Assembly: GCF_024700885.2 (NCBI RefSeq)
Contig: NZ_CP117016.1
Length of the DNA: 64,000 bases
Direction: 5' to 3' (one strand)
Source: Escherichia coli
Lineage (GTDB): Bacteria > Pseudomonadota > Gammaproteobacteria > Enterobacterales > Enterobacteriaceae
In this document: one piece after another, positions 1 to 64,000 of the stretch
How positions within the stretch are numbered: position 1 is the stretch's first letter
Layout: each line of letters begins with the position of its first letter
Notes under the pieces: model-generated
What the model was told of the DNA's origin: nothing
The model's database searches: none
What the model saw: the letters and a program-made list of their open reading frames with translations, nothing else
Made by a program: the position numbers and the translations under genes

Positions 1-1281
1 CTCCGTCAACTGTGCGGCAAGGTACTGGCGGTGAAACTGATCGCGGGGATCGCCTTCGGGTAGCATGTCCAGATATCGCAGCGCCGCCTCCAGACCCTGC
101 CCAGCAAAACAGGCTCTGGCTGCCTGCGATTCCTCACCGATTTGCGCAACCGGTGCAACTTTGCCGTCGGGCGAAGCTGCCAGCCATTGTTTCGTCTGCT
201 CACTGAGAAACGGTGTGCGGTCATTAAACAGCAGCCCGGTAAGCTGGGGCAGACGCTCAAGGAAGCGGATGACCTCATCGCGGATGGTGTCTGCCACCTG
301 TTTGTAACCCAGACGCAGTGCCGTCTGTGCAGAAAGACAGTGACCGTCCAGCCAGTAAGGAGCCAGCAATACGCTTTTCTCAACCTGCTGCCACAGCGCC
401 ATATCCGCGCTGGCAAGCCGGGACTGGTAATCCGCCACCATATCGGCAGAGACCGCAGCCAATGGGGTACGTCCATCGCTTTCCGCCTGGGGTGTACTGG
501 TGATGGATTGCCACAGGGCATGGCGGCGCAGGCGATAGCCCTGCGGCGAGTCCGGCTGGCGTTCACATAAAATAGCCGCCACTTTTAACAGCGTGTCGCG
601 CCAGGCTTTGTCGTCGTGACTGTCGATGGCGATTTGGGGAGCCGGAGCACTGGGTTGCGTCACGCCGCTTTCAGACGTGGCGGTGGTCTGTCGTGAACTA
701 TCGGAGGCCGCCGGAGTGGGGGCAGGAGCCGGTGCCGCACGATTAAACGCACGCTGGTACAGGGCAAAAAGATCATCGGTAGCCAGTGCCAGTTCCGGGG
801 CGTTATGTGACTGCCAGCACTGCGCCAGTTTCGCCAGTTCCCCTGACAGCGCGTCGCGCTGCGCTGTGGCGGCGTTCTGTGAAAAGCCTTCAATACCTGT
901 TTCGAAGCGTTTAATGACCTGGCTGGCAAAGCGTTTTTTATGTGCCATATTCTGCGGCGCAGCCACCGACCAGTAATGCTCCACATACAGCGCCAGCAGG
1001 CGCAATGCGAGATGAGGATCACCGGCGTGTTGCAGGGTTCTCAGCAGATGCGCCAGCAGACGAAAGTCCTTACTCTCCGAAGCCAGAATGACCAGCCCCC
1101 GGCGCTGGAGTTCCGGGATATCCAGTTGACTGTGGGCCAGAGATCCCAGTTTGACGATTTCGCCGTCGATATACTCCCAGTCCGGGTTGTCATCTTTCAG
1201 CGCCGATGCCAGTTTTTCTTCCGGCAGGTTTTCCAGCAGGTGCGTTATCCAGACATTCGGATCGCGTAAGTCCATTGCCAT
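1..1281 (-). CDS. tssA: T6SS TssA-like protein (ImpA N-terminal family); gene continues beyond window start
   Basis: Minus-strand ATG at 1281-1279; hand translation MAMDLRDPNVWITHLLENLPEEK... stays open to position 1 and contains SKDFRLLAHLL, resembling the ImpA_N signature. Absent from the ORF track because it runs off the edge. Lies directly upstream of the next T6SS gene. Confidence 0.5.
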   Translation of the reverse strand, partial: MAMDLRDPNVWITHLLENLPEEKLASALKDDNPDWEYIDGEIVKLGSLAHSQLDIPELQRRGLVILASESKDFRLLAHLLRTLQHAGDPHLALRLLALYVEHYWSVAAPQNMAHKKRFASQVIKRFETGIEGFSQNAATAQRDALSGELAKLAQCWQSHNAPELALATDDLFALYQRAFNRAAPAPAPTPAASDSSRQTTATSESGVTQPSAPAPQIAIDSHDDKAWRDTLLKVAAILCERQPDSPQGYRLRRHALWQSITSTPQAESDGRTPLAAVSADMVADYQSRLASADMALWQQVEKSVLLAPYWLDGHCLSAQTALRLGYKQVADTIRDEVIRFLERLPQLTGLLFNDRTPFLSEQTKQWLAASPDGKVAPVAQIGEESQAARACFAGQGLEAALRYLDMLPEGDPRDQFHRQYLAAQLTE

Positions 1282-1285
1282 ATTT

Positions 1286-2029
1286 TTATTCTCCCGCCCA
1301 GTGGCAGGCAACGCGCAGGGGGGCAATCGCCCTTGCCAGCCCGTCAATGTTAAAGGTCAGCTTTCCTGCGGCGTTATCTGCGCCGGTATCCACTGTCAGC
1401 GTTTTTGCGCCGAACAGTTGCTTAATTTCATCAATCCCGGACAGCCCCCGGCTGGACTCCAGCAGGGTGCCGTTCTCGCGCACAAACCAGTGGCTACGCA
1501 ATGCCCGGCTGTCGGCATTCAGAGTGACGGCGATATCATGGACATCCAGAGGGTGCATCAGCGCCACCTGCATCCGGGTGATATTGTCCACGCAACTGAA
1601 CATCAGCACCGGGCGCGGCGGAACATGGCCGATAGCCGGGGTGGTTATCACCACCGTCGGGCGCTCCCCCGGCACCTGCGTCACCAGCAGTTCTGTGGTG
1701 TTGCCCTCGCGGCGTTTTTCCTGCTCTGTGGCGCGGGTCCAGGCCTCGCCCACAAAACCGGCTTTGACCAGCGCCCCGTCAAACCCTGACGGGGACAGCG
1801 GTGCCAGCAGGCGGTCATAGCAGTCAAGCCGCTCCAGCGCCGCGGACTCCCGCCGACAGGACTGCATGGCCTGTGACGTGGCTGTCGCATCCGGCGGGGG
1901 CGTGGTGGCGACGGCGACCGCCACACCGGCCATTGACGATGTTTCTGCGGGCGCGGCAGTGGCGGGTAAGCCCGTCATCAGGCCCGCGATAAACCATCCT
2001 GTCTGCCGGAAAACGCGCAACCTGCTCAT
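1286..2029 (-). CDS. T6SS-associated exported protein, possibly VasI/TagO-like; function unknown
   Basis: 247-aa ORF with hydrophobic N-terminus (WFIAGLMTGLPATAAPA), placed between tssA-like and clpV with 3-5 bp spacing. Confidence 0.4.
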   Translation of the reverse strand: MSRLRVFRQTGWFIAGLMTGLPATAAPAETSSMAGVAVAVATTPPPDATATSQAMQSCRRESAALERLDCYDRLLAPLSPSGFDGALVKAGFVGEAWTRATEQEKRREGNTTELLVTQVPGERPTVVITTPAIGHVPPRPVLMFSCVDNITRMQVALMHPLDVHDIAVTLNADSRALRSHWFVRENGTLLESSRGLSGIDEIKQLFGAKTLTVDTGADNAAGKLTFNIDGLARAIAPLRVACHWAGE

Positions 2030-4791
2030 AAAACCGTTTCATCCTTTGTGACGGACTCGTCGTTCTGAGCATCTTCCACGTCTGCCGTAAATGCGTCGTC
2101 CACCGCCGACAACCGAATCCGGGCAATCGCCGTGTTAGCCGCCATTTTCTGCAACAGCAGCAGCGAGAGCGGCGGTAGCATGTCGCCATCGATGACCGAT
2201 TCCAGCATCCTCGCGCCGTTTTCCGCGCGGGTGACGCGGCTCATGATTTCGTCCGTCACTTCCGGTTCAATGACCACTTCTGCACCAAAGCGACTGCGCA
2301 GCACGTTATCCAGACGGGCCAGTTTTCCGGCGATAATGGTGGCGAGCGTCTCTTTCGACAGCGGCAGATACGGCACCACTTCCATACGCGCCAGCAGGGC
2401 AGGTTTGAAGAAGTCGGCCAGCACCGGATACAGTTCTTCCTGCATGGTTTCCGGGTCATCGGCGTGCTCGACTATTACCTGGTAGCCGAGGTTGGACGTC
2501 AGGAAGAAGACGATATTTTTGCAGTCAATCAGGCGGCCTTCACCGTCTGCCATTTCGCCCTTATCGAACGACTGGTAGAACAGGTTGAGCACATCCGGGG
2601 GCGCTTTTTCCACTTCATCGAGCAGTACTACCGAGTAGGGTTTCTGGCGAATCGCTTCGGTCAGTACGCCGCCTTCACCGTAGCCAACGTAGCCCGGAGG
2701 CGAACCAATCAGCCGCGAGACGGTGTGTTTCTCCTGGAATTCGGACATATTGATGGTGGTCAGGTACTGGCGACCGCCGTAGAGCAGCTCTGCCAGTTGC
2801 AGGACGGTTTCGGTTTTACCCACACCGCTGGGGCCAGCCAGCAGGAACGCACCGAGCGGGCGTCCCGGAAGACGCAGGTCGGCGCGTGCGGTCAGTAGAT
2901 GCTTATGCAGGCTGGCAATCGCCAGGTCTTGGCCTTTGATGGTGTCGCCCAGCCATTTCGGCAGGTCGGTGATGACCGACATTTCATTCTGCGACAGGCG
3001 GTTGAGCGGCACGCCGGTCCATTCGGCAATCACCGCCGCAATCTGTTTTTTATCGACGTGCGGGGAGACCAGCAACCGGTCGTTATGCAGGGCGTCCAGT
3101 TCGGCAGTGAGCTGGGCCAGCCGCTGTACCGGGGAAACTGTTTCAGCGGTCTCTTCCGGCTGTTCTCTGTCGGCCTCATCAGCCGGTACGGCACCGGTAT
3201 TATCCTGTTCTGACTCTGACTCTGGCGGCGTATCCTCCGCGGCATCTGCGTCCGGCAACGACGCCGCATCGTCTTCTGCCACGCCCAGCAACTGCTGGCG
3301 CAGCGCGATAATCTCCCGGACCAGCGCCTGCTGCTGATGCCAGGCCGCTTCCAGTTCATCCAGCGCCGTCAGCGTTTCATCGTACTGCACCAGCACCTCG
3401 GTCATCCGTGAGGTGTTGGTACGCAGCCCGATGCGAAGCTCGCGCTCAAGCTGGCGAATTTCCGCCTCCTGCTGGTGGCTCAGAGTGGTCAGCGCCGAGA
3501 TTTGCTTCGGCGGCGAGGAAAGGTTAATGGCGACGCGGGCGCAGGCGGTATCCAGCACATCAATGGCTTTGTCCGGCAACTGACGCCCGGAGAGATAACG
3601 TTCGCTCAGCGTTGCTGCGGCCTGCAAGGCGTCATCATCAATCAGCACGCCGTGAGACTGTTCATAGACCGCCGACAGACCACGCAGAATAATGGTGGCT
3701 TCGGCGGCGTTGGGTTCGCTGACCTTCACCAGCTGGAAGCGGCGCGACAGGGCGGCATCTTTCTCGAAGTATTTTTTGTATTCGCTCCAGGTGGTGGCGG
3801 CGATGGTTTTCAGTTCGCCGCGCGCCAGCGCCGGTTTGAGCAGGTTGGAGATATCCAGCCCGCCCTGCTGGTTGCCCGCGCCAATCAGGGTATGTGCTTC
3901 GTCAATAAACAGAATGACCGGCACCGGAGAGGAAATGACCTCCGCCATCAGCCCCTTGAAGCGTTTTTCGAATTCGCCCTTCACCGACGCCCCGGCCTGC
4001 AATGCGCCTAGGTCAAGGGTCATGATATCGGTGTTTTTCAGTTTGTCCGGCACCTGGCCTGCCACGATGCGCAGCGCCAGCCCTTCGATTAAGGCACTTT
4101 TACCCACGCCTGCTTCGCCCACCACCACCGGGTTGTTCTTGCGGCGGCGGCAGAGAATGTCGATCATCAGGTCGATTTCGTGGTCGCGGCACAGTACCGG
4201 GTCAAGCCTGCCGTTACGGGCGTCTGCGGTCATGTTTTTGGCGTAGCGGGCAAGCAGGGTGTCAGCAGCGTCCGTCAGTGTGCCTGCGACTTTACCGTCT
4301 GCATCCGGCACGACTGATTCCGCCGACTCCTGTGTCCACTGTACAAAGTCCTGTTGCAGACGGTCACGGTTAATGCCGGTCAACAACCGGGCGGCAGCAG
4401 GCGGTATATAACGCAGCGGCGAATGCAGCAGGGCCAGCAGCAACACGCCGCCACGCAATTCGCTGTGCTGCATCTCAGCCGACGCCAGCAGCCAGCCCTC
4501 TTTCAGCCACTCAACCAGCATCGGGGAAAATGCCGGGTAGCTGTCCGCAGAACGGGCAGTTGTGTAGTTCTCCACCGTCAGCGCCTGGCGCAACTCTTCC
4601 ATGCCAATATCGCCCTGGCGGGTAATAACCCGCAGGTCGCTGCGTGGCATGGCGAGCATCTGAATAAGCACATGGCTGACGGTAATTTCCGCTGCCTGCT
4701 GGCTCATACATTCAGAGGCGGCCATCTCCAGCGCCTGGCGGGAGAACAGGTTAAGCCGTTTTACCAGCGTGGGAAGATCAATCTGGATCAT
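2026..4791 (-). CDS. clpV: T6SS AAA+ ATPase ClpV/TssH
   Basis: ClpB-like protein with two AAA+ modules (VVGEAGVGKSALIEGLALRI; LLAGPSGVGKTETVLQLAELLYGG). ORF track gives 2026..4905; the likely start is the internal Met (MIQIDLPTLVKRLN) at 4791, 8 nt downstream of the tssL stop. Confidence 0.9.
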   Translation of the reverse strand: MIQIDLPTLVKRLNLFSRQALEMAASECMSQQAAEITVSHVLIQMLAMPRSDLRVITRQGDIGMEELRQALTVENYTTARSADSYPAFSPMLVEWLKEGWLLASAEMQHSELRGGVLLLALLHSPLRYIPPAAARLLTGINRDRLQQDFVQWTQESAESVVPDADGKVAGTLTDAADTLLARYAKNMTADARNGRLDPVLCRDHEIDLMIDILCRRRKNNPVVVGEAGVGKSALIEGLALRIVAGQVPDKLKNTDIMTLDLGALQAGASVKGEFEKRFKGLMAEVISSPVPVILFIDEAHTLIGAGNQQGGLDISNLLKPALARGELKTIAATTWSEYKKYFEKDAALSRRFQLVKVSEPNAAEATIILRGLSAVYEQSHGVLIDDDALQAAATLSERYLSGRQLPDKAIDVLDTACARVAINLSSPPKQISALTTLSHQQEAEIRQLERELRIGLRTNTSRMTEVLVQYDETLTALDELEAAWHQQQALVREIIALRQQLLGVAEDDAASLPDADAAEDTPPESESEQDNTGAVPADEADREQPEETAETVSPVQRLAQLTAELDALHNDRLLVSPHVDKKQIAAVIAEWTGVPLNRLSQNEMSVITDLPKWLGDTIKGQDLAIASLHKHLLTARADLRLPGRPLGAFLLAGPSGVGKTETVLQLAELLYGGRQYLTTINMSEFQEKHTVSRLIGSPPGYVGYGEGGVLTEAIRQKPYSVVLLDEVEKAPPDVLNLFYQSFDKGEMADGEGRLIDCKNIVFFLTSNLGYQVIVEHADDPETMQEELYPVLADFFKPALLARMEVVPYLPLSKETLATIIAGKLARLDNVLRSRFGAEVVIEPEVTDEIMSRVTRAENGARMLESVIDGDMLPPLSLLLLQKMAANTAIARIRLSAVDDAFTADVEDAQNDESVTKDETVL

Positions 4792-4799
4792 AAACGTCC

Positions 4800-5561
4800 T
4801 TATCGAAGTAATTTGTTTAGCTGGTGCAGGATGTCCTGCGTCTGGCTGTCCAACCGCAACAGATAGAACAGGTAAAACAACGCCAGCACGACAACGCCAC
4901 CACAAAAAATATGTTTAATGGTCAGGCGACTGATGAGCTGATAACGCCCGCCCTGGGTTTTTTTGTCCTGGTGTAACAGCGGGAAAGGGGCATCGCCGCG
5001 TAGTTTATGCAGGACGTGGTACAGGCGGCGGTAGATCTGCTCAAATTCCCCCTGATCCTGTGCTGCCACTTTGTAGCGCCCGCGAAATCCCAGAGAAAAA
5101 CAGAGCCAGAGAAATTCCAGCAGATCCTGGTAACGTTTGGGTTCACGGATCAGGCGCTCCAGCAGGATGAAAACTTTCTCTCCACCCCAGGCTTCGTTGT
5201 GGAAATGGACCAGCAATGACTGCTTGATCCACTCGTTCTTGTTCGACCAGCCGTTACCGAGCGCCGCTTCATCAATAAACGTGCAGAGGATGTAGCGAAA
5301 CGAGATAATCACGCCCGGTTCGTAGCCCTGCTCCTGAAGCAGTTGCTCCACGGCCTGAACATCCGTCACCACCTGAGCAAAAAGATGCTCCGGCATCGTC
5401 TGACTGTTCATGGTTGAAAGGCGCATCACCATACCGAGGAGCGGCGTGGCTGCGTCGATCATCGGATTCAGGCTGTTGCCACGAAGCGCGAGATGATAGT
5501 CGCGCTGGCTTTTTTCGTGGTGTCCGGTAAATGGTGGCAGAGACAGTGACCCCTCATCCAT
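4800..5561 (-). CDS. tssL: T6SS membrane-complex protein TssL (DotU family)
   Basis: 253 aa, cytoplasmic DotU-like domain with a single C-terminal hydrophobic helix (GGVVVLALFYLFYLL); operon context. Confidence 0.8.
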   Translation of the reverse strand: MDEGSLSLPPFTGHHEKSQRDYHLALRGNSLNPMIDAATPLLGMVMRLSTMNSQTMPEHLFAQVVTDVQAVEQLLQEQGYEPGVIISFRYILCTFIDEAALGNGWSNKNEWIKQSLLVHFHNEAWGGEKVFILLERLIREPKRYQDLLEFLWLCFSLGFRGRYKVAAQDQGEFEQIYRRLYHVLHKLRGDAPFPLLHQDKKTQGGRYQLISRLTIKHIFCGGVVVLALFYLFYLLRLDSQTQDILHQLNKLLR

Positions 5562-5565
5562 CGTC

Positions 5566-6897
5566 TTACCCTCTTATCGCCCACAGTTGCATGTTCAGAT
5601 CCGGGAAACTGCCGGATACATGCAGTGCAACGGCCCCGGCGGCAGCCATTTCTGTCCAGGCCTGGCCGCTCTTGTCGAGTTCGAAATAGCTGAACCCGGA
5701 ATGGTAAGGAAGCTGGCGGGGAGCCACCATCAGGGCACGCAATGGAATGCCGGGTATCTGCACACTGACCATATTGCGGATTTTTTCCGGCGAGGAAATT
5801 TTCGACTGCTGGATAAACTGGCGCTGGATCTGATCGACCGGCATGTTTGCCGCCACGGCCAGCACAAAGGTGGCAGATTGCAGCAGTTCTGTGTCATGGA
5901 TATCGGCCTGCCAGATACCGTCACGCAGATGCAGCGGCAGATTAACGGCTCTTGGCGACAGTACGGTATGCAGCGCCCGTTTGACTTCCGGTAACAGCGT
6001 TTTAAATGTTTTGGTCAGGTCATGATGATCATACACATCAAGCGGGCAGGGCAGGCGCGACGGCTCGGTAAAGGTCATCAGTTCACCCAGCAACCCGGCA
6101 AGATCAAGGTAGAAATCTTCCGGGTGGAGCTGGGATCGACGAGCGCGATGGGTAAACCGGGTCTGGTTACGGTTAAGTAACTGCAACATCATAAATTCCG
6201 CCACATCCGCGATGCCGCTCTGCGCCGGAGAGCCAATGCGGTTTGCCAGATCGCTTGCCCGTCCGCCAATGGCCCCCTGTACCTCTTTGAGATAAACACG
6301 CAGTTTCTTACTGACCTGAATATTCTGGCAGGAGGGGATAAAATCGTCATCCAGCGTCAGGGAGCCGTCGGCATGGCGATCGCTGATACGGCAAAGCGGG
6401 AGCGTAATATAGGCGCTCATATCTTCTGCACCGCTCATAATGCGCGGCGTCAGTTGACCCAGCGTCAGTGTTCGCGCGTCACCTTCTTCTGAATGCAGAT
6501 CCCGGACATCGGCATAATTCAGCCGGTAACGCCCGATTCGCCGCCCGTCGCTGATTTCATTTCTCACATCACTGGCGACCGGCAGAGCGAGGTAAATATT
6601 GCGGCTTCTTTCGTCCGGAAAATGTTGCGGGTGCAGCGGATCGGGCAGTGCGTCCTGGTCGGGGATAGAAAAGACGGTGCCGTCGGGCAGTGTGCCTGAC
6701 GCGCTGTCAATCATGATCTTACCCTGCGCCAGCAGTTCATTGTTGAGGGTGAGTTCGGTAAATCCCCAGGATAAATCATTCATGGCCCGGAAACGCTGGT
6801 TATCCAGGTAGTCGTTGTAACGCTGCTGTTGCTGGAAGTGGTGTGGGCGCATCAGCATCCCTTCCTGCCACATCACCTTGTTGCGGGTGGTTGCCAT
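5566..6897 (-). CDS. tssK: T6SS baseplate protein TssK
   Basis: 443 aa; N-terminus MATTRNKVMWQEGMLMRPHHFQQQQRY typical of TssK; operon context. Confidence 0.85.
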   Translation of the reverse strand: MATTRNKVMWQEGMLMRPHHFQQQQRYNDYLDNQRFRAMNDLSWGFTELTLNNELLAQGKIMIDSASGTLPDGTVFSIPDQDALPDPLHPQHFPDERSRNIYLALPVASDVRNEISDGRRIGRYRLNYADVRDLHSEEGDARTLTLGQLTPRIMSGAEDMSAYITLPLCRISDRHADGSLTLDDDFIPSCQNIQVSKKLRVYLKEVQGAIGGRASDLANRIGSPAQSGIADVAEFMMLQLLNRNQTRFTHRARRSQLHPEDFYLDLAGLLGELMTFTEPSRLPCPLDVYDHHDLTKTFKTLLPEVKRALHTVLSPRAVNLPLHLRDGIWQADIHDTELLQSATFVLAVAANMPVDQIQRQFIQQSKISSPEKIRNMVSVQIPGIPLRALMVAPRQLPYHSGFSYFELDKSGQAWTEMAAAGAVALHVSGSFPDLNMQLWAIRG

Positions 6898-6899
6898 AA

Positions 6900-7424
6900 T
6901 TATTCATCCTCTTTTTTCATTTCGATGCTGCTTTGACGTACATGCACCAGCAGGCGGTAATGGTGGCCGGTTCCTTCCACCGTCTCGATTTGTTTCCATT
7001 CAGTGGCCTGGTCATCGGAGAAATAGGCCACGACACCAATAAACTGCGTTTTCTCATCCAGCTTTACCGGCGGCAGGGTTTTGATGGTGTCCGGCAACAG
7101 GTTGAAATCCTGGTGGTCGATATAGTTTTTACCCAGCACATCCGGTAGCGGCGTACTGGCTATCTGGTCATAGTCGGCTGCCAGCAATTTTGAGTCGTCA
7201 GTCAGGTACACCAGTTGCACATCCACGGCGGCTGATTCACCCTCCGCATTGGTATTGGTGTCCGGTTCGGTCAGCAGGGTGACGGTTATTTCCGAAGGTT
7301 GCTCCTTCAGGCTCCCGACCTGGATATCCGGGTTTTTGATCACCTCGCTGATTTTTTTCGCCGTTTCGCAGCCGGTTAATATGACGCACATCAGCACGCA
7401 GGCCAGAAACGCCTTCCTGTTCAT
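6900..7424 (-). CDS. tssJ: T6SS outer-membrane lipoprotein TssJ
   Basis: 174 aa; signal peptide with lipobox (CVILTGCETAKK); small size and position match TssJ. Confidence 0.75.
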   Translation of the reverse strand: MNRKAFLACVLMCVILTGCETAKKISEVIKNPDIQVGSLKEQPSEITVTLLTEPDTNTNAEGESAAVDVQLVYLTDDSKLLAADYDQIASTPLPDVLGKNYIDHQDFNLLPDTIKTLPPVKLDEKTQFIGVVAYFSDDQATEWKQIETVEGTGHHYRLLVHVRQSSIEMKKEDE

Positions 7425-8722
7425 GCTTCCGGCTCCCGCTGTTTTTCACGAAGCACCCGGTCATAGACCTGGGCGTAGACCTCGTTAAACAGCATCTCAA
7501 ACCCCTGCTGGCGATCGGAGGCCAGTTCTTCGTAATAATGGCTGTACATTTGCCATGCTCCGGCATCATCCAGCGGCTGGCGCAGTTCATGGCTGCGGCG
7601 GTACTGCACAAAGCGGCGCAGCAGATTTTGTGGTGAGAAAGCATCCAGCAGGACACGAAGCGACTCCACAATCGCTGCCCGGTTAGCTTCTTCGTGGTGG
7701 CGGACATTGCGCAGGCTTTCACTGACAGCGGCGGGAGCCGCCAGATGTACCGGACTTTTACCTTCGGCAAACATCACGTCGAGCGCGGTGGCGTAATCCA
7801 TGTTCAGGCGCAGCGGGTTATCTTCCAGCGGGCGCAAATGTTTGTCTGAGAGGCTGTTACGCTGTTGCTGCAAATCGAGCAGACCTTTTATTGCGGCCTG
7901 TAACGTGCGTCCGGCCTCTTCCAGAAAATCATCCGCATCGTCGGAATTGCTCACGGTAAGCGAACCGCCGAGACCGCGCAGTAAGGGGGTGACCGCAAGG
8001 TGGCGTTGCGCCATTTCTGCCACAGAGACGTCATCATTACGATCGCCGGGGCTGGCATAAATGGGCGGCAGATTCATAAACGGCGTATTGATCCCCCCAT
8101 TACTTGCCGGATCGGACAGCGGTGCCGATGGCCGGACAGCCGCAATGCCTGAAAGCGGATCGCCCGTGGTAATCAGGCTTTCGGACTGAAGTGCCTGGAG
8201 TGGATCGGCAGAAAAACCGTTTACCACGGTGTCTGCAAGCTGATGCCGGTGAGTCATTCCCGGATAGTGTGGCGCACCCTCCGTTGACAGCAGGGTATCC
8301 GTGAGCATATCGCGATTGGTGACGATGGTTTCGGGAGTGGCCATTTCCTCATCGTAATGGGGGATATCTCCCCGGTTCAGATGAACCCTCACCATCAGAC
8401 GCCCTATCTGGATCTCATCGCCCTGGCGCAGCTGTATCAGGTCTGATGTTGCTGTGACTTTTGCCTGGTTCAGCCACAGTTGTGCCGTCTGCGGGCGCAG
8501 ACAAAATGTGCCATCGTGCAGGATAACGGTAAAAGCCTGAGCCGGAATGCTCTGCTGACGATCCTGTACCGACCAGTGGCATTCGGGGCCATGGCCGACA
8601 TTTCCCTGCTGTGTGAACAGACAGCGCGCCGCCCGCCCGCTTTCCAGCTCACTGCCGTTAATGACCTGCAATGAAAGCGTCTGTAGTTTCTCTTCCGGCA
8701 TATTCTGCTCCGTGATTATCAT
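7421..8722 (-). CDS. tagH: FHA-domain T6SS accessory protein TagH (Fha)
   Basis: 433 aa; N-terminal FHA-like region (IQLRQGDEIQIGRLMVRVHLN); sits between tssG and tssJ. Confidence 0.7.
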   Translation of the reverse strand: MIITEQNMPEEKLQTLSLQVINGSELESGRAARCLFTQQGNVGHGPECHWSVQDRQQSIPAQAFTVILHDGTFCLRPQTAQLWLNQAKVTATSDLIQLRQGDEIQIGRLMVRVHLNRGDIPHYDEEMATPETIVTNRDMLTDTLLSTEGAPHYPGMTHRHQLADTVVNGFSADPLQALQSESLITTGDPLSGIAAVRPSAPLSDPASNGGINTPFMNLPPIYASPGDRNDDVSVAEMAQRHLAVTPLLRGLGGSLTVSNSDDADDFLEEAGRTLQAAIKGLLDLQQQRNSLSDKHLRPLEDNPLRLNMDYATALDVMFAEGKSPVHLAAPAAVSESLRNVRHHEEANRAAIVESLRVLLDAFSPQNLLRRFVQYRRSHELRQPLDDAGAWQMYSHYYEELASDRQQGFEMLFNEVYAQVYDRVLREKQREPEA

Positions 8723-8725
8723 AAT

Positions 8726-9814
8726 TTACGACCGTACCCTGATGGTGACTGAGGGTCGTTCTTCCGGTGTGCCGAGGAAGCTGGTCCAGCCCAGCAGCGC
8801 ACTTTTGTTATCGCCCAGGCGCATTGCGCCCACCTGCTCCGGCGCCAGCCCCAGATGTAAGTCCCAGGCAAGCTGATCGCGCAGGATGAAGGACACAAAC
8901 ATCGTCAGTGGCAGGAAGTTTTCGCCGGACGGCAGAAAAGAGAGGAACTGTTTTCGGGTCAGGCTGGTAATACTGAGCTGGAATTTTCCGCTGAGATCGG
9001 GCACCCGTGTACCCAGAACAAAGTTGGCCAGTACCGATCTTCCTGCCAGTTTTTCGCCATTTTTAAGTGAATAGCTCCCCAGGCTATTTTGCTGATCCGG
9101 TTCAATATCCACCTTGCGACGTTGCCAGTTTTGCAGCATCACGTCTGACAAATCAAAGCAGTGGGACACCAGACCGCAGATGATTTCCGGGGATCGTCCC
9201 GGATTTGCCAGGATCCCGGAATACGCCAGCATTTTGCTGTGATTAATCGCCAGCTTATCGCGAAGGTGGCGGTGGCCCAGCCCGACAAGGGAGTACATGC
9301 GCTGCGAGAACGCATCCACACCGCCGTTACGAAAACTGATGTGATAGCGGTACTTACGCCAGATATGCCAGACAAACTGGGTCAGGCGGTGGCTGAACAT
9401 ATCCAGAAAATCACCTACCGGACTTTGTTCATGTACCGCTTTCCAGGCCAGGTGATCGAGGTAATAACCGGGGAGAGGCGACTGGCTCCCCTGTAACCCC
9501 ATAAAGGTGGTGGTCATCCTGAATGACCCTGACGTATCCCGTTTCAGCGCACTGATATCACTCAGGGGAAACGCAAGGCTGGCATCGGCGCTGAAACGCA
9601 GGGTTTCCTGTGCCGGATCGTCGCGCAGGGATAATTCCAGCGTCCCCTTTTCACCCTGTGCCAGGCGGTGCAACAGCTCCGCCATGGCAAAAAAATTGTA
9701 AGAGCAGGCGTTATGAAAAACCTGTGCCAGCGGATCATTCTGCTCTTTATCTGCCGGGGGATTTCCCGGACTCAGATAAGAGGATGCTGCCCGGTTCTTT
9801 CCGTCCATTTCCAT
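8726..9814 (-). CDS. tssG: T6SS baseplate protein TssG
   Basis: 362-aa ORF immediately after tssF; its 5' end overlaps the tssF 3' end, so the true start may be an internal Met. Confidence 0.75.
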   Translation of the reverse strand: MEMDGKNRAASSYLSPGNPPADKEQNDPLAQVFHNACSYNFFAMAELLHRLAQGEKGTLELSLRDDPAQETLRFSADASLAFPLSDISALKRDTSGSFRMTTTFMGLQGSQSPLPGYYLDHLAWKAVHEQSPVGDFLDMFSHRLTQFVWHIWRKYRYHISFRNGGVDAFSQRMYSLVGLGHRHLRDKLAINHSKMLAYSGILANPGRSPEIICGLVSHCFDLSDVMLQNWQRRKVDIEPDQQNSLGSYSLKNGEKLAGRSVLANFVLGTRVPDLSGKFQLSITSLTRKQFLSFLPSGENFLPLTMFVSFILRDQLAWDLHLGLAPEQVGAMRLGDNKSALLGWTSFLGTPEERPSVTIRVRS

Positions 9815-11622
9815 GTCTCCTGGCTTTCTGTGTTCACAACGGTCAGCATGTGGAATGAGTTAACGCTGGCGTACAGCGACAGAAAATGCGAAAGCACCGT
9901 ACCAAGCAGATACATTTCCCCTTCACAGACAAACGGCTCCGGGTGCAGATACAGCGTGGAGGCCAGCCCCCGGACGGGAATGCCCGTAAACAGGCGATCG
10001 ACAGGGCGGGTCTCCAGACGCTCAATGGCATCCAGCTTTTGTTGTGACAGCCGCGCCGTCTGCGGATGATGGATTGCGTGGCGATCAAAGTTGGCGATGA
10101 CCTGCTTCAGCGCGTCCGTATCCAGTAATGACAGATAATTCAGGTTCATGGCGGAGAGCAGGGACCAGTGCAGGCTGCCATCAATGACCGGCCAGAGCGG
10201 TTGCGTCGGGCGGGTAATGTTGCGAAATGAAGCAACAGCCGCATTTTTACCGGTTGTGCCGGTGATATCGCCGGAACGAATTTGTGACGGAAGCTCACGG
10301 TTGGTACAGGTCAGCGATACCGAAACCACTTCATTACTGAGCAGCGATTCGTCTGACGGATAACTGCCATCAGCATGTATAAAAGCAAGGGTATGATCAA
10401 AGCCGCGATGGAACAGGGATGTTTTGGTCCGGTGATGCCAGTACACCACTTCCCGCTTCCGGCTGTATTCCATCTGATGGCTGAAACTTTCAAAGGCAGG
10501 CCACTGGCGCGCGGCCTGCGTCGAAACAGGACGCCCCAGATCTTTTTTCCTGAACATATCCTGCACCTGGCTCACCACGCCGTTAACGGAAAAGACATCG
10601 TAATGTTCCGGATAGTGGCGGCTGGGAACCAGCGGATAGTCTGCCCGCCGGTTGTCCAGCGTGATGGCTTCTGCATGGTGGATAAATAAATTAATGGCAG
10701 GTGCGCAATACAGGCGCAGAGAATCGCGGCGCAGCCGGATGTCCACGGGCAATGGGCGCGAAAAACGCAGTTGCAGGGTAAAGGATTCAGCCTGCAATCC
10801 GTCAGGCAACGCCGGGCAACCACAAAGATCAAAAAAGAGAAACGCATCCGGGTAACAGAAATACTCCTGAAGGATCCGGTAGCCGCTGTGGAGGTTTTTC
10901 GGCCAGGGCAGCATGGCATCCTGCGGCTCAAAACCGACAGCTTTCAGCATAAACTCAGGCAGGCGAATATGCTGTTCACCCACAGTCAGGTCGGCACCCT
11001 GCAAGTATTCACAGAACCATAAATAAAGCTGGTCACGGGTATAGTTGTCGTCATTGCCGAGCCAGAAGCGAAGTTTGTTCAGATCCAGCGTGCGGAAGTC
11101 CGTTCCCGGTGCGACCGAAAAGGTGATGTTGATAACACCATTACGGGTCGTACTGCGGTTTTCAATCTGCTCCAGGCGAACGGGCAGCAGCCAGATATCC
11201 CGGCAGAGGGTGAAGGTACAGGGAGGCGGCTCCTCCTTTTTAGCATCGGAGGGCAGCACTTCATCGACTCTGATTTCCCCGGCTTTGGTTGTAAACTGCT
11301 CATTACGGGGGATTAACACCGGCACAGAAGACTTATCCATATCCGGCGTATATTCAATAAGGGTCATTGCCGGAACCGGACGCAGGTAATTAGGCCAGAG
11401 CATCTTAATAAGCCCGTGCGTCAGTTCTGGGAATTCATCCTCAATTTTCTGGCGGAGATTGCCGGTAAGAAAAGCCACGCCTTCCAGCAGGCGTTCAATA
11501 TCCGGATCCGCATCTTTTTCGGCCAGGAAGCGGGCAAGATGGGGTTTTTCCGTTGCCAGCAGCTTGCTGAGCTGGCGCAGGTAATCGAGTTCTTCCCGGA
11601 AATAGCGTTCTTCAAATTCCAT
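9772..11622 (-). CDS. tssF: T6SS baseplate protein TssF
   Basis: 616 aa; N-terminus MEFEERYFREELDYLRQL...LLEGVAFLTGNLRQKIEDEFPEL typical of TssF/ImpG. Confidence 0.85.
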   Translation of the reverse strand: MEFEERYFREELDYLRQLSKLLATEKPHLARFLAEKDADPDIERLLEGVAFLTGNLRQKIEDEFPELTHGLIKMLWPNYLRPVPAMTLIEYTPDMDKSSVPVLIPRNEQFTTKAGEIRVDEVLPSDAKKEEPPPCTFTLCRDIWLLPVRLEQIENRSTTRNGVINITFSVAPGTDFRTLDLNKLRFWLGNDDNYTRDQLYLWFCEYLQGADLTVGEQHIRLPEFMLKAVGFEPQDAMLPWPKNLHSGYRILQEYFCYPDAFLFFDLCGCPALPDGLQAESFTLQLRFSRPLPVDIRLRRDSLRLYCAPAINLFIHHAEAITLDNRRADYPLVPSRHYPEHYDVFSVNGVVSQVQDMFRKKDLGRPVSTQAARQWPAFESFSHQMEYSRKREVVYWHHRTKTSLFHRGFDHTLAFIHADGSYPSDESLLSNEVVSVSLTCTNRELPSQIRSGDITGTTGKNAAVASFRNITRPTQPLWPVIDGSLHWSLLSAMNLNYLSLLDTDALKQVIANFDRHAIHHPQTARLSQQKLDAIERLETRPVDRLFTGIPVRGLASTLYLHPEPFVCEGEMYLLGTVLSHFLSLYASVNSFHMLTVVNTESQETWKWTERTGQHPLI

Positions 11623-11625
11623 CTG

Positions 11626-12039
11626 TCAGTCCACCCGATAATGCTGGCTGCCATTCGGTGCCATATCAAATTCAAGCACTTCATGCGTTTCGTTAAATGT
11701 CACCCTGGCTGTAATATGAAACGTCATATCCAGCGGGCTGGCGGCGGATGAAACCACAGCCTGCACTTCAGCGTGTGAGATCCGGGGTTCATAGCGTTCT
11801 ATACATTGCGCGATGGCCAGACTCATTGATTCGCGGAAGTTTTCAGCCCCTGCAGGTTCATCAATGCCCAGTTCAGGCGCACCCCGGCAACTACCGGACC
11901 GGGTATTAAGAATGTTTCGCAGGTTCTGGCGAATGGACTGCCTGAGCGCATGAATACTGCTTCCTTGCCAGTTTCTGGCCGGTGAGGCTTCCATACGCTC
12001 AAAAAGAGAACCTGTGGTTCTTTCCCGATCCGGTATCAT
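11626..12039 (-). CDS. tssE: T6SS baseplate protein TssE (gp25-like)
   Basis: 137 aa; gp25/lysozyme-like pattern (ALRQSIRQNLRNILNTRSGS); between tssC and tssF. Confidence 0.8.
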   Translation of the reverse strand: MIPDRERTTGSLFERMEASPARNWQGSSIHALRQSIRQNLRNILNTRSGSCRGAPELGIDEPAGAENFRESMSLAIAQCIERYEPRISHAEVQAVVSSAASPLDMTFHITARVTFNETHEVLEFDMAPNGSQHYRVD

Positions 12040-12045
12040 GGCGTG

Positions 12046-13521
12046 TTACTCCCTGTCTAACCGGCCAACCAGGGATAGCTCAAAGTTTGCCCCCATAAAT
12101 TTAAAATGGGGCCGCACGCTCAGCGCGACCTGGTACCAGCCGGGTTCGCCTTCCACATCCATAACCTCAACTCTGGCAGCACGCAGAGGCTTGCGGCTGC
12201 GCACGTCCGCAGGCGGGTTTTCCTGGTCGGCAACATACTGACGGATCCAGGTATTAAGCTCCCTCTCTAAGTCGCTCCTTTCTTTCCATGACCCCAGTTG
12301 TTCACGCTGCAACACCTTGATGTAGTGCGCTAACCGATTGATGATGAAGAGATAAGGAAGCTGCGTACCCAACTTATAGTTGGTTTCTGCGTCTTTGCCC
12401 GGAAAGTGCTTCGGTTTTTGTACCGAGTTTGCAGAGAAAAAGGCTGCATTATCAGAGTCTTTACGCATGGTAAGGGTGATAAAACCCTCTTCAGCCAGTT
12501 CAAATTCGCGGCGATCGGTGACCAGCACCTCGGTTGGGATTTTGGCCTGAATCTGACCCATCGTTTCGAACAGATGCACCGGCAGATCTTTCACTGCGCC
12601 GCCGCTTTGCGGACCGATGATATTTGGACACCAGCGGTATTTGGCAAAACTGTCTGCGACATTGCACGCCAGCATCCAGGCCGTATTACCCCACAGATAA
12701 TCTTCGTGGTTCCGGCTGACATCTTCGTGATAGTTAAAGTTCTTAACAGGGTTATCTGTTGGTGAATAAGGCTGGCGAAGCAGGAAGCGGGGTGCCGTAA
12801 GCCCTAAATAGCGCGAATCTTCCGAGTCACGCAGGGCGCGCCATTTGGTGTAGGCCGGACCTTCAAAGATGGCATAAAGATCTTTGATATTAGGCAGTTC
12901 GGTCCACGAGTTCAGCCCCATAAACTCCGGGGAAACGGAGGAGAGGAACGGTGCGTGCGCCATTGCGCCCACAGCACTGACGTATTGCAGCAGTTTCATG
13001 TCAGGAGCGGTATTTTTGAACTCATAAGCGCCCAGCACGGCAGCGATGGGTTCACCACCAAACTGTCCGAATCCGGACGAATAAACGTGTTTATAAAATC
13101 CGGACTGAATAATTTCTGGGGCAAATTCAAAGTCTTCCAGAAGTTCCTGCTTCGTGACATGAAGCACGTTGACCTTGATGTTTTCACGGAAATCAACGCG
13201 ATCCACCATGGTTTTCAGTGAGCGCCAGAACGACTCGACCTGCTGAAAGGCAGGCGCATGGATGATGACATCCATCTGGCGGCTGATGCGTTCATCTATA
13301 TCTGCAATCATGCTGTCCACGGCCAGTTTATTGACCGGTTCGGCAGATGCAGTGGATTGCAGGATGCTGGCAATAAAGGCTGTCACACCCTGGCGGGCAA
13401 CGTCATAACCTTCCGAACCGGGCTGAATACGGGTCTGTGCCATGATTTGATCAAGCAGCGACGACGCCTGATCAGTCTGCCCGGCATGACTGGAAACGAG
13501 TTCCTCTTCCTGTAAAGACAT
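12046..13521 (-). CDS. tssC: T6SS contractile sheath large subunit TssC (VipB)
   Basis: 491 aa; size and sequence match the TssC family; follows tssB. Confidence 0.9.
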   Translation of the reverse strand: MSLQEEELVSSHAGQTDQASSLLDQIMAQTRIQPGSEGYDVARQGVTAFIASILQSTASAEPVNKLAVDSMIADIDERISRQMDVIIHAPAFQQVESFWRSLKTMVDRVDFRENIKVNVLHVTKQELLEDFEFAPEIIQSGFYKHVYSSGFGQFGGEPIAAVLGAYEFKNTAPDMKLLQYVSAVGAMAHAPFLSSVSPEFMGLNSWTELPNIKDLYAIFEGPAYTKWRALRDSEDSRYLGLTAPRFLLRQPYSPTDNPVKNFNYHEDVSRNHEDYLWGNTAWMLACNVADSFAKYRWCPNIIGPQSGGAVKDLPVHLFETMGQIQAKIPTEVLVTDRREFELAEEGFITLTMRKDSDNAAFFSANSVQKPKHFPGKDAETNYKLGTQLPYLFIINRLAHYIKVLQREQLGSWKERSDLERELNTWIRQYVADQENPPADVRSRKPLRAARVEVMDVEGEPGWYQVALSVRPHFKFMGANFELSLVGRLDRE

Positions 13522-13589
13522 ACTGAAAATCCTTCTGTTTTAGCTGTGTTTCTGAAACCGGGTTTTCGCCGTCAGTGAAGTACGCGCCG

Positions 13590-13841
13590 TCAGTACGGCG
13601 CGCTCTGCTGAAACTCACAAAGATGGATAATCTCATCCAATAGATCACTGATACGGCGATCCAGTGTTGTAATCAGCGCATCCACGCCATCCCGGTTGAT
13701 TTCACCGGACGGGCTGAAACATACCCGGTAAACCGCCTGCAAAATGTCTTCGTCAGAGAGGGGGTGTTTCCCGGAGATATTTTTGTGTGCCGCCATGTCT
13801 GGATAACCCTGTTTAATGAAATAGTGGTGGTTATTTCCCAC
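13590..13841 (-). pseudogene. Remnant resembling the 5' end of a divergent tssC allele
   Basis: 83-aa ORF in the unusual ~300 bp tssB-tssC gap. Its C-terminal half (GEINRDGVDALITTLDRRISDLLDEIIHLCEFQQ) aligns with intact TssC residues ~60-95 (PVNKLAVDSMIADIDERISRQMDVIIHAPAFQQ), about 15 of 33 identical by eye. Confidence 0.4.
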
Positions 13842-14331
13842 TCACCTGGCCGATTTCTTTAAGCAACTGCTCGCGGGACTCCTCATTTTCCAGCAATGCC
13901 TGGAGCTGGGTACGGAATGCCGGAAGGTTGCCCATCGGCCCCTTCAGCGCAGTCAGTGCTTCACGCAGTTCCAGCAATTTATTCACTTCCGGAACCTGCC
14001 GGGCCACGCTGTCCGGTGAAAAATCATCCAGTGACTTGATATTCAGCGCCACATTCAGTTCATCGTCCGTTGTGCTTCCCTTCAGCGTGGCGGGGACGGT
14101 AAAATTGAGGCCAATGGCTGCTTCAGCCATTACTGCACCGAAATTGTGCTTGTTAACGGAAACTGCCTGACGTTCATCCAGTGGGGATGTCTCCTGCGTA
14201 TTTCCGGTATCGCCGACAACGAGCATGTTAAGCGGAAGCTCTACTTCAGCCGTCTGGCCGTCCGTCTTCGGGACATAGGATATATTTATACGCTCGCGAG
14301 GCGCGACGCTGCCTTCAAATTTTTTGCTCAT
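13831..14331 (-). CDS. tssB: T6SS contractile sheath small subunit TssB (VipA)
   Basis: 166 aa; N-terminus MSKKFEGSVAPRERINISYVPKTDGQ...LNMLVVGD typical of TssB. Confidence 0.9.
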   Translation of the reverse strand: MSKKFEGSVAPRERINISYVPKTDGQTAEVELPLNMLVVGDTGNTQETSPLDERQAVSVNKHNFGAVMAEAAIGLNFTVPATLKGSTTDDELNVALNIKSLDDFSPDSVARQVPEVNKLLELREALTALKGPMGNLPAFRTQLQALLENEESREQLLKEIGQVSGK

Positions 14332-15027
14332 AAAAGTGATCCGTCATGTTATCTCGTACAGGCCATGAACACGGCATATTTGTACCGCAAAAAAATATCG
14401 GCAATGCCGCCATAATGGCGGTGAAAATAAAATCACCACTCCTTCATCACCCCGCATTCTACGCTTCAAAATAAATAAGAAAAGGACTTTTTATCGATCG
14501 TAAAGAGGGGTATTCTGCAAGCGTTAAATAGATTGTGTGAACCTGTGCAATTCGCGTCAGGTGTATTATGGCAATAATTTAAATATATAGCTTTTATGTA
14601 ACTTATTGAATTATACAATAATTTCATTAAACATAAGCTAATCTGATGATTGCTTGTTTATATATTTGTTTTGTGATTGATTAAGTGGGTATTTTTAAGG
14701 AATATCTCAAAAATTATCAAAATGATAATTCAGAAAGGATAAATACAATATTTATTCATGATTCAGCTTTGGCCATTTTATGGAGGCAATACGGACTTTG
14801 AATAGTTGGGTATGGTTATCCAGATATATATTATTAACTTATTGCTGAATAAGAGATTTAATGATTTTAAAAATAGTTTTTACGACAACCGTAAATTCTA
14901 GCTCGGTTTGTATGTAAAAAATACTGAAAAATGATGCGGTTCCGTGAAGTGAGCTGCATCTGCCTGTCTGGGATTAACGGCAGGTCATTGTAAGTAGTAA
15001 TTAACCACGTTAACAAGGAGTTTACAA
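14332..15027. promoter_or_regulatory. AT-rich divergent control region between the tssB operon and hcp
   Basis: ~700 bp with no convincing ORF, visibly AT-rich, flanked by divergent tssB (minus) and hcp (plus) starts; RBS aaggag precedes the hcp ATG. Confidence 0.45.
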
Positions 15028-15546
15028 ATGCCAACACCGTGTTATATCTCCATCACAGGTCAGACCCAGGGAAATATTACTGCAGGTGCATTTACCGCTG
15101 ATTCTGTCGGCAACATCTATGTGCAGGGGCACGAAGACGAGATGCTGGTGCAGGAATTCCTGCATAACGTTACTGTCCCGACCGATCCTCAGTCCGGCCA
15201 GCCTGCGGGTCAGCGTGCTCACAAGCCGTTCATTTTTACCGTGGCGCTGAACAAAGCTGTTCCGCTGATGTACAACGCACTGGCCTCCGGCGAAATGCTG
15301 CCAACCACTGAACTTCACTGGTGGCGTACCTCTGTGGAAGGCAAACAGGAGCATTATTTCACCACCCGCCTGACCGATTCGACGATTGTCGATATGAAAC
15401 TGCATATGCCGCATTGCCAGGATCCGGCGAAACGCGAGTTCACCCAGTTGCTCGAAGTTTCACTGGCCTACCGCAAAATAGAGTGGGAACACGTCAAGTC
15501 TGGCACCTCCGGTGCCGACGACTGGCGCGCACCGCTGGAAGCATAA
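15028..15546 (+). CDS. hcp: T6SS inner tube protein Hcp (TssD)
   Basis: 172 aa; MPTPCYISITGQTQGNITAGAF... typical of Hcp. Confidence 0.9.
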   Translation: MPTPCYISITGQTQGNITAGAFTADSVGNIYVQGHEDEMLVQEFLHNVTVPTDPQSGQPAGQRAHKPFIFTVALNKAVPLMYNALASGEMLPTTELHWWRTSVEGKQEHYFTTRLTDSTIVDMKLHMPHCQDPAKREFTQLLEVSLAYRKIEWEHVKSGTSGADDWRAPLEA

Positions 15547-15556
15547 GTTAAGCCAA

Positions 15557-15590
15557 CAGCATCCGGCTATTAGGCCGGATGCTGTTTTTG
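15557..15590 (+). terminator. Rho-independent terminator after hcp
   Basis: Inverted repeat cagcatccggc / gccggatgctg followed by tttttg. Confidence 0.6.
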
Positions 15591-15755
15591 TATTACGCCG
15601 TAAAAAGAAAGGTTGTCAGTAAGGGGTTACGTTCACGGGAGATGGCGGATGCCGGAAACTTCGGCGGTAGCGTGCCTGAACGCAAGCGTAACACTGTACT
15701 GTTACAGCCGCTTTAACAGCGAACTGTCTGTTTTTCCTTAAACCCGGAGGTTGCT

Positions 15756-17864
15756 ATGTCAACCGGATTACGTTTCACGCTGGAAGTGGACGGCCTGCCA
15801 CCGGACGCGTTTGCGGTGGTCTCCTTTCATCTGAACCAGTCACTCTCTTCGCTCTTTTCCCTCGATCTCTCTCTGGTCAGCCAGCAGTTTCTCTCCCTTG
15901 AATTTGCGCAGGTGCTGGACAAAATGGCCTACCTGACGGTATGGCAGGGCGATGACGTACAGCGCCGGGTGAAAGGTGTGGTGACCTGGTTTGAACTGGG
16001 GGAGAACGACAAAAACCAGATGCTGTACAGCATGAAGGTGTGCCCACCGCTGTGGCGCACAGGGCTGCGCCAGAACTTCCGTATCTTCCAGAATGAGGAC
16101 ATCGAAAGCATACTCGCGACGATCCTGAAAGAAAACGGGGTGACCGAGTGGAGTCCGCTGTTCAGCGAGCCGCATCCTTCCCGTGAGTTTTGTGTCCAGT
16201 ACGGCGAAACCGATTACGATTTCCTGTGCCGGATGGCGGCGGAGGAAGGCATCTTCTTTTATGAGGAGCACGCGCAAAAAAGTACCGACCAGAGCCTGGT
16301 CCTGTGCGACACCGTGCGTTATCTGCCGGAGTCCTTTGAGATCCCCTGGAATCCGAACACCCGTACCGAGGTGAGCACCCTATGCATCAGCCAGTTCCTC
16401 TACAGCGCACAAATCCGCCCATCTTCCGTGGTGACCAAAGACTACACCTTTAAACGACCCGGCTGGGCAGGGCGTTTTGATCAGGAAGGCCAGCACCAGG
16501 ATTACCAGCGCACACAGTATGAAGTGTATGACTACCCCGGACGTTTCAAGGGTGCCCACGGGCAGAACTTTGCCTGCTGGCAGATGGATGGCTGGCGAAA
16601 CAACGCAGAAGTGGCGCGCGGAACAAGCCGTTCGCCGGAGATATGGCCGGGACGGCGAATTGCGCTGACGGGGCATCCGCAGGCGAACCTGAACCGGGAA
16701 TGGCAGGTGGTGGCAAGTGAACTGCACGGCGAGCAGCCGCAGGCGGTGCCGGGACGCAGGGGTTCAGGTACCACGCTGAATAACCACTTTGCGGTAATAC
16801 CGGCAGACAGAACATGGCGGCCACAGCCGTTGCTGAAACCGCTGGTGGACGGCCCGCAGAGCGCCGTCGTGACGGGACCGGCAGGAGAAGAAATCTTCTG
16901 TGATGAACATGGCCGCGTGCGGGTGAAATTTAACTGGGACCGCTATAACCCGTCAAACCAGGACAGTTCATGCTGGATCCGTGTGGCACAGGCGTGGGCA
17001 GGCACCGGCTTTGGCAACCTGGCGATACCGCGTGTGGGTCAGGAAGTCATTGTGGACTTCCTCAACGGCGATCCGGACCAGCCGATTATTATGGGGCGTA
17101 CCTACCACCAGGAAAACCGCACCCCCGGCAGCCTGCCGGGAACAAAGACGCAGATGACCATTCGTTCGAAAACCTATAAGGGCAGCGGGTTTAATGAACT
17201 GAAGTTTGACGATGCGACAGGGAAAGAACAGGTCTACATCCACGCGCAGAAGAACATGAACACCGAGGTGCTGAATAACCGCACCACGGATGTGATAAAC
17301 AACCATGCTGAGACCATTGGCAACAATCAGATGATTGCGGTTACCAACAATCAGATACAGACGGTGGGTGTTAACCAGATAGAGACGGTGGGCAGTAACC
17401 AGATCATTAAAGTGGGCTCTGTTCAGGTGGAAACGATTGGACTTGTTCGTGCGCTGACTGTGGGCGTGGCGTATCAGACGACGGTAGGTGGCATTATGAA
17501 CACCTCGGTGGCCCTGATGCAGTCCTCGCAGATCGGTTTGCATAAATCGTTGATGGTCGGGCTGGGTTATGACGTCAAAGTCGGAAATAACGTTACCTTC
17601 ACCGTTGGTAAAACGAAAAAGGATGATACCGGGCAGACCGCGATTTACTCCGCCGGTGAGCATCTGGAACTCTGCTGTGGTAAGGCAAGGCTGGTGCTGA
17701 CTAAGGACGGACAAATTTTTCTCAACGGCACAAAAATTCATTTGCAGGGTAAGGAGCAGGTTAATGGTGACTCACTGTTGATTAACTGGAACTGTGCAGC
17801 CTCGAAATCCCCACCGAAGACCCCTGATGAAAAGCAGGATACGCCGGATATGAGAGAGTACTGA
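15756..17864 (+). CDS. vgrG: T6SS spike protein VgrG (TssI)
   Basis: 702 aa; gp27/gp5-like VgrG with the repetitive beta-helix region (VINNHAETIGNNQMIAVTNNQIQTVGVNQIETVGSNQII). Confidence 0.9.
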   Translation: MSTGLRFTLEVDGLPPDAFAVVSFHLNQSLSSLFSLDLSLVSQQFLSLEFAQVLDKMAYLTVWQGDDVQRRVKGVVTWFELGENDKNQMLYSMKVCPPLWRTGLRQNFRIFQNEDIESILATILKENGVTEWSPLFSEPHPSREFCVQYGETDYDFLCRMAAEEGIFFYEEHAQKSTDQSLVLCDTVRYLPESFEIPWNPNTRTEVSTLCISQFLYSAQIRPSSVVTKDYTFKRPGWAGRFDQEGQHQDYQRTQYEVYDYPGRFKGAHGQNFACWQMDGWRNNAEVARGTSRSPEIWPGRRIALTGHPQANLNREWQVVASELHGEQPQAVPGRRGSGTTLNNHFAVIPADRTWRPQPLLKPLVDGPQSAVVTGPAGEEIFCDEHGRVRVKFNWDRYNPSNQDSSCWIRVAQAWAGTGFGNLAIPRVGQEVIVDFLNGDPDQPIIMGRTYHQENRTPGSLPGTKTQMTIRSKTYKGSGFNELKFDDATGKEQVYIHAQKNMNTEVLNNRTTDVINNHAETIGNNQMIAVTNNQIQTVGVNQIETVGSNQIIKVGSVQVETIGLVRALTVGVAYQTTVGGIMNTSVALMQSSQIGLHKSLMVGLGYDVKVGNNVTFTVGKTKKDDTGQTAIYSAGEHLELCCGKARLVLTKDGQIFLNGTKIHLQGKEQVNGDSLLINWNCAASKSPPKTPDEKQDTPDMREY

Positions 17865-17930
17865 TCCCGTACCTGTTCGGTATTCAGTAACAAACAAGCA
17901 TTAAAAATAAACAGAAGAAGGAATTGAATC

Positions 17931-20900
17931 ATGAGCGGAAAACCAGCGGCGCGTCAGGGAGATATGACTCAGTATGGCGGTCCCATTGTCCAGGGTTCGG
18001 CAGGTGTAAGAATTGGCGCGCCCACCGGCGTGACGGACGGTGCCGGGCGGGAGTTCCGTCTGGTGCTGACCACGCAGGCGCAGCGGGCGGAAGAGGCCCG
18101 TAAACAGCACACCGCTTCCTTATTTTCCCCTGACACCCCCCGCCCTCTTTCAGCCTCAGCGTTCCCCGACACACTGCCCGGTACCGAATACGGCCCCGAC
18201 AGGGGCATCCGTCTTTCGGCGGTGTGGCTGATGCACGACCCGGCATACCCGGAGAGCCTGCCCGGTGCGCCACTGGTGCGGTACACGTATACGGAAGCCG
18301 GTGAACTGCTGGCGGTATATGACCGCAGCAATACGCAGGTGCGCGCTTTCACGTATGACGCGCAGCACCCGGGCCGGATGGTGGCGCACCGTTACGCGGG
18401 AAGGCCGGAGATGCGCTACCGCTACGACGATGCGGGGCGGGTGGTGGAGCAGCTGAACCCGGCAGGCCTGAGTTACCGCTACCAGTATGAGCAGGACCGC
18501 ATCACCGTCACGGACAGCCTGAACCGGCGTGAGGTGCTGCATACAGAAGGCGGGGCCGGGCTGAAGCGGGTGGTGAAAAAAGAACTGGCGGACGGCAGCG
18601 TCACGCGCAGCGGGTATGACCCGGTGGGGCGGCTTACGGCGCAGACGGACGCGGCGGGACGGCGGACAGAGTACGGTCTGAATGTGGTGTCAGGCGACAT
18701 CACGGACATCACCACGCCGGACGGGCGGGAGACGAAATTTTACTATAACGACGGGAACCTGGTGACGGCGGTGGTGTACCCGGACGGGCTGGAGAGCCGC
18801 CGGGCGTATGATGAGCGGGACAGGCTGGTATCGGAGACATCGCGCAGTGGGGACGTCATCCGGTATGCTTATGATAATCCGCACAGTGAATTACCGGCCA
18901 CGACAACAGATGCGACGGGCAGCACCCGGCAGATGACCTGGAGCCGCTACGGTCAGTTGCTGGCGTTCACCGACTGCTCGGGCTACCAGACCCGCTATGA
19001 GTATGACCGCTTCGGCCAGATGACGGCGGTCCACCGCGAGGAAGGCATCAGCCTTTACCGCCACTATGACAACCGTGGCCGGTTAACCTCGGTGAAAGAC
19101 GCACAGGGCCGTGAAACGCAGTATGAGTACAACGCCGCAGGCGACCTGACTGCCGTTATCACCCCGGGCGGCAACCGGAGCGAGACACAGTACGATGCGT
19201 GGGGAAAAGCGGTCAGCACCACGCAGGGCGGGCTGACGCGCAGTATGGAGTATGACGCGGCAGGACGTGTCGCCACGCTGACCAACGAGAACGGCAGTGA
19301 CAGCGCCTTCCGTTACGACGCACTGGACCGGCTGGTACAGCAGGGCGGCTTTGACGGGCGGACGCAACGTTATCATTATGACCTGACCGGAAAACTCACG
19401 CAGAGTGAAGATGAGGGGCTTGTCACCCTCTGGCACTACGACGAATCGGACCGCCTCACTCACCGCACGGTGAACGGCGAACCGGCAGAGCAGTGGCAGT
19501 ATGATGGCCACGGCTGGCTGAGAGAAATCAGCCACCTGAGCGAAGGCCACCGTGTGGCGGTCCACTACGGCTATGACGATAAAGGCCGTCTGACCAGTGA
19601 GCGCCAGACGGTGAAGAACCCGGAGACGGGGGAACTGCTGTGGCAGCATGAGACGAAACAGGCATACAACGAACAGGGGCTGGCAAACCGCGTCACGCCG
19701 GACAGCCTGCCGCCGGTGGAGTGGCTGACCTATGGCAGCGGTTACCTGGCGGGCATGAAGCTGGGCGGGACGCCGCGGGTCGAGTATACGCGGGACAGGC
19801 TGCACCGGGAGACGGTGCGCAGCTTCGGCAGCATGGCAGGCAGTAATTCCGCATATGAACTGACCAGCACATACACCCCCGCAGGTCAGTTACAGAGTCA
19901 GCACCTGAACAGCCTGGTGTATGACCGTGACTACGGGTGGAATGACAACGGCGACCTGGTGCGCATCAGCGGCCCGCGACAGACGCGGGAATACGGCTAC
20001 AGCGCCACGGGCAGGCTGGAGAGCGTGCGCACCCTCGCACCGGACCTGGACATCCGCATCCCGTATGCCACGGACCCGGCGGGCAACCGGCTGCCGGACC
20101 CGGAGCTGCACCCGGACAGTACACTCACAGTGTGGCCGGATAACCGCATCGCGGAGGATGCGCACTATGTCTACCGCCACGATGAATACGGCAGGCTGAC
20201 GGAGAAGACGGACCGCATCCCGGCGGGTGTGATACGGACGGACGACGAGCGGACCCACCACTACGACAGCCAGCACCGCCTGGTGTTCTACACGCGGATA
20301 CAGCATGGCGAGCCGCAGGTGGAGAGCCGCTACCTCTACGACCCGCTGGGCCGCCGGACGGGTAAACGGGTGTGGCGGCGGGTACGTGACCTGACGGGGT
20401 GGATGTCGCTGTCGCGTAAACCGGAGGTAACGTGGTACGGCTGGGACGGTGACAGGCTGACGACGATACAGACACAACAGAGCCGGATCCAGACGGTATA
20501 CGAGCCGGGAAGCTTCACACCACTCATCCGCATCGAAACAGACAACGGCGAGCGGGAGAAAACGCAGCGGCGGAGCCTGGCGGAGAAGTTGCAGCAGGAA
20601 GGAAGCGAGGACGGCCACGGTGTGGTGTTCCCGGCAGAACTTGTGAGGATGCTGGACAGGCTGGAGGGGGAAATCCGGGCAGACCGCGTGAGCAGTGAAA
20701 GCCGCCAGTGGCTGGCACAGTGCGGGCTGACGGTGGAGCGGCTGGCGGCACAGATAGAGCCGGTTTATTTACCTGAGCGAAAAATTCATCTTTATCACTG
20801 TGACCACCGGGGGCTGCCGCTGGCGCTCATCAGTACCGAAGGAGCAACGGAATGGCGTGGGGAATATGATGAATGGGGCAACCTGCTGAATGAGGAGAAC

Positions 20901-29778: not shown

Positions 29779-32223
29779 TTACGCGGCTTCAACTTTCCGC
29801 ACTTTCTCCGGCAACTTTACCGGCTTCGTCGCCAGCTCTTCCGGATCAAAGTCATCAACGTTAATACTGCGCAGACGGCTTTCTTCAGCTTTCACCAGAA
29901 TAGCGGCTTCATCTTTATCAATCAGCCCCTTCGCCAGCGCGTTGTGCGCCAGTTCATCCAGACGGGTAAATGGCAGATTTTTACCCAGCTCTTTACAGAT
30001 CCGCTGATGAATCGGGTCGGCGGCAATCACATCCACTAGCGCCTCTTCCAGTAAACCAACCGGGTTATGCTCGCTTGGCGTCAGGTACTGACCGCGACCA
30101 ATACGTGAACGAGTGGCGTTCGGCACTTGTAAAATCTTCGCCACTTTATGATCCAGCTTGTCAGACGGTGCCAGATAATGACGTCCGGTCGGGAAGATCA
30201 CCACATTCAGCAGCCCGGCAACCACGCGGTTCGGGAAGTTTTGCAGTAAATCATCCATCGCCTGTTCAGCCTGATACAGCGCATCCTGTACGCCCCAGTG
30301 CACCAGCGGCAGGTCGGCTTCATTACGGCCTTCGTCGTCATAACGCTTCAGAACGGCAGAGGCGAGGTAAAGCTGGCTTAAAATATCCCCCAGACGTGCC
30401 GAGATACGCTCGCGACGTTTCAGGCTGCCGCCCAGCACCGCCATCGAGACATCAGAAAGCAGGGCGAGGTTGGCGCTCAGGCGGTTCAGATGCTGATAGT
30501 AGCGTTTAGTGGCATCGCCGGTTGGCGTGCTGCTGGTTAAACCGCGCGTCAGGCCCAGCCAGAAGCTGCGAACTTTGTTGCTACCGACGTGACCGATATG
30601 TTTAAACAGCAGTTTATCGAACGCGTTGACGTCATTGTTCTTCGCCGCTTCCATCTCTTCCAGCACGTACGGATGGCAACGAATCGCTCCTTGTCCGAAG
30701 ATCATCATGCTGCGGGTCAGAATGTTAGCCCCTTCAACGGTGATGGCAATCGGCGCGCCCTGGTAAGCACGCGCCAGGAAGTTGCTCTGCCCGAGCATAA
30801 TGCCTTTGCCACCAGTGATATCCATCGCATCAATAATCGACTGCTGCCCACGGTGGGTACAGTGATACTTAACGATAGCCGACAGCACGGCAGGTTTTTC
30901 GCCGAGCATAATGCCGTAGGTAATCAGCGACGCCGCAGCATCCATCACATAGGCATTACCGGCAATACGCGCCAGCGGCTCTTCAATCCCTTCCATCTTA
31001 CCAATAGAGATTTTGAACTGACGGCGAATGTGCGCATACGCGCCCGTTGCCAGCGCTACCGATTTCACACCGCCGGTTGAGTTGGAAGGCAGGGTGATGC
31101 CGCGGCCTACCGAGAGGCACTCCACCAGCATCCGCCAGCCTTGTCCGGCCATTTTCGGCCCGCCGATGATGTAATCGATCGGTACGAAGACATCTTTACC
31201 GCGCGTCGGTCCGTTCTGGAACGGTACGTTCAGCGGGAAGTGGCGACGACCAATTTCCACGCCCGGCGTGGTAGTCGGGATCAGCGCACAGGTAATACCT
31301 AAATCTTCTGCACCGCCGAGTAATTTCTCCGGGTCGGAGAGTTTAAACGCCAGCCCAAGCACGGTCGCAATCGGTGCGAGCGTAATGTAGCGTTTGTTCC
31401 AGGTCAGACGCATCCCCAGCACCTGCTGGCCCTGCCATTCACCCATGCAGACAATCCCGGTATCCGGAATCGCGCCCGCATCGGAACCCGCTTCGGGGCT
31501 GGTCAGTGCAAAGCAAGGGATCTCCTGACCACGCGCCAGACGCGGCAGATAGTGATTTTTCTGCTCGTCAGTGCCGTAATGTTGCAGCAGCTCGCCCGGG
31601 CCTAATGAGTTCGGCACGCCGACGGTAATTGCCAGGATCCCGCTCACGCCGGAGAGTTTTTGCAGCACACGAGATTGGGCATAAGCCGAGAACTCCAGCC
31701 CGCCGTACTCTTTTTTGATGATCATCGCGAAGAAACGATGCTCTTTAAGGTACGCCCACAACTCCGGCGGCAGATCCGCCAGCTCATGAGTAATCTGGAA
31801 ATCATTCGCCATCCGGCAGGCTTCTTCTACCGGGCCGTCGAGAAACGCTTGCTCTTCTGCGGTCAGGCGCGGCTGCGGATAGTTATGCAGCTTTTTCCAG
31901 TCCGGCTTGCCCTGGAACAAGTCGCCCTCCCACCAGGTGGTGCCCGCATCAATCGCTTCTTTCTCAGTGCGCGACATCGGCGGCATTACCTTACGGAAAC
32001 CGCGAAATACCGGCGCGGAAATCATCGACTTACGCATAGGCGCAAAGTTAAATGGCACGAGGATAATGGCCAGAGGCACCAGTACCCACGCCGACCACAG
32101 ACCAGCAACGCCGAGGGCGGCTGTCCAGGCGAGCAAAATCAGACTGCTGATAAATAAGCTCACGCGGTGATAGAACAACGCGCCGAGCAGGACAACCGTA
32201 GCGAGAATACTCAAAATCATCAT
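29779..32223 (-). CDS. fadE: Acyl-CoA dehydrogenase FadE
   Basis: Track ORF is 840 aa; the likely start is the internal [19 protein letters not shown] at 32223, giving 814 aa. Confidence 0.9.
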
Positions 32224-32462
32224 AACGAAAAGCCCCTTACTTGTAGGAGGTCTGACCACTTGTGATGATATGGTTGTAGTGGATGTAAAAACATTTAGCA
32301 ATGTGTTTACAATATAATTACAACAAAGCTCACATTGTTGCTGTTTTTATCCGCACTTCAGGTCAAAAAGTCCTGGTCATAGCACCTGCCCGTACTTCTC
32401 GCTTTTGGCGGTATCCGGTACACTGCATTTTGTCTATTACATTTATGCTGAAGGATATCCTC

Positions 32463-33041
32463 ATGTACCAGGATCTTATTCGTAACGAACTGAACGAAGC
32501 GGCGGAAACGCTGGCTAACTTTTTAAAAGATGACGCCAATATTCACGCCATTCAGCGCGCGGCGGTCCTGTTAGCAGACAGCTTTAAAGCCGGTGGCAAA
32601 GTGCTTTCCTGCGGCAACGGCGGCTCCCATTGCGACGCTATGCACTTTGCCGAAGAGTTGACCGGTCGCTACCGTGAAAACCGTCCGGGCTACCCGGCGA
32701 TTGCCATTTCTGACGTTAGTCATATTTCCTGCGTCGGTAACGATTTTGGTTTCAATGATATTTTCTCCCGTTACGTTGAAGCGGTAGGTCGCGAAGGCGA
32801 TGTACTGCTGGGGATCTCCACCTCCGGTAACTCTGCAAACGTGATCAAAGCGATCGCGGCGGCGCGTGAGAAGGGGATGAAAGTGATCACCCTGACCGGT
32901 AAAGACGGCGGTAAAATGGCTGGCACAGCGGATATCGAAATTCGTGTTCCGCACTTTGGTTATGCCGACCGCATTCAGGAGATCCACATTAAAGTGATCC
33001 ATATCCTGATCCAGTTAATTGAAAAAGAGATGGTTAAGTAA
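32463..33041 (+). CDS. gmhA: Phosphoheptose isomerase GmhA
   Basis: 192 aa from [23 protein letters not shown] domain ([20 protein letters not shown]). Confidence 0.9.
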
Positions 33042-33045
33042 GGTC

Positions 33046-33090
33046 TTTTCTCCCTCTCCCTTTCAGGGAGAGGGCCGGGGTGAGGGTAAC
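33046..33090. repeat. GC-rich imperfect palindromic intergenic element after gmhA
   Basis: ctccctctccc tttcag ggagaggg ccggggtgaggg; shares the ggagaggg...gggtgaggg motif with 42888-42930. Confidence 0.35.
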
Positions 33091-33162
33091 AGCCTGAACC
33101 TTTGTACTTTTTAATCAATCTTCGCCGGGGGCCATGTGCTCCCGCTGTTGTGGAGGTTACCC

Positions 33163-33930
33163 ATGTGCGAATTGCTCGGGATGAGCGCCAACGTCCCTAC
33201 CGATATCTGCTTTAGTTTCACCGGGCTTGTACAGCGTGGTGGTGGAACCGGGCCACATAAAGATGGCTGGGGCATCACCTTTTACGAAGGTAAAGGCTGT
33301 CGCACATTTAAAGATCCACAACCCAGCTTTAATTCCCCCATCGCCAAACTTGTCCAGGACTACCCGATAAAATCCTGTTCGGTGGTGGCTCATATTCGCC
33401 AGGCGAATCGGGGCGAGGTGGCGCTGGAAAATACTCACCCGTTTACCCGCGAGTTATGGGGGCGTAACTGGACTTATGCCCATAATGGGCAACTGACGGG
33501 CTATAAATCACTGGAAACCGGCAACTTCCGCCCGGTCGGTGAAACCGACAGCGAAAAAGCCTTCTGCTGGCTCCTGCATAAATTAACGCAGCGTTACCCG
33601 CGCACACCGGGCAACATGGCGGCAGTGTTTAAATATATCGCCTCACTGGCGGATGAACTGCGGCAGAAGGGCGTTTTCAACATGCTGCTTTCTGACGGGC
33701 GCTATGTAATGGCGTATTGCTCGACTAATTTACACTGGATCACCCGCCGCGCGCCGTTTGGCGTGGCAACGTTGCTGGATCAGGATGTGGAAATCGACTT
33801 CAGCTCGCAGACCACACCGAATGATGTGGTCACGGTGATTGCGACACAGCCGCTGACGGGCAATGAAACCTGGCAAAAGATTATGCCAGGCGAATGGCGC
33901 TTATTTTGCCTCGGGGAGCGTGTAGTTTGA
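33163..33930 (+). CDS. yafJ: Class II glutamine amidotransferase-like protein YafJ
   Basis: Starts [19 protein letters not shown] (N-terminal Cys nucleophile). Confidence 0.85.
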
Positions 33931-34641
33931 TGCCAGCTGTGGCTGCACAACTTCGTGGCTTAACGGCTTGCTGACCACGTAACGACCATTGACCACAGAA
34001 ACGGTCGGTGGCTTACGGGTTTGCTCAAAGTAGTCGTAACCCGGCTTCAGCTGCTCCCAGAAGTCCTTAAAGTTGGAATATTTATGGCGCTTCATATTGG
34101 CGTCGGTCATGCGGAACGGGTAAATACTCACTTGCACGCTCGGCTGACCAAAAACCAGCGCACCAGTAACGAACTGGAAGATCTCATCAATACCCTGATT
34201 GGTCATCGCGTAGCAGCCGATGGAAACACAATCGCCGTGGATCATCAGATATTTCCCTTCATAACCATGCGCACGGTCATAGGCATTGGGGAATCCAATA
34301 TTAATCGCCTTGTAGTAACGGCTGTCTGGTTTTAACTGATTACGCTGGACGCTATAAAACCCTTCCGGGCTTTTGAAATCGCCCTGACGCTGTTTTGGCC
34401 CCAAGCCGCCGGAATATTTACAGATTTTATAGCTGTCGAGCAGTTGATATTGCTCGCCCATTTTGACGTAGAGATCGAGCGTACGTTCTTCCTTGAAGAT
34501 CTGGATGTAGACAGGGGATCCCATCAACTGCTGCTTATACTCTTTGCTCACTGGCGTGGTCGAGCTACTGCTGCCCAGCAAACCGGCAAACGAAACGCAC
34601 GGGATCAACAACATCGCAAGAATTAATGCGATTTTACGCAT
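33901..34641 (-). CDS. yafK: L,D-transpeptidase-family periplasmic protein YafK
   Basis: 246 aa with signal peptide [20 protein letters not shown]; YkuD-like region with [13 protein letters not shown]. Confidence 0.8.
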
Positions 34642-34932
34642 ACTGCTTATTCCTTGATAAAACGGTTACACACGCCAGGACGGCAAAATAGATCCCAAAT
34701 CGGAATAGTCTGGATTTGGAAGGCTCACATTATCACCAAAAGAGTTTTACGCAAGCCTGTCGGCGCAGGGTTTACAAATTTAGCACAGGGGCAGTTTTCA
34801 ATAGTCCGAAAAGCGCATGTATCATTTATTTCCTAAGATTATGAAACCTCAATAGTAATATGCAAATAAGCAATTAATAATCCCGTTTACTCCTCCGGTC
34901 TTTTAAAATTCTCACCTTCATTCAGCCGGTTT

Positions 34933-35691
34933 ATGTCCTTCATGTCTTCGTTCTTGCTCGGCAGATTTCTGCATCCAGGCGTGTTTTCGTTATGCGTTTT
35001 GCTCCCTTTACTCGCCAGCGCCACCACATCACATATCTCATTCAGCTACGCCGCCCGCCAGCGGATGCAAAACCGTGCGCGTTTATTAAAACAGTACCAA
35101 ACCCATCTGAAAAAACAGGCCAGCTATATTGTGGAAGGCAATGCCGAAAGCAGAAAGGCGCTGCGCCAGCACAACCGCGAACAGATAAAACAGCATCCAG
35201 AATGGTTTCCTGCGCCGCTCAAGGCAAGTGACAGACGCTGGCAGGCGCTGGCGGAGAACAACCATTTCTTAAGCAGCGACCATCTACACAACATCACCGA
35301 AGTGGCGATTCACCGCCTGGAGCAGCAGCTTGGCAAGCCTTACGTCTGGGGCGGCACGCGGCCCGATCAAGGCTTCGACTGTAGCGGGTTGGTTTTTTAT
35401 GCCTACAACAAGATCCTCGAGGCGAAGCTCCCGCGCACGGCCAATGAGATGTATCACTACCATCGGGCAACGATTGTGGCGAACAACGACCTGCGCCGGG
35501 GAGATTTGCTGTTTTTCCATATTCACAGCCGTGAAATTGCCGACCATATGGGCGTGTATCTGGGAGACGGTCAGTTTATCGAGTCGCCGCGCACGGGGGA
35601 AACCATTCGGGTAAGTCGGTTAGCTGAACCTTTCTGGCAGGATCATTTTTTAGGCGCGCGGCGGATTTTGACGGAGGAGACGATTTTGTAA
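34933..35691 (+). CDS. yafL: NlpC/P60-family peptidase YafL
   Basis: 252 aa; signal sequence; NlpC/P60 catalytic region (GFDCSGLVFYAY...H). Confidence 0.75.
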   Translation: MSFMSSFLLGRFLHPGVFSLCVLLPLLASATTSHISFSYAARQRMQNRARLLKQYQTHLKKQASYIVEGNAESRKALRQHNREQIKQHPEWFPAPLKASDRRWQALAENNHFLSSDHLHNITEVAIHRLEQQLGKPYVWGGTRPDQGFDCSGLVFYAYNKILEAKLPRTANEMYHYHRATIVANNDLRRGDLLFFHIHSREIADHMGVYLGDGQFIESPRTGETIRVSRLAEPFWQDHFLGARRILTEETIL

Positions 35692-35747
35692 ATGGGTAAT
35701 ATTGACGAACTGGCAAAAGGTCGGATGCCACGCGGCATCCGACCTGT

Positions 35748-36104
35748 TTACATCTGGGCTGAAAACTCACGTTCTAAGACATCAACAATGAGCTGGTTTT
35801 TTGAAATGGAATGTTGTCTGGCGACGATGGTCAGCCGCGAATCAATGTGATGAGGAACACGAAGCGTCAGGCGTTTTTGCTCTTCTTCTTCACGAAAAGG
35901 GGCAATACCGTCCTCTTCACAATCCGCCATCCACTCATCCAGCGCGCTTTCGCCTTCACGATATAATGCCTCAATACTTGTGGCTACAAAGTCACAATAA
36001 CCGTTTACATTGAGGAACTTGCCGCGAAATGCGTTGATATCGGCTTCAAATGTCACTGCGGCTGGTTGACCTTTAATTGTGATAATGTTCGATGCTTTAT
36101 TCAT
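35748..36104 (-). CDS. HicB-like antitoxin with C-terminal ribbon-helix-helix
   Basis: 118 aa; HicB-like core (YCDFVATSIEALYREGESALDEWMADCEEDGIAPF) and an RHH-like tail (KRLTLRVPHHIDSRLTIVARQHSISKNQLIVDVLE); overlaps the upstream ORF by 8 nt. Confidence 0.5.
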   Translation of the reverse strand: MNKASNIITIKGQPAAVTFEADINAFRGKFLNVNGYCDFVATSIEALYREGESALDEWMADCEEDGIAPFREEEEQKRLTLRVPHHIDSRLTIVARQHSISKNQLIVDVLEREFSAQM

Positions 36105-36396
36105 AATCTACCCCTACACAGTTAACAAACCACTCCTTAAGACCTGCTACTGCGCCTTTATCCATCACATTCTTTGGATGTGGCTCATGTGTGCTGAATT
36201 TGGTCGTTCCAATCTGAAATTTTCGTCTGGAGCCGTTGTTATTTTTTATTGTTCCACCCACAGCTTTAATGAGTGCAACAACATCATCCCATTTAATTCC
36301 AGATTTTGGCGGCTCCGTCATTACATCGTCGAATGTTTTTCTATGACGAGAGCCTAGCGCGCTGACCTTAATCATACTATCAATCCATGACGTCAT
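36097..36396 (-). CDS. HicA-like toxin (YcfA family) with N-terminal extension
   Basis: 99 aa; HicA-like pattern GSRRKF...THEPHPKNVMDKGAVAGLKEW; first gene of the two-gene pair. Confidence 0.5.
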   Translation of the reverse strand: MTSWIDSMIKVSALGSRHRKTFDDVMTEPPKSGIKWDDVVALIKAVGGTIKNNNGSRRKFQIGTTKFSTHEPHPKNVMDKGAVAGLKEWFVNCVGVDYE

Positions 36397-36479
36397 TGTA
36401 TGGTGTCATCGTAGTCTCTTTGCAGTGTGACGTCAATTAATGGTGTCAGGTGCTGCAAAGCATGGAAAAGATTCCTCAA

Positions 36480-38573
36480 TCAACTCAACGCCCCCATAAT
36501 CTTCAACTCCAGCTCATCCGGCACTTCGTTATACGACAGCACATGCAGCCCCGGCGCAAACAATCTCGCATAGCGCGCCAGCAAAGGACGCAACTGCGGC
36601 GGCACCAGCAGCACCGGGTCTTTCCCCGCCGCTTTCATCTGCTCCTTCACCTGCGGCATCGTGATCTGAAACTGGTTGAGCATATTCGGGTCAACCGGTA
36701 CGCTGTCGAGCATCACTTTCCCGCCCTGTTGCGCCTGATTCACCACGTTGGTCAGCAGATTTTCCAGCTCATTATTCAGCGTATACACCGTCAGCTCCTG
36801 CTTGCGAACGAGCGGATGGGTAATGCTGCGCCGTAGCGCCAGGCGCACATCAGCTGCCAGCAGAATATGATCTTTGGTCACTGTGCTACTGGCGACCAGC
36901 ACGGTGGCGATGGTGACGATATCGCGCAGGGAAACGCCTTCAGTCAGTAGCGCCCGGTACACTTTCAGCAACTGGCTGTAATTGAGCGCCGCGCTCAAAT
37001 CTTCCGCCAGTCGCGGTGCCATCGACGACAAACGGTTATGCAGCTGAGTAATATCGTCATAGTTAAACAAATCAGGAATATAGCTGCGGACAATCTTGTT
37101 CACATGGGTGGCAATCACGCTGGCGCTGTCGATCACCTGATACCCCATATTCAGCGCCTTCGCTTTCTGCGCAGGCTGAATCCAGGTGACCGGCATCCCG
37201 TACGCCGGGTCGTTCCCCAATACGCCGTCTATCTCGCCGTAGGTTTCGCTGGAGGGCAGGGCCATCAGTTTATCCGCCGGAATATCCGCTTCATCAGCCT
37301 TAATGCCGTTGATGAAAATGGCGTACTGGCTGGGCTTGAGGCGGAAATTTTCCCGAATGCGGATCTCCGGCAGCAGCACGCCGTTGCCGTCGGAAATCAC
37401 CTGCCGCACGCCGCGAATCCGCTGGGTGAGCGGGTTACCTTGGGCTTTATCGACCAGCGCCACCAGCTTGTAGCCGAGGCTTAAGCTGATGGGCTCGATC
37501 AGCGGAATGGTTTCCCAACTGACCTGTTGCTCGCTGGTTTCAGTGATAGTGCGGGTCAGCGTTTCGAGACTTTTCTCTTCTGCCTCCGCCGCCTGCGGGC
37601 GTTTGCTCATCCGCCAGCCGGTAAAGCCAAGCAGGGCGCTGAACAGCAAAAACGGCAGATGCGGCATTCCCGGCACCACCGCCAGTACGAACATGATCCC
37701 GGTGGCGGTGTAGAGCACCGACGGGCTTGCCAGCAGCTGGTGGCGCACGTCATGGGCGATATCGCCGTTGTCGCTGACGCGGGTGACGATAATCGCCGCC
37801 GCGGTGGAAAGCAGCAGGGAAGGGATCTGCGCCACCAGGCCGTCGCCGATGGTCATCAGCACATATTGCTGGAAGGCGGCGTCGGCGCTCAGGTTGTATT
37901 TGAAGATCCCGATACAGACGCCGCCGATCAGGTTGATCGCCAGAATCATCATCCCGGCTATGGCATCCCCACGCACAAACTTCGATGCCCCGTCCATCGC
38001 GCCGTAGAAATCGGCCTCGCTGGCAACATCTTTACGCCGTGTTTGCGCCTGCGCCTGGTTGATCAACCCGGCGTTAAGATCGGCGTCAATCGCCATCTGT
38101 TTGCCGGGCATCGCGTCCAGGGTAAAGCGGGCGGAAACCTCGGAAATACGCTCGGCCCCTTTGGTGACGACGATAAAGTTGATGATCATCAGGATGATAA
38201 ACACCACGAAACCGACGACAAAGTTGCCGCCAATCACCACCTGACCAAATGACTCAATCACCTTACCTGCTGCGCCCGCGCCGAGATGCCCGTGCAGTAG
38301 CACCACGCGCGTAGAAGCAACGTTCAGCGTCAGGCGCATTAAGGTGGTGATCAGCAAAATGGTCGGGAACAGGCTGAATTCCAGCGGCCTTTTCGCCGAC
38401 ACCGCCACCAGCAGCACCATCACCGCCAGCACAATGTTGAAGGTGAACAGAATATCCAGCAGCGCAGGCGGCAGCGGCAAAATAACCATCGCCAGAATAC
38501 ACAGGATCACCAGCGGCACGCCGGGATTACCGCCGCGCAGTAGCGCGAGGAACGATTTAGTTGTTTTCGCCAT
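36480..38573 (-). CDS. lfhA: Flag-2 (lateral flagellar) export gate protein, FlhA homologue
   Basis: 697 aa, apparently full length; N-terminal TM region and FlhA signature (FTLDAMPGKQMAIDADLNAGLI). Confidence 0.85.
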   Translation of the reverse strand: MAKTTKSFLALLRGGNPGVPLVILCILAMVILPLPPALLDILFTFNIVLAVMVLLVAVSAKRPLEFSLFPTILLITTLMRLTLNVASTRVVLLHGHLGAGAAGKVIESFGQVVIGGNFVVGFVVFIILMIINFIVVTKGAERISEVSARFTLDAMPGKQMAIDADLNAGLINQAQAQTRRKDVASEADFYGAMDGASKFVRGDAIAGMMILAINLIGGVCIGIFKYNLSADAAFQQYVLMTIGDGLVAQIPSLLLSTAAAIIVTRVSDNGDIAHDVRHQLLASPSVLYTATGIMFVLAVVPGMPHLPFLLFSALLGFTGWRMSKRPQAAEAEEKSLETLTRTITETSEQQVSWETIPLIEPISLSLGYKLVALVDKAQGNPLTQRIRGVRQVISDGNGVLLPEIRIRENFRLKPSQYAIFINGIKADEADIPADKLMALPSSETYGEIDGVLGNDPAYGMPVTWIQPAQKAKALNMGYQVIDSASVIATHVNKIVRSYIPDLFNYDDITQLHNRLSSMAPRLAEDLSAALNYSQLLKVYRALLTEGVSLRDIVTIATVLVASSTVTKDHILLAADVRLALRRSITHPLVRKQELTVYTLNNELENLLTNVVNQAQQGGKVMLDSVPVDPNMLNQFQITMPQVKEQMKAAGKDPVLLVPPQLRPLLARYARLFAPGLHVLSYNEVPDELELKIMGALS

Positions 38574-39696
38574 CCAGTTTAAGCACCTCTTTGGGAATGG
38601 AAATATGTCTGTTCAGGGCCGGGCGCGGCTGTGCGCCGTCGCGCCAGTGTTTCATTTGCAGGACGTAGGTCAGAACGTGGGCGATGGCCCGGTAAAGCTG
38701 AAACGGAATTTGCTGGTTCACCTGGGTGGTGTAGTAAACCGAGCGCGCCAGCCGCGGGAACTCGACCACTTCCACCTGATTCTCAGCAGCGACCTGACGA
38801 ATATAGAGGGCGATTTCATCGGTGCCTTTCGCCACCACAAACGGCGCGGCGGCGCGCGACTGGTCGTACTGCAACGCTACGGCGTAGTGGGTCGGGTTGG
38901 TGATCACCACGTTGGCTTTTGGCACCACTTTGCGGATTTGCCCCATCGCCAGCTGCCGTTGCAGCCGCCGCACGCGTGCCTTCACTTCCGGCTTGCCTTC
39001 CTGATTTTTGTACTCTTCTTTCAGCTCCTGCTTGGTCATCTTCAGTCCTTTGGTGAACAGGGCTTTCGCCAGCGGCACGTCGATTAACGCAAAGAAGATA
39101 AACAGGATGACAAAGTTGCGCATCACGCTGGCGTAGAGCGATAAACCGTCATTCATCGCCAGTTTGAACGGTAGTGCCTGCAGGCCGAGAAAGGCGGCAA
39201 AGTTATTGCGCAGGCTTACCCACAGCATCACCAGCACCACCACCGACTTCACCGTCATCTTTCCCGTTTCCGCCAGATGTTCGCTGGAAAACAGTCGCCC
39301 AATGCCTTTTAACGGGCTGATTTTGCTGAAATCCGGGAGGATTTTTTTCGGCAGAAACAGCCAGCCGCCGGGCACCAGCGAAGAGAGCAGCGCGGCGGCG
39401 GGCATCGGTAGCAAGGTAAGAATAAACTTGCCGAGAATTAACAGGTGATGGCGCAGAAACTGGCCGAGCACCTGCGGGTTATTAATCTCCTGCGCATACT
39501 GATGCACGCTGATAAAACTCTCGCGTACAAAATCGGCGTACCACGGAAAACTGCTGGAGATCACCACAAACGCCGCAAACAGGCTCGCCGCTAGCCCCAT
39601 ATCCTTCGAGCGCGGCAGTTGCCCCTCTTCACGCGCTTTACGCAGCTTTTGCGCCGAGGGTTTCTCTGTTTTTTCTTCGCTGCTGCTATCCGCCAT
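38557..39696 (-). CDS. lfhB: Flag-2 export protein, FlhB homologue
   Basis: 379 aa; NPTH autocleavage motif (VVITNPTHYAVAL). Confidence 0.85.
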   Translation of the reverse strand: MADSSSEEKTEKPSAQKLRKAREEGQLPRSKDMGLAASLFAAFVVISSSFPWYADFVRESFISVHQYAQEINNPQVLGQFLRHHLLILGKFILTLLPMPAAALLSSLVPGGWLFLPKKILPDFSKISPLKGIGRLFSSEHLAETGKMTVKSVVVLVMLWVSLRNNFAAFLGLQALPFKLAMNDGLSLYASVMRNFVILFIFFALIDVPLAKALFTKGLKMTKQELKEEYKNQEGKPEVKARVRRLQRQLAMGQIRKVVPKANVVITNPTHYAVALQYDQSRAAAPFVVAKGTDEIALYIRQVAAENQVEVVEFPRLARSVYYTTQVNQQIPFQLYRAIAHVLTYVLQMKHWRDGAQPRPALNRHISIPKEVLKLDGENN

Positions 39697-40519
39697 AGTG
39701 ACCTTTCAGCGCGTCGAGTTGCTGCAACACAAAATTCGCCAGATGCAGATAGTGATCCGGCAGGTTGTAGAGCAGGGTGGCGAAGCAGACCAGCCCCGCC
39801 AGCATGTTGATGGGAAAGCCGAGCGAAAAGAGGTTCAGCGGCGGCGCGATGCGGTTGAGCAGGCCAAAGCAGCCCTGCACAATCAGCATGATAAAGGTGG
39901 TCGGCAGCGCCAGCAGCGATGCGGACGCCAGCACCCAGCTAAAGGCCAGTGCGATGGTGCGCAGGGGTTGCGGATGCAGCGCGTTGCCAATCGGCCAGTA
40001 GGTGAAGCCCTTATACAAAACACTCACCAGCAACAGATGCCCGTCCATGGCAAAAAACAGCAGGATTGCGTAGACGTTGATTAACTCCGCCAGCACGGTG
40101 GTCGATGCGCCGCTGCTCGGGTCGTTCATCACCGCCATGCTCATCCCCATATTGAACGAGAGAATTTGCCCGGCCAGTTGCAGCGCCAGAAACAGAAACT
40201 GAAACATCAGCCCGAACAACATGCCCCATAATATTTGCTCCACCGTCAGGATCAGGCTGTTGAGCGATAGCAGGTCGTGGGGAATGGGATGGGGGATCAA
40301 CGGCGTGATGATGATTGCCAGCGCCAGCGACAAAATGATCCGCACACGCACGGTCAGGGCGCTGTTATCCAGCACCGGCACATAGCGCAGAAACGCCATA
40401 ATGCGCACGAAGGGAAACCACAGCCCCATCGCCAGATCCATCAGTTGCGTAACGTCGCTTGTACGCATCTTAATGCACCAGCAACGCGGCCTGGGTAAAC
40501 AGATGAATACACAGATCAT
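39686..40519 (-). CDS. lfiR: Flag-2 export protein, FliR homologue
   Basis: 277-aa polytopic membrane protein between the FlhB and FliQ homologues. Confidence 0.75.
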   Translation of the reverse strand: MICVFICLPRPRCWCIKMRTSDVTQLMDLAMGLWFPFVRIMAFLRYVPVLDNSALTVRVRIILSLALAIIITPLIPHPIPHDLLSLNSLILTVEQILWGMLFGLMFQFLFLALQLAGQILSFNMGMSMAVMNDPSSGASTTVLAELINVYAILLFFAMDGHLLLVSVLYKGFTYWPIGNALHPQPLRTIALAFSWVLASASLLALPTTFIMLIVQGCFGLLNRIAPPLNLFSLGFPINMLAGLVCFATLLYNLPDHYLHLANFVLQQLDALKGHYGG

Positions 40520-40742
40520 GCAACTGGATAATCATCCATTTGCCGCACACGCCCAGCACCACCAGCGTGACAATCAGCCTCGGCAAAAAACTCAGGGTCT
40601 GTTCGTTAATCTGCGTCACCGCCTGGAACACGCTCACCAGCAGGCCAACCAGCAGGCTCGGCACTACCAGCACGGAAACCAGCAAAATCACCACTTTTAT
40701 GCCGCTCGCGACAATGTCGGCGGCTACGTCTACGGTCAACAT
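40470..40742 (-). CDS. lfiQ: Flag-2 export protein, FliQ homologue
   Basis: 90 aa, two hydrophobic helices; position between the FliP and FliR homologues. Confidence 0.75.
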   Translation of the reverse strand: MLTVDVAADIVASGIKVVILLVSVLVVPSLLVGLLVSVFQAVTQINEQTLSFLPRLIVTLVVLGVCGKWMIIQLHDLCIHLFTQAALLVH

Positions 40743-40744
40743 AA

Positions 40745-41497
40745 TCAGCCCAGCCCCAGCCCGCGAATGCTGGTGGTGAGCGTACCGATTGTCAGCGACC
40801 AGCCGTCGATCAGCACAAACAGCATCAGTTTAAAGGGCAGCGAAACAATCAGCGGCGACAGCATCATCATCCCCATCGCCATCAATACGCTGGCGACAAT
40901 CAGGTCGATAACCAGAAACGGGATGTAAATCATAAAGCCAATCTGGAAGGCGGTTTTCAGCTCGCTCAACACATAGGCAGGCACCACGATGGAGAGATCC
41001 TGATCGGCGGCATTGCCCTTCGCGCCGCCGATGGTCATGATTTGCGCCATCGCTTTTTTGTCGGTCTGCGCCAGCATAAAGCGTTTGAGCGGCGTCGCGG
41101 CGGTGCTTAATGCATCGGTCAGGGTAATCTGATCGTTTTCGAACGGCACTACCGCGTGGTCGTAAATATTGAGCCAGATAGGGCGCATCACCAGCATAGT
41201 GAGTGAGAGCGCAATACCAATCAAAATGCGGTTTGGCGGCGTTTGTTGCAGCCCCAGCGCCTGGCGCAGCAGCGACAGCACGATAATAAAGCGCGTAAAG
41301 CAGGTCATCATCAGCACCATCGTCGGCAGCAAACCGACGAGGGTCATCAGAATCAGTACCTGAATTTTGACGCTGTACTCCTGAGTGTTGCCGTGGGTGA
41401 CCACGTTAAGCAGCGCAATATCGCCACCCTGGGCTAACGCCAGCGGCGCAAGCGCCAGCAGCCCAAGGCCCAGCGTCAGTTGAGTGCGGCGTTTCAT
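40745..41497 (-). CDS. lfiP: Flag-2 export protein, FliP homologue
   Basis: 250 aa; signal peptide and FliP-like membrane core. Confidence 0.8.
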   Translation of the reverse strand: MKRRTQLTLGLGLLALAPLALAQGGDIALLNVVTHGNTQEYSVKIQVLILMTLVGLLPTMVLMMTCFTRFIIVLSLLRQALGLQQTPPNRILIGIALSLTMLVMRPIWLNIYDHAVVPFENDQITLTDALSTAATPLKRFMLAQTDKKAMAQIMTIGGAKGNAADQDLSIVVPAYVLSELKTAFQIGFMIYIPFLVIDLIVASVLMAMGMMMLSPLIVSLPFKLMLFVLIDGWSLTIGTLTTSIRGLGLG

Positions 41498-41925
41498 GGT
41501 GCCAGGTCGTTGATATCGCGGGTGTTAAACTCCAGCACGCGCAGGCCGTACTTCTCGTTGACCACCACCACTTCTGCTTTGCCCAACAGGATATTGTTTA
41601 CTTTAATATCCAGCGGCTCCCCGGCGAGCTTATCCAGCTCAATCACCGTGTCGTCGTCGATGTTAAGGAGGTCGGCTAACATGATCTCTACTGATGACAC
41701 TTCCAGCGTTAAGGTCACCGGAATGCGTTTTAGCAGCGTCATCGAGTCGGAAAAACGGTCTTCCAGGCGGGTGACCAGCGTTTCAGCGTCGGCAGATTTC
41801 GCGACAGGCGCAACTTCATCGGTGAGGCCAAAATCCCCGGCTAAAATATCTTCTTGCTTACTCATGGCTATTCTCATTTTTGCCCGCCAGCTCCGACAAA
41901 AACAGTTTGTCTTTGTCTTCCACAA
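41494..41925 (-). CDS. lfiN: Flag-2 C-ring protein, FliN homologue
   Basis: 143 aa; SpoA-like C-terminus (IDDDTVIELDKLAGEPLDIKVNNILLGKAEVVVVNEKYGLRV). Confidence 0.7.
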   Translation of the reverse strand: MWKTKTNCFCRSWRAKMRIAMSKQEDILAGDFGLTDEVAPVAKSADAETLVTRLEDRFSDSMTLLKRIPVTLTLEVSSVEIMLADLLNIDDDTVIELDKLAGEPLDIKVNNILLGKAEVVVVNEKYGLRVLEFNTRDINDLAP

Positions 41926-42709
41926 TCAGGGCGCTAAATAATTCAGATTGCCCAATCGCCACCGGGAACGTTTCTCCCAGCGAGATGGGTAAAATATCCC
42001 CGGCTTTTATCTGCGTGAGATCCGCGACATTCAGCGACAGCTCGGCGATTTTGACGTTCAGGGTCAGCGGCAGAGAGCGGATAATCTCTTTAATCAGGGC
42101 CGGTTTATTAACGGATTTCGCCACCTGCTGCGGTTTACTGTGCTCGCTGTGGCGGATCAGATTCAAAATAAAATCGGTGTGGGCGTCGTCGAGCAAAATA
42201 CGAAAACTGCTCTCTTCATCGCCCGCAAGGGTAAAGGTTAATTGATACGCCCAGTGGGTAATCACCGTGCTGCTATCCAGCTTTAATTTCAGCGCAATAC
42301 CGGAGGTTTGCAGATTAAATATCAGCGTGCAGATATCCAGCGCGAGTCGGTTTTTTAAACGAGTTTCGGTTTTGGTCGGCAGCCCGTTATGCGCTTTCGC
42401 CTCTTCAAGAGAGGACTCCAGACCATAAAAATTGCCCAGCAGCATTAACAATAAGGAGCGATCAATATCAAACGCCAGATGCCCGACCTGGGAAACCATC
42501 AGTTCGGCGTTTTTATTAATAATATCCATTTCGCAGCCAATCTTTTTTAAGGTGATATTGCTGCGATGCTTTTTGAGAAAGTAGCTGCCCAGATGCGAAT
42601 CAATCACGTCAAAATTCCCCGTAAACAGGGTCGGCAGGCGATGGTAGGGGCGTCCGAGCCGATTACCTTCTAATTTAAAGATGCCTGGCGTTTTACTGTA
42701 CTTCAGCAT
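41858..42709 (-). CDS. lfiM: Flag-2 C-ring protein, FliM homologue
   Basis: 283 aa; position upstream of the FliN homologue; C-terminal FliN-like segment. Confidence 0.65.
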   Translation of the reverse strand: MLKYSKTPGIFKLEGNRLGRPYHRLPTLFTGNFDVIDSHLGSYFLKKHRSNITLKKIGCEMDIINKNAELMVSQVGHLAFDIDRSLLLMLLGNFYGLESSLEEAKAHNGLPTKTETRLKNRLALDICTLIFNLQTSGIALKLKLDSSTVITHWAYQLTFTLAGDEESSFRILLDDAHTDFILNLIRHSEHSKPQQVAKSVNKPALIKEIIRSLPLTLNVKIAELSLNVADLTQIKAGDILPISLGETFPVAIGQSELFSALIVEDKDKLFLSELAGKNENSHE

Positions 42710-42887
42710 GGCTTACTTTCTCTGCTGTAATGGTATGGGTGTTTCTGTGCACGCAAATCCGGCTGTGACACAAGGTGAGGTATTAAATAGAGGGGGAGTG
42801 AAAGGGGCAAATTATTAATAGGATGAAAAAATAATTAATCGATTAATTGCTTAATGGGAGTGATTTTCGCCAATCAGTCTGCGGTCT

Positions 42888-42930
42888 GTCCCCTCGCCCC
42901 ATCCGGGGAGAGGGTTAGGGTGAGGGGGCA
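42888..42930. repeat. GC-rich palindromic intergenic element in the lfiM-lafK gap
   Basis: gtcccctcgcccc atcc ggggagagggttagggtgaggggg; same motif family as 33046-33090. Confidence 0.35.
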
Positions 42931-43081
42931 TCACAGATGTCCAAATTAACAGTATTAATATCTAACTAATTGTTTACCATCAAATAATATTTTTATTATC
43001 GTTTAATTCGAACTTGTTAATCCCGCCGGTGATACGCTTCAGAACATCCTGTTTTCTGTCGCTACTTATATCGTTCACCCT

Positions 43082-43349
43082 ATGTCTGAACTTATTGCAA
43101 CTGCCGCTTCCAGCATTAACGCTTTTACTCTGGCAAAGCGTGTCGCCGCATTTAACGTGCCGGTGCTCATTCAGGGCGAAACCGGCGCGGGCAAAGAATG
43201 CGTGGCAAAATATATTCACACCGTCGCCTTTGGTGAAAATGATAACGCGCCCTATATCGGCGTGAACTGCGCGGCGATCCCGGAAAACATGCTGGAAGCT
43301 ACATTATTTGGCTACGACAAAGGCGCATTTACCGGCGCAATTGCCAGCG
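43082..43349 (+). pseudogene. lafK: 5' fragment of a sigma-54-dependent activator (LafK-like) truncated by IS1
   Basis: AAA+ sigma-54 activator motifs (VLIQGETGAGKECVAKYIH...NCAAIPENMLEATLFGYDKGAFTGA); the reading frame runs into the IS1 inverted repeat and terminates. Confidence 0.7.
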
Positions 43350-44117
43350 GGTGATGCTGCCAACTTACTGATTTAGTGTATGATGGTGTTTTTGAGGTGC
43401 TCCAGTGGCTTCTGTTTCTATCAGCTGTCCCTCCTGTTCAGCTACTGACGGGGTGGTGCGTAACGGCAAAAGCACCGCCGGACATCAGCGCTATCTCTGC
43501 TCTCACTGCCGTAAAACATGGCAACTGCAGTTCACTTACACCGCTTCTCAACCCGGTACGCACCAGAAAATCATTGATATGGCCATGAATGGCGTTGGAT
43601 GCCGGGCAACCGCCCGCATTATGGGCGTTGGCCTCAACACGATTTTCCGCCATTTAAAAAACTCAGGCCGCAGTCGGTAACCTCGCGCATACAGCCGGGC
43701 AGTGACGTCATCGTCTGCGCGGAAATGGACGAACAGTGGGGATACGTCGGGGCTAAATCGCGCCAGCGCTGGCTGTTTTACGCGTATGACAGGCTCCGGA
43801 AGACGGTTGTTGCGCACGTATTCGGTGAACGCACTATGGCGACGCTGGGGCGTCTTATGAGCCTGCTGTCACCCTTTGACGTGGTGATATGGATGACGGA
43901 TGGCTGGCCGCTGTATGAATCCCGCCTGAAGGGAAAGCTGCACGTAATCAGCAAGCGATATACGCAGCGAATTGAGCGGCATAACCTGAATCTGAGGCAG
44001 CACCTGGCACGGCTGGGACGGAAGTCGCTGTCGTTCTCAAAATCGGTGGAGCTGCATGACAAAGTCATCGGGCATTATCTGAACATAAAACACTATCAAT
44101 AAGTTGGAGTCATTACC
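43350..44117 (+). mobile_element. insAB: IS1 insertion sequence (768 bp) encoding InsA and InsB
   Basis: Terminal inverted repeats ggtgatgctgccaacttactgat (left) and atcaataagttggagtcattacc (right); InsA ORF 43405..43680, InsB ORF 43599..44102. Flanking 9-mers differ (ttgccagcg vs ggaatgcct). Confidence 0.9.
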
Positions 44118-44118
44118 G

Positions 44119-44274
44119 GAATGCCTGACGGAAATGAAATTTGAAGATTTGCGCGGCATGAAAATATCCGCCATCCGCAAACTGATTTCTGATGCGCTAA
44201 AGAAAGATCTTCAGCGTCGCAAAATGAGCGCACCGTATAAGGATTTGCTGGTGAAAAAAGTGGTCTTCCAGTAA
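44119..44274 (+). pseudogene. 3' remnant of a Flag-2 gene, possibly the FliL-like lafF
   Basis: Open frame from the IS1 boundary encoding ...ISAIRKLISDALKKDLQRRKMSAPYKDLLVKKVVFQ stop; no start codon; sits directly upstream of lafS. Confidence 0.4.
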
Positions 44275-44293
44275 TCACCAGGCGGATATAAAC

Positions 44294-45010
44294 ATGCTAC
44301 AGGACGTATTCGAGTCAGAAGAATTTGCTGCCGCGCCGGTATTAACCCCGCAGCAGGAGAGCCACTACTTGCAGGCCTATTTACCGTTGGTGCGTAAAGT
44401 GGTGCGGCAACTTGCCCCGCAGTGTAATTGCATTATTGATCGTCAGGATATGGAACAAATGGCGTTAATGGGGCTGCTTAATGCCATTCGTCGCTACGGG
44501 CTGCCGGACGAAGGTTTTGCGGGCTATGCCGTGCACCGTATTCGCGGCGCGATCCTGGATGAGCTGCGCGCTCTCGACTGGCGACCGCGCCAGCTGCGAC
44601 AGAAATATCATCAGATGAAAGATCTGATACGCGAAACGCGTAAAAAACTGGGGCACGAACCGGAGTGGTCAGAACTGGCCGTGGAAGGGATTTCGCATGA
44701 AGATTATATCGAATATCAGCAACTGGAAGGGGCGGAAACGCTCGCCAGCCTTGACGAACTGCTGAACGGCGAAGGGCCAGGCATTCCACTTGTTGGCAGG
44801 GAACTGGAAGATCAGTTTGTCACCCAGCAAATGCTGCAATACGCGCTTTCACTATTAAGCGAAAAAGAGCAACTGATCCTCTCCATGTATTACCAGCATG
44901 AGATGAATCTCAAAGAGATTGCGCTGGTATTAGGGCTAACCGAGGCCCGAATTTGTCAACTGAATAAACAGATCGCGCAGAAAATTCGTGATTTTGTCTA
45001 TCCGAATTAA
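44294..45010 (+). CDS. lafS: Flag-2 sigma-28-type sigma factor (FliA homologue)
   Basis: 238 aa; sigma-70 family regions 2 and 4 (HRIRGAILDELRALDW; NLKEIALVLGLTEARICQL). Confidence 0.8.
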   Translation: MLQDVFESEEFAAAPVLTPQQESHYLQAYLPLVRKVVRQLAPQCNCIIDRQDMEQMALMGLLNAIRRYGLPDEGFAGYAVHRIRGAILDELRALDWRPRQLRQKYHQMKDLIRETRKKLGHEPEWSELAVEGISHEDYIEYQQLEGAETLASLDELLNGEGPGIPLVGRELEDQFVTQQMLQYALSLLSEKEQLILSMYYQHEMNLKEIALVLGLTEARICQLNKQIAQKIRDFVYPN

Positions 45011-45022
45011 AGTGAAGAAATC

Positions 45023-45886
45023 ATGCAAAAAATATTAGGTTTACTGGTGGTGCTCGGCTGCGTATTTGGCGGTTATTTTGAAGCGGGCGGGCAACTAGTG
45101 GCTATCTGGCAACCGGCGGAGATGATCATTATTTTGGGTGCCGGTTTCGGGGCGATGATTATTGGTAATCCGAAACATGTGCTGAAAGAGATTGCTCATC
45201 AAATTAAAGGCGTGATCAGTAAAAAACAGCTCGGGCCGGAGTTTCAGCGTCAGCTATTAATGTGCCTGTATGAGTTGCTCGAAATGGTACAAAACGGCGG
45301 CCTGCGCATGTTGGATCAGCATATTGAGCAGCCGGAAGAGAGCACCGTTTTCCAGAAATACCCGCTGGTGTTAACCCAGAAGCGGCTGGTGACCTTTATT
45401 GCCGATAACTTTCGCCTGATGGCGATGGGCAAAATCGACGCCCACGAACTGGAAGGCATTCTCGATCAGGAGCTGGATACCGCCGAAGAGTCGCTGCTCA
45501 CGCCGTCGCGCTCGCTGCAACGTACCGCCGAAGCGATGCCGGGATTTGGTATTTGCGCGGCGGTGCTGGGCATCATCATCACCATGCAGTCGATTGATGG
45601 ATCTATCGCCCTGATTGGCCTGAAAGTGGCGGCGGCTCTGGTGGGGACGTTTTTAGGCGTCTTTATCTGCTACTGCCTGATGGACCCGCTTGCCAACGCC
45701 ATGGAACAACAGGCGCGGGCGGAACATTCTTTGCTGGAATGTGTGCGTACCGTGCTGGTGGCGCAGGCGGGCGGTAAACCGACGCTGCTGGCGGTAGACG
45801 CCGGGCGTAAGCTGCTGCATCTAGCGTCCAAACCGACCTTCGCCAACCTCGACGCGTGGGTGAATGCGATGCTGGAGCAAGAATAA
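45023..45886 (+). CDS. lafT: Flag-2 stator protein, MotA homologue
   Basis: 287 aa; four-TM MotA-like architecture. Confidence 0.85.
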   Translation: MQKILGLLVVLGCVFGGYFEAGGQLVAIWQPAEMIIILGAGFGAMIIGNPKHVLKEIAHQIKGVISKKQLGPEFQRQLLMCLYELLEMVQNGGLRMLDQHIEQPEESTVFQKYPLVLTQKRLVTFIADNFRLMAMGKIDAHELEGILDQELDTAEESLLTPSRSLQRTAEAMPGFGICAAVLGIIITMQSIDGSIALIGLKVAAALVGTFLGVFICYCLMDPLANAMEQQARAEHSLLECVRTVLVAQAGGKPTLLAVDAGRKLLHLASKPTFANLDAWVNAMLEQE

Positions 45887-45888
45887 GC

Positions 45889-46812
45889 ATGAGAAAGACG
45901 GGCAACCGCCGCGAGCGTGGGGCAAAAACCACCATCGTCCGGCGGCAGATCAAAAAGAATCATGCCGGGCATCACGGCGGGGCGTGGAAGGTGGCGTTCG
46001 CCGACTTTACTTTGGCAATGATGGCGCTATTTATGACGCTGTGGATTGTCAACAGCGTCAGTAAATCCGAGCGTGAAAGCATTATCGCCGCGCTGCACGG
46101 GCAGTCGATTTTCAATGGCGGCGGGTTGTCGCCGTTAAATAAAATCAGCCCGTCTCATCCGCCAAAACCTGCCACCGTGGCGGTGCCGGAAGAGACGGAG
46201 AAAAAAGCGCGTGACGTCAATGAGAAAACGGCGCTGCTGAAGAAGAAATCAGCCACTGAGCTTGGCGAGCTGGCGACCAGTATCAACACCATTGCCCGTG
46301 ATGCACATATGGAAGCGAATCTGGAGATGGAGATTGTTCCCCAGGGACTGCGCGTGCTGATTAAAGATGACCAGAACCGCAATATGTTTGAACGCGGCAG
46401 CGCACAGATTATGCCGTTCTTTAAAACTTTGCTGGTGGAGCTCGCGCCAGTGTTCGACTCGCTCGATAACAAAATTATTATTACCGGGCATACCGATGCG
46501 ATGGCCTACAAAAACAATATCTACAACAACTGGAACCTTTCGGGCGATCGCGCGCTTTCGGCTCGTCGGGTGCTGGAAGAGGCCGGAATGCCGGAAGATA
46601 AAGTGATGCAGGTGAGCGCGATGGCGGACCAGATGCTGCTGGACGCGAAAAATCCGCAAAGCGCGGGCAACCGACGCATTGAGATTATGGTGCTGACCAA
46701 AAGTGCGTCCGATACGCTGTATCAATACTTTGGTCAGCATGGGGATAAAGTGGTGCAGCCGCTGGTGCAAAAGCTGGATAAGCAGCAGGTGCATTCGCAG
46801 CGAACGCGCTAG
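45889..46812 (+). CDS. lafU: Flag-2 stator protein, MotB homologue
   Basis: Likely start at MRKTGNRRERG (45889; track ORF begins 45856); single TM helix and OmpA-like C-terminal domain (NWNLSGDRALSARRVLEEAG). Confidence 0.85.
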   Translation: MRKTGNRRERGAKTTIVRRQIKKNHAGHHGGAWKVAFADFTLAMMALFMTLWIVNSVSKSERESIIAALHGQSIFNGGGLSPLNKISPSHPPKPATVAVPEETEKKARDVNEKTALLKKKSATELGELATSINTIARDAHMEANLEMEIVPQGLRVLIKDDQNRNMFERGSAQIMPFFKTLLVELAPVFDSLDNKIIITGHTDAMAYKNNIYNNWNLSGDRALSARRVLEEAGMPEDKVMQVSAMADQMLLDAKNPQSAGNRRIEIMVLTKSASDTLYQYFGQHGDKVVQPLVQKLDKQQVHSQRTR

Positions 46813-46850
46813 ATGCTGAATCTTTACGCATTTCTCAAACCCTGAAATCA

Positions 46851-46866
46851 CTGTATACTTTACCAG
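46851..46866 (+). promoter_or_regulatory. LexA (SOS) box upstream of dinB
   Basis: CTGTATACTTTACCAG matches the CTGT-N8-ACAG consensus, 17 nt upstream of the dinB start. Confidence 0.7.
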
Positions 46867-46882
46867 TGTTGAGAGGTGAGCA

Positions 46883-47938
46883 ATGCGTAAAATCATTCAT
46901 GTGGATATGGACTGCTTTTTCGCAGCGGTGGAGATGCGCGACAATCCCGCCCTGCGCGATATCCCTATTGCTATTGGCGGCAGCCGCGAACGTCGGGGGG
47001 TGATCAGCACCGCCAATTATCCCGCGCGTAAATTTGGCGTACGTAGCGCTATGCCGACAGGGATGGCGCTCAAATTATGCCCACATCTCACCTTGCTTCC
47101 GGGGCGCTTTGACGCCTACAAAGAAGCCTCAAATCATATCCGTGAAATCTTCTCGCGCTACACCTCGCGTATTGAACCGTTGTCACTGGATGAAGCCTAT
47201 CTCGATGTCACTGATAGCGTCCATTGCCACGGTTCTGCGACCCTCATCGCCCAGGAAATCCGCCAGACGATTTTCAGCGAGCTGCAACTGACGGCGTCTG
47301 CGGGCGTGGCACCAGTAAAGTTTCTCGCCAAAATCGCCTCCGACATGAATAAACCCAACGGCCAGTTTGTGATTACGCCGGCAGAAGTTCCGGCATTTTT
47401 ACAAACCTTACCACTGGCAAAAATCCCCGGCGTCGGCAAAGTCTCGGCGGCAAAACTGGAAGCGATGGGGCTGCGGACCTGCGGTGATGTACAAAAGTGT
47501 GATCTGGTGATGCTGCTTAAACGCTTTGGCAAATTTGGCCGCATTTTGTGGGAGCGTAGTCAGGGGATTGACGAACGCGATGTTAACAGCGAACGGTTGC
47601 GAAAATCCGTCGGCGTGGAACGCACGATGGCGGAAGATATTCATCACTGGTCTGAATGTGAAGCGATTATCGAGCGGCTGTATCCGGAACTTGAACGCCG
47701 TCTGGCAAAGGTGAAACCTGATTTACTGATTGCTCGCCAGGGGGTGAAATTAAAGTTTGATGATTTTCAGCAAACCACTCAGGAGCACGTCTGGCCGCGG
47801 CTGAATAAAGCTGATCTAATCGCCACCGCGCGTAAAACCTGGGATGAACGCCGCGGCGGGCGCGGTGTGCGACTGGTGGGGCTGCATGTGACGTTGCTTG
47901 ACCCTCAAATGGAAAGACAACTGGTGCTGGGATTATGA
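46883..47938 (+). CDS. dinB: DNA polymerase IV (Y-family)
   Basis: 351 aa; [33 protein letters not shown]. Confidence 0.95.
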
Positions 47939-47989
47939 TGTATACTATTATGTCTATTCTGGTGTGCATTATTATGAGGGGATCACTGT

Positions 47990-48283
47990 ATGCATCGAAT
48001 TCTCGCTGAAAAATCGGTCAATATCACTGAGTTACGTAAAAACCCAGCTAAATACTTTATTGATCAACCGGTTGCGGTTCTTTCTAATAATCGCCCCGCA
48101 GGATATCTCTTAAGTGCCAGCGCATTCGAAGCGTTAATGGACATGCTTGCTGAACAAGAGGAGAAAAAACTGGTTAAGGCGCGCTTCCGTCCGAGTGCCG
48201 CAAGATTAGAGGAAATTACACGCCGCGCTGAACAATATCTTAATGATATGACGGATGATGATTTCAATGACTTTAAGGAATAA
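47990..48283 (+). CDS. yafN: Antitoxin YafN (Phd/YefM family)
   Basis: 97 aa; position and sequence match yafN in the dinB operon. Confidence 0.85.
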   Translation: MHRILAEKSVNITELRKNPAKYFIDQPVAVLSNNRPAGYLLSASAFEALMDMLAEQEEKKLVKARFRPSAARLEEITRRAEQYLNDMTDDDFNDFKE

Positions 48284-48285
48284 GG

Positions 48286-48684
48286 ATGCGGGTATTCAAA
48301 ACAAAACTTATTTGCCTGCAACTTACAGCAGAGGAACTTGATGCGTTAACGGCGGATTTTATTTCCTATAAGCGTGACGGTGTTTTGCCAGATATATTTG
48401 GTCGCGATGCACTCTACGACGACTCGTTTACCTGGCCATTAATCAAATTTGAGCGAGTTGCTCATATTCATCTGGCAAATGTGAATAATCCATTTCCGCC
48501 ACAGTTGCGCCAATTCAGCAGAACGAATGACGAAGCGCATTTGGTATATTGTCAGGGTGCGTTTGATGAGCAAGCATGGTTGCTCATTGCCATTCTGAAA
48601 CCTGAACCTCATAAACTGGCTCGAGATAACAACCAAATGCATAAAATTGGGAAAATGGCAGAAGCGTTTCGCATGCGTTTTTGA
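48286..48684 (+). CDS. yafO: Ribosome-dependent mRNA interferase toxin YafO
   Basis: 132 aa, 2 nt after the yafN stop. Confidence 0.85.
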   Translation: MRVFKTKLICLQLTAEELDALTADFISYKRDGVLPDIFGRDALYDDSFTWPLIKFERVAHIHLANVNNPFPPQLRQFSRTNDEAHLVYCQGAFDEQAWLLIAILKPEPHKLARDNNQMHKIGKMAEAFRMRF

Positions 48685-48693
48685 ATTTATATT

Positions 48694-49146
48694 ATGAATA
48701 ACATACAAATAAGAAACTATCAGCCTGGCGATTTTCAGCAACTATGCGCTATTTTCCTTAGAGCGGTTACGATGACCGCCAGTCAGCATTATTCACCACA
48801 ACAAATTGCCGCCTGGGCGCAGATTGACGAATCTCGCTGGAAGGAGAAACTCGCGAAATCACAAGTATGGGTTGCGATCATTAATGCACAACCGGTTGGT
48901 TTTATTTCCCGCATTGAACACTATATCGATATGTTATTTGTTGACCCTGAATACACCCGCCGTGGGGTTGCCAGCGCTTTGTTAAAACCTTTGATTAAGT
49001 CTGAATCCGAACTTACGGTGGACGCAAGCATAACCGCAAAACCCTTTTTTGAACGTTATGGTTTTCAGACAGTTAAGCAGCAGCGCGTTGAATGCAGGGG
49101 AGCGTGGTTTACTAATTTTTCTATGCGATATAAACCGCAACATTAA
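48694..49146 (+). CDS. yafP: GNAT-family acetyltransferase YafP
   Basis: 150 aa; GNAT motif (RRGVASALLK). Confidence 0.8.
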   Translation: MNNIQIRNYQPGDFQQLCAIFLRAVTMTASQHYSPQQIAAWAQIDESRWKEKLAKSQVWVAIINAQPVGFISRIEHYIDMLFVDPEYTRRGVASALLKPLIKSESELTVDASITAKPFFERYGFQTVKQQRVECRGAWFTNFSMRYKPQH

Positions 49147-49378
49147 ATTCAGCTTGCAATGAAAATAACACCCGCCTGGTATGTGCGCGTTTTCTTATTC
49201 CACAAACTGCAAGGAGGTAAATCATGACAAATCCTTTATCAATGACTCTTTGCAGACCTTTCCAGGATTAATTCTTTTTTCTTGCCCTGGATTCGTCTGC
49301 CATTTCCTGATTTTTATATTTATATACTCTAAATAATTCGAGTCGCAGTACATGCAACTTGAAGTATGACGAGTATAA

Positions 49379-49945
49379 ATGGGATGGTACATGGGCAAAT
49401 CTATTCGTCCCTTATCCGATGCGGTATTTACCATCGCATCTGATGGCCTGTGGATCGAGAGTTTAGCGATCCAACAATTACACACCACGGCAAATTTACC
49501 CAACATGCAGCGCGTAGTAGGGATGCCAGATTTACACCCCGGACGCGGCTACCCGATTGGCGCAGCGTTCTTCTCCGCAGGCCGTTTTTACCCGGCAAGA
49601 CGTCGCGGTAACGGTGCTGGAAACAGAAACGGGCCGCTACTCTGACACGCTGCGTTCGGCGCTGATTTCTCTGGATGGCGATAACGCATGGGCATTAAGC
49701 GAAAGTTGGTGCGGCACTATTCAGTGGATTTGTCCGAGTCCGTATCGGCCTCATCATGGGCGCAAAAACTGGTTTCTGGGCATGCTAACAAGCGGCTGGC
49801 GCGATTGCTGATTGCCTGGAAGCTGGAACAACAGCAACAGGAAAATAGCGCGGCGCTGAAATCGCAGTGGCGAATGTTCCATCATCAAATTGAACGTGGC
49901 AACCCGCGACGGACATTTACAGGGATGGCTTTTATCGAAGGATAA
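49379..49945 (+). pseudogene. Remnants of an RtcB-like gene (ykfJ) and a release-factor homologue (prfH)
   Basis: Short ORFs 49379..49645 ([17 protein letters not shown], RtcB-like) and 49688..49945 (release-factor-like C-terminus) in different frames; neither full length. Confidence 0.55.
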
Positions 49946-50001
49946 TGAAGGATGAAACTGCCGGAAGGCGATTAAACGCCATCCGGCAGCAAATCAAATA
50001 A

Positions 50002-51459
50002 TTACTTCGCCGGAATTTCTTTCAGCAGTTCAGTCAGCAGTGTCCAGTAATGACCAACGCTTTCGATATGAACCTGCTCATCCGGAGAGTGCGGACCGGT
50101 GATGGTTGGCCCGATAGAAACCATGTCCATTTCCGGATACGGTTTTTTAAACAGACCACATTCCAGGCCCGCGTGGATAATCTGGATGTTCGGCGTCTTG
50201 TTGAACAGACGCTGATAGGTTTCACGCACCAGGTGCATCACCGGAGAATTAGCGTCCGGCTGCCAGCCTGGATACGCGCCTTTCGCTTCGGTTTTCGCGC
50301 CAGCCAGTTTACCCAGCGAATCCAGCATGCTCACCACGTAGTCTTTACCGCTGTCGATCAGAGAACGGATCAGGCAGTGAATTTCTACGTTATTGTCAGT
50401 CATGGTCACCACACCGACGTTCAGGGAGGTTTCGACCACACCTTTTGCCACGTCGGAGTTGCGGATCACACCGTTCGGGGTAGCGTTCAGCAGACGAATA
50501 AAGGTATCGCGAGATTTCGCAATCAGGGCAGCTTTATCGTTCGCAACAGAGTCCAGCAGCAATGCCAGATTTTTCTCTTTCTCTGCCAGCTCGTTTTTCA
50601 GGATCTCCTGATAGGTATTCACCAGAGATTTCAGTGCGTCGACTTTATCAGCTGCGACAGCAATCGTCGCAAAGGCTTCACGCGGGATGGCGTTACGCAG
50701 TGTGCCACCGTTGAAATCGATAAGGCGCAGGTCCAGCTCTTCCGCATGACCCGCCAGGAAGCGCACCAGCAGTTTGTTGGCATTACCCAGGCCAACGTGG
50801 ATTTCACCGCCGGAGTGACCGCCTTTCAGGCCTTTTAAGGTTAACTTGAAGGTTTCAAAGCCAGCTGGAACCGCTTCACGATCTAAATGCAGGTTGGAGG
50901 TAAAGTCGATACCCCCCGCGCAACCCATGTAGATTTCACCTTCCTCTTCGGAGTCGGTGTTAATCAGAATATCAGCCTGCAACCAGTTGCTCTGTAAGCC
51001 AAAAGCACCATCCATACCGGCTTCTTCGGTCATGGTCAGCAGCACTTCCAGCGGGCCGTGAACCACGTTTTCGTCAGCCAGAACCGCCAGCGCAGACGCC
51101 ATACCAATGCCGTTATCCGCACCCAGCGTGGTGCCGCGCGCTTTAACCCATTCGCCATCAATATAAGGCTGGATAGGATCTTTAGTGAAGTCATGCACAG
51201 TGTCGTTATTTTTCTGCGGCACCATATCGAGGTGGGCCTGCAAGACGACCGGTTTACGATTTTCCATACCTGCGGTAGCAGGTTTACGAATCAGGATATT
51301 ACCTACCTGATCGCGTTCGACATGGAAACCTTTCTCTTTTGCCCAACCAACAATGTATTCAGCGAGTTGCTCTTCATGATAGGACGGGTGAGGAATAGAA
51401 CAGATTTTGGCAAAAATATCCCACAGCGGCTGTGGAGATAATTGAGACAGTTCAGACAC
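50002..51459 (-). CDS. pepD: Aminoacyl-histidine dipeptidase PepD
   Basis: 485 aa, M20-family dipeptidase; MSELSQLSPQPLWDIFAKICSIPHPSYHEE. Confidence 0.95.
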   Translation of the reverse strand: MSELSQLSPQPLWDIFAKICSIPHPSYHEEQLAEYIVGWAKEKGFHVERDQVGNILIRKPATAGMENRKPVVLQAHLDMVPQKNNDTVHDFTKDPIQPYIDGEWVKARGTTLGADNGIGMASALAVLADENVVHGPLEVLLTMTEEAGMDGAFGLQSNWLQADILINTDSEEEGEIYMGCAGGIDFTSNLHLDREAVPAGFETFKLTLKGLKGGHSGGEIHVGLGNANKLLVRFLAGHAEELDLRLIDFNGGTLRNAIPREAFATIAVAADKVDALKSLVNTYQEILKNELAEKEKNLALLLDSVANDKAALIAKSRDTFIRLLNATPNGVIRNSDVAKGVVETSLNVGVVTMTDNNVEIHCLIRSLIDSGKDYVVSMLDSLGKLAGAKTEAKGAYPGWQPDANSPVMHLVRETYQRLFNKTPNIQIIHAGLECGLFKKPYPEMDMVSIGPTITGPHSPDEQVHIESVGHYWTLLTELLKEIPAK

Positions 51460-51719
51460 GTTAAGTCTCCTTGTCGATCACCCGCAAAACAGTATTGCAG
51501 GTCACAGGGTTAGCAGAAAATGTTGTCAACACAAGACAGGCTTGCGAGATATGTTTGAGAATACCACTTTATCCCGCGTCAGGGAGAGGCAGTGCGTAAA
51601 AAGACGCGGACTCATGTGAAATACTGGTTTTTAGTGCGCCAGATCTCTATAATCTCGCGCAACCTATTTTCCCCTCGAACACTTTTTAAGCCGTAGATAA
51701 ACAGGCTGGGACACTTCAC

Positions 51720-52178
51720 ATGAGCGAAAAATACATCGTCACCTGGGACATGTTGCAGATCCATGCACGTAAACTCGCAAGCCGACTGATGCCTTCTGAA
51801 CAATGGAAAGGCATTATTGCCGTAAGCCGTGGCGGTCTGGTACCGGGTGCGTTACTGGCGCGTGAACTGGGTATTCGTCATGTCGATACCGTTTGTATTT
51901 CCAGCTACGATCACGACAACCAGCGCGAGCTTAAAGTGCTGAAACGTGCAGAAGGCGATGGCGAAGGCTTCATCGTTATTGATGACCTGGTGGATACCGG
52001 TGGTACTGCGGTTGCGATTCGTGAAATGTATCCAAAAGCGCACTTTGTCACCATCTTCGCAAAACCGGCCGGTCGCCCGCTGGTTGATGATTATGTTGTT
52101 GATATCCCGCAAGATACCTGGATCGAACAGCCGTGGGATATGGGCGTCGTATTCGTCCCGCCAATCTCCGGTCGCTAA
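51720..52178 (+). CDS. gpt: Xanthine-guanine phosphoribosyltransferase
   Basis: 152 aa; PRPP-binding motif [14 protein letters not shown]. Confidence 0.95.
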
Positions 52179-52269
52179 TCTTTTCAACGCCTGGCACTGC
52201 CGGGCGTTGTTCTTTTTAACTTCAGGCAGGTTACAATAGTTTCCAGTAAGTATTCTGGAGGCTGCATCC

Positions 52270-53514
52270 ATGACACAGGCAAACCTGAGCGAAACCCTGT
52301 TCAAACCCCGCTTTAAACATCCTGAAACCTCGACGCTAGTTCGCCGCTTTAATCACGGCGCACAACCGCCTGTGCAGTCGGCCCTTGATGGTAAAACCAT
52401 CCCTCACTGGTATCGCATGATTAACCGTCTGATGTGGATCTGGCGCGGCATTGACCCACGTGAAATCCTCGACGTCCAGGCACGTATTGTGATGAGCGAT
52501 GCCGAACGTACCGACGATGATTTATACGATACGGTGATTGGCTACCGCGGCGGCAACTGGATTTATGAGTGGGCTACCCAGGCGATGGTGTGGCAACAAA
52601 AAGCCTGTGCGGAAGAAGATCCGCAACTCAGTGGTCGTCACTGGCTGCATGCGGCTACGTTGTACAACATTGCCGCCTATCCTCATCTGAAAGGAGATGA
52701 CCTGGCCGAGCAAGCGCAGGCTTTGTCAAACCGCGCCTATGAAGAGGCCGCCCAGCGTCTGCCGGGCACCATGCGGCAGATGGAGTTTACCGTACCCGGC
52801 GGTGCGCCCATCACCGGCTTTTTGCATATGCCGAAAGGGGATGGCCCGTTCCCGACAGTATTAATGTGTGGTGGTCTGGATGCGATGCAGACGGACTATT
52901 ACAGCCTGTATGAACGTTATTTTGCGCCGCGCGGCATTGCGATGCTGACTATTGATATGCCGTCGGTGGGCTTTTCTTCAAAATGGAAGCTCACCCAGGA
53001 CTCCAGCCTGTTGCATCAGCACGTCTTAAAGGCGCTGCCTAACGTACCGTGGGTAGATCACACTCGCGTCGCGGCCTTTGGTTTCCGTTTCGGCGCTAAC
53101 GTTGCCGTACGTCTGGCATACCTTGAATCGCCGCGTCTGAAAGCGGTTGCCTGTCTTGGTCCGGTAGTTCATACCCTGTTGAGTGATTTTAAGTGCCAGC
53201 AACAGGTGCCGGAAATGTATCTTGACGTTCTGGCGAGTCGTTTGGGGATGCATGATGCTTCCGACGAAGCGTTGCGCGTGGAGCTGAATCGCTATTCATT
53301 AAAAGTGCAAGGATTGCTGGGACGTCGCTGCCCAACGCCAATGTTATCAGGCTACTGGAAGAACGATCCGTTCAGCCCGGAAGAGGACTCACGCTTAATC
53401 ACCTCATCATCTGCTGACGGTAAATTATTAGAGATCCCATTTAACCCAGTGTATCGGAATTTTGACAAAGGTCTTCAGGAAATCACCGACTGGATCGAAA
53501 AACGATTGTGTTAA
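52270..53514 (+). CDS. frsA: Esterase FrsA (fermentation/respiration switch protein)
   Basis: 414 aa; alpha/beta-hydrolase fold. Confidence 0.9.
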
Positions 53515-53973
<459 letters not shown>

Positions 53974-53980
53974 GTGAAAT

Positions 53981-54005
53981 GTGCCGGATGCATCACATCC
54001 GGCAA
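53981..54005. terminator. Bidirectional hairpin between convergent crl and phoE
   Basis: Inverted repeat gccggatg ... catccggc between the two convergent stops. Confidence 0.5.
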
Positions 54006-54011
54006 TATCCA

Positions 54012-55073
54012 TTAAAACTGATAGGTCATGCCAACCGCGACAATATCATCATTATTGATGTTCAGCTTATTATCGCTATCCAGTTGGTTTATTTTATAAT
54101 CAACAAATGCCGACATATTTTTGTTGAAATAATACGTAGCACCAACATCGATATAATTGACCAGATCTTCATCACCGATGCCTTCAATATCTTTCCCTTT
54201 CGATAAGACATAACCCAGCGACGGACGTAGACCAAAGTCAAACTGGTATTGGGCGACCGCTTCAAAGTTCTGTGTCTTATTGGCAAAGCCGCCAGTTATT
54301 GGCGTCATTTTGCGTGTTTCAGAATAGAAAGTTGCCAGATAAATATTATTGGCATCGTATTTCAGACCTGTTGCCCATGCTTCTGCACGCTTGCCTGTGC
54401 CACGGCTTTGCAGGTTCTGCTCGTTGGTGCGATCAGAGTTGGTATAGGCTCCACTGATGGCGAAATCGCTGCCACCAAAGTCATATGTCAATGACGTGCC
54501 GAAGCCATCGCCGTTTTGCTTTTTAACGTCGCGGTTTTCGTTTTTCCCTTGATATTGCAGGGTTAAGTTCAGACCATCGATAACGCCGAAGAAGTCGGTG
54601 TTCCTATACGTCGCCAGACCGCTGGCACGTTTGGTCATAAAGTTGTCGGTCTGTGCGGAGGAGTCGCCACCAAATTCCGGGAACATATCGGTCCAGGCTT
54701 CCACGTCATACAGCGCGCCCAGGTTACGACCATAATCGAAAGAACCCAAATCTTTATATTTCAACCCGGCAAAAGCGAGACGTGTTTTTTGCTGTGCAGT
54801 ATCACTCTCTGCTTTATTACCGGCAAACTCTGCTTCCCAGCGACCATAACCGGTCAATTGATCGTTAATTTGTGTTTCGCCTTTAAAACCAAAACGGATA
54901 TAACTCTGGTCGCCATCTTTACTGTCATTATCACTCATATAATGCATGGCTTTAACTTTGCCATAGACATCCAGTTTATTACCGTCTTTGTTATATATTT
55001 CTGCGGCCTGTACGGATGCAGATGCCACAATGCCCATCACCACTAATGCCAGAGTGCTCTTTTTCATTTTCAT
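54012..55073 (-). CDS. phoE: Phosphate-starvation outer-membrane porin PhoE
   Basis: 353-aa ORF; signal peptide [20 protein letters not shown]; beta-barrel ending in F. Confidence 0.9.
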
Positions 55074-55140
55074 TCCTGATTTTAATTAACGCGCGAATAT
55101 TCAGCGGGAGAGTCCCGTTGAAAACAGGAAAGTTTTTAAC

Positions 55141-55166
55141 CTGAGATTGTTAAAGATATATTACAG
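55141..55166 (-). promoter_or_regulatory. Candidate PhoB binding site (Pho box) upstream of phoE
   Basis: Minus-strand sequence ctgtaatatatctttaacaatctcag contains CTGTAAT-like repeats, ~70-95 nt upstream of the phoE start. Confidence 0.45.
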
Positions 55167-55354
55167 ATTAATAATATTCTTAAAATGTGGTAATTTATTA
55201 AATCTGTAATAAAAGCGTAAACAACTGCCGCTACGCTTGCTGATCCCGCGCAACAAAACGCCATGCTTTGCTCGCAGATGGTTGGCAACCGACGACAGTC
55301 CTGCTAAAACGTTCGTTTGATATCATTTTTCCTAAAATTGAATGGCAGAGAATC

Positions 55355-56458
55355 ATGAGTGACAGCCAGACGCTGGTGGTAAAACTCGGCACCAGTGTGC
55401 TAACAGGCGGATCGCGCCGTCTGAACCGTGCCCATATCGTTGAACTTGTTCGCCAGTGCGCGCAGTTACATGCCGCCGGGCATCGGATTGTTATTGTGAC
55501 GTCGGGCGCGATCGCCGCCGGACGTGAGCACCTGGGTTACCCGGAACTGCCAGCGACTATCGCCTCGAAACAACTGCTGGCGGCGGTAGGGCAGAGTCGA
55601 CTGATTCAACTGTGGGAACAGCTGTTTTCTATTTATGGCATTCACGTCGGGCAAATGCTGCTGACCCGTGCTGATATGGAAGACCGTGAACGCTTCCTGA
55701 ACGCCCGCGACACCCTGCGTGCGTTGCTCGATAACAATATCGTTCCGGTAATCAATGAGAACGATGCTGTCGCTACTGCAGAGATTAAGGTCGGCGATAA
55801 CGACAATCTTTCTGCGCTGGCGGCGATTCTGGCGGGTGCCGATAAACTGTTGCTGCTGACCGATCAAAAAGGTTTGTATACCGCTGACCCGCGCAGCAAT
55901 CCGCAGGCAGAACTGATTAAAGATGTTTACGGCATTGATGACGCACTGCGCGCGATTGCTGGCGACAGCGTTTCAGGCCTCGGAACTGGCGGCATGAGTA
56001 CCAAATTGCAGGCCGCAGACGTGGCTTGCCGTGCGGGTATCGACACCATTATTGCCGCGGGCAGCAAGCCGGGCGTTATTGGTGATGTGATGGAAGGCAT
56101 TTCCGTCGGTACGCTGTTCCATGCCCAGGCGACTCCGCTTGAAAACCGTAAACGCTGGATTTTCGGTGCACCACCTGCGGGTGAAATCACGGTAGATGAA
56201 GGGGCAACCGCCGCCATTCTTGAACGCGGCAGCTCCCTGTTGCCGAAAGGCATTAAGAGCGTAACTGGCAATTTCTCGCGTGGTGAAGTCATCCGCATTT
56301 GCAACCTCGAAGGTCGCGATATCGCCCACGGCGTCAGTCGTTACAACAGCGATGCATTACGCCGCATTGCCGGACACCACTCGCAAGAAATTGATGCAAT
56401 ACTGGGATATGAATATGGCCCGGTTGCCGTTCACCGTGATGACATGATTACCCGTTAA
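55355..56458 (+). CDS. proB: Glutamate 5-kinase
   Basis: 367 aa from [19 protein letters not shown] (track ORF begins upstream at 55268). Confidence 0.95.
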
Positions 56459-56469
56459 GGAGCAGGCTG

Positions 56470-57723
56470 ATGCTGGAACAAATGGGCATTGCCGCGAAGC
56501 AAGCCTCGTATAAATTAGCGCAACTCTCCAGCCGCGAAAAAAATCGCGTGCTGGAAAAAATCGCCGATGAACTGGAAGCACAGAGCGAAATCATCCTCAA
56601 CGCTAACGCCCAGGATGTTGCTGACGCGCGTGCCAATGGCCTTAGCGAAGCGATGATTGACCGTCTGGCACTGACGCCCGCACGGCTGAAAGGCATTGCC
56701 GATGATGTGCGCCAGGTGTGCAACCTCGCCGATCCGGTGGGGCAGGTAATCGATGGTGGCGTGCTGGACAGTGGCCTGCGTCTGGAGCGCCGTCGCGTGC
56801 CGCTGGGTGTGATTGGCGTGATTTATGAAGCGCGGCCGAACGTGACGGTTGATGTCGCTTCGCTGTGCCTGAAAACCGGTAACGCAGTGATCCTGCGTGG
56901 TGGCAAAGAAACCTGTCGCACTAACGCTGCAACGGTGGCGGTGATTCAGGACGCCCTGAAATCCTGCGATTTACCGGCAGGCGCAGTACAAGCGATTGAT
57001 AATCCTGACCGCGCGCTGGTCAGTGAAATGCTGCGTATGGATAAATACATCGACATGCTGATCCCGCGTGGTGGCGCTGGCCTGCATAAACTGTGCCGCG
57101 AACAGTCGACGATCCCGGTGATCACAGGTGGTATAGGCGTATGCCATATTTATGTTGATGAAAGTGCAGAGATCGCTGAAGCCCTGAAAGTAATCGTCAA
57201 CGCGAAAACCCAGCGTCCGAGCACATGTAATACGGTTGAAACGTTGCTGGTGAATAAAAACATCGCCGATAGCTTCCTGCCTGTGTTAAGCAAACAGATG
57301 GCTGAAAGCGGTGTGACGTTACACGCCGATGCTACCGCACTGACGCAATTGCAGGCAGGTCCCGCGAAGGTGGTTGCTGTTAAAGCTGAAGAGTATGACG
57401 ATGAGTTTCTGTCATTAGATTTGAACGTCAAAATCGTCAGCGATCTTGACGATGCCATCGCCCATATTCGTGAACACGGCACACAACACTCCGATGCGAT
57501 CCTGACCCGCGATATGCGCAACGCCCAGCGTTTTGTTAATGAAGTAGATTCATCCGCTGTTTACGTTAACGCCTCTACGCGTTTTACCGACGGCGGCCAG
57601 TTTGGACTGGGCGCGGAAGTGGCGGTAAGCACACAAAAACTCCACGCGCGTGGCCCAATGGGGCTGGAAGCGCTGACCACTTACAAGTGGATCGGCATTG
57701 GTGATTACACCATTCGTGCGTAA
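56470..57723 (+). CDS. proA: Gamma-glutamyl phosphate reductase
   Basis: 417 aa; follows proB by 11 nt. Confidence 0.95.
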
Positions 57724-57837
57724 ATAAAACCGGGTGATGCAAAAGTAGCCATTTGATTCACAAGGCCATTGACGCATCGCCCGGTTAGTTTTAACCTTGT
57801 CCACCGTGATTCACGTTCGTGAACATGTCCTTTCAGG

Positions 57838-57913
57838 GCCGATATAGCTCAGTTGGTAGAGCAGCGCATTCGTAATGCGAAGGTCGTAGGTTCGACTCCT
57901 ATTATCGGCACCA
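57838..57913 (+). tRNA. thrW: tRNA-Thr (anticodon CGU)
   Basis: 76-nt sequence gccgatatagctcagttggtagagcagcgcattcgtaatgcg...ggttcgactcctattatcggcacca with cloverleaf features and CGT in the anticodon loop. Confidence 0.9.
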
Positions 57914-58008
57914 TCACCTAGTTTTCCCAAGTCAACCCACATCAACAAAATCATTTAAAAACATATATATTACGTTGTTTTCATACGTTTGAGGTCAACC
58001 CTTGTCTC

Positions 58009-59268
58009 TTGAAATCAACACGCGGTTGGGGGCACAATCAGGGGCATGTTCTGTTCGGTCTAGGAAATGTGCCCCCAATGATGCTGAATGCCCGCAAGGT
58101 TGAAGCTGCGAAAGGAAAAGAGAAGAGCTACAAGCTGTTTGATGGAGGTGGCCTATATCTTCAGGTCGAACCTAATGGCTCGCGTTACTGGCGTATGAAA
58201 TACCGTTTTGCTGGTAAAGAGAAACGATTGTCCTTTGGTGTTTATCCAACAGTCACACTTGCTGATGCCAGACAAAAACGAGAAGACGCGAAGAAACTAC
58301 TCGCAGCAGGTGAAGATCCCGGCGAAGTCAAAAAAGCCAAAAAGCAGGCTTTAAATGCAGCGATTGAGACACTTAACCCATTCAGAGAAGTGGCGTTAGA
58401 GTGGCACAAAATGAAATCACCCAAATGGTCTGAGGGCTATGCTTCCGACATCATTGAGGCATTCGAGAAAGACATTTTCCCGCATATTGGGCACAGACCT
58501 ATAGCTGATATTCAGCCCCTTGAACTGCTTGAAGTTCTGAGATTGATAGAAGCTCGAGGCGCTATGGAGAAAGCGAAGAAAGTCCGTCAGCGATGCGGTG
58601 AAGTTTTTCGCTATGCCATCGTAACGGGTAGGGCAATCTACAATCCGGCACCGGATCTTGCCAGTGCGATGCAAGGACATGAAGCAGTCCACTATCCATT
58701 CCTCAAAGCCAACGAACTACCGGAGTTCTTTAATGCCCTTAATTCTTATTCAGGAAGTCCAATTGTATTGTTGGGGGCGCATTTACTTATCCTGACAGGT
58801 CTACGAACTGGAGAACTACGAGCAGGTGAGTGGCGAGAGGTGGATTTTGATAATGCGGTGTGGGAGATCCCAAAAGAACGTATGAAAATGCGTAGGAGCC
58901 ATATTGTCCCGTTGTCAAAACAAGCATTATCCCATCTCAAAAGTTTGAAAGAACTAACTGGGAACTACCCGCTGATGTTCCCTGGACGCAACGATCCTAG
59001 CAAATTTATGAGTGAAGCAAGCATTAATCAGGTGTTTAAACGTATTGGATATGCAGGGCGTGTTACGGGGCATGGTTTCAGGCATACGATGAGTACAATC
59101 CTACATGAGAAAGGATTTAACAGCGCTTGGATTGAAACCCAGCTTGCTCATTCGGACAAAAACTCTATTCGTGGAATTTATAACCATGCCCAATATCTCG
59201 AAGGGAGAAGAGAAATGATGCAATGGTATGCTAATTATTTATCTGAGCTAATTGGTACTCATAAATGA
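58009..59268 (+). CDS. int: P4-type tyrosine integrase
   Basis: 419 aa; N-terminal arm-binding region (LFDGGGLYLQVEPNGSRYWRMKYRFAGKEKRLSFGVYP), C-terminal catalytic region (HGFRHT...YNHAQY); starts 95 nt after the tRNA. Confidence 0.9.
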   Translation: MKSTRGWGHNQGHVLFGLGNVPPMMLNARKVEAAKGKEKSYKLFDGGGLYLQVEPNGSRYWRMKYRFAGKEKRLSFGVYPTVTLADARQKREDAKKLLAAGEDPGEVKKAKKQALNAAIETLNPFREVALEWHKMKSPKWSEGYASDIIEAFEKDIFPHIGHRPIADIQPLELLEVLRLIEARGAMEKAKKVRQRCGEVFRYAIVTGRAIYNPAPDLASAMQGHEAVHYPFLKANELPEFFNALNSYSGSPIVLLGAHLLILTGLRTGELRAGEWREVDFDNAVWEIPKERMKMRRSHIVPLSKQALSHLKSLKELTGNYPLMFPGRNDPSKFMSEASINQVFKRIGYAGRVTGHGFRHTMSTILHEKGFNSAWIETQLAHSDKNSIRGIYNHAQYLEGRREMMQWYANYLSELIGTHK

Positions 59269-60089
59269 ATATTTTAAAAATTAATAATACTGATTCTCTG
59301 CTCAGAGATTACTACCAGTTGGATGAAGCTTCAGAAAAAATTGGTTGTAGTGAAAAGGATATACTCTGGTTTGCCAGAGAACGAGATGTAGAGCTATGCA
59401 TGGAATTCCATGATGATGAGTATGATGTTTCATGTGGTTTGAAGATTGATGGTCAAATGGATGAGTTCTTATCTAATCTGAAATATTTACCACGAGATAG
59501 AAATGGCAATATTATGTTGTCAGACTTAAGTTCTATAAGAATCCCTGATGAAGATAATTTAATTGATAAAAATGGTTTTATTCGATGTTTCATATCCGGT
59601 TTATGGGCTGTTGATTATGAATATAAAGATCTGTTAGTTAAGCATGAGGGGCAACCGGATTCCTGGCCTATTCATTTTCTACTGGCGGGTACGCCTAATA
59701 TAAATTGTAAGGTAATTCTTTATGTAAATTATGATGAAAAAGAAAATTATTATCTTTTTGAGGTTTTGTGGATTACAAAGGTACAGATTCAAAAATTCAT
59801 TGATATAGTCTTATGCGAACAAAAGCGGATAAAAAACGCCAATAAATATAAATCACAATCTGAGGCGCAAAAACAAAAACATGCTGTTCCTCGAGCTGAA
59901 ATACTCATGGCTATTATTTCGCTCTATCATCGTGATATGAGGCTAAGAAGAGAGAGTCCAGCAGCGATAGCTGATTATCTTTTTCAACATGCCAGTGAGT
60001 TCTGGCCTAAGACCGGAGAACCGCCTTTGAGCTATGATACTGTTGTTAGTTTGCTACGTAGTTGCATGAAAAACACTAAGTTTAACTAA
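59265..60089 (+). CDS. Hypothetical island cargo protein, AT-rich
   Basis: 274-aa ORF whose ATG overlaps the integrase stop (ATGA); N-terminal segment DYYQLDEASEKIGCSEKDILWFARE may be an excisionase-like HTH; the rest shows no motif I recognise. Confidence 0.55.
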   Translation: MNILKINNTDSLLRDYYQLDEASEKIGCSEKDILWFARERDVELCMEFHDDEYDVSCGLKIDGQMDEFLSNLKYLPRDRNGNIMLSDLSSIRIPDEDNLIDKNGFIRCFISGLWAVDYEYKDLLVKHEGQPDSWPIHFLLAGTPNINCKVILYVNYDEKENYYLFEVLWITKVQIQKFIDIVLCEQKRIKNANKYKSQSEAQKQKHAVPRAEILMAIISLYHRDMRLRRESPAAIADYLFQHASEFWPKTGEPPLSYDTVVSLLRSCMKNTKFN

Positions 60090-60214
60090 ATATTAACAAT
60101 TATTGTGGCTAATGATTTTGGATTTTTTTCATTAGTCACATTTTTCTCATTTATAACCTATGTTTTAATTTTCCGTGTTGAAGCCAATAGACTTAGATAA
60201 ACGGAGAATGATGA

Positions 60215-60421
60215 ATGTTATCTAAACATGATAATACTACTTTGCAACGACCTTCAATGGATTCTCTGATCGATATGAAGTTTATTACTTCCGATTGTTT
60301 ATTAAGTGATAAATGGATTTATCGATTGATTTCTCTGAATCGCTTTCCAAAACCTATAAAAATAGGTCGGATGTCACGATGGCGCGCTGCTGATTATTAT
60401 AAGTGGCGAGATGGGTTTTAA
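60215..60421 (+). CDS. alpA: AlpA-family phage transcriptional regulator
   Basis: 68 aa; HTH pattern (YRLISLNRFPKPIKIGRMSRWRAADYYKW). Confidence 0.6.
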   Translation: MLSKHDNTTLQRPSMDSLIDMKFITSDCLLSDKWIYRLISLNRFPKPIKIGRMSRWRAADYYKWRDGF

Positions 60422-60537
60422 GAAAACTCAGGTCAACATTTTGAGGGAATGAGAAATAAGGCAAGAGCAATTAATAAAGGGAATAGATTATCACCTACTC
60501 CCTAAGCCTTAATTGATAGTTAGTAATATTTAACTGA

Positions 60538-60711
60538 TTAGCCTTTAGGGTCAATCCCGCGTGATTGGAGTTCTTTGCGTAAAATTCTTTTAATCCAAGT
60601 TGCCAACGCGCTATCTCCATCTTTGCGCATTTCGTTTTCGAGTTGCAACCTAAAATCGTCGGTAAGACGCATTTGGAATGGTGGAGAACGTTTCTCTTGT
60701 GGTGTTGACAT
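60538..60711 (-). CDS. Small basic protein, possible ribbon-helix-helix regulator
   Basis: 57-aa minus-strand ORF (MSTPQEKRSPPFQMRLTDDFRLQLENEMRKDGDSALATWIKRILRKELQSRGIDPKG); below the track's length cutoff. Confidence 0.3.
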   Translation of the reverse strand: MSTPQEKRSPPFQMRLTDDFRLQLENEMRKDGDSALATWIKRILRKELQSRGIDPKG

Positions 60712-61011
60712 GGTAATTACCCTAGAATATGATGACTACATGGTAATTACCATTGTAAGTATAGTTCGCTTGTAAAAGCAATGCCCGATTGTGCGGGAAC
60801 ACAAATCGGGCATTTAACCAACCGTTATAAGAGGTAACGAAGATGGCTAAACAGAAGTGTACTTGGTTATTTGCGGCGATCAACCGCAGTCAACGCAATG
60901 CCCGTCCTGTGATGTTAAGGATCACCGCAGATAACGAGCGGTCAGCGCGGCGCAGACTTGCCCCGGACTATGTACTGAGCTTTGCCGGGCGCATTCCCTG
61001 CGGAGGTGAAC

Positions 61012-61371
61012 ATGCGTAATTATCCGCACCCCGGCGAACGCTGGCAGCATGAACGTGGCTGGACGGTCACGATTATCCGATTAATAGAAGCATCGCCCTC
61101 TGTGGCACTGGTTAATCCTGAATTCAGCTGTGAAGTGCTGATACGTCATGACAGCGACAACCAGCTTTCTTCCTGCCCTCTGGCATGGTTTGAACAGCGG
61201 TATACGCGCCTGTTTGATGTACCGCTCTTTAAGCCTGCACCAGCTCCTGCAGGCGGTAGTGGTTCCGGCCCGCTGACACTGCATCCGTCTGTGCTATTTA
61301 TCCGCTGGCGGGAGCGTAGCATATGGCGTTCTGCTGAGCCTGACGACGGTCACTATTCAAAGTTTCTCTGA
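61012..61371 (+). CDS. Hypothetical protein, island
   Basis: Track ORF 60982..61371; likely start MRNYPHPGERWQ preceded by RBS ggaggtg. Confidence 0.4.
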   Translation: MRNYPHPGERWQHERGWTVTIIRLIEASPSVALVNPEFSCEVLIRHDSDNQLSSCPLAWFEQRYTRLFDVPLFKPAPAPAGGSGSGPLTLHPSVLFIRWRERSIWRSAEPDDGHYSKFL

Positions 61372-61402
61372 CAAAATACCGCTGAAAACGGAGTAATCCA
61401 CG

Positions 61403-61687
61403 ATGAATATTTCAAACGGGCACAACGGTGCTCAGGGCCACACTTTGCCTGAAAAACACAATACCGGTGCTTTTGCCTATGGGTTGTCAGAGGACAGTTT
61501 CGGAAAGCTGACCCGCGCAAGAAATGCCTGCGACATGCTCCAGCTTCTCTTTTCTGAATACCCGTCTCAGGCCGGAGCACTGGACGCTGGCTGTGCGCAT
61601 GGTGTCGCCGCGCTGATGGAGTACCTGCTGGCAGATTTGACGGATATTGCACACAGCTGCGCACTGATTGAAGGAGGTGCCAGATGA
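61403..61687 (+). CDS. Hypothetical protein, island
   Basis: 94-aa ORF; its stop overlaps the next ORF's start. Confidence 0.4.
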   Translation: MNISNGHNGAQGHTLPEKHNTGAFAYGLSEDSFGKLTRARNACDMLQLLFSEYPSQAGALDAGCAHGVAALMEYLLADLTDIAHSCALIEGGAR

Positions 61688-62067
61688 ACCAGCCGCAGGT
61701 TTCCATTTTCCCGGCAGAAATGACCACCGCGCTTTACCGGCGGGCTATTGCTTCAGCATGGCGGCAGAAAATGCTGAACGAAACTGGCAGTGATCAGTAT
61801 GGTCCGCACAGCCTGACGGTGGAGCGTATTGAAATGGCCATTGCGCTGCATATCGAGTGCGTACTGATTAACGAGTACGGCGAAGTGCAGGGCGCCGCTG
61901 CCGCGCTGGCACTGCTGACTGACATGCTGGAGCCGTCACTGCTGACCGCGCCGCCGGTACTGACCGCGCGCGGCTGTGAAGTGATGGCGGAGATGTACCG
62001 CACGCTTCCGGCGGCCTTTGATGACTTCTGCAGTACCGGTGTGACGTTGTATGAGGGGGAAGTATGA
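61684..62067 (+). CDS. Hypothetical protein, island
   Basis: 127-aa ORF; its stop overlaps the primase start (ATGA). Confidence 0.4.
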   Translation: MNQPQVSIFPAEMTTALYRRAIASAWRQKMLNETGSDQYGPHSLTVERIEMAIALHIECVLINEYGEVQGAAAALALLTDMLEPSLLTAPPVLTARGCEVMAEMYRTLPAAFDDFCSTGVTLYEGEV

Positions 62068-64000
62068 CAATACAGACGGTTACGCAGATTTCAGCCGCCG
62101 CACGGGGGAAATGGCCCGTTATTCTGCAGATGCTGCGTATTGATGTACCTGAAAACGGCAGGCACGGTCCCTGCCCGAAATGTGGGGGCAAGGATCGTTT
62201 TCGCCTTGATGACCTTGACGGGCGCGGGACGTGGATCTGCAGCCAGTGTGGCAATGGTGACGGTCTGGATCTGGTTAAGCTCGTAACCGGTTACAGCGTC
62301 AGAAAGGCTGCGCAGGAGGTGGCGCAGGTGCTTAATGTGCCGAATATGCAGGAACTGCCTGTTAAGCCTGCCAGACAAAAAGCCCCTAAACGCGACATGG
62401 GTCTTACCGTGGCGGCGCTGATGAAAGAGAGCCACACGGGAGAAAGCGCCTATCTGACAGGAAAAGGGTTCGCCGGATACCCGGCCTCTCTGACCGGAAG
62501 CGTGCAGCATATCAGCGGTAAGGATTTCCCTGCCGGTTCCCTGCTGTTACCACTCACGACCAACACCGGAGCCGTGACCGGTGCACAGCTTATCGCCCCG
62601 ACGGGTGAAAAAAGCATACTGCCCGGCAGCACGATGAAAGGCGCGTTTGTGTCGCTCAGCCCGTTACCGTCTGAACCACCGGTACAGGTGGTGATTACCG
62701 AAGGTTACGCTACGGCGCTGACGGTAAGTCAGCTCACTGCCGGATGCGTAGTGGCTGCCATATCTGCGGGCAACCTGCCCAATGTGGCGCAGTCGCTGCG
62801 GGCACGCTGGCCTGAGGTAAAAATTATCATCGCCGGTGATAACGATTTTCAGGACGGAGATGAGAATCCCGGCAGAGCCTTTGCTGAACGGGCGGCAAAA
62901 GCTGTTGGCGGCTGGATGACGCTGCCACCAGGAGAGATTAAGGCTGACTGGAATGACTTTCATCGGGAGCACGGTATTACCCGTGCCCGTGAAGCCTTTC
63001 GCAACGGTCTGGTACTGTGCGGGGAAGGCCGCACGCAACTGCCGCACGGGTTCCGTCTTACCCAGGAATATCTCTGGTATGAAAAGCAGGTACAGCGCAA
63101 CGGTGAGACGGAGATCCAGAACGTCAAAATATGCAGCCCGCTGCGCGTGACGGCAATCACCTGCGATGCCGATGGCGGTAACTTCGGACGACTGCTGGAA
63201 TGGGAAGATACGTGGGGTGAGTGTCGCCGCTGGGCGATGCCGATGGAAATGCTGAGCGGCAGTGGTGAGGAACTGCGCCGGGTACTGCTGGTTAACGGGC
63301 TGTCTTATATCAGCACCACCGGTGAGGCACGCGCACGCCTGATGGAATATATCTCACTGTGTAAACCGGAACGCCGCGTGACCTGCGTCAGTCGTACTGG
63401 CTGGCATGGTCAGGTTTACGTCCTGCAGGATGAGGTCAGCGGTGAAGGTGCAGAGGGTGTCATTCTCCAGACCACTTCCGTGCAGGGGCGTGATTTCCGC
63501 GTGTCGGGCACAACAGAGGAATGGCGGGAGCATGTATCCCGCTACTGTACCGGCAACTCCCGCGTGGCATTTGCTGTCAGCCTGGCCTTTGCTGCACCAC
63601 TGTTACGGCTGGTTGGTATGGACGGCGGCGGCTACCACCTCAAAGGGGAATCGACAGACGGTAAGACCACCACCATGAAAGCGGCAACCTCCGTCTGCGG
63701 CGGGCCTGACTACTGGCAGACATGGCGGGCCACCGGCAACGCGCTGGAGGGATGCGCCAGCCGCCGCAACGATGCCGCCATGATGCTTGATGAGATCCGG
63801 GAAGTTGACGGACGCGAGGCAGGCAATATCGCCTACATGCTGGCAAACGGTCAGGGCAAGGGCCGTGCCGGTACGGACGGTGAGCTGCGTACCCGTAAGC
63901 AGTGGCGCCTGTTGTTCTTTTCAACTGGCGAGTTGTCTCTGACCGAACATGCGGCAAAGGCCGGTGAGCGTACTTTTGCCGGGATGGAAGTCAGGATGAT
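62064..64000 (+). CDS. P4 alpha-like primase/helicase; 3' end beyond window
   Basis: Open frame from ATG 62064 to the window end (not in the ORF track): zinc-binding motif CPKCGGKDRF...CSQCG, TOPRIM-like VITEGYATA / IIAGDND, Walker A GESTDGKTT. Confidence 0.85.
   Translation, partial: MTIQTVTQISAAARGKWPVILQMLRIDVPENGRHGPCPKCGGKDRFRLDDLDGRGTWICSQCGNGDGLDLVKLVTGYSVRKAAQEVAQVLNVPNMQELPVKPARQKAPKRDMGLTVAALMKESHTGESAYLTGKGFAGYPASLTGSVQHISGKDFPAGSLLLPLTTNTGAVTGAQLIAPTGEKSILPGSTMKGAFVSLSPLPSEPPVQVVITEGYATALTVSQLTAGCVVAAISAGNLPNVAQSLRARWPEVKIIIAGDNDFQDGDENPGRAFAERAAKAVGGWMTLPPGEIKADWNDFHREHGITRAREAFRNGLVLCGEGRTQLPHGFRLTQEYLWYEKQVQRNGETEIQNVKICSPLRVTAITCDADGGNFGRLLEWEDTWGECRRWAMPMEMLSGSGEELRRVLLVNGLSYISTTGEARARLMEYISLCKPERRVTCVSRTGWHGQVYVLQDEVSGEGAEGVILQTTSVQGRDFRVSGTTEEWREHVSRYCTGNSRVAFAVSLAFAAPLLRLVGMDGGGYHLKGESTDGKTTTMKAATSVCGGPDYWQTWRATGNALEGCASRRNDAAMMLDEIREVDGREAGNIAYMLANGQGKGRAGTDGELRTRKQWRLLFFSTGELSLTEHAAKAGERTFAGMEVRM

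What the first reader, a model, noticed from the sequence alone, without database searches (positions are those of the whole stretch)
13522..13841. Unusual 300-bp tssB-tssC spacer contains a remnant resembling a divergent tssC 5' end
tssB and tssC are normally almost contiguous. Here the gap holds an 83-aa ORF whose C-terminal half aligns with intact TssC residues ~60-95 at roughly 45% identity. That is too divergent for a recent duplication. It suggests a past recombination that replaced part of the sheath genes with a different allele and left a stub.
Basis: partly seen in the sequence, partly recalled or inferred. Interest (0 to 1): 0.45.

Follow-up and report, generated by a model that had tools for sequence, protein, structure and literature searches.

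The report
Old tssC fragment between sheath genes
The 309-base gap between the two sheath genes of this E. coli type VI secretion cluster holds an ancient partial copy of the start of the large sheath gene. The copy survives as a small reading frame shared with Citrobacter and Salmonella relatives, and it is a modest evolutionary curiosity rather than a new system.

Summary
On the minus strand, tssB (14331..13831) and tssC (13521..12046) are 309 nt apart, where related loci have about 20-50 nt.

The gap holds an ORF whose residues 29-72 are homologous to TssC residues 59-102:
- BLASTP gives 15/32 identities, E 1e-7.
- A profile-profile comparison gives E 1e-11.

The conserved start is the ATG at 13796, 34 nt after the tssB stop, which is where tssC normally begins.

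The insert is old. It sits at the same junction in E. coli, E. albertii, Citrobacter, Salmonella, Atlantibacter, Yokenella and a third subgroup. It is absent from the next relatives (Rahnella, Buttiauxella, Yersinia, Trabulsiella).

A profile of the fragment scores best against the TssC of exactly the clade that carries it. tssB and tssC also share the same nearest outgroups. An in-place partial duplication of the resident tssC therefore fits better than replacement by a foreign allele.

The fragment is not simply dead DNA:
- Between subgroups it shows a coding-type substitution pattern in its own frame only.
- Indels are mostly in-frame.
- The frame is open in 10 of 16 loci.

Recent evolution looks near neutral. 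Three loci are broken and three are truncated. This window's allele carries a TGG-to-TGA nonsense change. No function is shown. Interest is low to moderate.

The parts
13831..14331 (-). tssB (sheath small subunit), 166 aa
   Evidence: ORF. Pfam T6SS_VipA, E 1.1e-51. PGAP annotates tssB in identical genomes.
13522..13830 (.). 309-nt tssB-tssC spacer
   Evidence: Coordinates. Spacers of 283-316 nt occur in all 16 loci of the same sub-clade. The five outgroups read exactly have 20-38 nt.
13590..13796 (-). Small ORF ('tssC-prime'), 68 codons plus TGA. The ATG lies 34 nt after the tssB stop.
   Evidence: PGAP calls it a hypothetical protein, WP_000718847.1, in PCN033. The ATG is conserved in 15 of 16 loci. 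Family members are 66-78 aa.
13590..13841 (-).
   Evidence: The 15 extra N-terminal residues are not conserved in the other subgroups.
13593..13712 (-). TssC-homologous core of the small ORF (residues 29-68)
   Evidence: hhalign aligns ORF 29-72 to TssC 59-102, E 1.1e-11. BLASTP gives 15/32 identities. AlphaFold2 models residues 35-73 of the restored 74-aa form (first row of A4) as one long helix, mean pLDDT 81.
13572..13592 (-). Cut-off tail: derived TGA (13590-13592, TGG in other alleles), codons RRVLH, and the ancestral stop TGA (13572-13574)
   Evidence: The 74-aa alleles end ...SAPYWRRVLH. Strain C1 differs from the window spacer by this single G-to-A change.
13583..13602 (-). Perfect 8-bp GC-rich hairpin with a 4-nt loop. 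The nonsense mutation forms the stem pair next to the loop.
   Evidence: Read from the sequence and present in the MFE fold. There is no U-tail and no terminator call.
13522..13571 (-). Strongly conserved leader of tssC, with the Shine-Dalgarno AAGGA at 13530-13534
   Evidence: Divergence within the Citrobacter-type group is 0.036, against 0.23-0.25 at four-fold sites. The AGAAGGATTTT motif aligns with the outgroup tssB-tssC intergenic sequence.
12046..13521 (-). tssC (sheath large subunit), 491 aa. The parental segment is residues 59-102, at 13216-13347.
   Evidence: Pfam VipB E 1.4e-126 and VipB_2 E 3.3e-45. The N-terminal 130 aa match V. cholerae VipB structures 5mxn and 3j9g.

Best explanation
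The spacer is the relic of an ancient in-place partial tandem duplication.

Origin. In an ancestor of one sub-clade of V. cholerae-like (subtype i1, 'E. coli T6SS-2') clusters, the tssB-tssC junction and roughly the first 100 codons of tssC were duplicated. The upstream copy kept the original start position. It lost about 25-30 codons from its N-terminal part. It retained the segment equivalent to TssC 59-102, which in solved sheaths forms the domain-3 helix that packs against the TssB C-terminal helix. It ends at a stop about 50 nt before the intact tssC. The intact tssC kept its own ribosome-binding site.

History. For much of its history the copy behaved as a translated small ORF under weak purifying selection.

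Present state. In present-day Escherichia it evolves about neutrally. In this window it carries a nonsense mutation six codons before the ancestral stop. It is most likely transcribed as part of the tssB-to-tssM operon and has little or no present function as a protein. The cluster works despite it.

Status of each step:
- Shown: homology to TssC, distribution across loci, closest similarity to the resident TssC, and the substitution patterns.
- Inferred: tandem duplication as the mechanism, co-transcription, and present dispensability.
For: Homology to TssC 59-102.

Position: the ATG lies 34 nt after the tssB stop, against 20-38 nt in five outgroups.

Distribution: the fragment is present in all 16 loci whose TssC is at least 86% identical to this one (Escherichia, Citrobacter, Salmonella, Atlantibacter, Yokenella and a third subgroup). 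It is absent from the next relatives at 73-78% identity.

Source: the fragment HMM ranks the 15 fragment-bearing TssC proteins first (42.8-48.1 bits), then Rahnella and Buttiauxella (38-39.5 bits). tssB and tssC rank their outgroups concordantly.

Past coding constraint:
- Between subgroup consensus sequences, the ORF frame gives pS 0.62-0.66 against pN 0.34-0.39 (Fisher p 0.0003-0.003).
- The two control frames give p 0.5-1.
- Six indels inside the ORF are in-frame (3, 6, 6, 6, 12 and 30 nt). Three shift the frame, and those are confined to two decayed loci.
- A neutral simulation keeps the start and an open frame in only about 12% of lineages at 0.3 substitutions per site.

Present relaxation:
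- The two E. coli haplotypes differ by 3 synonymous and 16 nonsynonymous changes.
- Spacer divergence is 0.089, against 0.047-0.10 at four-fold sites of the flanking genes.
- Within the Citrobacter-type group, variable sites fall 27/25/24 by codon position.
- The stub region has the lowest identity along the locus between E. coli haplotypes.
- The ORF is broken in E. albertii NBRC 107761, C. youngae and Yokenella. It is truncated in the window, L077 and L078.
- The window allele differs from the strain C1 allele by a single TGG-to-TGA change.

The same cluster type is functional in EHEC EDL933 (PMC5363993).
Against: - The N-terminal 28 residues show no significant similarity to TssC 1-58 (best E about 1). 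Homology of the whole 5' end is therefore inferred from position only.
- The right-hand duplication junction could not be mapped (shuffle p 0.1-0.97).
- Recombination with a closely related allele would leave the same structure.
- The deep coding signature and frame retention mean the protein may still matter in some hosts.
- Within the Citrobacter-type and third subgroups, the ORF changes at only about 45-65% of the four-fold-site rate. Pure neutrality does not predict that.
- No expression data were available.
Confidence: 0.62

Rival explanations
1. A genuine, currently functional small protein of 66-78 aa derived from TssC. It would act as a helical mimic of the TssC domain-3 helix. It would bind the TssB C-terminal helix, or ClpV, to chaperone TssB or to tune sheath assembly and recycling.
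For: - Coding-type substitution pattern in its own frame only.
- Mostly in-frame indels.
- Conserved ATG and a purine-rich AGGG motif upstream in all three subgroups.
- Frame open in 10 of 16 loci.
- AlphaFold2 gives a confident helix-loop-helix, pLDDT 81.
- The retained segment aligns with V. cholerae VipB from residue 64 on. By position it corresponds to the TssC1 helix S66-M86, which packs on TssB1 D117-L133 in the P. aeruginosa sheath (PMC5807055).
- The N-terminal part of TssC is sufficient for TssB binding (PMC3840085).
Against: - Broken in 3 of 16 loci and truncated in 3 more.
- pN/pS is about 1.6 between E. coli haplotypes.
- No codon-position bias within the Citrobacter-type group, 27/25/24.
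- Leu-to-Pro changes inside the core helix in several intact alleles.
- The SD-like motif lies about 12 nt from the ATG, further than optimal.
- No expression or interaction data, and no mention in the literature searched.
Confidence: 0.2
2. Recombination with a divergent T6SS allele replaced tssC and the downstream genes, and the resident tssC 5' end was left behind as a stub.
For: - The structure, an old 5' end followed by a complete tssC with its own leader, is what one illegitimate crossover plus one homologous crossover would give.
- Within Escherichia, tssB is about twice as diverged at four-fold sites as tssC. Recombination breakpoints therefore do occur near here.
Against: - The fragment is most similar to the TssC of its own clade.
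- tssB and tssC have the same nearest outgroups in the same order, and a steady TssB:TssC divergence ratio.
- The Escherichia mosaicism is far younger than the fragment, which is shared by all three subgroups.
Confidence: 0.12
3. The frame is kept open only as a translated spacer. Ribosomes on it would protect the 300-nt stretch from Rho-dependent polarity, or keep the tssC leader accessible. The amino-acid sequence itself would be almost free to change.
For: - The ATG is retained and the frame is open, with in-frame indels, while amino-acid divergence is high (40-47% identity between subgroups).
- C-terminal truncations are tolerated (W, L077, L078).
- The 50 nt before the tssC ATG are strongly conserved.
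Against: - Three loci lose the frame early, apparently without loss of the flanking genes.
- The excess of synonymous over nonsynonymous change between subgroups shows some constraint on the amino-acid sequence itself.
- Polarity was not tested.
Confidence: 0.1
4. The spacer is an RNA or DNA regulatory element: an internal promoter, attenuator, processing site or structured RNA. On this view the ORF is incidental.
For: - The window RNA folds better than its shuffles (z = -3.0).
- E. coli has a perfect 8-bp GC hairpin at 13583-13602, with compensatory-looking differences between alleles.
- Within subgroups the ORF region changes more slowly than four-fold sites, without codon periodicity.
Against: - No Rfam match at E up to 1.
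- No promoter-like or terminator-like site inside the spacer.
- The consensus structure of 15 sequences is weak, -11.8 kcal/mol over 363 columns, with a covariation term of only -1.6.
- The hairpin is restricted to Escherichia.
Confidence: 0.05

Closest known systems
TssC/VipB, the T6SS contractile sheath large subunit (Pfam PF05943 + PF18945; TIGR03355)
   Same: ORF residues 29-72 are homologous to TssC 59-102. This is the start of the VipB N-terminal domain. By position it corresponds to the domain-3 helix that bundles with the TssB C-terminal helix. The fragment is closest to the TssC encoded 70 nt downstream of it.
   Different: Only about 44 of roughly 490 residues are represented. Scores are 17-18 bits, against cut-offs of 27 and 271.5. 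There is no beta-sheet core and no gp25-like C-terminal domain, so it cannot be a sheath subunit.
Gene relics left by partial tandem duplication (truncated paralogue next to its parent)
   Same: It lies in the same orientation, directly upstream of the parent, and starts at the parent's original start site. It is truncated, has lineage-specific frameshifts and stops, and evolves near neutrally within E. coli.
   Different: It has kept a start codon and an open frame in most lineages across a divergence at which synonymous sites are saturated. It also shows a synonymous excess in its own frame. A dead relic should not do that.
Small T6SS accessory proteins that bind sheath components, such as TagJ/HsiE1, which binds TssB (own knowledge; PMC4239648 appeared in the list but was not read)
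   Same: It would be a small helical protein, encoded in the cluster, with a plausible sheath partner. This resemblance applies only under the novel reading.
   Different: There is no sequence relationship to TagJ, no evidence of expression or binding, and patchy conservation.

Membership tests
TssC/VipB sheath large subunit | Reaches the curated family score (Pfam VipB 27 bits; TIGR03355 271.5 bits) | tested here: not met
   17.1 and 17.9 bits for the 74-aa form. Only profile positions 1-34 of 301 and 44-83 of 473 are covered.
TssC/VipB sheath large subunit | Full architecture: VipB N-terminal domain plus gpW/gp25-like C-terminal domain, about 490 aa | tested here: not met
   The ORF is 68-83 aa. 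The neighbouring true tssC has both domains.
TssC-derived fragment (paralogous relic) | Statistically significant homology to part of TssC | tested here: met
   hhalign E 1.1e-11 with probability 97.4%. Full-length TssC hits at E about 3e-4 in 1.84 billion proteins. BLASTP E 1e-7.
TssC-derived fragment (paralogous relic) | Derived from the resident lineage rather than a foreign one | tested here: met
   The fragment HMM ranks all 15 fragment-bearing TssC proteins at ranks 1-15 of 72. tssB and tssC rank outgroups concordantly. This cannot separate a duplication from an exchange with a very close allele.
Tandem duplication | Recognisable duplicated junction: the same upstream sequence before both copies | tested here: inconclusive
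   Both copies are preceded by AAACAG..GG..T..CAG..ATG-like strings when read by eye. Local alignments are not better than shuffles, p 0.1-0.97.
Pseudogene (unconstrained relic) | Disabling mutations relative to the family consensus | tested here: met
   The window has TGG-to-TGA at codon 69. There are frameshifts, stops or start loss in L017, L003 and L005, and truncation in L077 and L078.
Pseudogene (unconstrained relic) | Equal change at synonymous and nonsynonymous sites, and a rate equal to neutral | tested here: inconclusive
   Met within E. coli: 3 synonymous against 16 nonsynonymous changes, divergence 0.089 against 0.047-0.10. Not met between subgroups: pS 0.62-0.66 against pN 0.34-0.39, p 0.0003-0.003, with control frames flat.
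Genuine conserved small protein gene | Intact full-length orthologues across genera | tested here: inconclusive
   10 of 16 loci are intact, 3 are truncated and 3 are broken. Intact 70-aa forms occur in Salmonella, Citrobacter and Atlantibacter.
Genuine conserved small protein gene | Evidence of translation (ribosome-binding site, Ribo-seq, proteomics) | not testable with these tools
   Only a distant AGGG motif about 12 nt before the ATG. No expression data are held. EHEC papers do not list the ORF.
Structured regulatory RNA | Match to a curated family, or a conserved structure with covariation | tested here: not met
   No Rfam match. The RNAalifold consensus is -11.8 kcal/mol over 363 columns, with a covariation term of -1.6.

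The most novel reading that the evidence does not exclude
The fragment is a domesticated piece of the sheath protein: a 66-78-aa helical protein that keeps the TssC helix contacting TssB. It would be made just after TssB. It would transiently cap or chaperone the TssB C-terminal helix, or compete with TssC or ClpV for it. It would thereby tune sheath assembly in this enterobacterial T6SS sub-clade, and it would be in the course of being lost in some hosts, including this E. coli allele.
Probability: 0.15. Interest if true: 0.6.

Novelty: new member of a known kind. Interest (0 to 1): 0.3.

Why it matters
It explains an odd feature of a widespread E. coli T6SS cluster, found in about 2,270 of 5,426 complete genomes. 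It also gives a meaning to an ORF that pipelines label 'hypothetical protein': it is a piece of tssC.

The locus is a dated example of a partial duplication whose upstream copy stayed open, and partly constrained, long after synonymous sites saturated. That makes it a small natural case study of how a gene fragment drifts between relic and new micro-protein.

Practically, the fragment is a clean synapomorphy for one sub-clade of subtype-i1 clusters. It is also a reminder that the tssB-tssC junction is not always suitable for assumptions about translational coupling or for primer design.

If the peptide does bind TssB or ClpV, it would be a new type of built-in sheath modulator.

Tried and rejected
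- **Rfam scan of 13300-15100** at E up to 1: nothing.
- **Promoter and terminator scan:** no site inside the spacer.
- **RNAalifold on 15 spacers:** only weak, scattered pairs. The single-sequence fold z-score of -3 is largely due to an Escherichia-specific hairpin.
- **Homology of the first 28 residues to TssC 1-58:** not significant. The best alignments do fall in the expected order (MSL..., then L.DE.I.QA on the SLLDEIMAQ motif).
- **Mapping the duplication junction:** I aligned the last 75 nt of the spacer to the tssB 3' end plus left intergenic, and to tssC codons 97-130. Neither was better than shuffles.
- **Foldseek of the AlphaFold2 model against the PDB:** only non-specific helical hairpins, best E 1.4.
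- **Counting distinct variants per protein cluster as a population test:** uninformative, because the clusters contain fragments and one is a TssC/TssF mix.
- **Literature:** no paper mentions an ORF between tssB and tssC in this cluster or the protein accession. The EHEC gene table skips this part of the cluster.
- **A +1 frameshift fusing TssB to the ORF:** considered and dropped. The upstream frame is closed within the last few tssB codons in E. coli, and no conserved slippery site exists.
- **Gene conversion from tssC as the source of the codon periodicity:** considered and judged unlikely from visual comparison of the alignments. No formal conversion test was run. The subgroups' fragments share derived features, and they do not track their own subgroup's TssC at the sites where TssC differs.

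Full report
**What is in the window**

The region is the sheath end of an E. coli type VI secretion cluster, read on the minus strand:
- tssB, 14331..13831
- a 309-nt spacer, 13830..13522
- tssC, 13521..12046
- tssE and tssF follow tssC

hcp and vgrG run divergently on the plus strand. The 601 bases around the spacer are 100% identical to several complete E. coli genomes. They are found in 2,268 of 5,426 complete genomes at 94-100% identity.

The gene order matches the V. cholerae large cluster. The yafT-side cluster is classed in the literature as subtype i1, 'E. coli T6SS-2' (PMC5422975). The same cluster type is functional in EHEC EDL933 once H-NS repression is lifted (PMC5363993).

**Checking the observation**

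The 83-aa ORF exists (13841..13590). It is the maximal ORF from a GTG that overlaps the tssB stop. The start conserved in relatives, and the one PGAP uses, is the ATG at 13796. That gives 68 aa in this allele.

Evidence for similarity to TssC:
- BLASTP aligns ORF 48-79 to TssC 63-94, 15/32 identities, E 1e-7.
- A 13-member family alignment against 12 TssC N-termini gives hhalign probability 97.4% and E 1.1e-11. ORF 29-72 aligns to TssC 59-102.
- An exhaustive profile search of 1.84 billion proteins finds the family itself and then full-length TssC proteins at E about 3e-4.
- Pfam VipB and TIGR03355 are the only families touched, below threshold.

In the other roughly 50 loci where both genes were found, the gap between tssB and tssC is mostly 17-136 nt measured from the ends of the tblastn matches. 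Two outliers are L035 (238 nt) and L054, whose best tssC segment starts late. The exact gap is 20-38 nt in five outgroups read by eye.

**Who else has it**

A scan of one genome per species with TssC, plus look-ups of homologues of the small ORF, gave 16 loci with a spacer of 283-316 nt holding the same fragment. They fall into three subgroups:
- Escherichia: two E. coli haplotypes and E. albertii.
- A Citrobacter, Salmonella, Atlantibacter and Yokenella group, with a 70-aa form.
- A third group of unnamed hosts, with 66-78-aa forms.

All have TssC at least 86% identical to this one.

The next relatives have the ordinary short junction and no fragment. These are Rahnella, Buttiauxella, Yersinia nurmii, Trabulsiella and others, with TssC 73-78% identical. 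The spacers align collinearly through both ends, so the insert arose once.

It is old. Four-fold degenerate sites of tssB and tssC differ by 44-59% between subgroups, and NG86 pS is 0.6-0.8, which is saturated.

**Where it came from**

The fragment's ATG lies 34 nt after the tssB stop. That is where tssC starts in the outgroups.

A profile of the fragment was scored against the N-termini of 72 TssC proteins:
- The 15 fragment-bearing loci take ranks 1-15 (42.8-48.1 bits).
- The nearest outgroups follow (38-39.5 bits).
- Scores then decline steadily.

TssB and TssC also rank the outgroups in the same order, and TssB is consistently the less conserved of the two. The parent was therefore the resident tssC lineage.

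The simplest event is a tandem duplication of the junction plus about the first 100 codons of tssC, followed by loss of some 25-30 codons from the N-terminal part of the upstream copy.

Two things remain unproven:
- The first 28 residues are not significantly similar to TssC 1-58.
- The right-hand junction could not be mapped.

An exchange with a very close allele cannot be told apart from a duplication.

**Is it a gene or a corpse**

Evidence that it behaved as a gene:
- Between subgroup consensus sequences, the ORF frame has pS 0.62-0.66 against pN 0.34-0.39 (Fisher p 0.0003-0.003). The two other frames of the same DNA show no difference (p 0.5-1).
- Six indels inside the ORF are multiples of three. 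The three that are not lie in two obviously decayed loci.
- A substitution-only neutral simulation keeps the start and an open frame in about 12% of lineages at 0.3 substitutions per site. All three deep lineages kept them.

Evidence that recent evolution is close to neutral:
- The two E. coli haplotypes differ by 3 synonymous and 16 nonsynonymous changes. Spacer divergence (0.089) equals that of four-fold sites in the flanks (0.047-0.10). The stub region has the lowest identity along the locus between them.
- In the Citrobacter-type group, variable sites fall 27/25/24 by codon position, and several intact alleles carry Leu-to-Pro changes in the core helix.
- The frame is broken in E. albertii NBRC 107761 (start lost, two frameshifts, an 18-nt deletion), in C. 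youngae (in-frame TGA) and in Yokenella (frameshift and TAG). It is shortened in L077, L078 and this window.
- The window allele differs from the 74-aa allele of strain C1 by one base, TGG to TGA at codon 69.

My reading is a relic that was a weakly selected translated ORF for a long time and is now decaying, at least in Escherichia.

**How it most likely works now**

No promoter-like or terminator-like site and no Rfam family lie in the spacer. Consensus RNA structure is weak. I infer read-through transcription from tssB into tssC.

tssC has its own Shine-Dalgarno (AAGGA, 13530-13534) inside a 50-nt leader. That leader is far more conserved than neutral: 0.036 against 0.23-0.25 within the Citrobacter-type group. 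tssC translation therefore does not depend on the fragment's sequence.

The fragment may still be translated at a low level from its ATG. If so, the product would be a helix-loop-helix (AlphaFold2 pLDDT 81, helices 15-26 and 35-73, modelled on the restored 74-aa form). Its long helix is the counterpart of the first ordered helix of VipB. By position it also corresponds to the TssC1 helix S66-M86, which bundles with TssB1 D117-L133 in the P. aeruginosa sheath (PMC5807055). This is the basis of the speculative TssB-binding reading. Nothing here tests it.

**Comparison with what is known**

- It is not a TssC. It covers under a tenth of the protein and fails both curated thresholds.
- It is a TssC-derived fragment.
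- It is not a typical dead pseudogene either, because of the deep coding signature.
- PGAP already annotates it as a hypothetical protein. I found no paper that mentions it or its origin.

I file it as a new member of a known kind: a partial-duplication relic or young small ORF.

**Limits**

- The sample is 16 loci, and codon counts are small (about 70 codons).
- Pairwise comparisons are not independent, so I used subgroup consensus sequences for the tests.
- Four-fold sites may mutate faster than average sites. The 45-65% relative rate within two subgroups may therefore overstate the constraint.
- The hosts of the third subgroup are unknown.
- L002 is labelled a Citrobacter MAG, but its spacer differs from that of E. 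coli O157:H7 at only two positions.

Noticed in passing
window 13583-13602 (minus strand): A perfect 8-bp GC-rich hairpin, CGCGCCGU-ACUG-ACGGCGCG. The nonsense mutation of this allele (TGG to TGA, 13590-13592) turns a U.G pair into U-A at the stem pair next to the loop. The O157:H7-type haplotype has 6 Watson-Crick pairs, one G.U and one mismatch at the same place. Three of its four differences from the window in this 21-nt stretch weaken the pairing, and the fourth swaps the pair next to the loop from U-A to C-G. This could reflect quasi-palindrome template switching or selection for a stem. There is no U-tail.
   Followed up: partly
window 13522-13571: The 50 nt before the tssC start are much more conserved than neutral sites: 0.036 against about 0.24 within the Citrobacter-type group, and 0.21-0.32 against 0.44-0.59 between subgroups. 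That is more than a Shine-Dalgarno alone would need.
   Followed up: partly
window 12046-14331 compared with L017 and L002: Within Escherichia, tssB is about twice as diverged at four-fold sites as tssC: 0.51 against 0.27 versus E. albertii, and 0.10 against 0.047 between E. coli haplotypes. This suggests a recombination boundary near the spacer that is much younger than the fragment.
   Followed up: partly
window 14332-15027 (hcp-tssB divergent intergenic): This is the least conserved stretch against E. albertii, at 49-74% identity per 150 nt, where the flanking genes are 82-91%. It is presumably the divergent promoter region. EHEC work reports H-NS repression of this cluster.
   Followed up: no
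proteins P0049, P0025, P0055 (public assemblies): These are chimeric ORFs created by deletions in this locus. P0049 fuses fragment codons 1-26 to the last ~74 residues of TssC. P0025 and P0055 fuse a 5' part of tssB to the fragment. They are natural decay variants of the cluster.
   Followed up: no
window 8726-9814 compared with L001 9616-11409: Strain PCN033, which is identical to the window in the spacer, has IS200C inserted in tssG and a frameshifted vgrG. The window has an intact 362-aa tssG ORF. The window therefore comes from a different strain, one with a less damaged cluster.
   Followed up: no
L003-L005, L070-L077 spacers: In the Citrobacter-type group the fragment's frame continues into tssC in the same frame, separated by only two stop codons (…FH*Q*NLAPEIQINTRIFSMSLQEE). 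In E. coli the two are out of frame. This is probably without meaning.
   Followed up: no

Follow-up and report, generated by a model that had tools for sequence, protein, structure and literature searches.

Comparative analysis of the AT-rich tssB-hcp intergenic region of the Escherichia coli T6SS-2 island, an orthologue of the EHEC bidirectional promoter t6sP

Described control regions of related type VI secretion systems

The closest described counterpart of the region analyzed here is the DNA between tssB and hcp3 of EHEC EDL933, which was named the "bidirectional promoter" t6sP and for which binding of H-NS between hcp3 and tssB is stated (Vazquez-Lopez et al. 2026, PMC13141884). When t6sP was replaced by Ptac or ParaBAD, the transcript levels of tssB, hcp3 and vgrG3 increased and the TssB, ClpV and Hcp3 proteins were made, while reporter fusions of t6sP itself were very weak and were activated by none of the tested media (PMC13141884). 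The same authors found that activation of t6sP was insufficient for a working T6SS and that more control resides in the hcp3-vgrG3 gap (h3R); they also described an internal start in the Rhs gene and further control possibly located between tssB and tssC (PMC13141884). A divergent promoter with several mapped transcription start sites (Kim, Lee & Yoon 2022, J Microbiol 60:928) and a role of CsrA as a negative regulator of hcp3 and tssC in EHEC (Wang 2017) are both known to us as cited in PMC13141884. Additionally, Wan et al. 2017 (PMC5363993) reported that the EHEC T6SS cluster is almost silent in vitro, and that deletion of hns raises the level of hcp mRNA about 60-fold, an effect that is reversed by complementation.

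Three further systems were used for comparison. The SPI-6 T6SS of Salmonella Typhimurium is silenced by H-NS (Brunet 2015; Li 2023), and c-di-GMP relieves H-NS (Li 2023). It resembles the present locus as a horizontally acquired enterobacterial T6SS that is kept off by H-NS on AT-rich promoter DNA, but the published SPI-6 H-NS EMSAs were performed with the clpV and vgrG promoters, not with a tssB-hcp gap, and the Fur, bile and L-arginine inputs have been described for SPI-6. A Salmonella enterica locus (L008) that is a relative of the cluster analyzed here, without SPI-6 identity being implied, shares the divergent AT-rich gap, two of its conserved blocks (B and C, see below) and the leader hairpin. 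In EAEC sci1 (T6SS-1, PMC3145626), an E. coli T6SS promoter is likewise located upstream of tssB and is tightly repressed at the level of transcription; unlike sci1, the present gap is divergent, has no convincing Fur box or GATC over a -10 element, and is presumably H-NS-dependent rather than iron-dependent. In APEC T6SS2, the vipA/tssB and hcp2B operons are also divergent, and the hcp2B promoter is bound and activated by CpxR-P (PMC6534853), so that a response regulator acts there on the hcp side only. That system represents a different sequence variant, since the start of hcp2B, as deduced from its primers, had no exact match in 27 loci. Moreover, the APEC motif upstream of hcp is GTAAA-N4-8-GTAAA, whereas we found only a weak GTAAA-N7-TGAAA with one mismatch at 14914-14930, whose conservation is limited to E. 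coli and E. albertii.

Identity, composition and predicted silencing of the tssB-hcp gap

The window, i.e. the whole stretch of 64,000 nucleotides that was analyzed, is a part of an E. coli chromosome that carries the T6SS-2 island, with the neighbourhood tssM...tssB / hcp-vgrG-Rhs ... yafV-ivy-fadE. The initial annotation had described about 700 bp of AT-rich non-coding DNA between two divergent T6SS operons, and this observation is confirmed: positions 14332-15027 are exactly the whole intergenic gap between the divergent genes tssB and hcp, with tssC, tssE and tssF following tssB on the left, and vgrG and a PAAR-Rhs gene following hcp on the right. No RefSeq feature lies inside the gap in strain 1190, O157:H7 7386WT or O157:H7 Sakai. 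The features discussed below are listed in Table 1.

Table 1. Observed and predicted features of the tssB-hcp region. Positions are those of the window.
Feature	Position	Strand	Basis and remarks
tssB, encoding the small sheath subunit; heads the structural operon	13831-14331	minus	ORF, 166 aa; Pfam T6SS_VipA, E 1e-51; RefSeq tssB
Divergent intergenic control region, orthologue of the EHEC t6sP bidirectional promoter	14332-15027		696 bp, 33% GC
tssB ribosome-binding region GACGGATCAC	14336-14345	minus	Includes a GGA; the gap has two GATC sites, one of them here
Block A			tssB ribosome-binding region
Terminator-like hairpin with T-run, tssB leader	14391-14412	minus	Consensus scan; judged non-functional
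Predicted P_tssB	-10 TAGAAT 14461-14456; -35 TTTTCT 14483-14478; start near 14447-14450	minus	Inferred
Block B, predicted tssB core promoter	14455-14518	minus	Alignments; AGAATAC ... AAAAAGTnCTTyTC ... GCGTArAATG on the tssB strand
AT-rich core, presumed H-NS binding platform	14520-14920		26.9% GC; GC, A/T-tracts, literature on the orthologue
Predicted intrinsic curvature peak 1, 41 degrees	14705-14725		Wedge-model script; just 5' of the predicted hcp -35
Predicted P_hcp	-35 ATGATA 14722-14727; -10 TACAAT 14744-14749; start near 14756-14758	plus	Inferred
Block C (central), operator-like near-palindrome and predicted hcp promoter	14738-14765; 14722-14765 with the predicted -35 element	plus	Alignments
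Predicted curvature peak 2, 41 degrees	14900-14933		Wedge-model script; contains the CpxR-like site
Block D	Last ~75 nt upstream of the hcp ATG
Conserved hcp-leader hairpin, CCTGTC/GGCAGG stem	14963-14984	plus	Comparative, RNAalifold; GGA in loop at 14971-14973
hcp Shine-Dalgarno AAGGAG, with second GGA	15015-15020	plus	Invariant in 12 orthologues
hcp, first gene of the hcp-vgrG-PAAR/Rhs side	15028-15546	plus	ORF, 172 aa; Pfam T6SS_HCP, E 5e-31; RefSeq

The gap is the same locus as t6sP of EHEC EDL933 and Sakai in another lineage, having the same length of 696 bp, 96.8% identity, the same flanks and the same chromosomal site. In O157:H7 Sakai, the T6SS-2 island comprises ECs_0218-ECs_0238 and the gap lies between ECs_0233 and ECs_0234. 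Within the gap, 22 substitutions and indels separate the window from O157, most of them clustered in 14381-14414 and 14535-14645. The stretches 14646-14802 and 14839-15027 are free of differences, and neither block C nor the hcp leader is affected, although divergence in the flanking genes amounts to 2-5%. The strain analyzed here also has a different downstream Rhs/effector complement. The gap of strain 1190, a canine isolate, is 100% identical. Among 5426 complete E. coli genomes, 2235 (41%) contain the gap at 96.8-100% identity, always as a single copy and nearly always on the chromosome, and the listed records of these genomes show no annotated feature in it. No other type VI system is as widespread in E. 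coli as T6SS-2, and its carriers include O157:H7 and other STEC.

The GC content of the gap is 33.0%, in comparison with 53% for the whole window, and drops to 26.9% in the core at 14520-14920. Along the sequence, the GC profile falls from approximately 52% in the flanks to 25-28% across 14500-14900; the segment 14531-14930 has the lowest GC content of all 400-bp stretches in the 64 kb. When 6331 sliding windows of 696 bp were compared, just 18 matched the AT-richness of the gap. The AT content therefore lies far above the window average over several hundred bp, as is expected of an H-NS-silenced promoter region. A/T-tracts of at least 4 nucleotides occur 18 times in the gap versus 11.6 +/- 3.0 times in shuffled sequences, whereas the best match to the Lang H-NS 10-mer reaches only 8/10. 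Promoter and curvature prediction had been proposed in the initial annotation as checks. The curvature prediction yielded two peaks of about 41 degrees, which both rank in the top four of the 64 kb, and the same maximum was reached by 3% of composition-matched shuffles; these wedge-model peaks are indicative only. With this limit on the curvature, the A-tracts and the peaks are consistent with H-NS nucleation.

These properties agree with the published data on the EHEC orthologue. The suggestion that the gap is a control region silenced by a nucleoid protein is borne out for that orthologue, which has been described as a divergent promoter, where binding of H-NS is stated, and where deletion of hns lifts hcp about 60-fold. 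The EHEC promoter swap, which raises tssB, hcp and vgrG transcripts, likewise supports that both operons are driven from the gap. The proposal that the gap holds the main regulatory inputs is only partly true: it is the promoter region of both operons, but activating it is not enough for a working system, and further control is located in the hcp-vgrG gap and within the Rhs gene, with tssB-tssC as another possible place. The role of the region and its dependence on H-NS are thus already in the literature, and the earlier reading of the window was right but not new. What is added here is a comparative map with a conserved architecture, two candidate core promoters, an operator-like palindrome and a candidate CsrA-type hairpin, all of which are predictions.

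It is important to mention that H-NS silencing was shown for the EHEC orthologue and is inferred for the present locus from the 96.8% identity. On this basis, the H-NS repression, the promoter-swap results and the h3R element of EHEC should transfer to this locus. H-NS would coat the A-tract-rich, locally curved DNA of 27-33% GC, so that in laboratory culture both operons are hardly expressed; the AT-rich stretches that separate the promoters and follow them downstream would act as a platform for H-NS nucleation and spreading, and as a landing site for putative counter-silencers. Under laboratory conditions T6SS-2 stays off, and the control region is the place at which a natural inducing signal must act.

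Conserved blocks and predicted core promoters

The comparison comprised 25 orthologous loci, four of which were obtained by a contig scan and the remainder by exact-protein look-ups; they come from E. coli, E. albertii, Citrobacter, Yokenella, Salmonella, Superficieibacter and metagenome assemblies. All 25 loci have divergent hcp and tssB genes separated by a gap of 493-696 bp with 28-34% GC, while the GC content of the flanking coding sequences is 47-53% (nine loci checked). With this arrangement kept in every locus, the divergent AT-rich gap is not a chance feature. Most of the gap is unalignable between genera, and four conserved blocks, A to D, stand out from it. The hcp genes of the orthologues share 95-99% identity at the protein level but only 83-90% at the nucleotide level, and therefore the conservation of the non-coding blocks indicates constraint. 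Within block B, the motif AGAATAC at 14516-14510 (minus strand), upstream of the predicted tssB promoter, is invariant. For the central block C, the E. coli sequence is GATAAATACAATATTTATTCATGA, and most relatives have TGAATATAATATTTATTCAT.

Promoters were searched for by a simple sigma-70 weight-matrix scan of all orthologues. On the tssB side, all seven sequences of the Salmonella/Citrobacter/Yokenella clade carry the pair TTCTCA-16-TAAAAT at the corresponding position, 83-94 nt upstream of the tssB ATG, and related forms occur in two other lineages; the form in the window is TTTTCT-16-TAGAAT. On the hcp side, the predicted -10 element reads TATAAT in five orthologues and lies 244-278 nt 5' of the hcp ATG, and a separate consensus scan of the window also lists the TACAAT/ATGATA site. 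The E. coli forms of both conserved promoters (TTTTCT/TAGAAT and ATGATA/TACAAT) are weaker than those of the relatives, and P_tssB is not among the top five weight-matrix matches in the window. Promoter prediction gave conserved hexamer pairs in both directions, but the number of consensus matches in the gap (5 versus 3.4 +/- 1.8 in shuffles) is barely above chance. Additionally, a near-palindrome T(G/A)AATA-N7-TATTCA in block C spans the predicted hcp -10 element, at the position where a repressor operator would lie.

If these predicted positions are correct, the two sigma-70-type core promoters would stand back to back, approximately 300 bp apart. The leftward promoter would transcribe tssB-tssC-tssE-...-tssM with a leader of about 118 nt, and the rightward promoter hcp(-vgrG-PAAR/Rhs) with a leader of about 270 nt. 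Taken with the EHEC data, the gap is very probably the shared control region of the T6SS-2 island, silenced by H-NS, containing promoters in both directions and possibly an additional layer of control in the leader.

Other explanations of the length, the conservation and the control of the gap were weighed against this reading. An unannotated sRNA or small-protein gene could be suspected from the unusual length of the gap, from six possible ORFs of 31-56 aa within it, and from a minus-strand terminator-like hairpin with a T-run at 14412-14391. In addition, a 54-aa ORF was called by one gene finder in the corresponding gap of a single distant orthologue (L027). Nevertheless, Rfam gave no family matches in 13400-15800 at E<=1, none of the listed genomes, Sakai among them, has a RefSeq feature in the gap, and in E. 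albertii, the closest divergent relative, non-triplet indels and a large deletion interrupt the ORFs, which cannot be aligned in more distant loci. The terminator-like hairpin, the sole site of its type, is located in lineage-specific sequence that varies between two E. coli lineages, and the conserved blocks are short and occupy the places at which one would expect promoters, ribosome-binding sites and a leader hairpin. The initial annotation was thus correct in seeing no convincing small ORF; for the sRNA or small protein that it had left open, Rfam, the ORF alignment and the window-versus-O157 comparison provided nothing in support, and we consider such a gene very unlikely. A switch of the EAEC sci1 type, in which a Fur site over the -10 element and a Dam GATC site set an epigenetic on/off state, has the merit that it operates in another E. 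coli T6SS (PMC3145626), and the best Fur-like match, GATAAATACAATATTTATT at 14738-14756 (13/19), does fall on block C and overlaps the predicted hcp -10. Such a match is however unremarkable in DNA of 27% GC, and it degrades in orthologues that keep block C. The only two GATC sites of the gap (14338 and 14496) overlap neither the Fur-like site nor a predicted -10, so that no Fur box over a -10 element and containing GATC is present in the gap, and none of the tested culture conditions induced the EHEC system (PMC13141884, PMC5363993); control of this type is highly improbable. Even less credible, to the point of being nearly negligible, is the dependence of the promoters on sigma-54 and an enhancer-binding protein. 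This type of control is known for T6SS clusters of other genera (review PMC10482370), among them several of Vibrio, Aeromonas and Pseudomonas, and the long upstream region would suit an enhancer; but TGGCAC-N5-TTGCW at up to three mismatches is absent from the gap, its sole match lying inside the hcp coding start on the wrong strand, and the annotated island has no gene for an enhancer-binding protein.

Besides the predicted sigma-70-type promoters of the shared control region, several other elements were looked for. Scans of the gap for Fur box, sigma-54, CRP, IHF, Fis, PhoP, OxyR and H-NS 10-mer sites gave only the weak matches that are expected in AT-rich DNA. An RcsB box of the TAAGAATATTCCTA type in block B was rejected: three relatives read GAAGAATACTCCTG (11/14), the window has five mismatches, and sites with up to three mismatches occur in about 20% of shuffles. 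A terminator or attenuator in the tssB leader was also discarded, as the hairpin is aligned with indels or absent in other species and contains four of the 22 window-versus-O157 differences. A fold of the tssB leader in which the 5' end pairs with the ribosome-binding site (z = -1.62) is not kept in E. albertii. Searches for internal repeats or iterons returned short AT-rich chance pairs only, together with one 21-nt direct repeat that is not conserved.

A predicted hairpin in the hcp leader and its candidate regulators

A comparison of 12 orthologues revealed a conserved inverted repeat upstream of hcp that can form a helix of 6-7 bp between 14963-14969 and 14978-14984. In this alignment 92.9% of the cells pair, and shifting the 3' partner by 1-3 columns lowers the value to 29-52%. 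The same helix is predicted independently by RNAalifold. Five sequences have C-G as the outermost pair and another five have U-A, and U-G or G-U wobbles occur at five of the seven pairs, two of them in E. albertii alone; this covariation comes from 12 sequences in two clades, and the C-G/U-A swap may be one evolutionary event. Shuffle controls were exceeded only moderately (13-20 of 500 shuffles equal the hairpin), and the stability is ordinary, with z = +1.16 for the surrounding 101-nt fold. When a covariance model of the hcp leader was run, it detected a single copy each in the window and in 40 kb of Sakai, and its search of more distant orthologues returned no hcp-leader copy; the leader is therefore not a dispersed element.

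CsrA-repressed leaders have a standard two-site layout, in which one GGA lies in a hairpin loop and one in the Shine-Dalgarno sequence. The last 120 nt before hcp contain only two GGAs, one in the loop (14971) and one in the Shine-Dalgarno sequence (15017). They are 46 nt apart, within the 10-63 nt that apply to CsrA-regulated leaders, and a CsrA dimer can bridge a spacing of this size. The loop GGA is located on the 5' side in 11 of the 12 orthologues, and the remaining one (L017) has GAAGA instead. The arrangement of loop GGA and Shine-Dalgarno GGA is like that of leaders repressed by CsrA or RsmA, such as those of glgC and pgaA in E. coli or the T6SS mRNAs of P. aeruginosa under RsmA control. 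Unlike in those targets, the A(N)GGA context is missing from the loop sequence (UGGGAUUAA) of most orthologues, and the hairpin, a candidate CsrA site, is of ordinary stability.

Nevertheless, the repeat at 14963-14984 could instead be a DNA operator for a dimeric transcription factor, with the control of hcp being purely transcriptional. Its arms are palindromic (CTGCCG-N9-CGGCAG in several relatives), it lies 45-65 bp upstream of the hcp ATG, which would suit a proximal promoter or operator, and the transcription start upstream of it is only predicted. The variation of the arms, however, keeps RNA pairing and breaks DNA symmetry, with wobbles at five of the seven pairs, a pattern that speaks for an RNA structure rather than a DNA operator. 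In E. coli no acceptable -10 element is found between the repeat and the ribosome-binding site, and the repeat is therefore most likely transcribed. We regard the DNA operator as unlikely, although less so than the explanations discussed for the gap as a whole.

As a tentative proposal, which is possible but which we would not call probable, the hairpin together with the Shine-Dalgarno GGA may be an operator for CsrA or another RNA-binding protein that gates Hcp translation or mRNA stability in the E. coli/E. albertii/Citrobacter/Yokenella/Salmonella branch. With lower confidence, a CsrA dimer on the loop GGA and the Shine-Dalgarno GGA would block ribosome binding. If so, a post-transcriptional checkpoint would be placed on top of H-NS silencing, which could help to explain why the removal of H-NS gives no working system. 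The conserved blocks and the leader hairpin are concrete targets for mutagenesis, and they leave the overall picture of the locus unchanged. On the other side of the gap, a T(G/C)A(T/C)GGAT block in the tssB ribosome-binding region is kept in 13 orthologues.

Conservation of hcp and tssB across related loci

The Hcp protein encoded in the window is 95-99% identical to that of most related genera among the orthologous loci L004-L027, whereas TssB is only 60-78% identical across the same loci. Because the hcp DNA is 83-90% identical in this set, the high identity of Hcp reflects strong purifying selection rather than recent transfer. A second, divergent T6SS cluster is present in 29 E. coli genomes (locus L007, NZ_CM132268.1 2909926-2918098), with a TssB of 60% identity and a gene content that includes vgrG and the genes for a DUF2169 protein and for a PAAR-like protein. 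This cluster keeps a divergent AT-rich gap (682 bp), in which block C carries a strong GTGACA-16-TATAAT, and it shares the hcp-leader hairpin of the window. In the Salmonella enterica loci L008 and L009, the gene upstream of tssB is an hcp homologue fused to a long C-terminal extension; it is called at 511 aa, with the Hcp match confined to residues 1-115, which suggests an Hcp-toxin fusion, and it retains the common hcp leader and gap.

Spacers flanking tssB and hcp

The tssB-tssC spacing is approximately 310 bp in the window, as compared with 17-23 bp in L007 and in two other orthologous loci, L011 and L013. Over 32 aa, the product of the small ORF found in this spacer is 47% identical to TssC residues 63-94 (pairwise E 1e-7), which gives the ORF the look of a leftover copy of the tssC 5' end. 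Salmonella L008 has a 70-aa ORF at the equivalent position (3034-3246). Separate operons for tssB and tssC were reported by Kim 2022, as cited in PMC13141884. On the other side, the hcp-vgrG gap is 97.1% identical to that of O157; the h3R element is made up of a terminator hairpin and an internal promoter, together with the vgrG leader (PMC13141884).

Features of the window (the rows named AT-rich stretch have 30-34% GC)
Feature	Position	Strand	Remark
tssB-tssC spacer	13522-13830		
Small ORF in spacer	13590-13841	minus	RefSeq: hypothetical protein, 68-74 aa
tssB	13831-14331	minus	
hcp	15028-15546	plus	
hcp-vgrG gap	15547-15755		209 bp; counterpart of h3R (PMC13141884)
Rhs ORF	17931-21578		
AT-rich stretch	21041-22060		
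AT-rich stretch	26161-27300		
AT-rich stretch	59461-60480		

Rhs genes and other AT-rich stretches

The Rhs ORF has a PAAR-like N-terminus at its start; in the identical strain 1190, RefSeq places the start of the gene 84 bp downstream of this point and treats it as a pseudogene, "missing N-terminus". Next comes another Rhs gene, which is frameshifted. Of the other strongly AT-rich stretches, at least those at 21-22 kb and 26-27 kb fall at Rhs 3' ends and immunity-gene regions.

Follow-up and report, generated by a model that had tools for sequence, protein, structure and literature searches.

The Rhs1 gene of the 64-kb Escherichia coli window (the window being the whole stretch of DNA that was analysed) is most probably a disabled allele of recent origin, whose parent is an ordinary full-length Rhs effector linked to VgrG and of the E. 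coli RhsA type. Between two 10-bp repeats, CACCGGCGTG, slipped-strand or illegitimate recombination would have removed a segment of 609 bp. Because these repeats stand 203 codons apart and both encode T-G-V, the frame would have stayed open. The shortened product, Rhs1-delta, is predicted to keep its PAAR-like repeat without the peptide that anchors this repeat inside the cage, and without the autocleavage site, the cage-closing DUF6531 plug and about 14 β-strands. There would then be no sealed, spike-mounted toxin container, and Rhs1-delta would probably go undelivered. The open frame would persist only because the event was recent and in frame. This is the ordinary explanation, and the allele is already flagged as a pseudogene in RefSeq.

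Organization of the T6SS locus

The window carries a type VI secretion (T6SS) island, with tssB, tssC, tssE, tssF, tssG, tagH, tssJ, tssK, tssL and tssH on the minus strand and hcp, vgrG and Rhs1 on the plus strand. The hcp gene for the T6SS tube protein (15028-15546) is an ORF of 172 aa with Hcp family annotation at the identical locus of strain 1190. The T6SS spike gene vgrG (15756-17864) is intact, encodes 702 aa and matched NCBIfam TIGR03361 with 625.9 bits; its counterpart in strain 1190 is annotated as VgrG WP_001605069.1. Strain 1190 and the window are 100% identical across positions 10001-29200 (19.2 kb), and in the RefSeq annotation of this strain every T6SS structural gene and the adjoining upstream vgrG are intact.

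Rhs1-delta, an allele of the RHS element core protein, occupies 17931-21578 and is separated by 66 nt from the end of vgrG at 17864. The original prediction described an open frame of 1215 aa, and the ORF is indeed uninterrupted over this interval. Its N-terminal 34 codons (17931-18032) hold a single PAAR-like repeat. They are followed by the residual Rhs cage, built of YD repeats, together with the C-terminal Rhs-associated core and aspartyl autoprotease region (18033-21098). The variable C-terminal toxin domain (21099-21575) contains a HEFAH (HExxH) motif in its translation and gave a weak Pfam match to Peptidase_M91 (E = 0.081). Next on the plus strand is a small ORF (21591-22040) encoding 149 aa with a hydrophobic, signal-peptide-like N-terminus. 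From its position we infer a candidate immunity gene; NCBIfam gave no match for its product, and the ORF is conserved 3' of deleted and full-length Rhs1 alike. The order vgrG, Rhs1, candidate immunity ORF is that of a VgrG-linked specialised effector, and it is the same in other genomes. Among the other ORFs of the 64-kb window, no PAAR motif was found outside Rhs1.

The second Rhs gene, Rhs2 (22117-26065, plus strand), has a full-length N-terminus and had been taken by the original prediction as the reference for Rhs1. It is itself a pseudogene with a frameshift and two stops. Its ORF fragments (22117-23562, 23576-24304 and 24305-26065) lie in two frames; a TAA stop at 23560-23562 has the frameshift just 3' of it, and a TAG stop follows at 24302-24304. 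RefSeq labels the gene 'frameshifted; internal stop' in strain 1190. The frameshift is common to PCN033 and 19KM1776, which carry at the same locus a full-length Rhs1 of 1420 aa with the same toxin, the immunity gene and the Rhs2 pseudogene. The presence of a frameshifted Rhs2 beside a full-length Rhs1 in these two strains indicates that Rhs2 decayed first and that the Rhs1 deletion came later. The deletion may represent one decay step of an effector array in which Rhs2 would have been broken earlier. The Rhs element ends with a transposase of the ISAs1 family (H-repeat; 27027-28163, plus strand), a 378-aa ORF annotated as ISAs1 family, and beyond it lie yafV, ivy and fadE.

A 609-nt deletion between 10-bp direct repeats

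An in-frame loss of about 203 codons in Rhs1 relative to Rhs2 had been proposed from the two protein sequences, and BLASTN bore it out: nucleotide 93 of Rhs1 pairs with nucleotide 702 of Rhs2, an offset of 609 nt. Rhs1 lacks exactly 609 nt (203 codons) as compared to both Rhs2 and full-length E. coli alleles. Alignment of the N-terminus with full-length Rhs genes of other genomes, a check suggested at the outset, gave the same gap for the intact full-length alleles of DA33137, PCN033, 19KM1776 and REL606. For PCN033 and 19KM1776, the 609-nt gap is the difference from the window, recombination blocks aside. The PCN033 protein WP_047938332.1 (1420 aa, NF041261, RhsA/RhsD type) is the orthologue with the same locus, upstream vgrG, cage, toxin and immunity gene. 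Rhs1 is 98.8% identical to it outside the gap and lacks parent residues 35-237. Because the TGV tripeptide is repeated, the deletion can be written equally as parent residues 35-237 or 32-234.

The full-length alleles contain CACCGGCGTG as a 10-bp direct repeat at gene positions 93 and 702, 609 nt apart, and the two copies encode T-G-V inside GAPTGV and GEITGV, respectively. In Rhs1 a lone copy remains and forms the junction at 18023-18032 (plus strand), overlapping the interval 18025-18045 to which the event had been assigned. The left flank in DA33137 aligns with window positions 15745-18032 at 99.8% identity, and the right flank from 18023 onward; the segments flanking the deletion overlap by exactly the 10-nt repeat. 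Two copies in the full-length gene and one in Rhs1 are the signature of a repeat-mediated deletion. Judged from these alignments, an overlap by exactly one repeat is what slippage or illegitimate recombination at short direct repeats classically leaves behind. Of the 47 direct-repeat pairs of 10 bp or more in the full-length gene, 35 have a spacing that is a multiple of three. An in-frame product is thus to be expected and is no sign of selection.

Two further readings were considered: an assembly artefact as the source of the short form, and an ancestral short form from which an insertion produced the long one. Only the repeat-rich nature of rhs genes speaks for such readings. The junction was seen in 30 independent complete assemblies and in two metagenome contigs, and both the NF041261 profile and relatives with 37-79% identity to the full-length allele show the long form to be the norm of the family. 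We rejected both readings on these grounds and give them next to no likelihood.

Segments kept and lost by Rhs1

The original prediction held that Rhs1 lacks most of the N-terminal region in which the PAAR-like spike-loading segment lies. Our comparison shows the PAAR-like segment to be mostly present. Rhs1 retains residues 1-34, that is, 34 of the approximately 47 PAAR-like residues, including the PAAR motif KPAARQGD at residues 4-11, and its start codon and upstream region are intact. The PAAR motif is recognized at the N-terminus by sequence and not by a significant PF05488 profile match: on the full-length parent the Pfam PAAR_motif gave only weak matches (E = 0.18 and 1.7, residues 2-29). 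The RHS family represented here has one PAAR-like repeat, as compared to three in the relative P0237 and more than one in the relative P0166.

The deletion has instead taken away the conserved anchor ACSVCPGG, the site of autocleavage and the DUF6531 plug, along with about 110 more residues, which form the first strands of the cage. In the full-length parent, Pfam places DUF6531 at residues 46-123 (E = 1.9e-18), wholly within the deleted residues 35-237, and Rhs1 lacks this mark of the plug of a T6SS Rhs cage. The autocleavage motif PVNPxLGAKV, which corresponds to the K47|P48 site of Tse5, is deleted as well; PVNPLLGAKV of the E. coli protein aligns with P48, the first residue of Tse5 chain B (8cp6). 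When 17 relatives (37-79% identity) were aligned, most of the invariant N-terminal positions fell in the deleted span, among them A35, C36, C39, G46, P48, V49, P51, G54, K56 and D63. An AlphaFold model of full-length residues 1-460 (pTM 0.76) matched Tse5 chain 8cp6_B with E = 7e-33 and placed about 14 strands, which belong to the deleted span, and two short helices within residues 50-238. Residues 1-49 had pLDDT below 50, and the PAAR-like segment is without a confident model.

The remainder of the protein is recognizably that of an Rhs effector. Rhs1 scored 2216 bits against the NCBIfam equivalog NF041261 (cut-off 2000), as compared to 2713 bits for the full-length DA33137 allele. The full-length allele spans profile positions 1-1261, whereas the main match of Rhs1 covers positions 235-1261 of the 1261-position profile, and positions of approximately 35-234 are absent. 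The cage core is present in Rhs1, with TIGR01643 at 153.8 bits, TIGR03696 at residues 979-1056 and a DPIGL motif. Rhs1-delta may still be made as a protein. With the anchor, the plug and the first strands missing, a sealed cage mounted on the spike is improbable. The question whether Rhs1 can be loaded onto VgrG was a reasonable one, and loading is doubtful; the account of what had been lost was wrong, for it was the anchor, the plug and the strands that went.

Distribution of the junction

A search of other isolates for the same junction had been suggested. We used a 44-nt junction probe that is unable to seed on either half by itself, and found the exact junction in 30 of 5426 complete E. 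coli genomes, with one copy in each. The probe superseded a 70-nt junction query, which had returned 648 records at 99% identity or higher, mostly partial and covering one side only. The whole module of Rhs1-delta and immunity gene is present in 28 of the 30 genomes at 98.9-100% identity. The allele lies in the T6SS locus in the six of these 28 genomes that we inspected and in UID2309220033, a genome outside the 28 in which Rhs1-delta is truncated by IS1. Two metagenome contigs carry the same deletion allele.

At the protein-coding level, the junction is absent from 100,044 species-representative genomes. A natural family of secreted Rhs proteins with short N-termini would speak for normal function, and a full scan of 1.84 billion representative proteins revealed no diverged family of this kind. 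The only match spanning the junction in that scan is a 94-aa fragment of the same allele, and the long relatives align from about residue 226 of the full-length proteins. Short contig-end fragments, uninformative about the architecture, were all that a word-indexed search with the first 120 aa brought up among proteins. GenBank holds an entry identical to the 1215-aa product under the name 'RHS repeat protein'. RefSeq calls Rhs1 a pseudogene ('incomplete; missing N-terminus') in strain 1190 and in the other deletion genomes examined.

Six haplotypes of the deletion allele were compared, and the ORF is open in all of them, with 1215 or 1217 aa. They differ by nested blocks, which partly match the neighbouring Rhs2, and by very few point changes. 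These block-wise differences point to gene conversion among paralogues and not to point mutation. A strict BLAST for a tract identical between Rhs1 and Rhs2 found nothing, and the tract is documented from the comparison of haplotype blocks. Decay appears to have continued in some deletion genomes, which would have lost vgrG or the 3' end of Rhs1 at a later time. In UID2309220033, vgrG carries a stop in addition to the IS1 truncation of Rhs1-delta, and in SW4848 there is a stop in vgrG.

The junction on a second background

In the genome of 19SZHZ869Rt, the identical junction, present as a single copy, is located at a different locus, yncH-vgrG-rhs-ydcD. Rightward of the junction this gene matches the full-length REL606 allele exactly for 745 nt. 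Leftward, the nearest differences from REL606 are an 18-nt indel at about 1.95 kb and one SNP at about 2.1 kb. Its sequence is indistinguishable from the window haplotype over 383 nt only (window 17703-18085).

From these alignments, the simpler reading is that the deletion probably recurred independently at the same repeat in the yncH locus. A possible though rather unlikely alternative is that the junction was copied there from a window-type allele by a short tract of gene conversion or recombination. The rhs paralogues in these genomes clearly swap blocks, and a short tract inside the 383-nt indistinguishable zone would leave no trace. Against copying, 19SZHZ869Rt matches REL606 exactly outside the 383 nt, from about 1.95 kb on the left to 745 nt on the right, and its single junction copy leaves no donor within the same genome. 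RhsA-type genes may have a small hotspot for deletion in the CACCGGCGTG repeat. In strain 1190 the vgrG and rhs of the yncH locus are both annotated as frameshifted, as are four adjacent genes; this annotation may reflect assembly quality.

Comparison with known Rhs systems

The closest solved structure is that of Tse5 from Pseudomonas aeruginosa (PDB 8cp6), which has the same layout as the full-length Rhs1 parent: a PAAR-like fragment, cleavage before PVNP(M/L)LG, DUF6531, a YD-repeat shell and a C-terminal autoprotease. Secretion of Tse5 requires its PAAR-like fragment, residues 1-47, of which the first 29 are flexible while residues 30-47 are held within the shell by way of the plug (PMC10684867, PMC9637101). 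Cleavage occurs at K47|P48, and the plug consists of residues 48-124, corresponding to DUF6531 (PMC10684867, PMC9637101). Tse5 is intact and secreted, whereas Rhs1 lacks the equivalents of approximately residues 35-215 of Tse5; the toxin domains of the two proteins are unrelated. The N-terminal cleavage of Tse5 is dispensable for killing (PMC10684867), and loss of the cleavage site by itself is therefore no proof of lost function. In RhsA of P. protegens, the plug closes off the cocoon and joins it to the end where PAAR and VgrG lie (PMC8765631).

A canonical fused PAAR is not indispensable for the delivery of an Rhs cage, as RhsP of V. parahaemolyticus and Tse15 of A. baumannii show. However, the cages of RhsP and Tse15 are complete and closed and have N-terminal domains of their own, whereas Rhs1-delta has a hole in place of the plug and first strands. 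Unlike these two proteins, Rhs1-delta is by its sequence a member of the E. coli family linked to PAAR. The repeat-rich rhs genes are often hit by frameshifts, stops and large in-frame deletions in their interior; among the pseudogenes and fragments in E. coli, Rhs2 and the internally deleted cores P0138 and P0143 are examples. Rhs1-delta differs from these in that its deletion is N-terminal, has its endpoints in 10-bp repeats and leaves the remainder still open.

Functional interpretation

Several observations count against the decay of Rhs1: the ORF is open in six haplotypes, the PAAR-like repeat is undamaged, as are the start codon and the region upstream of it, and the T6SS genes and upstream vgrG are intact in strain 1190. 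These same observations could suggest a working effector without a plug, in which the PAAR-like repeat would still engage VgrG and delivery of the toxin would continue. The retained residues 1-34 with their PAAR motif are now joined immediately to a cage strand (with APTGV in place of EITGV), vgrG is intact and ends 66 nt before Rhs1 within a T6SS whose genes are intact at the identical locus of strain 1190, and the immunity gene is conserved. We nevertheless consider such an effector, as read from the sequence, quite unlikely. Nearly all of the invariant N-terminal residues and the whole DUF6531 plug are gone, and with them the peptide equivalent to the anchor of the Tse5 N-terminal fragment. 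There is no diverged family of like architecture, the allele is rare (30/5426), some of the deletion genomes show further loss, and an in-frame outcome was expected in any case.

Selection, in place of a mutational hotspot, could also account for finding the same deletion on two haplotype backgrounds. Under selection, the deletion might have been favoured for disarming the toxin while keeping a PAAR-like protein that caps the spike, so that the T6SS would still assemble, and its presence at two loci would then be convergence. The identical junction on a window-type haplotype in the T6SS locus and on a REL606-type haplotype in the yncH locus is consistent with this idea, as is the lack of another PAAR-motif ORF within the 64-kb window. 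We find it very unlikely all the same. The second background is represented by one genome only, and the perfect 10-bp repeat found in all RhsA-type alleles explains recurrence without selection. Moreover, the capping of VgrG by 34 residues that lack both anchor and plug is doubtful, and vgrG itself is broken in two deletion genomes. It is likewise highly improbable that the 609-bp deletion is a recurrent selected switch from a toxin-loaded Rhs to a plug-less VgrG cap with T6SS firing kept; such a switch, if true, would disarm the toxin or alter its release.

If Rhs1 is a recently disabled allele, as we favour, its importance beyond annotation is small: a seemingly intact Rhs ORF of 1215 aa is a deletion allele that lacks the plug. 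The lineage would then possess an intact T6SS machine and no obviously functional Rhs effector encoded in the cluster, Rhs2 being dead too. This may be useful for predicting the competitive ability of strains with Rhs1-delta. Rhs1-delta and its full-length PCN033 counterpart form a natural plug-deletion pair with which the roles of the DUF6531 plug and the anchor in loading could be addressed. The T6SS of PCN033 has VgrG1-dependent antibacterial activity, and RHS proteins are only candidate effectors there (PMC6363058). PCN033 is an experimentally tractable strain.

Deletion and decay of rhs genes

The 609-bp deletion of Rhs1 has a counterpart at a second locus. Strain 19SZHZ869Rt contains an identical deletion junction at the yncH-vgrG-rhs-ydcD locus (locus record L007, NZ_CP080085.1, 8926-12540), where the haplotype background is of the REL606/ATCC 8739 type. 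This second occurrence suggests that deletions between the CACCGGCGTG repeat pair recur in genes of the RhsA type. Internal deletions appear to be common in rhs genes. The database Rhs proteins P0138 and P0143, the latter with a toxin of the HEFAH family as in Rhs1, have a YD-repeat core with very large internal in-frame deletions.

Rhs2 (22117-26065), the gene downstream of Rhs1, carries three lesions that make it a pseudogene. A TAA stop at 23560-23562 results from a T shared by the window and strain 1190, the T6SS locus of which matches the window exactly; O7:H15, PCN033 and 19KM1776 have C at this position. The frameshift directly 3' of this stop is also present in strains with full-length Rhs1 and is therefore older than the Rhs1 deletion. 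The third lesion, a TAG stop at 24302-24304, is absent from PCN033.

Decay has gone further in two carriers of the deletion, UID2309220033 and SW4848. In UID2309220033 (L008, 6751-12984), an IS1 insertion cuts the deleted Rhs1 short and eliminates the immunity gene and Rhs2; vgrG contains an internal stop. The vgrG of SW4848 (L011, 2326-4434) also has an internal stop. Strain 1190 has a second vgrG-rhs module at yncH (L017, NZ_CP023386.1, 10262-18204), in which rhs and vgrG are annotated as frameshifted, as are the neighbouring yncH and yncG. With four such genes side by side, the frameshifts could be either genuine decay or errors in the local assembly.

In the RefSeq annotation, the vgrG within the PCN033 cluster (L003, 4827-6934) is frameshifted. 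The published study divides this gene into two, vgrG1 and 0248, and VgrG1 was reported to be functional (PMC6363058). The annotation and the published experiments do not obviously agree.

Gene conversion and domain architecture

The sequences indicate that rhs paralogues exchange sequence block-wise by gene conversion, with the regions concerned at about 19063-20256 in Rhs1 and about 24300-25060 in Rhs2. Rhs1 and Rhs2 of the window are nearly identical over about 700 nt, and mirror-image changes are seen in Rhs2 of PCN033. Nested tracts, together with a 6-nt indel, distinguish the six haplotypes of the deleted Rhs1.

Two distant relatives, P0237 and P0166, have more than one PAAR-like repeat ahead of the conserved GxACSVCPGG...PVNP segment. 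P0237 has three, whereas the type to which the E. coli protein and Tse5 belong has only one; thus, the "PAAR-like" N-terminus of this family looks like one third of a canonical PAAR domain.

Neither the C-terminal toxin of Rhs1 (21099-21575) nor the 149-aa ORF downstream of it (21591-22040) received an NCBIfam name. The toxin contains a HEFAH (HExxH) motif and matches Peptidase_M91 only weakly (E = 0.081), and the N-terminus of the ORF resembles a signal peptide. These features would fit a candidate pair of a periplasm-acting metallopeptidase toxin and a periplasmic immunity protein.

Follow-up and report, generated by a model that had tools for sequence, protein, structure and literature searches.

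Introduction

An intergenic repeat known in Escherichia coli since the 1990s has been named in turn BoxC (Bergler et al. 1992), PIT (Hoyne et al. 2000), for potential intrastrand triplex element (PMC4666352), and TMECO (Holder et al. 2015, PMC4666352). Its consensus, CCCTCNCCC-N3-6-GGGNGAGGG-N3-GGGNGAGGG (Holder et al. 2015, NAR 43:10126, PMC4666352), comprises a C-rich arm and two G-rich arms separated by two loops. Copies are assigned to types by loop 2, with TTA marking type A and CCG marking type B, and by a stem that is either perfect or carries one mismatch at C-arm position 6, type A mm being the commonest in K-12 (PMC4666352). Copy numbers given in the literature for K-12 are 23-33, and a wide distribution has already been reported, with 3,610 copies in 262 genomes (PMC4666352). 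CD and NMR on oligonucleotides showed that the G-rich strand alone forms a very stable hairpin, melting at 70-82 °C, in which the second G-arm folds onto the duplex to give a purine-motif triplex; addition of the complementary strand yields an ordinary duplex. In vivo, footprinting gave no sign of the triplex and revealed no protection (PMC4666352). Hoyne & Maher (2002), as far as their work is summarised in PMC4666352, observed neither promoter nor terminator function and saw RNA polymerase unaffected; these negative reporter data and the triplex data come from a literature summary of earlier work at loci other than the two described here.

We analysed a 64-kb stretch of an E. coli chromosome (hereafter the window), which carries one copy in the gap between gmhA and yafJ (site A) and another in the gap between lfiM and lafK (site B). 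The three-block core, the TTA and CCG loop types, the intergenic location, the flanks and the copy number are all as described for BoxC/PIT/TMECO, and nothing essential is different at either site.

Three other systems invite comparison. REP/BIME elements are likewise short, GC-rich, hairpin-forming, intergenic and multi-copy, and in other E. coli they take up the positions of sites A and B; however, their sequence is unrelated, they have two arms rather than three blocks, and their palindromic units are mobilised by the RAYT transposase, whereas no transposase is known for BoxC. An intrinsic (Rho-independent) terminator is also a GC-rich stem-loop downstream of a gene, a likeness confined to site A, but BoxC has no U/T tract, site B lies upstream of both its neighbours, and the family is reported not to terminate transcription. 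H-DNA and other triplex- or quadruplex-forming repeats share with BoxC the purine-rich blocks suited to Hoogsteen-type triads and a link to local genome instability; H-DNA, by contrast, involves a long mirror repeat in duplex DNA, whereas BoxC forms an intrastrand three-block triplex from one strand, in vitro.

Two BoxC copies in intergenic regions of the window

The 2 kb around site A, which encode fadE, gmhA (lpcA), yafJ and dpaA, are 100% identical to several complete E. coli genomes, e.g. that of strain 1190. Exact matches to the BoxC/PIT/TMECO consensus were found at 33052-33086 (site A) and 42891-42926 (site B), both on the + strand, and the three-block pattern thus occurred twice against an expectation of zero (0 matches in 100 shuffles). 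The G-rich half common to both sites, GGGAGAGGGNNNGGGTGAGGG, was also present twice in the 64 kb with up to three mismatches allowed (shuffles, 0.00-0.08), and no third, degenerate copy was detected in the window at that tolerance.

At site A, positions 33040-33095 read ...taaggtcttttct CCCTCTCCC tttca GGGAGAGGG ccg GGGTGAGGG taacag.... The C-rich arm CCCTCTCCC (33052-33060, +) is followed by loop 1, TTTCA (33061-33065, +), the first G-rich arm GGGAGAGGG (33066-33074, +), which pairs perfectly with the C-arm in the fold prediction, loop 2, CCG (33075-33077, +), and the second G-rich arm GGGTGAGGG (33078-33086, +), a candidate third strand of a purine-motif triplex. According to allele alignments, the full unit of about 50 nt spans 33043-33092 (+), lying between the gmhA stop codon and the CCTGAA at which homology to the K-12 allele resumes. 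Site A starts 10 nt after the stop codon (TAA, 33039-33041) of gmhA/lpcA (32463-33041, +; start inferred from the 579-bp K-12 gmhA), and yafJ (33163-33930, +) lies downstream.

At site B, positions 42880-42935 read ...ggtctgtc CCCTCGCCC catccg GGGAGAGGG tta GGGTGAGGG ggcat..., comprising the C-rich arm CCCTCGCCC (42891-42899, +), loop 1, CATCCG (42900-42905, +), the first G-rich arm GGGAGAGGG (42906-42914, +), loop 2, TTA (42915-42917, +), and the second G-rich arm GGGTGAGGG (42918-42926, +), the partner of the C-arm in the predicted minimum-energy fold. The full unit is placed approximately at 42882-42931 (+), genomic copies aligning to 42870-42934 at most. Both neighbouring genes are transcribed away from the repeat: lfiM, a FliM/FliN-family gene of the Flag-2 cluster (41858-42709, -), has its start 182 nt from site B, and the 5' fragment of lafK, a sigma-54 activator (43082-43347, +), which ends at an IS1, has its start 155 nt away, so that the repeat is upstream of each.

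An earlier, sequence-only reading of this DNA had reported a GC-rich motif shared by these two gene contexts, with an upstream complementary C-rich arm; the motif is there in both places (two copies against 0.00-0.08 from shuffles), and the arm provides ten perfect pairs at site A and pairs with one G·A mismatch at site B. Its proposal of a small interspersed palindromic repeat family was right, as borne out by the exact consensus match and by the genome-wide search described below. The notion of a simple two-arm palindrome did not hold: the element has three parts, and the second G-rich arm is a functional third block that had been missed.

Site A is of type B, with CCG as loop 2 and a perfect stem, and site B is of type A mm, with TTA as loop 2 and a G at C-arm position 6. 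We compared their flanks with those of ten further E. coli copies (hrpB-mrcB, yagA-yagE, xynR-argF, fepB-entC, ygfF-gcvP, alx-sstT), in which type B copies have an upstream TTTTCT/CC in common, and type A copies an upstream GTC and a downstream GAACAG. The flanks of site A, TTTTCT upstream as in type B and TAACAG downstream, fit its type; at site B, the upstream flank GGTCTGTC follows the type A pattern and the downstream flank is only loosely similar. Alignments of other genomic copies to site A cover 56 nt (33038-33093), a span that matches the classical BoxC length in the literature, giving a unit of roughly 50-56 bp.

A 48-nt probe from site B matched 5,425 of the 5,426 complete E. coli genomes searched, at between 2 and 29 places in each (median, 17). 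The site B 37-mer is identical to TMECO no. 153 of strain SMS-3-5 (NC_010498, 261597-261633; Supplementary Table S8, PMC4666352), and our own search returned a 100% match to site B at that same SMS-3-5 position. For the site A sequence, the part of the Holder et al. 2015 supplementary catalogue that was searched contained no match. The two sites are thus almost certainly copies of BoxC/PIT/TMECO; the family and the site B copy were already known, and the finding is an ordinary one. For annotation, both sites should be labelled as BoxC/TMECO repeat copies and not as terminators or regulatory sites.

An Rfam scan of the window at gathering thresholds returned only a tRNA elsewhere, Rfam holding no family for BoxC. 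The hits to mir-320 and Antizyme_FSE in permissive Rfam scans, both eukaryotic families, were set aside as sub-threshold chance matches.

Predicted hairpin and triplex structures

Fold prediction for site A yielded a hairpin of 10 perfect base pairs, formed by the C-arm with the first G-arm, either as RNA or as single-stranded DNA. The DNA fold has an energy of -11 kcal/mol (z = -2.65). Over both sites the predicted hairpins amount to -9 to -11 kcal/mol as DNA and to -20 to -31 kcal/mol as RNA, yet the RNA fold of site A is ordinary for its composition (z = -0.57), because equally biased shuffles also fold well. At site B, the C-arm pairs in the minimum-energy fold with the second G-arm and not with the first; the G at C-arm position 6 forms a G·T wobble with the second G-arm and a G·A mismatch with the first.

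By inspection, the antiparallel G-arms of site A present 7 G*G, 1 A*A and 1 T*A, in compliance with the base rules for purine-motif triads. These base rules make an intrastrand triplex a candidate structure at the two sites in the window.

Allelic variation and turnover of the intergenic gaps

Both copies are lineage-specific and belong to a minority lineage: the gmhA/BoxC junction of site A was found in 329 of 5,426 genomes (about 6% of complete genomes), and site B in its context in 57 of 5,426.

Between the fixed boundaries TAAG ... CCTGAA, the gmhA-yafJ gap has four alleles. The first carries three REPs in alternating orientation (K-12, WP4-W18, ET350), the second a single REP (strain 54214), the third the intact BoxC seen in the window, and the fourth a BoxC without TCTCCC in the C-arm, a 6-bp deletion of the slippage type (strain HB42). 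In HB42-like strains, the BoxC that follows gmhA has tctccctctccc reduced to tctccc at the equivalent of window positions 33050-33055, which destroys the full stem. In the REP alleles, the REP hairpin starts 6 nt after the gmhA stop codon. A synthetic empty-site junction, used as a query for an unoccupied gmhA-yafJ allele from which the insertion boundaries could be read, had no one-piece match among the rows sampled.

At lfiM-lafK, other Flag-2-carrying strains have a two-REP BIME at the position of site B (window 42829-42965), and the segment exchanged, about 135 bp, is longer than the BoxC repeat itself. The REP signature GCCKGATGCGRCG ... CTTATCMGGCCTAC had no match in the 64-kb window, while the alternative alleles carry one to three at the same positions. 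BoxC insertions in BIME-containing intergenic regions are said to have been described by Bachellier et al. in 1997.

The adk-hemH gap, which contains a BoxC in K-12, gave a different picture. About half of the genomes are without that copy (no place covering 80% of the query), and in the two examined, EDL933 and ATCC 25922, the gap is occupied by an unrelated hairpin cassette of about 55 nt that is not a REP. We therefore rejected BoxC/REP allelism as a general rule, because the alternative allele at adk-hemH is a different hairpin cassette. BoxC and REP are alternative occupants of the same intergenic slots at gmhA-yafJ and lfiM-lafK, and not at adk-hemH. Collectively, these alleles show that the gmhA-yafJ, lfiM-lafK and adk-hemH gaps turn over as cassettes, in agreement with the published observation that TMECO loci vary more from strain to strain than control loci do (PMC4666352).

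Copies beyond E. coli

We scanned one genome per species for the exact pattern; the matches listed demonstrate presence in distant taxa and are not a survey. Among them were a Candidatus Methylomirabilota genome (at least 13 copies), Mitsuaria chitosanitabida, Candidatus Contendobacter and one unclassified genome. In Mitsuaria chitosanitabida, at least 143 copies were present in the loci examined, mostly as -/+ inverted pairs 30-272 bp apart.

With few exceptions, the arms in four unrelated lineages read CCCTC[T/G]CCC, GGGAGAGGG and GGGTGAGGG, the second G-arm being GGGAGAGGG in 28 Mitsuaria copies. The free consensus positions were mostly filled as in E. coli: the C-arm has T or G, the first G-arm has A, and the second G-arm has T with an occasional A. 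Between E. coli and the distant copies listed, loops and flanks differ from lineage to lineage.

As further observations on Mitsuaria, 27 of 30 close pairs are in the -/+ orientation, opposite to the +/- pairs of E. coli, and its copies all share one loop 1, GCTTGC, and one downstream sequence, TCTTCGGGC. An alternative-hairpin model was also considered; the correlation that it entails between T/G in the C-arm and T/A in the second G-arm was not significant over 144 Mitsuaria copies (Fisher p = 0.08).

Possible roles of the two copies

The best reading of the two copies is that of an intergenic repeat which is prone to form structures, probably has no regulatory role and would affect DNA stability if it affects anything; we put the probability of this reading at roughly 60%. 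BoxC would then not regulate gmhA, yafJ, lfiM or lafK, and would probably be a repeat, selfish or neutral, that lodges in intergenic gaps tolerant of it. It would act, if at all, at the DNA level, where a transient hairpin or triplex on single-stranded DNA, during replication or repair, might lead to slippage, small deletions and cassette turnover. Against this reading stands the identity of the core 9-mers in Methylomirabilota, Mitsuaria and Contendobacter, where the loops and flanks differ; a purely neutral repeat does not explain the same 9-mers in distant bacteria, a hint of selection for the sequence itself or of a dedicated protein.

A candidate recognition site for a sequence-specific protein, whether a trans-acting recombinase or transposase or a nucleoid protein, would explain both the spread of the repeat and the invariance of the 9-mers. 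Consistent with such a site are the same bases at free (N) positions in four unrelated lineages with lineage-specific loops and flanks, the very high copy number in Mitsuaria, and the location of both window copies in slots that hold REPs in other strains, REPs being dependent on a dedicated transposase. However, no protein of this kind is known, and the repeat was not associated with mobile elements in the study of Holder et al. 2015 (PMC4666352). Because the pattern search itself required the arms, the three free positions alone are informative on invariance, and the triplex base rules would also constrain these. A protein-recognised site thus appears possible in principle and, on this balance, unlikely.

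The sequence-only reading had also suggested a role in termination or protein binding, while noting that neither site is followed by a clear T-run. The latter was borne out at both sites, and promoter and terminator scans of the two intergenic regions revealed no terminator-like or sigma-70-like site. Site B lies upstream of both lfiM and lafK and is therefore unable to terminate either gene; in K-12, a BoxC pair in fepB-entC is likewise located between divergent genes. Together with the published reporter tests, negative as far as they are summarised in the literature, these observations speak against termination.

A role at the RNA level could apply to site A only, as a stabiliser of the gmhA 3' end, as a terminator that is weak or helped by Rho, or as a brake coupled to translation, in the manner of REPs. 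REPs near stop codons have roles in mRNA stability and translation. An effect on gmhA has a low likelihood and is conceivable because a stable hairpin, perfect over 10 bp, begins 10 nt past the stop codon, and REP hairpins take that place in other strains, beginning 6 nt past it. The lack of a T-run, the ordinary RNA fold (z = -0.57) and the absence of terminator activity from the published tests, in so far as these have been summarised, count against it, and the model is inapplicable between divergent genes, as at site B and in fepB-entC. We consider an RNA-level role for site A quite doubtful.

A bolder version of protein recognition would have BoxC enter or replace REP/BIME slots non-randomly, as at both window sites, with a putative trans-acting protein that recognises the 9-mers and thereby keeps them identical across phyla. 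We hold this to be very unlikely; if true, enterobacteria would have in BoxC a second replicator system that, like REP, depends on a protein.

The G-rich half GGGAGAGGGNNNGGGTGAGGG contains four G3 runs with 3-nt loops and conforms at both sites to the G3-N1-7 x4 rule for G-quadruplexes. NMR imino signals of the full element nevertheless fit a triplex instead (PMC4666352), and the adjacent C-arm competes for one of the G-arms, which makes a G-quadruplex-forming element highly improbable. Chance resemblance of two GC-rich stretches is refuted: 100 shuffles gave 0 matches, and nearly all 5,426 genomes carry the repeat (median, 17 places per genome).

On how BoxC spreads and on any function it may have, the two copies go no further than published work; their small added value is that both are allelic to REP/BIME and that the core 9-mers are unchanged in very distant bacteria.

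Genomic neighbourhood

Several features of the surrounding DNA were recorded in the course of the comparison. Only the first 266 nt of lafK are kept (43082-43347), followed by an IS1 (43350-44117) that is 99% identical to the K-12 IS1 and then by lafS, lafT, lafU and dinB. Since lafK is cut by IS1 and lafS comes next, the middle of the Flag-2 cluster is missing in this strain; the gap is about 420 bp from site B.

In K-12, rayT and six flanking REPs lie between yafL and lfhA. They are absent at window positions 35692-36480, the K-12 counterpart of which is 36459-37335 of the extracted K-12 segment. The position of rayT is taken here by two small - strand ORFs (35748-36104 and 36097-36396), which might be a toxin-antitoxin pair. 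The nlpE-yaeF gap measures 29 bp with a plain hairpin in the window versus 199 bp with two REPs in K-12. REP signatures numbered 0 in the 64-kb window and 1 in a further 50 kb of strain 1190 (3,900,000-3,949,999), against 12 in the corresponding 50 kb of K-12. A 50-kb sample of strain 1190 taken for counting REPs was uninformative, the orthologous K-12 region having none either. The lineage may be REP-poor.

Window positions 1-28250 have no counterpart in the K-12 region beside fadE, and the adjacent DNA in strain 1190 carries type VI secretion genes (tssA, tssM, Hcp) beside an aspV tRNA, which suggests that this part of the window is a genomic island.

Follow-up and report, generated by a model that had tools for sequence, protein, structure and literature searches.

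A Flag-2 locus of Escherichia coli MLI114 that has probably lost its middle recently through IS1

How did a flagellar gene cluster come to keep both of its ends, with open reading frames intact, while its middle is missing, and does anything beyond the short time elapsed hold the surviving genes open? The question is posed by a 64,000-nucleotide stretch of DNA (the window) from the chromosome of E. coli MLI114, a human stool isolate from Mali, in which an initial annotation made from the sequence alone described a partial Flag-2 cluster interrupted by IS1. The complete Flag-2 locus was reportedly described in E. coli strain 042 by Ren et al. in 2005. Our analysis indicates that the MLI114 locus is very probably a complete locus for Flag-2, a secondary flagellum of lateral type, that recently lost 31,796 bp through IS1, that it cannot build a flagellum, and that its survivors are open by recency.

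Gene content of the retained locus

The remnant occupies the conserved E. coli Flag-2 site, with lfhA at one edge and lafU beside dinB at the other: the neighbouring order, yafL-hicBA-lfhA to the left and lafU-dinB-yafNOP to the right, is that of complete-locus strains. Site and retained gene order are the same as in the complete locus of De Maayer et al. 2020, a survey of Flag-2 across Enterobacterales (PMC6993521); by Pfam and synteny, the order lfhAB-lfiRQPNM with divergent lafK matches the published cluster 1, and lafS-lafT-lafU the end of cluster 3. RefSeq annotation agrees with the Pfam gene identities across the remnant, whose features are as follows.

36480..38573, minus strand: lfhA, FlhA homologue (export gate); intact, 697 aa; Pfam FHIPEP, E=6.5e-242; WP_001140834.1, shared with strain 1190
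38557..39696, minus strand: lfhB, FlhB homologue; intact, 379 aa; Pfam Bac_export_2, E=1.9e-108; accession identical in strain 1190
39686..40468, minus strand: lfiR, FliR homologue; intact, 260 aa; Pfam Bac_export_1; accession identical in strain 1190
40470..40742, minus strand: lfiQ, FliQ homologue; intact, 90 aa; Pfam Bac_export_3; RefSeq annotation
40745..41497, minus strand: lfiP, FliP homologue; intact, 250 aa; Pfam FliP, E=4.6e-76; RefSeq annotation
41494..41865, minus strand: lfiN, FliN homologue; intact, 123 aa; Pfam FliMN_C; RefSeq annotation
41858..42709, minus strand: lfiM, switch protein in the FliM position; intact, 283 aa; Pfam FliMN_C at the C-terminus only; named by synteny with lfiM of complete loci
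42710..43081, no strand: lfiM-lafK divergent spacer; AT-rich, GC 0.43-0.46; GC-rich palindromic repeat at about 42877-42932
43082..43349, plus strand: lafK', 5' fragment of a sigma-54 activator gene; 89 of 328 codons, running into IS1 (…IASG*); Pfam Sigma54_activat, positions 3-82 of 168
43350..44117, plus strand: IS1, complete, 768 bp; insA and insB' rightward; InsA and DDE_Tnp_IS1 domains; no target-site duplication
44119..44274, plus strand: 'lafF, 3' fragment of a FliL homologue; last 51 of 155 codons; RefSeq pseudogene, 'FliL family, missing N-terminus'
44294..45010, plus strand: lafS, FliA-like sigma-28 factor; intact, 238 aa; Pfam Sigma70_r2 and r4; accession identical in strain 1190
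45023..45886, plus strand: lafT, MotA homologue; intact, 287 aa; Pfam MotA_N and MotA_ExbB; RefSeq annotation
45889..46812, plus strand: lafU, MotB homologue; intact, 307 aa; Pfam MotB_plug and OmpA; RefSeq annotation

The intact FlhA, FlhB, FliR, FliQ, FliP, FliN and FliM homologues first read from the open reading frames are confirmed by Pfam and RefSeq with unchanged coordinates, and the Pfam domains listed likewise bear out the FliA-like sigma factor and the MotA and MotB homologues. LafK, LafW and LafZ, the markers by which De Maayer et al. call a Flag-2 locus (PMC6993521), are missing, lafK being cut to 89 codons and the positions of lafW and lafZ lying inside the deleted 31,796 bp; the MLI114 locus is therefore a remnant and not a complete Flag-2 member. 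Alignments of other lineages to MLI114 break at window positions 42847-42962, in the lfiM-lafK spacer.

The IS1 junction

The two gene pieces that the initial annotation saw joined by IS1 are both accounted for: the lafK piece, put at about 90 codons, has 89 of 328 and ends at 43349, and the piece of about 50 codons from a then unnamed gene is the last 51 of the 155 codons of lafF (FliL), which in its full-length form in strain 1190 matches Pfam FliL. The element between them, at 43350-44117, has the 768 bp and both terminal repeats of IS1 (GGTGATGCTGCC… on the left and …GGAGTCATTACC on the right, the right end reading GGTAATGACTCC… as reverse complement), and RefSeq annotates it as 'IS1B family transposase, programmed frameshift'. 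It is not flanked by an 8-9-bp target-site duplication, since the adjoining sequences, TTGCCAGCG and GGAATGCCT, differ and are unrelated; in control simple IS1 insertions in lfiM (strains D97-1 and S1-THA-01-A), 8- and 9-bp duplications are present. That the MLI114 copy lacks one is to be expected, as the element marks a deletion, not a simple insertion.

A scan of the junction for sigma-70 promoters and terminators returned only the known promoter-like site at the left end of IS1, with nothing above shuffle expectation. A search for sigma-54 promoters (TGGCAC-N5-TTGCW, at most two mismatches) gave no match in the lfiM-lafK spacer, and the count across the window was below chance.

The deletion mapped against a complete locus

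As reference we used E. coli strain 1190, which is near-identical to MLI114 and carries a complete Flag-2 locus. The alignment stops exactly at 43349 and resumes at 44118, with 31,796 bp and 34 whole genes of strain 1190 in between, so that comparison with a complete locus, proposed in the initial annotation as the way to place the breakpoints, yields a single 31,796-bp deletion from lafK codon 89 to lafF codon 104 with its ends bridged by IS1. The 34 missing genes (counted from strain 1190, cargo included) include the MS-ring, ATPase, rod, hook and filament genes, and the earlier reading that hook, rod, filament, ATPase and MS-ring genes are lacking holds, as none is found in the remnant. Compared with complete Flag-2 (39 conserved genes plus cargo), MLI114 has lost cluster 1 from lafK on (lfiEFGHIJ), all of cluster 2 (lfgN to lfgL) and cluster 3 as far as lafF, keeping 10 intact genes and 2 fragments of the 39-gene flagellar complement.

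Outside the deletion, the two strains are almost indistinguishable. Across the 40,431 bp that align, the flanks differ at a single base, at window position 56991 and outside the locus, and the retained Flag-2 DNA shows 0 differences over 9,565 bp, with all ten retained proteins bearing the same RefSeq accessions as in strain 1190. Over this retained DNA, identity is 100% with the complete locus in strain 1190 and ~96% with that of other lineages.

Fate of the missing middle

That the Flag-2 middle was relocated within the MLI114 genome and not lost, which the initial annotation had named as the finding that would overturn its reading, is exceedingly improbable. IS elements could in principle mobilise flanking DNA; however, we found no evidence that this happened here. 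With 24.9 kb of the deleted interval as query, seven close relatives matched at 99.9-100% identity before the next match fell to 96.6%, and no MLI114 chromosome or plasmid record was among the top 60 matches, while four 1-kb markers (lafA, lfgE, lfiI and lfiF) matched 8 records at at least 99% identity, none of them from MLI114, these being ranked match lists that a copy from a divergent lineage (95-99% identical) could escape. Translocation was rejected on these grounds, MLI114 being absent from every match of at least 99% to the deleted DNA.

The same searches bear on whether two IS1 copies around an intact middle were collapsed by the assembler. IS copies are classic collapse points and the MLI114 assembly was revised (version.2), yet the middle is missing, at the level of at least 99% identity, from every MLI114 assembly record, and the lafK::IS1 and IS1::lafF junctions also occur in two unrelated metagenome assemblies, although one shared IS1 is not thereby proven. 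An artefact of this kind is thus very improbable.

In complete genomes the junctions are confined to MLI114, the sole match for each of two 300-bp junction queries among 5,426 of them. An exact-protein look-up of the chimeric open reading frames showed that both junctions recur, without any mismatch, in a pair of independent metagenome scaffolds; these scaffolds, like draft contigs, end inside IS1, so the two sides are unlinked there and the order of events cannot be read from them. The isolate MLI121 differs from MLI114 at 14 cgMLST alleles. We regard the deletion as a clone-specific event, and the pair lafK codon 89::IS1 and IS1::lafF codon 104 as a clone-specific marker usable for tracing the lineage.

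Origin of the deletion

Duplication-free IS-associated deletions are a documented result of either adjacent deletion or IS-IS recombination (PMC11708052). The MLI114 junction bears the signature of adjacent deletion, namely a single IS, flanks colinear with the intact reference and no duplication. By this route, which is the most likely one, IS1 would have landed first at one of the two sites, in lafK or lafF, and an IS1 end would then have attacked the remaining site within the same chromosome in an intramolecular replicative transposition ('adjacent deletion'); the outcome would be one IS1 and no target duplication, with the 31.8-kb middle carried off on a non-replicating circle and lost. 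Whatever the route, IS1 very probably removed the middle recently in the history of this clone. Adjacent deletions by IS150 and IS1 in E. coli long-term lines are alike in that the IS is kept at the deletion point, there is no duplication and tens of kb are gone; there, however, the precursor insertion was observed at earlier time points, and none is available for MLI114 (PMC11708052). Because a precursor with IS1 at one breakpoint and an intact middle was found in none of the 5,426 complete genomes, we infer both the order of these steps and the choice of adjacent deletion over IS1-IS1 recombination.

The recombination route is possible, though we consider it doubtful. Independent same-orientation copies in lafK and lafF would undergo RecA-dependent homologous recombination, excising the middle together with one IS1 and giving exactly the structure seen, with a single IS1, no matching duplication and colinear flanks; duplication-free IS copies have two documented causes, this route among them (PMC11708052), and IS1 repeatedly strikes the Flag-2 locus in other strains. 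However, IS1 would have to insert twice, independently, within a single 32-kb locus, although only ~7 places in the genome match IS1, and neither single insertion is present among the 5,426 complete genomes. Furthermore, every IS-associated deletion of the long-term evolution lines went back to one resident IS and an adjacent deletion (PMC11708052).

Function and state of the surviving genes

The remnant is without MS ring, FliG, FliHIJ ATPase complex, rod, rings, hook, junction proteins, filament and cap, and also without chaperones, anti-sigma factor and a working LafK master activator; from the functions of these gene families, it would be unable to build a flagellum. The right-hand genes (lafS-lafU) have presumably lost any upstream promoter in the lafB-lafF stretch, and the retained Flag-2 genes are likely not expressed.

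Why, then, are the survivors open? The initial annotation had suggested that the deletion was recent or that the remaining genes were still under constraint. The first suggestion stands, on the 0 differences in 9,565 bp and the shared protein accessions; the second is unneeded and is weakly contradicted by another strain, J6. With zero differences from strain 1190, recency alone accounts for the open reading frames, and the sequence comparison suggests that the ten survivors are open simply because there was too little time for mutations.

Selection on the survivors, for instance if the export gate, the stators or LafS served the primary flagellum or another role, is highly unlikely. All ten retained open reading frames are intact, and several independent deletions also keep lfhAB-lfiRQPN and lafU. 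However, the retained DNA has gathered no substitutions since MLI114 diverged from an intact-locus relative, which leaves nothing that could be ascribed to selection, and the recurrent retention stems largely from ranking by similarity to the window, other remnants being cut into lfhA or lfhB. In J6, an independent IS1 remnant, lfhB has an internal stop, and ~4,100 of the 5,426 genomes retain nothing but lfhA'/lafU' scars. The complete Flag-2 of EC958 was not expressed under laboratory conditions (PMC4637896).

The deletion removed the anti-sigma gene lfgM and the master activator and kept lafS and the stator genes lafT and lafU, which lie directly downstream of IS1 and are co-oriented with its transposase genes. 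It is conceivable, but we think it most unlikely, that the allele is adaptive, with read-through from IS1 into lafS-lafU and with an unrestrained second sigma-28 or extra stators cross-talking with the primary flagellum. Also unlikely is a weaker variant in which the AT-rich lfiM-lafK spacer would be a true IS1 hotspot and Flag-2 loss, if so, recurrent and predictable.

Comparison with other Flag-2 remnants

Published work counts transposition, with IS1 named, among the main causes of en bloc flag-2 loss (PMC6993521), and an IS1-driven Flag-2 deletion is an ordinary, already described mode of cluster decay. Comparable partial clusters number only ~10 among the 5,426 complete genomes, 8 of them with IS1 at the junction and each with different breakpoints, which puts numbers to a statement that the literature makes qualitatively. 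Like MLI114, the IS1-bridged clusters of PEC408, Z503, J6, AR_0081, D72, 1506 and USDA-ARS-USMARC-51688 have a single IS1 between left and right remnants, and in PEC408, Z503, J6 and AR_0081, whose flanks were read, the IS1 at the deletion junction has no target duplication. These other clusters break at points ranging from lfhA to the start of lafK on the left, and from lafA to past lafU on the right, whereas only MLI114 is cut in lafK and lafF; in most of them IS1 is oriented opposite to that of MLI114, and their IS1 copies are 93-99% identical to the MLI114 copy. Since breakpoints, orientation and IS1 sequence differ, the IS1-bridged clusters are independent events.

An apparent clustering of breakpoints near the MLI114 sites was set aside: it arises in part from ranking by query coverage, and a broader query adds remnants cut in lfhA and lfhB.

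In itself, the MLI114 case adds little beyond bookkeeping, as a precisely mapped example of IS erosion in an accessory flagellar locus already gone from most E. coli. In most E. coli this loss is seen as the K-12-type scar, an lfhA'-lafU' pseudogene fusion, which is like MLI114 in that the same site has lost its interior en bloc and keeps remnants of both ends (PMC6993521). The scar, both ancient and widespread, is ascribed to direct repeats and carries no IS at its junction (PMC6993521), whereas the MLI114 deletion is clone-specific and IS1-bridged. Finally, the K-12-type scar cuts inside lfhA and lafU, while the MLI114 deletion leaves ten genes whole.

Composition of the Flag-2 remnant

A megablast search with window 36000–47500 returned a full-length 100% match in one of 5,426 complete E. 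coli genomes, the chromosome of MLI114 (NZ_CP117013.1), which originates from human stool in Mali; the strain is ESBL-producing and was isolated from a soldier with diarrhoea (PMC10198576). ORF listing, RefSeq annotation of the identical record and Pfam scans all agreed on the parts of the remnant, confirming the gene content proposed in the initial annotation, which had also described an unnamed 3' piece of about 50 codons; its size holds, and we identify it here as lafF, of the FliL family. Gene names follow the Flag-2 architecture lfhAB-lfiRQPNM-lafK-lfiEFGHIJ, lfgN to lfgL, lafWZABCDEFSTU (PMC6993521).

Retained parts of the Flag-2 locus in MLI114 (window positions)
36480–38573, minus strand, lfhA (Pfam FHIPEP)
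38557–39696, minus strand, lfhB (Pfam Bac_export_2)
39686–40468, minus strand, lfiR (Pfam Bac_export_1)
40470–40742, minus strand, lfiQ (Pfam Bac_export_3)
40745–41497, minus strand, lfiP (Pfam FliP)
41494–41865, minus strand, lfiN (Pfam FliMN_C)
41858–42709, minus strand, lfiM (Pfam FliMN_C)
43082–43349, plus strand, lafK' (89 of 328 codons; first half only of the Sigma54_activat domain)
43350–44117, plus strand, IS1 (complete, 768 bp)
44119–44274, plus strand, 'lafF (final 51 of 155 codons, FliL-family gene)
44294–45010, plus strand, lafS (sigma-70 regions 2 and 4)
45023–45886, plus strand, lafT (MotA)
45889–46812, plus strand, lafU (MotB_plug and OmpA)

Extent and age of the deletion

Strain 1190 (NZ_CP023386.1) carries a complete Flag-2 locus with no pseudogene flags, and its gapless alignment to the window ends at 43349 and resumes from 44118, fixing both breakpoints to a single base without ambiguity. 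The 31,796 bp of strain 1190 DNA between these points hold 34 whole genes: lfiE, lfiF (MS ring), lfiG; lfiH, lfiI and lfiJ (ATPase complex); cargo genes for a cytidylyltransferase, a glycosyltransferase and a hypothetical protein; lfgN, lfgM; a type II restriction-modification pair; lfgA to lfgL (rod, rings, hook, junction); lafW, a RelE/ParE toxin-antitoxin pair, lafZ; and lafA (flagellin), lafB, lafC, lafD and lafE. The hook, rod, filament, ATPase and MS-ring genes reported as absent thus all map to this interval. Within the strain 1190 locus (L003), the lost restriction-modification pair (30805–33522) consists of a type II endonuclease and a cytosine methyltransferase, and the lost RelE/ParE-type pair (19010–19660) of a toxin and an HTH antitoxin. 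Such pairs are addiction-type modules, the loss of which is normally penalised; the MLI114 clone survived despite losing both.

The two strains differ at one position in 40,431 aligned bp (window 56991, far outside the locus) and nowhere in the 9,565 bp of Flag-2 DNA that remain, and all 10 retained proteins have a RefSeq accession common to both, in line with the earlier suggestion that the deletion is recent. Short-term rates usually cited for E. coli would place the split on a scale of decades, as a rough estimate with very wide Poisson error. With divergence so close to zero, open reading frames are expected, and the alternative that the remaining genes are under some constraint need not be invoked. 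Another IS1-bridged remnant, of independent origin in strain J6, has lfhB (L011 2573–3712) annotated with an internal stop, showing that retained Flag-2 genes decay once the middle is lost.

Loss of the middle region

The missing genes might have moved elsewhere in the genome, the outcome that would have spoken against a loss. When 24.9 kb of the deleted interval was used as the query, seven genomes matched at 99.9–100% (strain 1190, three O166:H15 strains, AST20, AST240 and E700025), below which identity drops to 96.6%, and no MLI114 record was among the best 60 matches. Similarly, four separated 1-kb markers (lafA, lfgE, lfiI, lfiF) yielded eight records at at least 99%, none from MLI114, and we therefore reject translocation within this strain.

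The left junction product, a 90-residue LafK(1–89)+G, was found on a 15-kb metagenome scaffold (ERZ28599420 scaffold_1120, L013), and the right one, the IS1-'lafF ORF, on a scaffold from a different sample (ERZ28649604 scaffold_3369, L014). Both extend 54 bp into IS1 and match the window without mismatch over 6,322 bp and 1,198 bp, respectively, which rules out an artefact of one assembly. The deletion allele is therefore found beyond the sequenced isolate and circulates in a small clone.

IS1 and the route to the deletion

The junction IS1 is an intact copy that carries its two terminal repeats and the InsA and DDE domains, and its 9-base flanks, TTGCCAGCG on the left and GGAATGCCT on the right, are unrelated. 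Target duplications are expected at simple IS1 insertions, and were seen in two controls with IS1 in lfiM, strains D97-1 (8 bp, CAGTTCAG) and S1-THA-01-A (9 bp, CGAAAACTG); none of four other IS1-bridged Flag-2 deletions checked had one. An IS at a deletion point without duplication can arise by adjacent deletion from a resident IS or by recombination between two IS copies (PMC11708052). We lean towards the former, in which IS1 would have become resident through one prior insertion and then removed the Flag-2 middle, because a single insertion suffices in a genome with only ~7 IS1-matching places. Excision by IS1-IS1 recombination, also documented as a source of a retained IS without duplication, would need two prior insertions among so few copies and seems rather unlikely. 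Searches with both junctions in the 5,426 complete genomes found no precursor, so the adjacent-deletion step is one that we infer.

Partial Flag-2 loci among complete genomes

Of the 5,426 genomes, 1,289 had the left block (lfhA–lfiM side) at 80% coverage or more, 1,300 the right block (lafS–lafU side) and 1,250 the 24.9-kb middle at this same threshold, and 1,291 had one or more of the four middle markers; hence ~24% have the locus, and nearly all others retain end scars only. A query of both ends plus the right flank, which ranks joined remnants above complete loci and end scars, recovered only 10 joined partial remnants. Eight are IS1-bridged (MLI114, J6, Z503, PEC408, AR_0081, D72, 1506 and USDA-ARS-USMARC-51688) and the other two, 52F4 (lfiF'::lafB') and PSJ-22 (lfiF'::lafU'), are fusions without an IS. 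Breakpoints differ in every one, and each MLI114 junction is unique among the complete genomes. This census, though small, shows IS1 to be the usual agent in partial remnants.

Left-side IS1 junctions in other strains fell within lfiM or the lfiM–lafK spacer (window 41858–43081) in 7 of 10 cases, in the AT-richest part of the left block (GC 0.43–0.51 versus 0.54–0.62 elsewhere); IS1 may prefer this target, but the match ranking is biased towards remnants that keep much DNA. The otherwise AT-rich spacer contains a GC-rich imperfect palindrome (…CCCCTCGCCCCATCCGGGGAGAGGGTTAGGGTGAGGGGG…; 42847–42962), which looks like a mobile intergenic repeat, since for every other lineage the alignment is interrupted at precisely this point.

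Function of the remnant

Lacking FliF, FliG, the ATPase complex, rod, hook and filament, the remnant should be unable to form an organelle. LafK is truncated inside its AAA+ domain, losing the lid and DNA-binding domains; no sigma-54 promoter consensus was found in the lfiM–lafK spacer, and the regulatory statement therefore rests on the published model, not on this sequence. The lafS-lafT-lafU genes lie 20 bp downstream of 'lafF, and the more upstream stretch of their transcription unit would be missing. Even the complete Flag-2 of strain EC958 showed no expression under laboratory conditions (PMC4637896). The initial annotation read the locus accurately and its interpretation is supported, but IS-driven en bloc Flag-2 decay is a described process (PMC6993521), of which the MLI114 remnant is an ordinary case; added here are only the exact breakpoints, lafF as the 3' fragment, the recency, and the small census with IS1 as usual agent.

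Neighbouring features

A hicA/hicB toxin-antitoxin pair (35748–36375) adjoins lfhA, where other lineages have rayT (REP-associated tyrosine transposase), and the presence of dinJ-yafQ between dpaA and yafL varies between lineages. Type VI secretion genes (tssA to tssB, Hcp, VgrG) form a cluster in window 1–28163, followed by two Rhs core pseudogenes that have internal repeats in common at 87% identity (18944–21061 and 23746–25863); an ISAs1 transposase is located at 27027–28163. A tRNA-Thr gene (57838–57913) is followed by a tyrosine integrase (58078–59268) and P4-like genes (Icd-like protein, TOPRIM/DUF927 primase); window 57838–64000 is an integrated satellite-type island. At 49391–49945, rtcB and prfH are fused pseudogene fragments, likewise in strain 1190; both are intact in PSJ-22.

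Follow-up and report, generated by a model that had tools for sequence, protein, structure and literature searches.

The IS1 element at positions 43350-44117 of the analysed DNA is the scar at the site of a deletion of about 31.8 kb in the Flag-2 locus of Escherichia coli MLI114. We consider that IS1 had probably inserted at one of the two breakpoints and then promoted an adjacent deletion, which is the best explanation of the present arrangement (probability about 0.6). The stretch that we analysed, called the window throughout, comprises 64 kb of the MLI114 chromosome (NZ_CP117013.1). MLI114 produces ESBL and comes from a stool sample of a European soldier in Mali. Its sister isolate MLI121 differs from it by 14 cgMLST alleles, and its Flag-2 locus is not discussed in the paper that describes the strain (PMC10198576).

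Results

The nearest complete relative of MLI114 is the O166:H15 strain JNE070796, which is collinear with the window and differs from it by 5 mismatches in 63.2 kb. When the whole window was aligned to three joined stretches of JNE070796, 2 of these mismatches fell into the left 43,349 bp and 3 into the right 19,883 bp, and a single structural difference was found: 31,796 bp are replaced by a 768-bp IS1. The left breakpoint lies in lafK codon 90, whose first base ends the left flank, and the right breakpoint in lafF codon 104, whose last base starts the right flank. The first-pass annotation had proposed that IS1 generated the Flag-2 deletion, and the replacement of precisely this interval by one intact IS1 bears the proposal out. 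PCN033, without the restriction-modification and toxin-antitoxin cargo of JNE070796, has 27,936 bp between these breakpoints.

The missing 31,796 bp hold 34 whole genes (Table 1). All of the hook, rod, ring, filament, export-ATPase and chaperone genes of Flag-2 are among them.

Comparison with strains carrying an intact lafK had been suggested as a check, and its result was uniform. Seven complete genomes were 100% identical to the 7.75 kb on the left and the 1 kb on the right of IS1, namely the O166:H15 strains JNE070796, JNE21-003 and JNE21-009 together with AST20, AST240, E700025 and 1190. In 7/7 of these near-identical relatives the whole interval is intact and IS1 is found at neither breakpoint. 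The restriction-modification cargo is likewise present in 7/7 relatives (29 of the 5,426 complete genomes overall), and no replicon of MLI114 has it when chromosome and plasmids are searched. Since the cargo is gone from every replicon, the segment was deleted rather than translocated, and we rejected a move to another place in the genome as a candidate explanation. The restriction-modification pair and the RelE/ParE-HTH pair are 'addiction'-type modules, yet they were lost along with the flagellar genes.

Table 1. Features at the IS1 junction and in the interval missing from the window
Feature	Position	Strand	Remarks
Left flanking 9-mer ttgccagcg	43341..43349		direct reading of sequence
Complete IS1	43350..44117	+	IS1B-type (RefSeq annotation); 768 bp, both ends intact, at the deletion junction
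IS1 left terminal inverted repeat (IRL)	43350..43372	+	23 nt, inverted-repeat pair with IRR
IS1 right terminal inverted repeat (IRR)	44095..44117	+	23 nt, inverted-repeat pair with IRL
insA	43405..43680	+	91 aa; Pfam Zn_ribbon_InsA 3e-21, HTH_Tnp_IS1 1.7e-30
insB' frame (DDE transposase domain)	43599..44102	+	Pfam DDE_Tnp_IS1 2.3e-78
Right flanking 9-mer ggaatgcct	44118..44126		direct reading of sequence
lafK', 5' remnant of the sigma-54-dependent Flag-2 activator gene	43082..43349	+	89 codons + 1 nt of 328
lafF', 3' remnant of the FliL-like Flag-2 gene	44119..44274	+	codons 105-155
Left Flag-2 arm: lfhA, lfhB, lfiR, lfiQ, lfiP, lfiN, lfiM	36480..42709	-	all ORFs intact, RefSeq annotation
Right Flag-2 arm: lafS (sigma-28-like), lafT (MotA-like), lafU (MotB-like)	44294..46812	+	all ORFs intact
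Lost flagellar genes: lfiE through lfiJ; lfgN, lfgM, lfgA through lfgL; lafW, lafZ, lafA through lafE			
Lost glycosylation genes			within the deleted interval
Lost type II restriction endonuclease and C5 cytosine methyltransferase	L007:21112-23829		interval missing from window
Lost RelE/ParE-HTH toxin-antitoxin pair	L007:34974-35624		interval missing from window

At the left end of the scar, LafK is cut to 89 of its 328 residues. The remnant retains the Walker A region but neither the bulk of the AAA+ domain nor the C-terminal portion, and the Pfam profile Sigma54_activat is matched only at profile positions 3-83 of 168. The reading frame extends 5 nt into IS1 and ends at the stop codon TGA at 43352-43354. 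PGAP annotates lafK' as a pseudogene without C-terminus and lafF' as a pseudogene without N-terminus; the two remnants were also compared with native LafK and native LafF, respectively. Next to lafF' follow intact lafS, lafT and lafU and then dinB, and the retained left arm from lfhA to lfiM is 100% identical to that of the relatives. The ten remaining Flag-2 genes (lfhAB, lfiRQPNM, lafSTU) are all intact and unchanged from the relatives, which fits a recent deletion. With 34 genes irreversibly lost and the lafK activator truncated, these ten genes would be left orphaned.

Other features of the window were recorded alongside. In MLI114 and the relatives of O166:H15 type, yafL is separated from lfhA by a hicB-hicA toxin-antitoxin pair (35748-36375 of the window), which PCN033 does not have at this place. 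Downstream of a type VI secretion cluster, two diverged Rhs-core repeats (18023-21061 and 22818-25863) are about 79-87% identical. An ISAs1 copy occupies 27027-28163, and a P4-like integrase island at 57838-59268 adjoins the tRNA-Thr after proA. Rhs-core repeats, ISAs1 copy and integrase island are all common to the window and JNE070796.

The element at the junction, the sole IS1 within the 64-kb window, shows the structure of the IS1 family in length, inverted repeats, presence of insA plus insB' and the A6C frameshift motif. It begins with GGTGATGCTGCC and ends with GGAGTCATTACC, and these termini are identical to those of four other IS1 copies found in Flag-2 loci of other strains. IRL and IRR match at 18 of 23 positions (78% complementary). 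The overlap of insA and insB' contains the -1 frameshift motif TTAAAAAAC at 43654-43662, and a programmed frameshift is likewise recorded by PGAP, which assigns the transposase to the IS1B family. Every match to the IS1 domains (PF03811, PF12759 and PF03400) was far above the Pfam cut-off. Because both inverted repeats, insA, insB' and the frameshift site are present, this IS1 is apparently competent to transpose. Its pattern of mismatches against the four other copies, none of which is from MLI114, is neutral on a mosaic origin.

The two 9-mers that flank IS1 had been described as different, and ttgccagcg and ggaatgcct indeed agree at 1 of 9 positions. A target-site duplication of 8-9 bp marks a simple insertion and does not define IS1 itself; its absence here is a property of the event, and membership of the element in the family is unaffected. 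The first-pass annotation had allowed that a repeat might emerge at slightly different IS1 boundaries. We therefore moved each boundary by -6 to +6 bp and compared repeats of 7-12 bp in length. No convincing direct repeat of 7-12 bp was found at boundaries shifted by up to 6 bp, the best candidate agreeing at 6 of 8 positions, and the copy stands as an IS1 without target duplication. IS1 copies in the Flag-2 loci of other strains served as positive controls and gave perfect duplications (S1-THA-01-A 9/9, Res13-Lact-PEA12-26 9/9, D97-1 8/8), which shows that the test is able to detect one. In the intact locus the two flanks are 31,796 bp apart, so that the absence of a duplication is accounted for by the deletion. 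An 18-nt similarity between CCGGAAAACATGCTGGAA and CCGGAATGCCTGACGGAA was considered as a target duplication as well and rejected, as its left copy is 53 bp from the IS1 end.

The junctions were then sought in other assemblies. Among 5,426 complete E. coli genomes, queries made of 60 bp of flank and 60 bp of IS1 found each junction in MLI114 alone. In public assemblies, the marker of the left junction, a chimeric 90-aa LafK' product with its stop in IS1, was present on 5 contigs. One of the five, a metagenome scaffold, agrees with the window at every base over 3,322 bp and ends 54 nt inside IS1; the right junction, too, is present on a metagenome scaffold. The right-junction marker is the predicted edge-partial product of k=31 contigs that open with 30 nt of IS1, and it occurred in 49 index blocks, from which 25 contigs were read. 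A contig from SRR31847538 matches the window without a difference along 10,187 bp, including the MLI114-specific base at 52619; SRR13318104 is a further run with the right junction. Both junctions are thus repeated with 0 mismatches in independent short-read assemblies from other samples. As they recur base for base, the deletion junction is a real allele of a clone in circulation rather than a product of assembly errors.

Right- and left-junction markers were found at unequal frequency (49 blocks versus 5, about tenfold). This asymmetry may be technical. Alternatively, the lafF junction may be older, and leftward deletions of varying extent may have given rise to other left end points.

A common G/T polymorphism is located at 44118, directly beside the IS1 end, in a Val codon of lafF (GTG/GTT). 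In mixed samples it breaks de Bruijn contigs and thereby mimics an IS junction. Logan contigs that start at or near 44118 with a 51-aa LafF fragment were examined as extra IS1 junctions and rejected; they are native sequence with the G/T polymorphism. Draft E. coli assemblies also contain many 'partial' N-terminal LafK fragments of 81-181 aa, which result from contig breaks throughout lafK. Further IS insertions possibly lie behind such breaks.

Taken together, these data bear on the simplest reading of the locus, a plain insertion into lafK whose duplication has decayed or was missed through mis-set boundaries, or else an assembly collapsed across IS1 repeats. This reading would explain the bare absence of a duplication and nothing more. 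It is contradicted by a right flank that belongs not to lafK but to lafF, 31.8 kb from the left flank when the locus is intact, by the shifted boundaries that yield no repeat, by the loss of the restriction-modification cargo from chromosome and plasmids, and by junctions that recur with 0 mismatches in independent assemblies of other samples. We consider it refuted, with a probability close to nil. The earlier suggestion of an adjacent deletion or a recombination between two IS1 copies, as opposed to mere insertion into lafK, agrees with flanks that are not neighbours in intact loci.

IS1 occupies 7 places on the MLI114 chromosome compared with 0-3 in the seven near-identical relatives, which suggests a recent expansion of IS1 in MLI114. 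The element is also recurrent in the Flag-2 loci of unrelated strains, where D97-1, S1-THA-01-A, CP61_Sichuan and Res13-Lact-PEA12-26 carry it at four independent sites. Two of these copies are in lfiM (with duplications of 8 bp and 9 bp) and one is in lafS (9-bp duplication). In CP61_Sichuan, the flanks agree at 2 of 9 positions, no duplication is present and the dinJ-yafQ side is joined to lfiM. CP61_Sichuan thus has a second IS1-linked Flag-2 deletion, independent of that in MLI114. Strains that had been listed with the left flank next to IS1, or with IS1 next to the right flank, were rejected as carriers of the MLI114 junctions; their IS1 copies lie at lfiM, lafS or the dinJ side instead.

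Discussion

How did one IS1 come to replace 31.8 kb of Flag-2? We infer a two-step history of insertion and a subsequent intramolecular event. In the first step, a simple insertion would have placed IS1 at one breakpoint or the other and duplicated 9 bp there. In the second step, transposase would have directed the ends of IS1 to another site of the chromosome, some 31.8 kb distant, in an intramolecular, replicative-type reaction. The DNA in between would have been expelled as a non-replicating circle with one copy of IS1, and the copy left in the chromosome would be joined to its old flank on one side and to the new target on the other. An IS1 retained in this way would have mismatched flanks. 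Reif and Saedler in 1975 and Turlan and Chandler in 1995 reportedly described precise adjacent deletions by IS1.

Insertion followed by adjacent deletion is preferred for its parsimony, as it takes two events versus three for recombination between IS1 copies, and also because it is documented behaviour of insertion sequences (PMC11708052). Adjacent deletions and recombination between IS copies are both frequent causes of missing duplications, and in the Lenski lines 14/14 events that combined an IS with a deletion proved, on inspection of earlier time points, to be insertion and then adjacent deletion (PMC11708052). For flag-2, a survey across the enterobacteria identifies transposition, that of IS1 among others, as a major force behind en bloc deletions (PMC6993521).

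Several observations count against this preferred account. A progenitor with IS1 and its duplication at either breakpoint was found neither among the 5,426 complete genomes, which were searched by junction queries, nor in the public assemblies, where six predicted junction-specific protein products were looked up in the index and none was on record; one exact-pattern scan of the JGI metagenomes gave 0 hits. The roughly tenfold excess of the right- over the left-junction marker is a further point. Finally, homologous recombination between two direct IS1 copies has the same end product, and the repeated IS1 hits in Flag-2 elsewhere make two nearby insertions less improbable. Strains with IS1 at the same site and intact flanks, the other comparison put forward in the first-pass annotation, were likewise encountered in none of the 5,426 complete genomes and nowhere in the public-assembly index. 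Its choice of an IS1-linked deletion holds, and the two mechanisms that it named would yield identical end products.

Recombination would start from two independent IS1 insertions in direct orientation, in lafK with a duplicated ttgccagcg and in lafF with a duplicated ggaatgcct, between which a RecA-dependent exchange then deleted the interval and one IS1. Each flank would be one half of a different duplication, which is exactly the product observed. The four independent IS1 sites near these flanks in other strains identify Flag-2 as a recurrent IS1 target, MLI114 has 7 chromosomal copies to offer, and it is on record that recombination between IS copies can leave duplications missing (PMC11708052). 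However, the route needs three events instead of two. It also predicts two extra junctions, IS1-IRR with ttgccagcg and the 3' part of lafK, and the 5' part of lafF with ggaatgcct and IS1-IRL, and neither is on record in any genome or assembly. We view recombination as the main rival of the preferred account, tenable though rather unlikely as the origin of the scar.

In a third scenario, an IS1 arriving from elsewhere, for example from a plasmid, joined two sites 31.8 kb apart in a single step, with no earlier IS1 and no duplication. None of the relatives has IS1 at either breakpoint, and for IS5 in E. coli C, movements that leave no duplication and coincide with large deletions have been suggested (PMC11708052). 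An unsampled progenitor is weak evidence, however; the Lenski-line events cited above were all (14/14) resolved into insertion and then adjacent deletion (PMC11708052), and no such mechanism is established for IS1. A single step thus appears improbable. If true, it would give the 'IS movement with large deletion' events that have been put forward for IS5 and IS481 in laboratory evolution (PMC11708052) a parallel in a natural isolate.

The MLI114 deletion leaves existing knowledge of IS1 and Flag-2 unchanged, being IS-mediated gene loss of an ordinary and well-understood kind. It offers a clean, recent and clone-specific case in which IS1 removed an organelle gene cluster, with 34 genes that include the flagellin LafA as well as restriction-modification and toxin-antitoxin pairs, and it adds one more data point on the decay of Flag-2 in E. 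coli. In addition, the two junction sequences can serve as a marker by which an ESBL lineage is followed.

With both flanks ancestrally non-adjacent and the IS intact at the junction, the event is, judged by sequence, a member of the known class of IS-anchored deletions. It resembles the classical IS1-promoted adjacent deletions of gal, lac and Tn9 in that a complete IS1 is kept, the deletion starts precisely from an IS1 end, no target duplication is present and tens of kb are gone on one side. Unlike those selected laboratory deletions, it occurred in a natural clinical lineage, where the progenitor insertion and the dependence on transposase are putative and the deletion may have run in either direction. 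With the IS150 events of the Lenski lines (PMC11708052) it shares an IS that is central to a large deletion, the lack of duplications and a putative multi-step history; the elements differ (IS1 versus the IS3/IS150 family), and the earlier insertion is visible there in frozen time points.

Within the enterobacteria, flag-2 en bloc deletions and disruptions by IS elements (De Maayer et al. 2020, PMC6993521; Ren et al. 2005) affect the same locus, whose function is again lost by deletion. In the classical Flag-2 deletion of E. coli K-12, with end points within lfhA (fhiA) and lafU (mbhA), the two genes are joined via short direct repeats and without an IS. The MLI114 deletion, in contrast, is internal (lafK to lafF), bounded by IS1 and flanked by ten intact Flag-2 genes; its end points are not of the K-12 type, as lfhA (2,094 nt) and lafU (924 nt) are both annotated as intact. 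CP61_Sichuan is comparable in that an IS1 with mismatched flanks (2/9 there) stands in place of part of Flag-2. Unlike in MLI114, it is the other arm that was lost in CP61_Sichuan, from the yafL/lfhA side up to lfiM, while lafK and the genes downstream of it are intact.

Follow-up and report, generated by a model that had tools for sequence, protein, structure and literature searches.

Results and discussion

Remnants of rtcB2 and prfH between yafP and pepD

The region between yafP and pepD in the Escherichia coli DNA analysed here (a stretch of 64,000 nucleotides, hereafter the window) almost certainly carries a non-functional pseudogene pair of the rtcB2-prfH operon, destroyed by two microhomology-flanked deletions of 1027 and 169 bp (deletions 1 and 2). 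The rtcB2-prfH pseudogene pair is already known as ykfJ/prfH of K-12, and this lineage adds one 169-bp deletion to it. The initial annotation of the window, made from the sequence without database searches, had proposed a decayed RtcB/PrfH two-gene module at this position. The proposal was borne out, since an intact pair occupies exactly this site in E. coli M19 and in about half of the genomes. The locus comprises the following features (M19 coordinates refer to the M19 locus sequence L003):

46883–47938: dinB, on the E. coli chromosomal segment of the window
47990–48283: yafN, toxin-antitoxin pair with yafO, inside the dinB-yafP operon
48286–48684: yafO, toxin-antitoxin pair with yafN
48694–49146: yafP, 5′ neighbour of the rtcB2-prfH remnant
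49330–49378: two outer ends of a presumed ERIC-type intergenic repeat, directly upstream of the rtcB2 start
49379–49645, plus strand: ORF of 88 aa, from the mechanical ORF list, between yafP and pepD
49557–49811, plus strand: ORF of 84 aa, same list, between yafP and pepD
49688–49945, plus strand: ORF of 85 aa, same list, between yafP and pepD
49391–49597, plus strand: rtcB2 remnant (K-12 name ykfJ), codons 1–69 of 379
49591–49597: junction of deletion 1, 1027 bp gone relative to M19 (4500–5526)
49598–49783, plus strand: prfH middle remnant, codons 34–94, without a start codon of its own
49780–49783: junction of deletion 2, 169 bp gone relative to M19 (5713–5881)
49784–49945, plus strand: prfH C-terminal remnant, codons 152–204 and TAA stop
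49958–49989: GC-rich hairpin within the 56 bp that separate the prfH stop codon from the convergent stop codon of pepD
50002–51459, minus strand: pepD, 3′ neighbour, convergent with the prfH remnant and followed by gpt and frsA

The three ORFs were assigned by hmmscan against the NCBIfam models. Residues 5–73 of the ORF at 49379–49645 matched positions 1–69 of 379 of the RtcB equivalog NF007153 (E = 4.1e-30), and the same ORF matched TIGR03073, release_rtcB (E = 2.1e-28). Both downstream ORFs matched the PrfH model TIGR03072, the one at 49557–49811 at positions 31–94 of 200 (E = 1.7e-26) and the one at 49688–49945 at positions 143–200 (E = 1.1e-15). As expected of fragments, the RtcB2 remnant scored 105 bits against NF007153, far under the curated whole-protein cut-off of 407, and both PrfH pieces fell under the TIGR03072 whole-protein cut-off of 166.65 bits. 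At these E values, the similarity to RtcB and to release factors that the initial annotation had asserted is significant, and the RtcB-like N-terminal peptide quoted in it is present in the window. A Pfam scan of the three ORFs yielded a sub-threshold match of the first 38 positions of RtcB (PF01139, E = 3.6e-5, 23.6 bits against a cut-off of 27) and no match for the PrfH pieces, so that the NCBIfam equivalog models were needed to identify the fragments. The superfamily PF01139 is common to the window fragment and to RtcB1, the RtcR-regulated tRNA/RNA repair ligase of the rtcBA operon. RtcB1 belongs to another subfamily, however, and the window fragment fits the prfH-linked models NF007153 and TIGR03073 far better.

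In a PDB sequence search, the prfH middle piece was identical in 61 of 61 residues to residues 34–94 of E. coli PrfH in the structure determined on the damaged ribosome (PDB 7SA4, chain 8); the 69-residue RtcB2 fragment had no match among solved structures at E ≤ 0.001. Furthermore, the genome of E. coli strain 1190 is 100% identical over 49100–50050 (megablast), and its RefSeq/PGAP annotation treats the equivalent of 49391–49597 as a pseudogene ‘RNA ligase RtcB family protein’ and the equivalent of 49593–49945 as a pseudogene prfH, ‘frameshifted; incomplete; missing N-terminus’.

These assignments refine the picture in several respects. An RtcB N-terminus and a release-factor C-terminus had been described as the only fragments left; both are real, but the remnant consists of three pieces, the middle PrfH fragment having been overlooked. 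Nor do the two described fragments lie in different frames. The rtcB2 remnant and the prfH C-terminal remnant are read in one phase (coordinate mod 3 = 2), whereas the middle piece lies in another frame (coordinate mod 3 = 0). Finally, the start must be moved from 49379 to the homologous ATG at 49391, which corresponds to residue 5 of the ORF and to model position 1 and agrees with the start in PGAP and in M19.

Two deletions account for the loss of the operon

At the same yafP-pepD site, E. coli M19 has rtcB (379 aa) and prfH (204 aa) in intact form, joined by a 4-base stop/start overlap (ATGA, L003 5429–5432). Within the genes, BLAST, MAFFT and direct reading of the junctions revealed two gaps in the window relative to M19, of 1027 and 169 bp, and no others. 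The initial annotation had suggested counting the inactivating lesions against intact pairs, and the count is thus two. Identity to M19 was 94.7% at the nucleotide level for RtcB2 codons 1–69 (65 of 69 amino acids identical), 97.3% for PrfH codons 34–94 (60 of 61) and 95.1% for PrfH codons 152–204 (51 of 53), and the surviving pieces showed no nonsense codons and no small indels relative to M19. Taken together, both deletions explain all of the 1196 bp missing from the 1751 bp of the operon (68%), leaving 18% of RtcB2 and 56% of PrfH, the latter split over two frames. The intact operon (ATCC25922, CFT073, M19; PDB 7SA4) and the window therefore represent orthologous DNA at the same locus, with pieces of 95–97% nucleotide identity, a value that owes as much to the young age of E. 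coli lineages as to any other cause. In contrast to the intact operon, the remnant has neither catalytic centre, nor the stop/start overlap for translational coupling, and hence cannot work like the intact system.

Deletion 1 takes out RtcB2 codons 70–379, including the catalytic histidine H294, the ATGA overlap and PrfH codons 1–33. The order rtcB-then-prfH is kept, but the overlapping stop/start is lost inside the 1027 bp. The junction is marked by an imperfect microhomology of 6–7 bp (CCGGCA/CCGACA). RtcB2 codon 69 is joined to PrfH codon 33/34 in a different frame, and past the junction rtcB is read out of register until a stop at 49643–49645. A deletion of about 1000 nt from the C-terminal part of the upstream gene to the N-terminal part of RFH was described for K-12, W3110 and O157:H7 by Baranov et al. 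(2006, PMC1586002), who found the operon uninterrupted in CFT073, 042 and UTI89; Tian et al. (2022, PMC9304027) also document this first deletion. The K-12 ykfJ/prfH pseudogene pair (b0235/b0236 region) has the site between yafP and pepD, deletion 1 and RtcB2 codons 1–69 in common with the window. Since the junction sequence TTTTTACCCGGCAAGACGTC is identical in the window and in K-12, deletion 1 is the same event as the K-12 ykfJ/prfH deletion, one found also in O157:H7 and in about half of the species.

A cluster of four substitutions within 7 bp (49576–49582, TCTGTTGGT to TCCGCAGGC) was noted 9–15 bp upstream of the deletion 1 junction. Of the four, one changes an amino acid (V63A in the RtcB2 remnant), and the cluster is private to the window lineage relative to both K-12 and M19. 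The cluster looks like a multi-nucleotide event (templated or patch repair) rather than a set of independent SNPs.

Deletion 2 removes PrfH codons 95–151 and shifts the frame; its junction carries a 4-bp microhomology (GCAT, 49780–49783). The lost codons include the GGQ motif, which corresponds to residues 120–122 of intact PrfH with Q122 as the glutamine. K-12 keeps the 169-bp segment, so that the window is more damaged than K-12. No description of this GGQ-removing deletion was found in the cited literature on the operon, and conceptually it is trivial. We propose that the locus decayed in two steps: the 1027-bp deletion would have created the out-of-frame joint between RtcB2 and PrfH, and the 169-bp deletion would then have removed the GGQ-containing segment and shifted the frame.

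A complete PrfH would be encoded by a single ORF of about 204 codons with a start of its own; here codons 1–33 are deleted and the rest lies in two frames. RF2 genes use programmed +1 frameshifting, and with this precedent one might imagine that recoding, as in prfB, stitches the two PrfH pieces into an active factor. The alignment refutes such recoding, as the DNA for PrfH residues 1–33 and for residues 95–151 with the GGQ motif is physically absent and the intact alleles consist of one uninterrupted ORF. We thus regard recoding as having practically no chance of being correct.

Consequences for the ribosome repair module

Baranov et al. recognised prfH and the upstream RtcB-like gene as a conserved two-gene operon (PMC1586002). 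In the intact module, PrfH recognises 70S ribosomes in which colicin E3-type or CdiA-CT(ECL) ribotoxins have cleaved the 16S rRNA between A1493 and G1494. It enters the A site of such a ribosome and, through its GGQ motif, releases the nascent peptide, which allows the subunits to come apart. The cut 16S rRNA is then sealed in the dissociated 30S subunit by RtcB2 in a GTP-dependent reaction. Protection was abolished in RtcB2-H294N and PrfH-Q122E mutants, and the substrates of RtcB1 and RtcB2 are mutually exclusive (PMC9304027). Strain ATCC25922, which has the intact operon, is resistant to colicin E3; BW25113, where the operon is truncated, is sensitive, and knocking out the remnants there has no effect (Maviza et al. 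2022, PMC9223846).

As both H294 and Q122 are physically deleted from the window, the module cannot work, and the sequence together with the published genetics argues strongly for a non-functional remnant. The strain would accordingly lack RtcB2-PrfH activity and should be as sensitive as K-12 to colicin E3-type toxins, and the remnant DNA is probably drifting neutrally. For annotators, this means that the strain is predicted to resemble K-12 in having no RtcB2-PrfH protection from colicin E3 and CdiA-CT ribotoxins, and to be sensitive to both.

The 88-codon ORF at 49379–49645 and the two ORFs of about 85 codons are still open, and some peptide might conceivably be translated from them. An improbable alternative to mere decay is that a product of these frames, either the 88-aa RtcB N-terminus fusion peptide (the equivalent of K-12 ‘YkfJ’) or a truncated PrfH peptide, has been co-opted for a new role. 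The open frame 49379/49391–49645 and the persistence of the deletion 1 allele in about 49% of complete E. coli genomes would be in line with such a role, and truncated K-12 PrfH could be over-expressed, albeit in inclusion bodies (a reviewer of Baranov et al., PMC1586002). However, in the one assay that addresses this module, knocking out the truncated genes in BW25113 had no phenotypic effect (PMC9223846), and 12% of genomes carry the further 169-bp frameshifting deletion, which would be unexpected were the PrfH part under selection. Moreover, the fusion peptide has just one RtcB motif left, and a consensus scan of 49100–50050 revealed no promoter-like site, including no sigma-70-like match.

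In a wider form of the same idea, either the fusion ORF created by deletion 1 (RtcB2 residues 1–69 plus a 15-residue out-of-frame tail) is expressed with a new role, or the loss of the module in the K-12/O157 half of the species was selected and not neutral. We give this little credence. If the loss had been selected, for instance on account of the cost of ribosome repair in settings with few E3-type toxins, deletion 2 with its frequency of 12% would simply mark the ongoing decay of a useless prfH part.

Distribution of the alleles in E. coli

The alleles were counted in a set of 5426 complete E. coli genomes, in 5418 of which the yafP-pepD locus is present (megablast, query 49100–50050). Deletion 1 was carried by 2669 genomes (about 49%), counted as one-place alleles covering at least 80% of the window query, and the 1027-bp segment was present in 2715 (about 50%). 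We used the coverage count because a 48-nt query across the deletion 1 junction under-counted, with 497 full-length matches; the four-SNP cluster 9–15 bp away breaks the 28-base seed. The corresponding 48-nt query for deletion 2, whose flanks are too short to seed on undeleted DNA, detected the junction in 659 of 5426 genomes (12%). This number agrees with a cross-check by difference, as the 169-bp segment is present in 4756 genomes, including K-12, and 5418 minus 4756 gives 662. The locus thus occurs in three states: intact (about 50%), with deletion 1 only (about 37%) and with both deletions (about 12%).

Every deletion 2 locus inspected among the sampled loci also had deletion 1, and the sampled intact-type matches all retained the 169 bp. 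This distribution fits an order in which deletion 1 came first and deletion 2 later. The frequencies also bear on whether the deletions could be assembly or sequencing artefacts in a genome that really carries an intact pair. Such an explanation is vanishingly unlikely: an identical 951-bp sequence was found in an independent complete genome, the deletion 2 junction recurs in 659 and the deletion 1 allele in 2669 complete genomes, and deletion 1 has been documented in K-12 since 2006 (PMC1586002). The locus offers a clean presence/absence polymorphism that is usable as a lineage marker, and a textbook case of stepwise pseudogene decay through microhomology-mediated deletion.

Neighbouring genes, repeats and signals

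The initial annotation had pointed out that the lost function sits beside a toxin-antitoxin operon. The adjacency of yafNO is factual, but no evidence of a functional connection was found. The yafNO pair is itself a presence/absence polymorphism, and the number of genomes that carry it (2846 of 5426) is close to the number of deletion 1 carriers. A link between yafNO and the loss of rtcB2-prfH was rejected on counter-examples in both directions among the sampled loci, namely M19, which has an intact rtcB-prfH and no yafNO, and DJH_183sputum, which has both deletions and no yafNO. In both genomes dinB and yafP overlap directly.

The repeat at 49330–49378 is one that we take to be of the ERIC type, on the basis of ERIC primer sequences. 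Its central part, 72 bp in K-12, is absent from the window and from M19 (a gap of 72 columns in the MAFFT alignment). The extra K-12 segment matched the ERIC1R and ERIC2 primers with one mismatch each and the window did not; one match to the ERIC end motif was found at 49349–49371. All four combinations of presence or absence of the ERIC core and of deletion 2 are found among the genomes (alleles of 951, 1025, 1121 and 1193 bp), which implies recombination or recurrent gain or loss.

Downstream of the prfH stop, a 32-nt hairpin, CTGCCGGAAGGCGATTAAACGCCATCCGGCAG, spans 49958–49989, and the fold of 49946–50001 was calculated at –25.1 kcal/mol (ViennaRNA). The hairpin is probably a shared bidirectional terminator or a REP-like element. 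A terminator consensus scan of 49100–50050 returned two weak sites, no more than shuffled sequences give, and did not report the hairpin.

Wider context of the window and strain 1190

Relative to strain 1190, the window showed 99.995% identity, limited to 44118–64000; the assumption that the window equals strain 1190 throughout was therefore ruled out. An IS1 element lies at 43350–44117 between truncated FliM/FliN-type and truncated FliL-type genes of the Flag-2 (lateral flagella) cluster, with flanks of 41500–43349 and 44118–46812. Compared with strain 1190, 31,796 bp of Flag-2 genes are missing from the window, and the loss looks like an IS1-mediated deletion. The IS1/Flag-2 junction region was covered to at least 80% in 4 of 5426 genomes, among which MLI114 (NZ_CP117013) matches at 100%. 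The intact Flag-2 cluster of strain 1190 harbours a type II restriction-modification pair (cytosine methyltransferase and endonuclease) between flgA and flgM, as well as a RelE/ParE toxin-antitoxin pair near lafA. Both pairs lie inside the 31.8 kb that are absent from the window (37607–40324 of the strain 1190 sequence L007 was noted).

At the other end, a tRNA-Thr gene (57838–57913) is followed by a P4-type integrase (58078–59268), assigned by identity with the strain 1190 annotation. The island behind the integrase runs to the end of the window at 64000 and contains an HTH regulator, an Icd-like division inhibitor, a DUF5375 gene and a TOPRIM/DUF927 primase-like gene. The region 57838–64000, at the thrW site, is apparently an island of the satellite or cryptic-prophage type.
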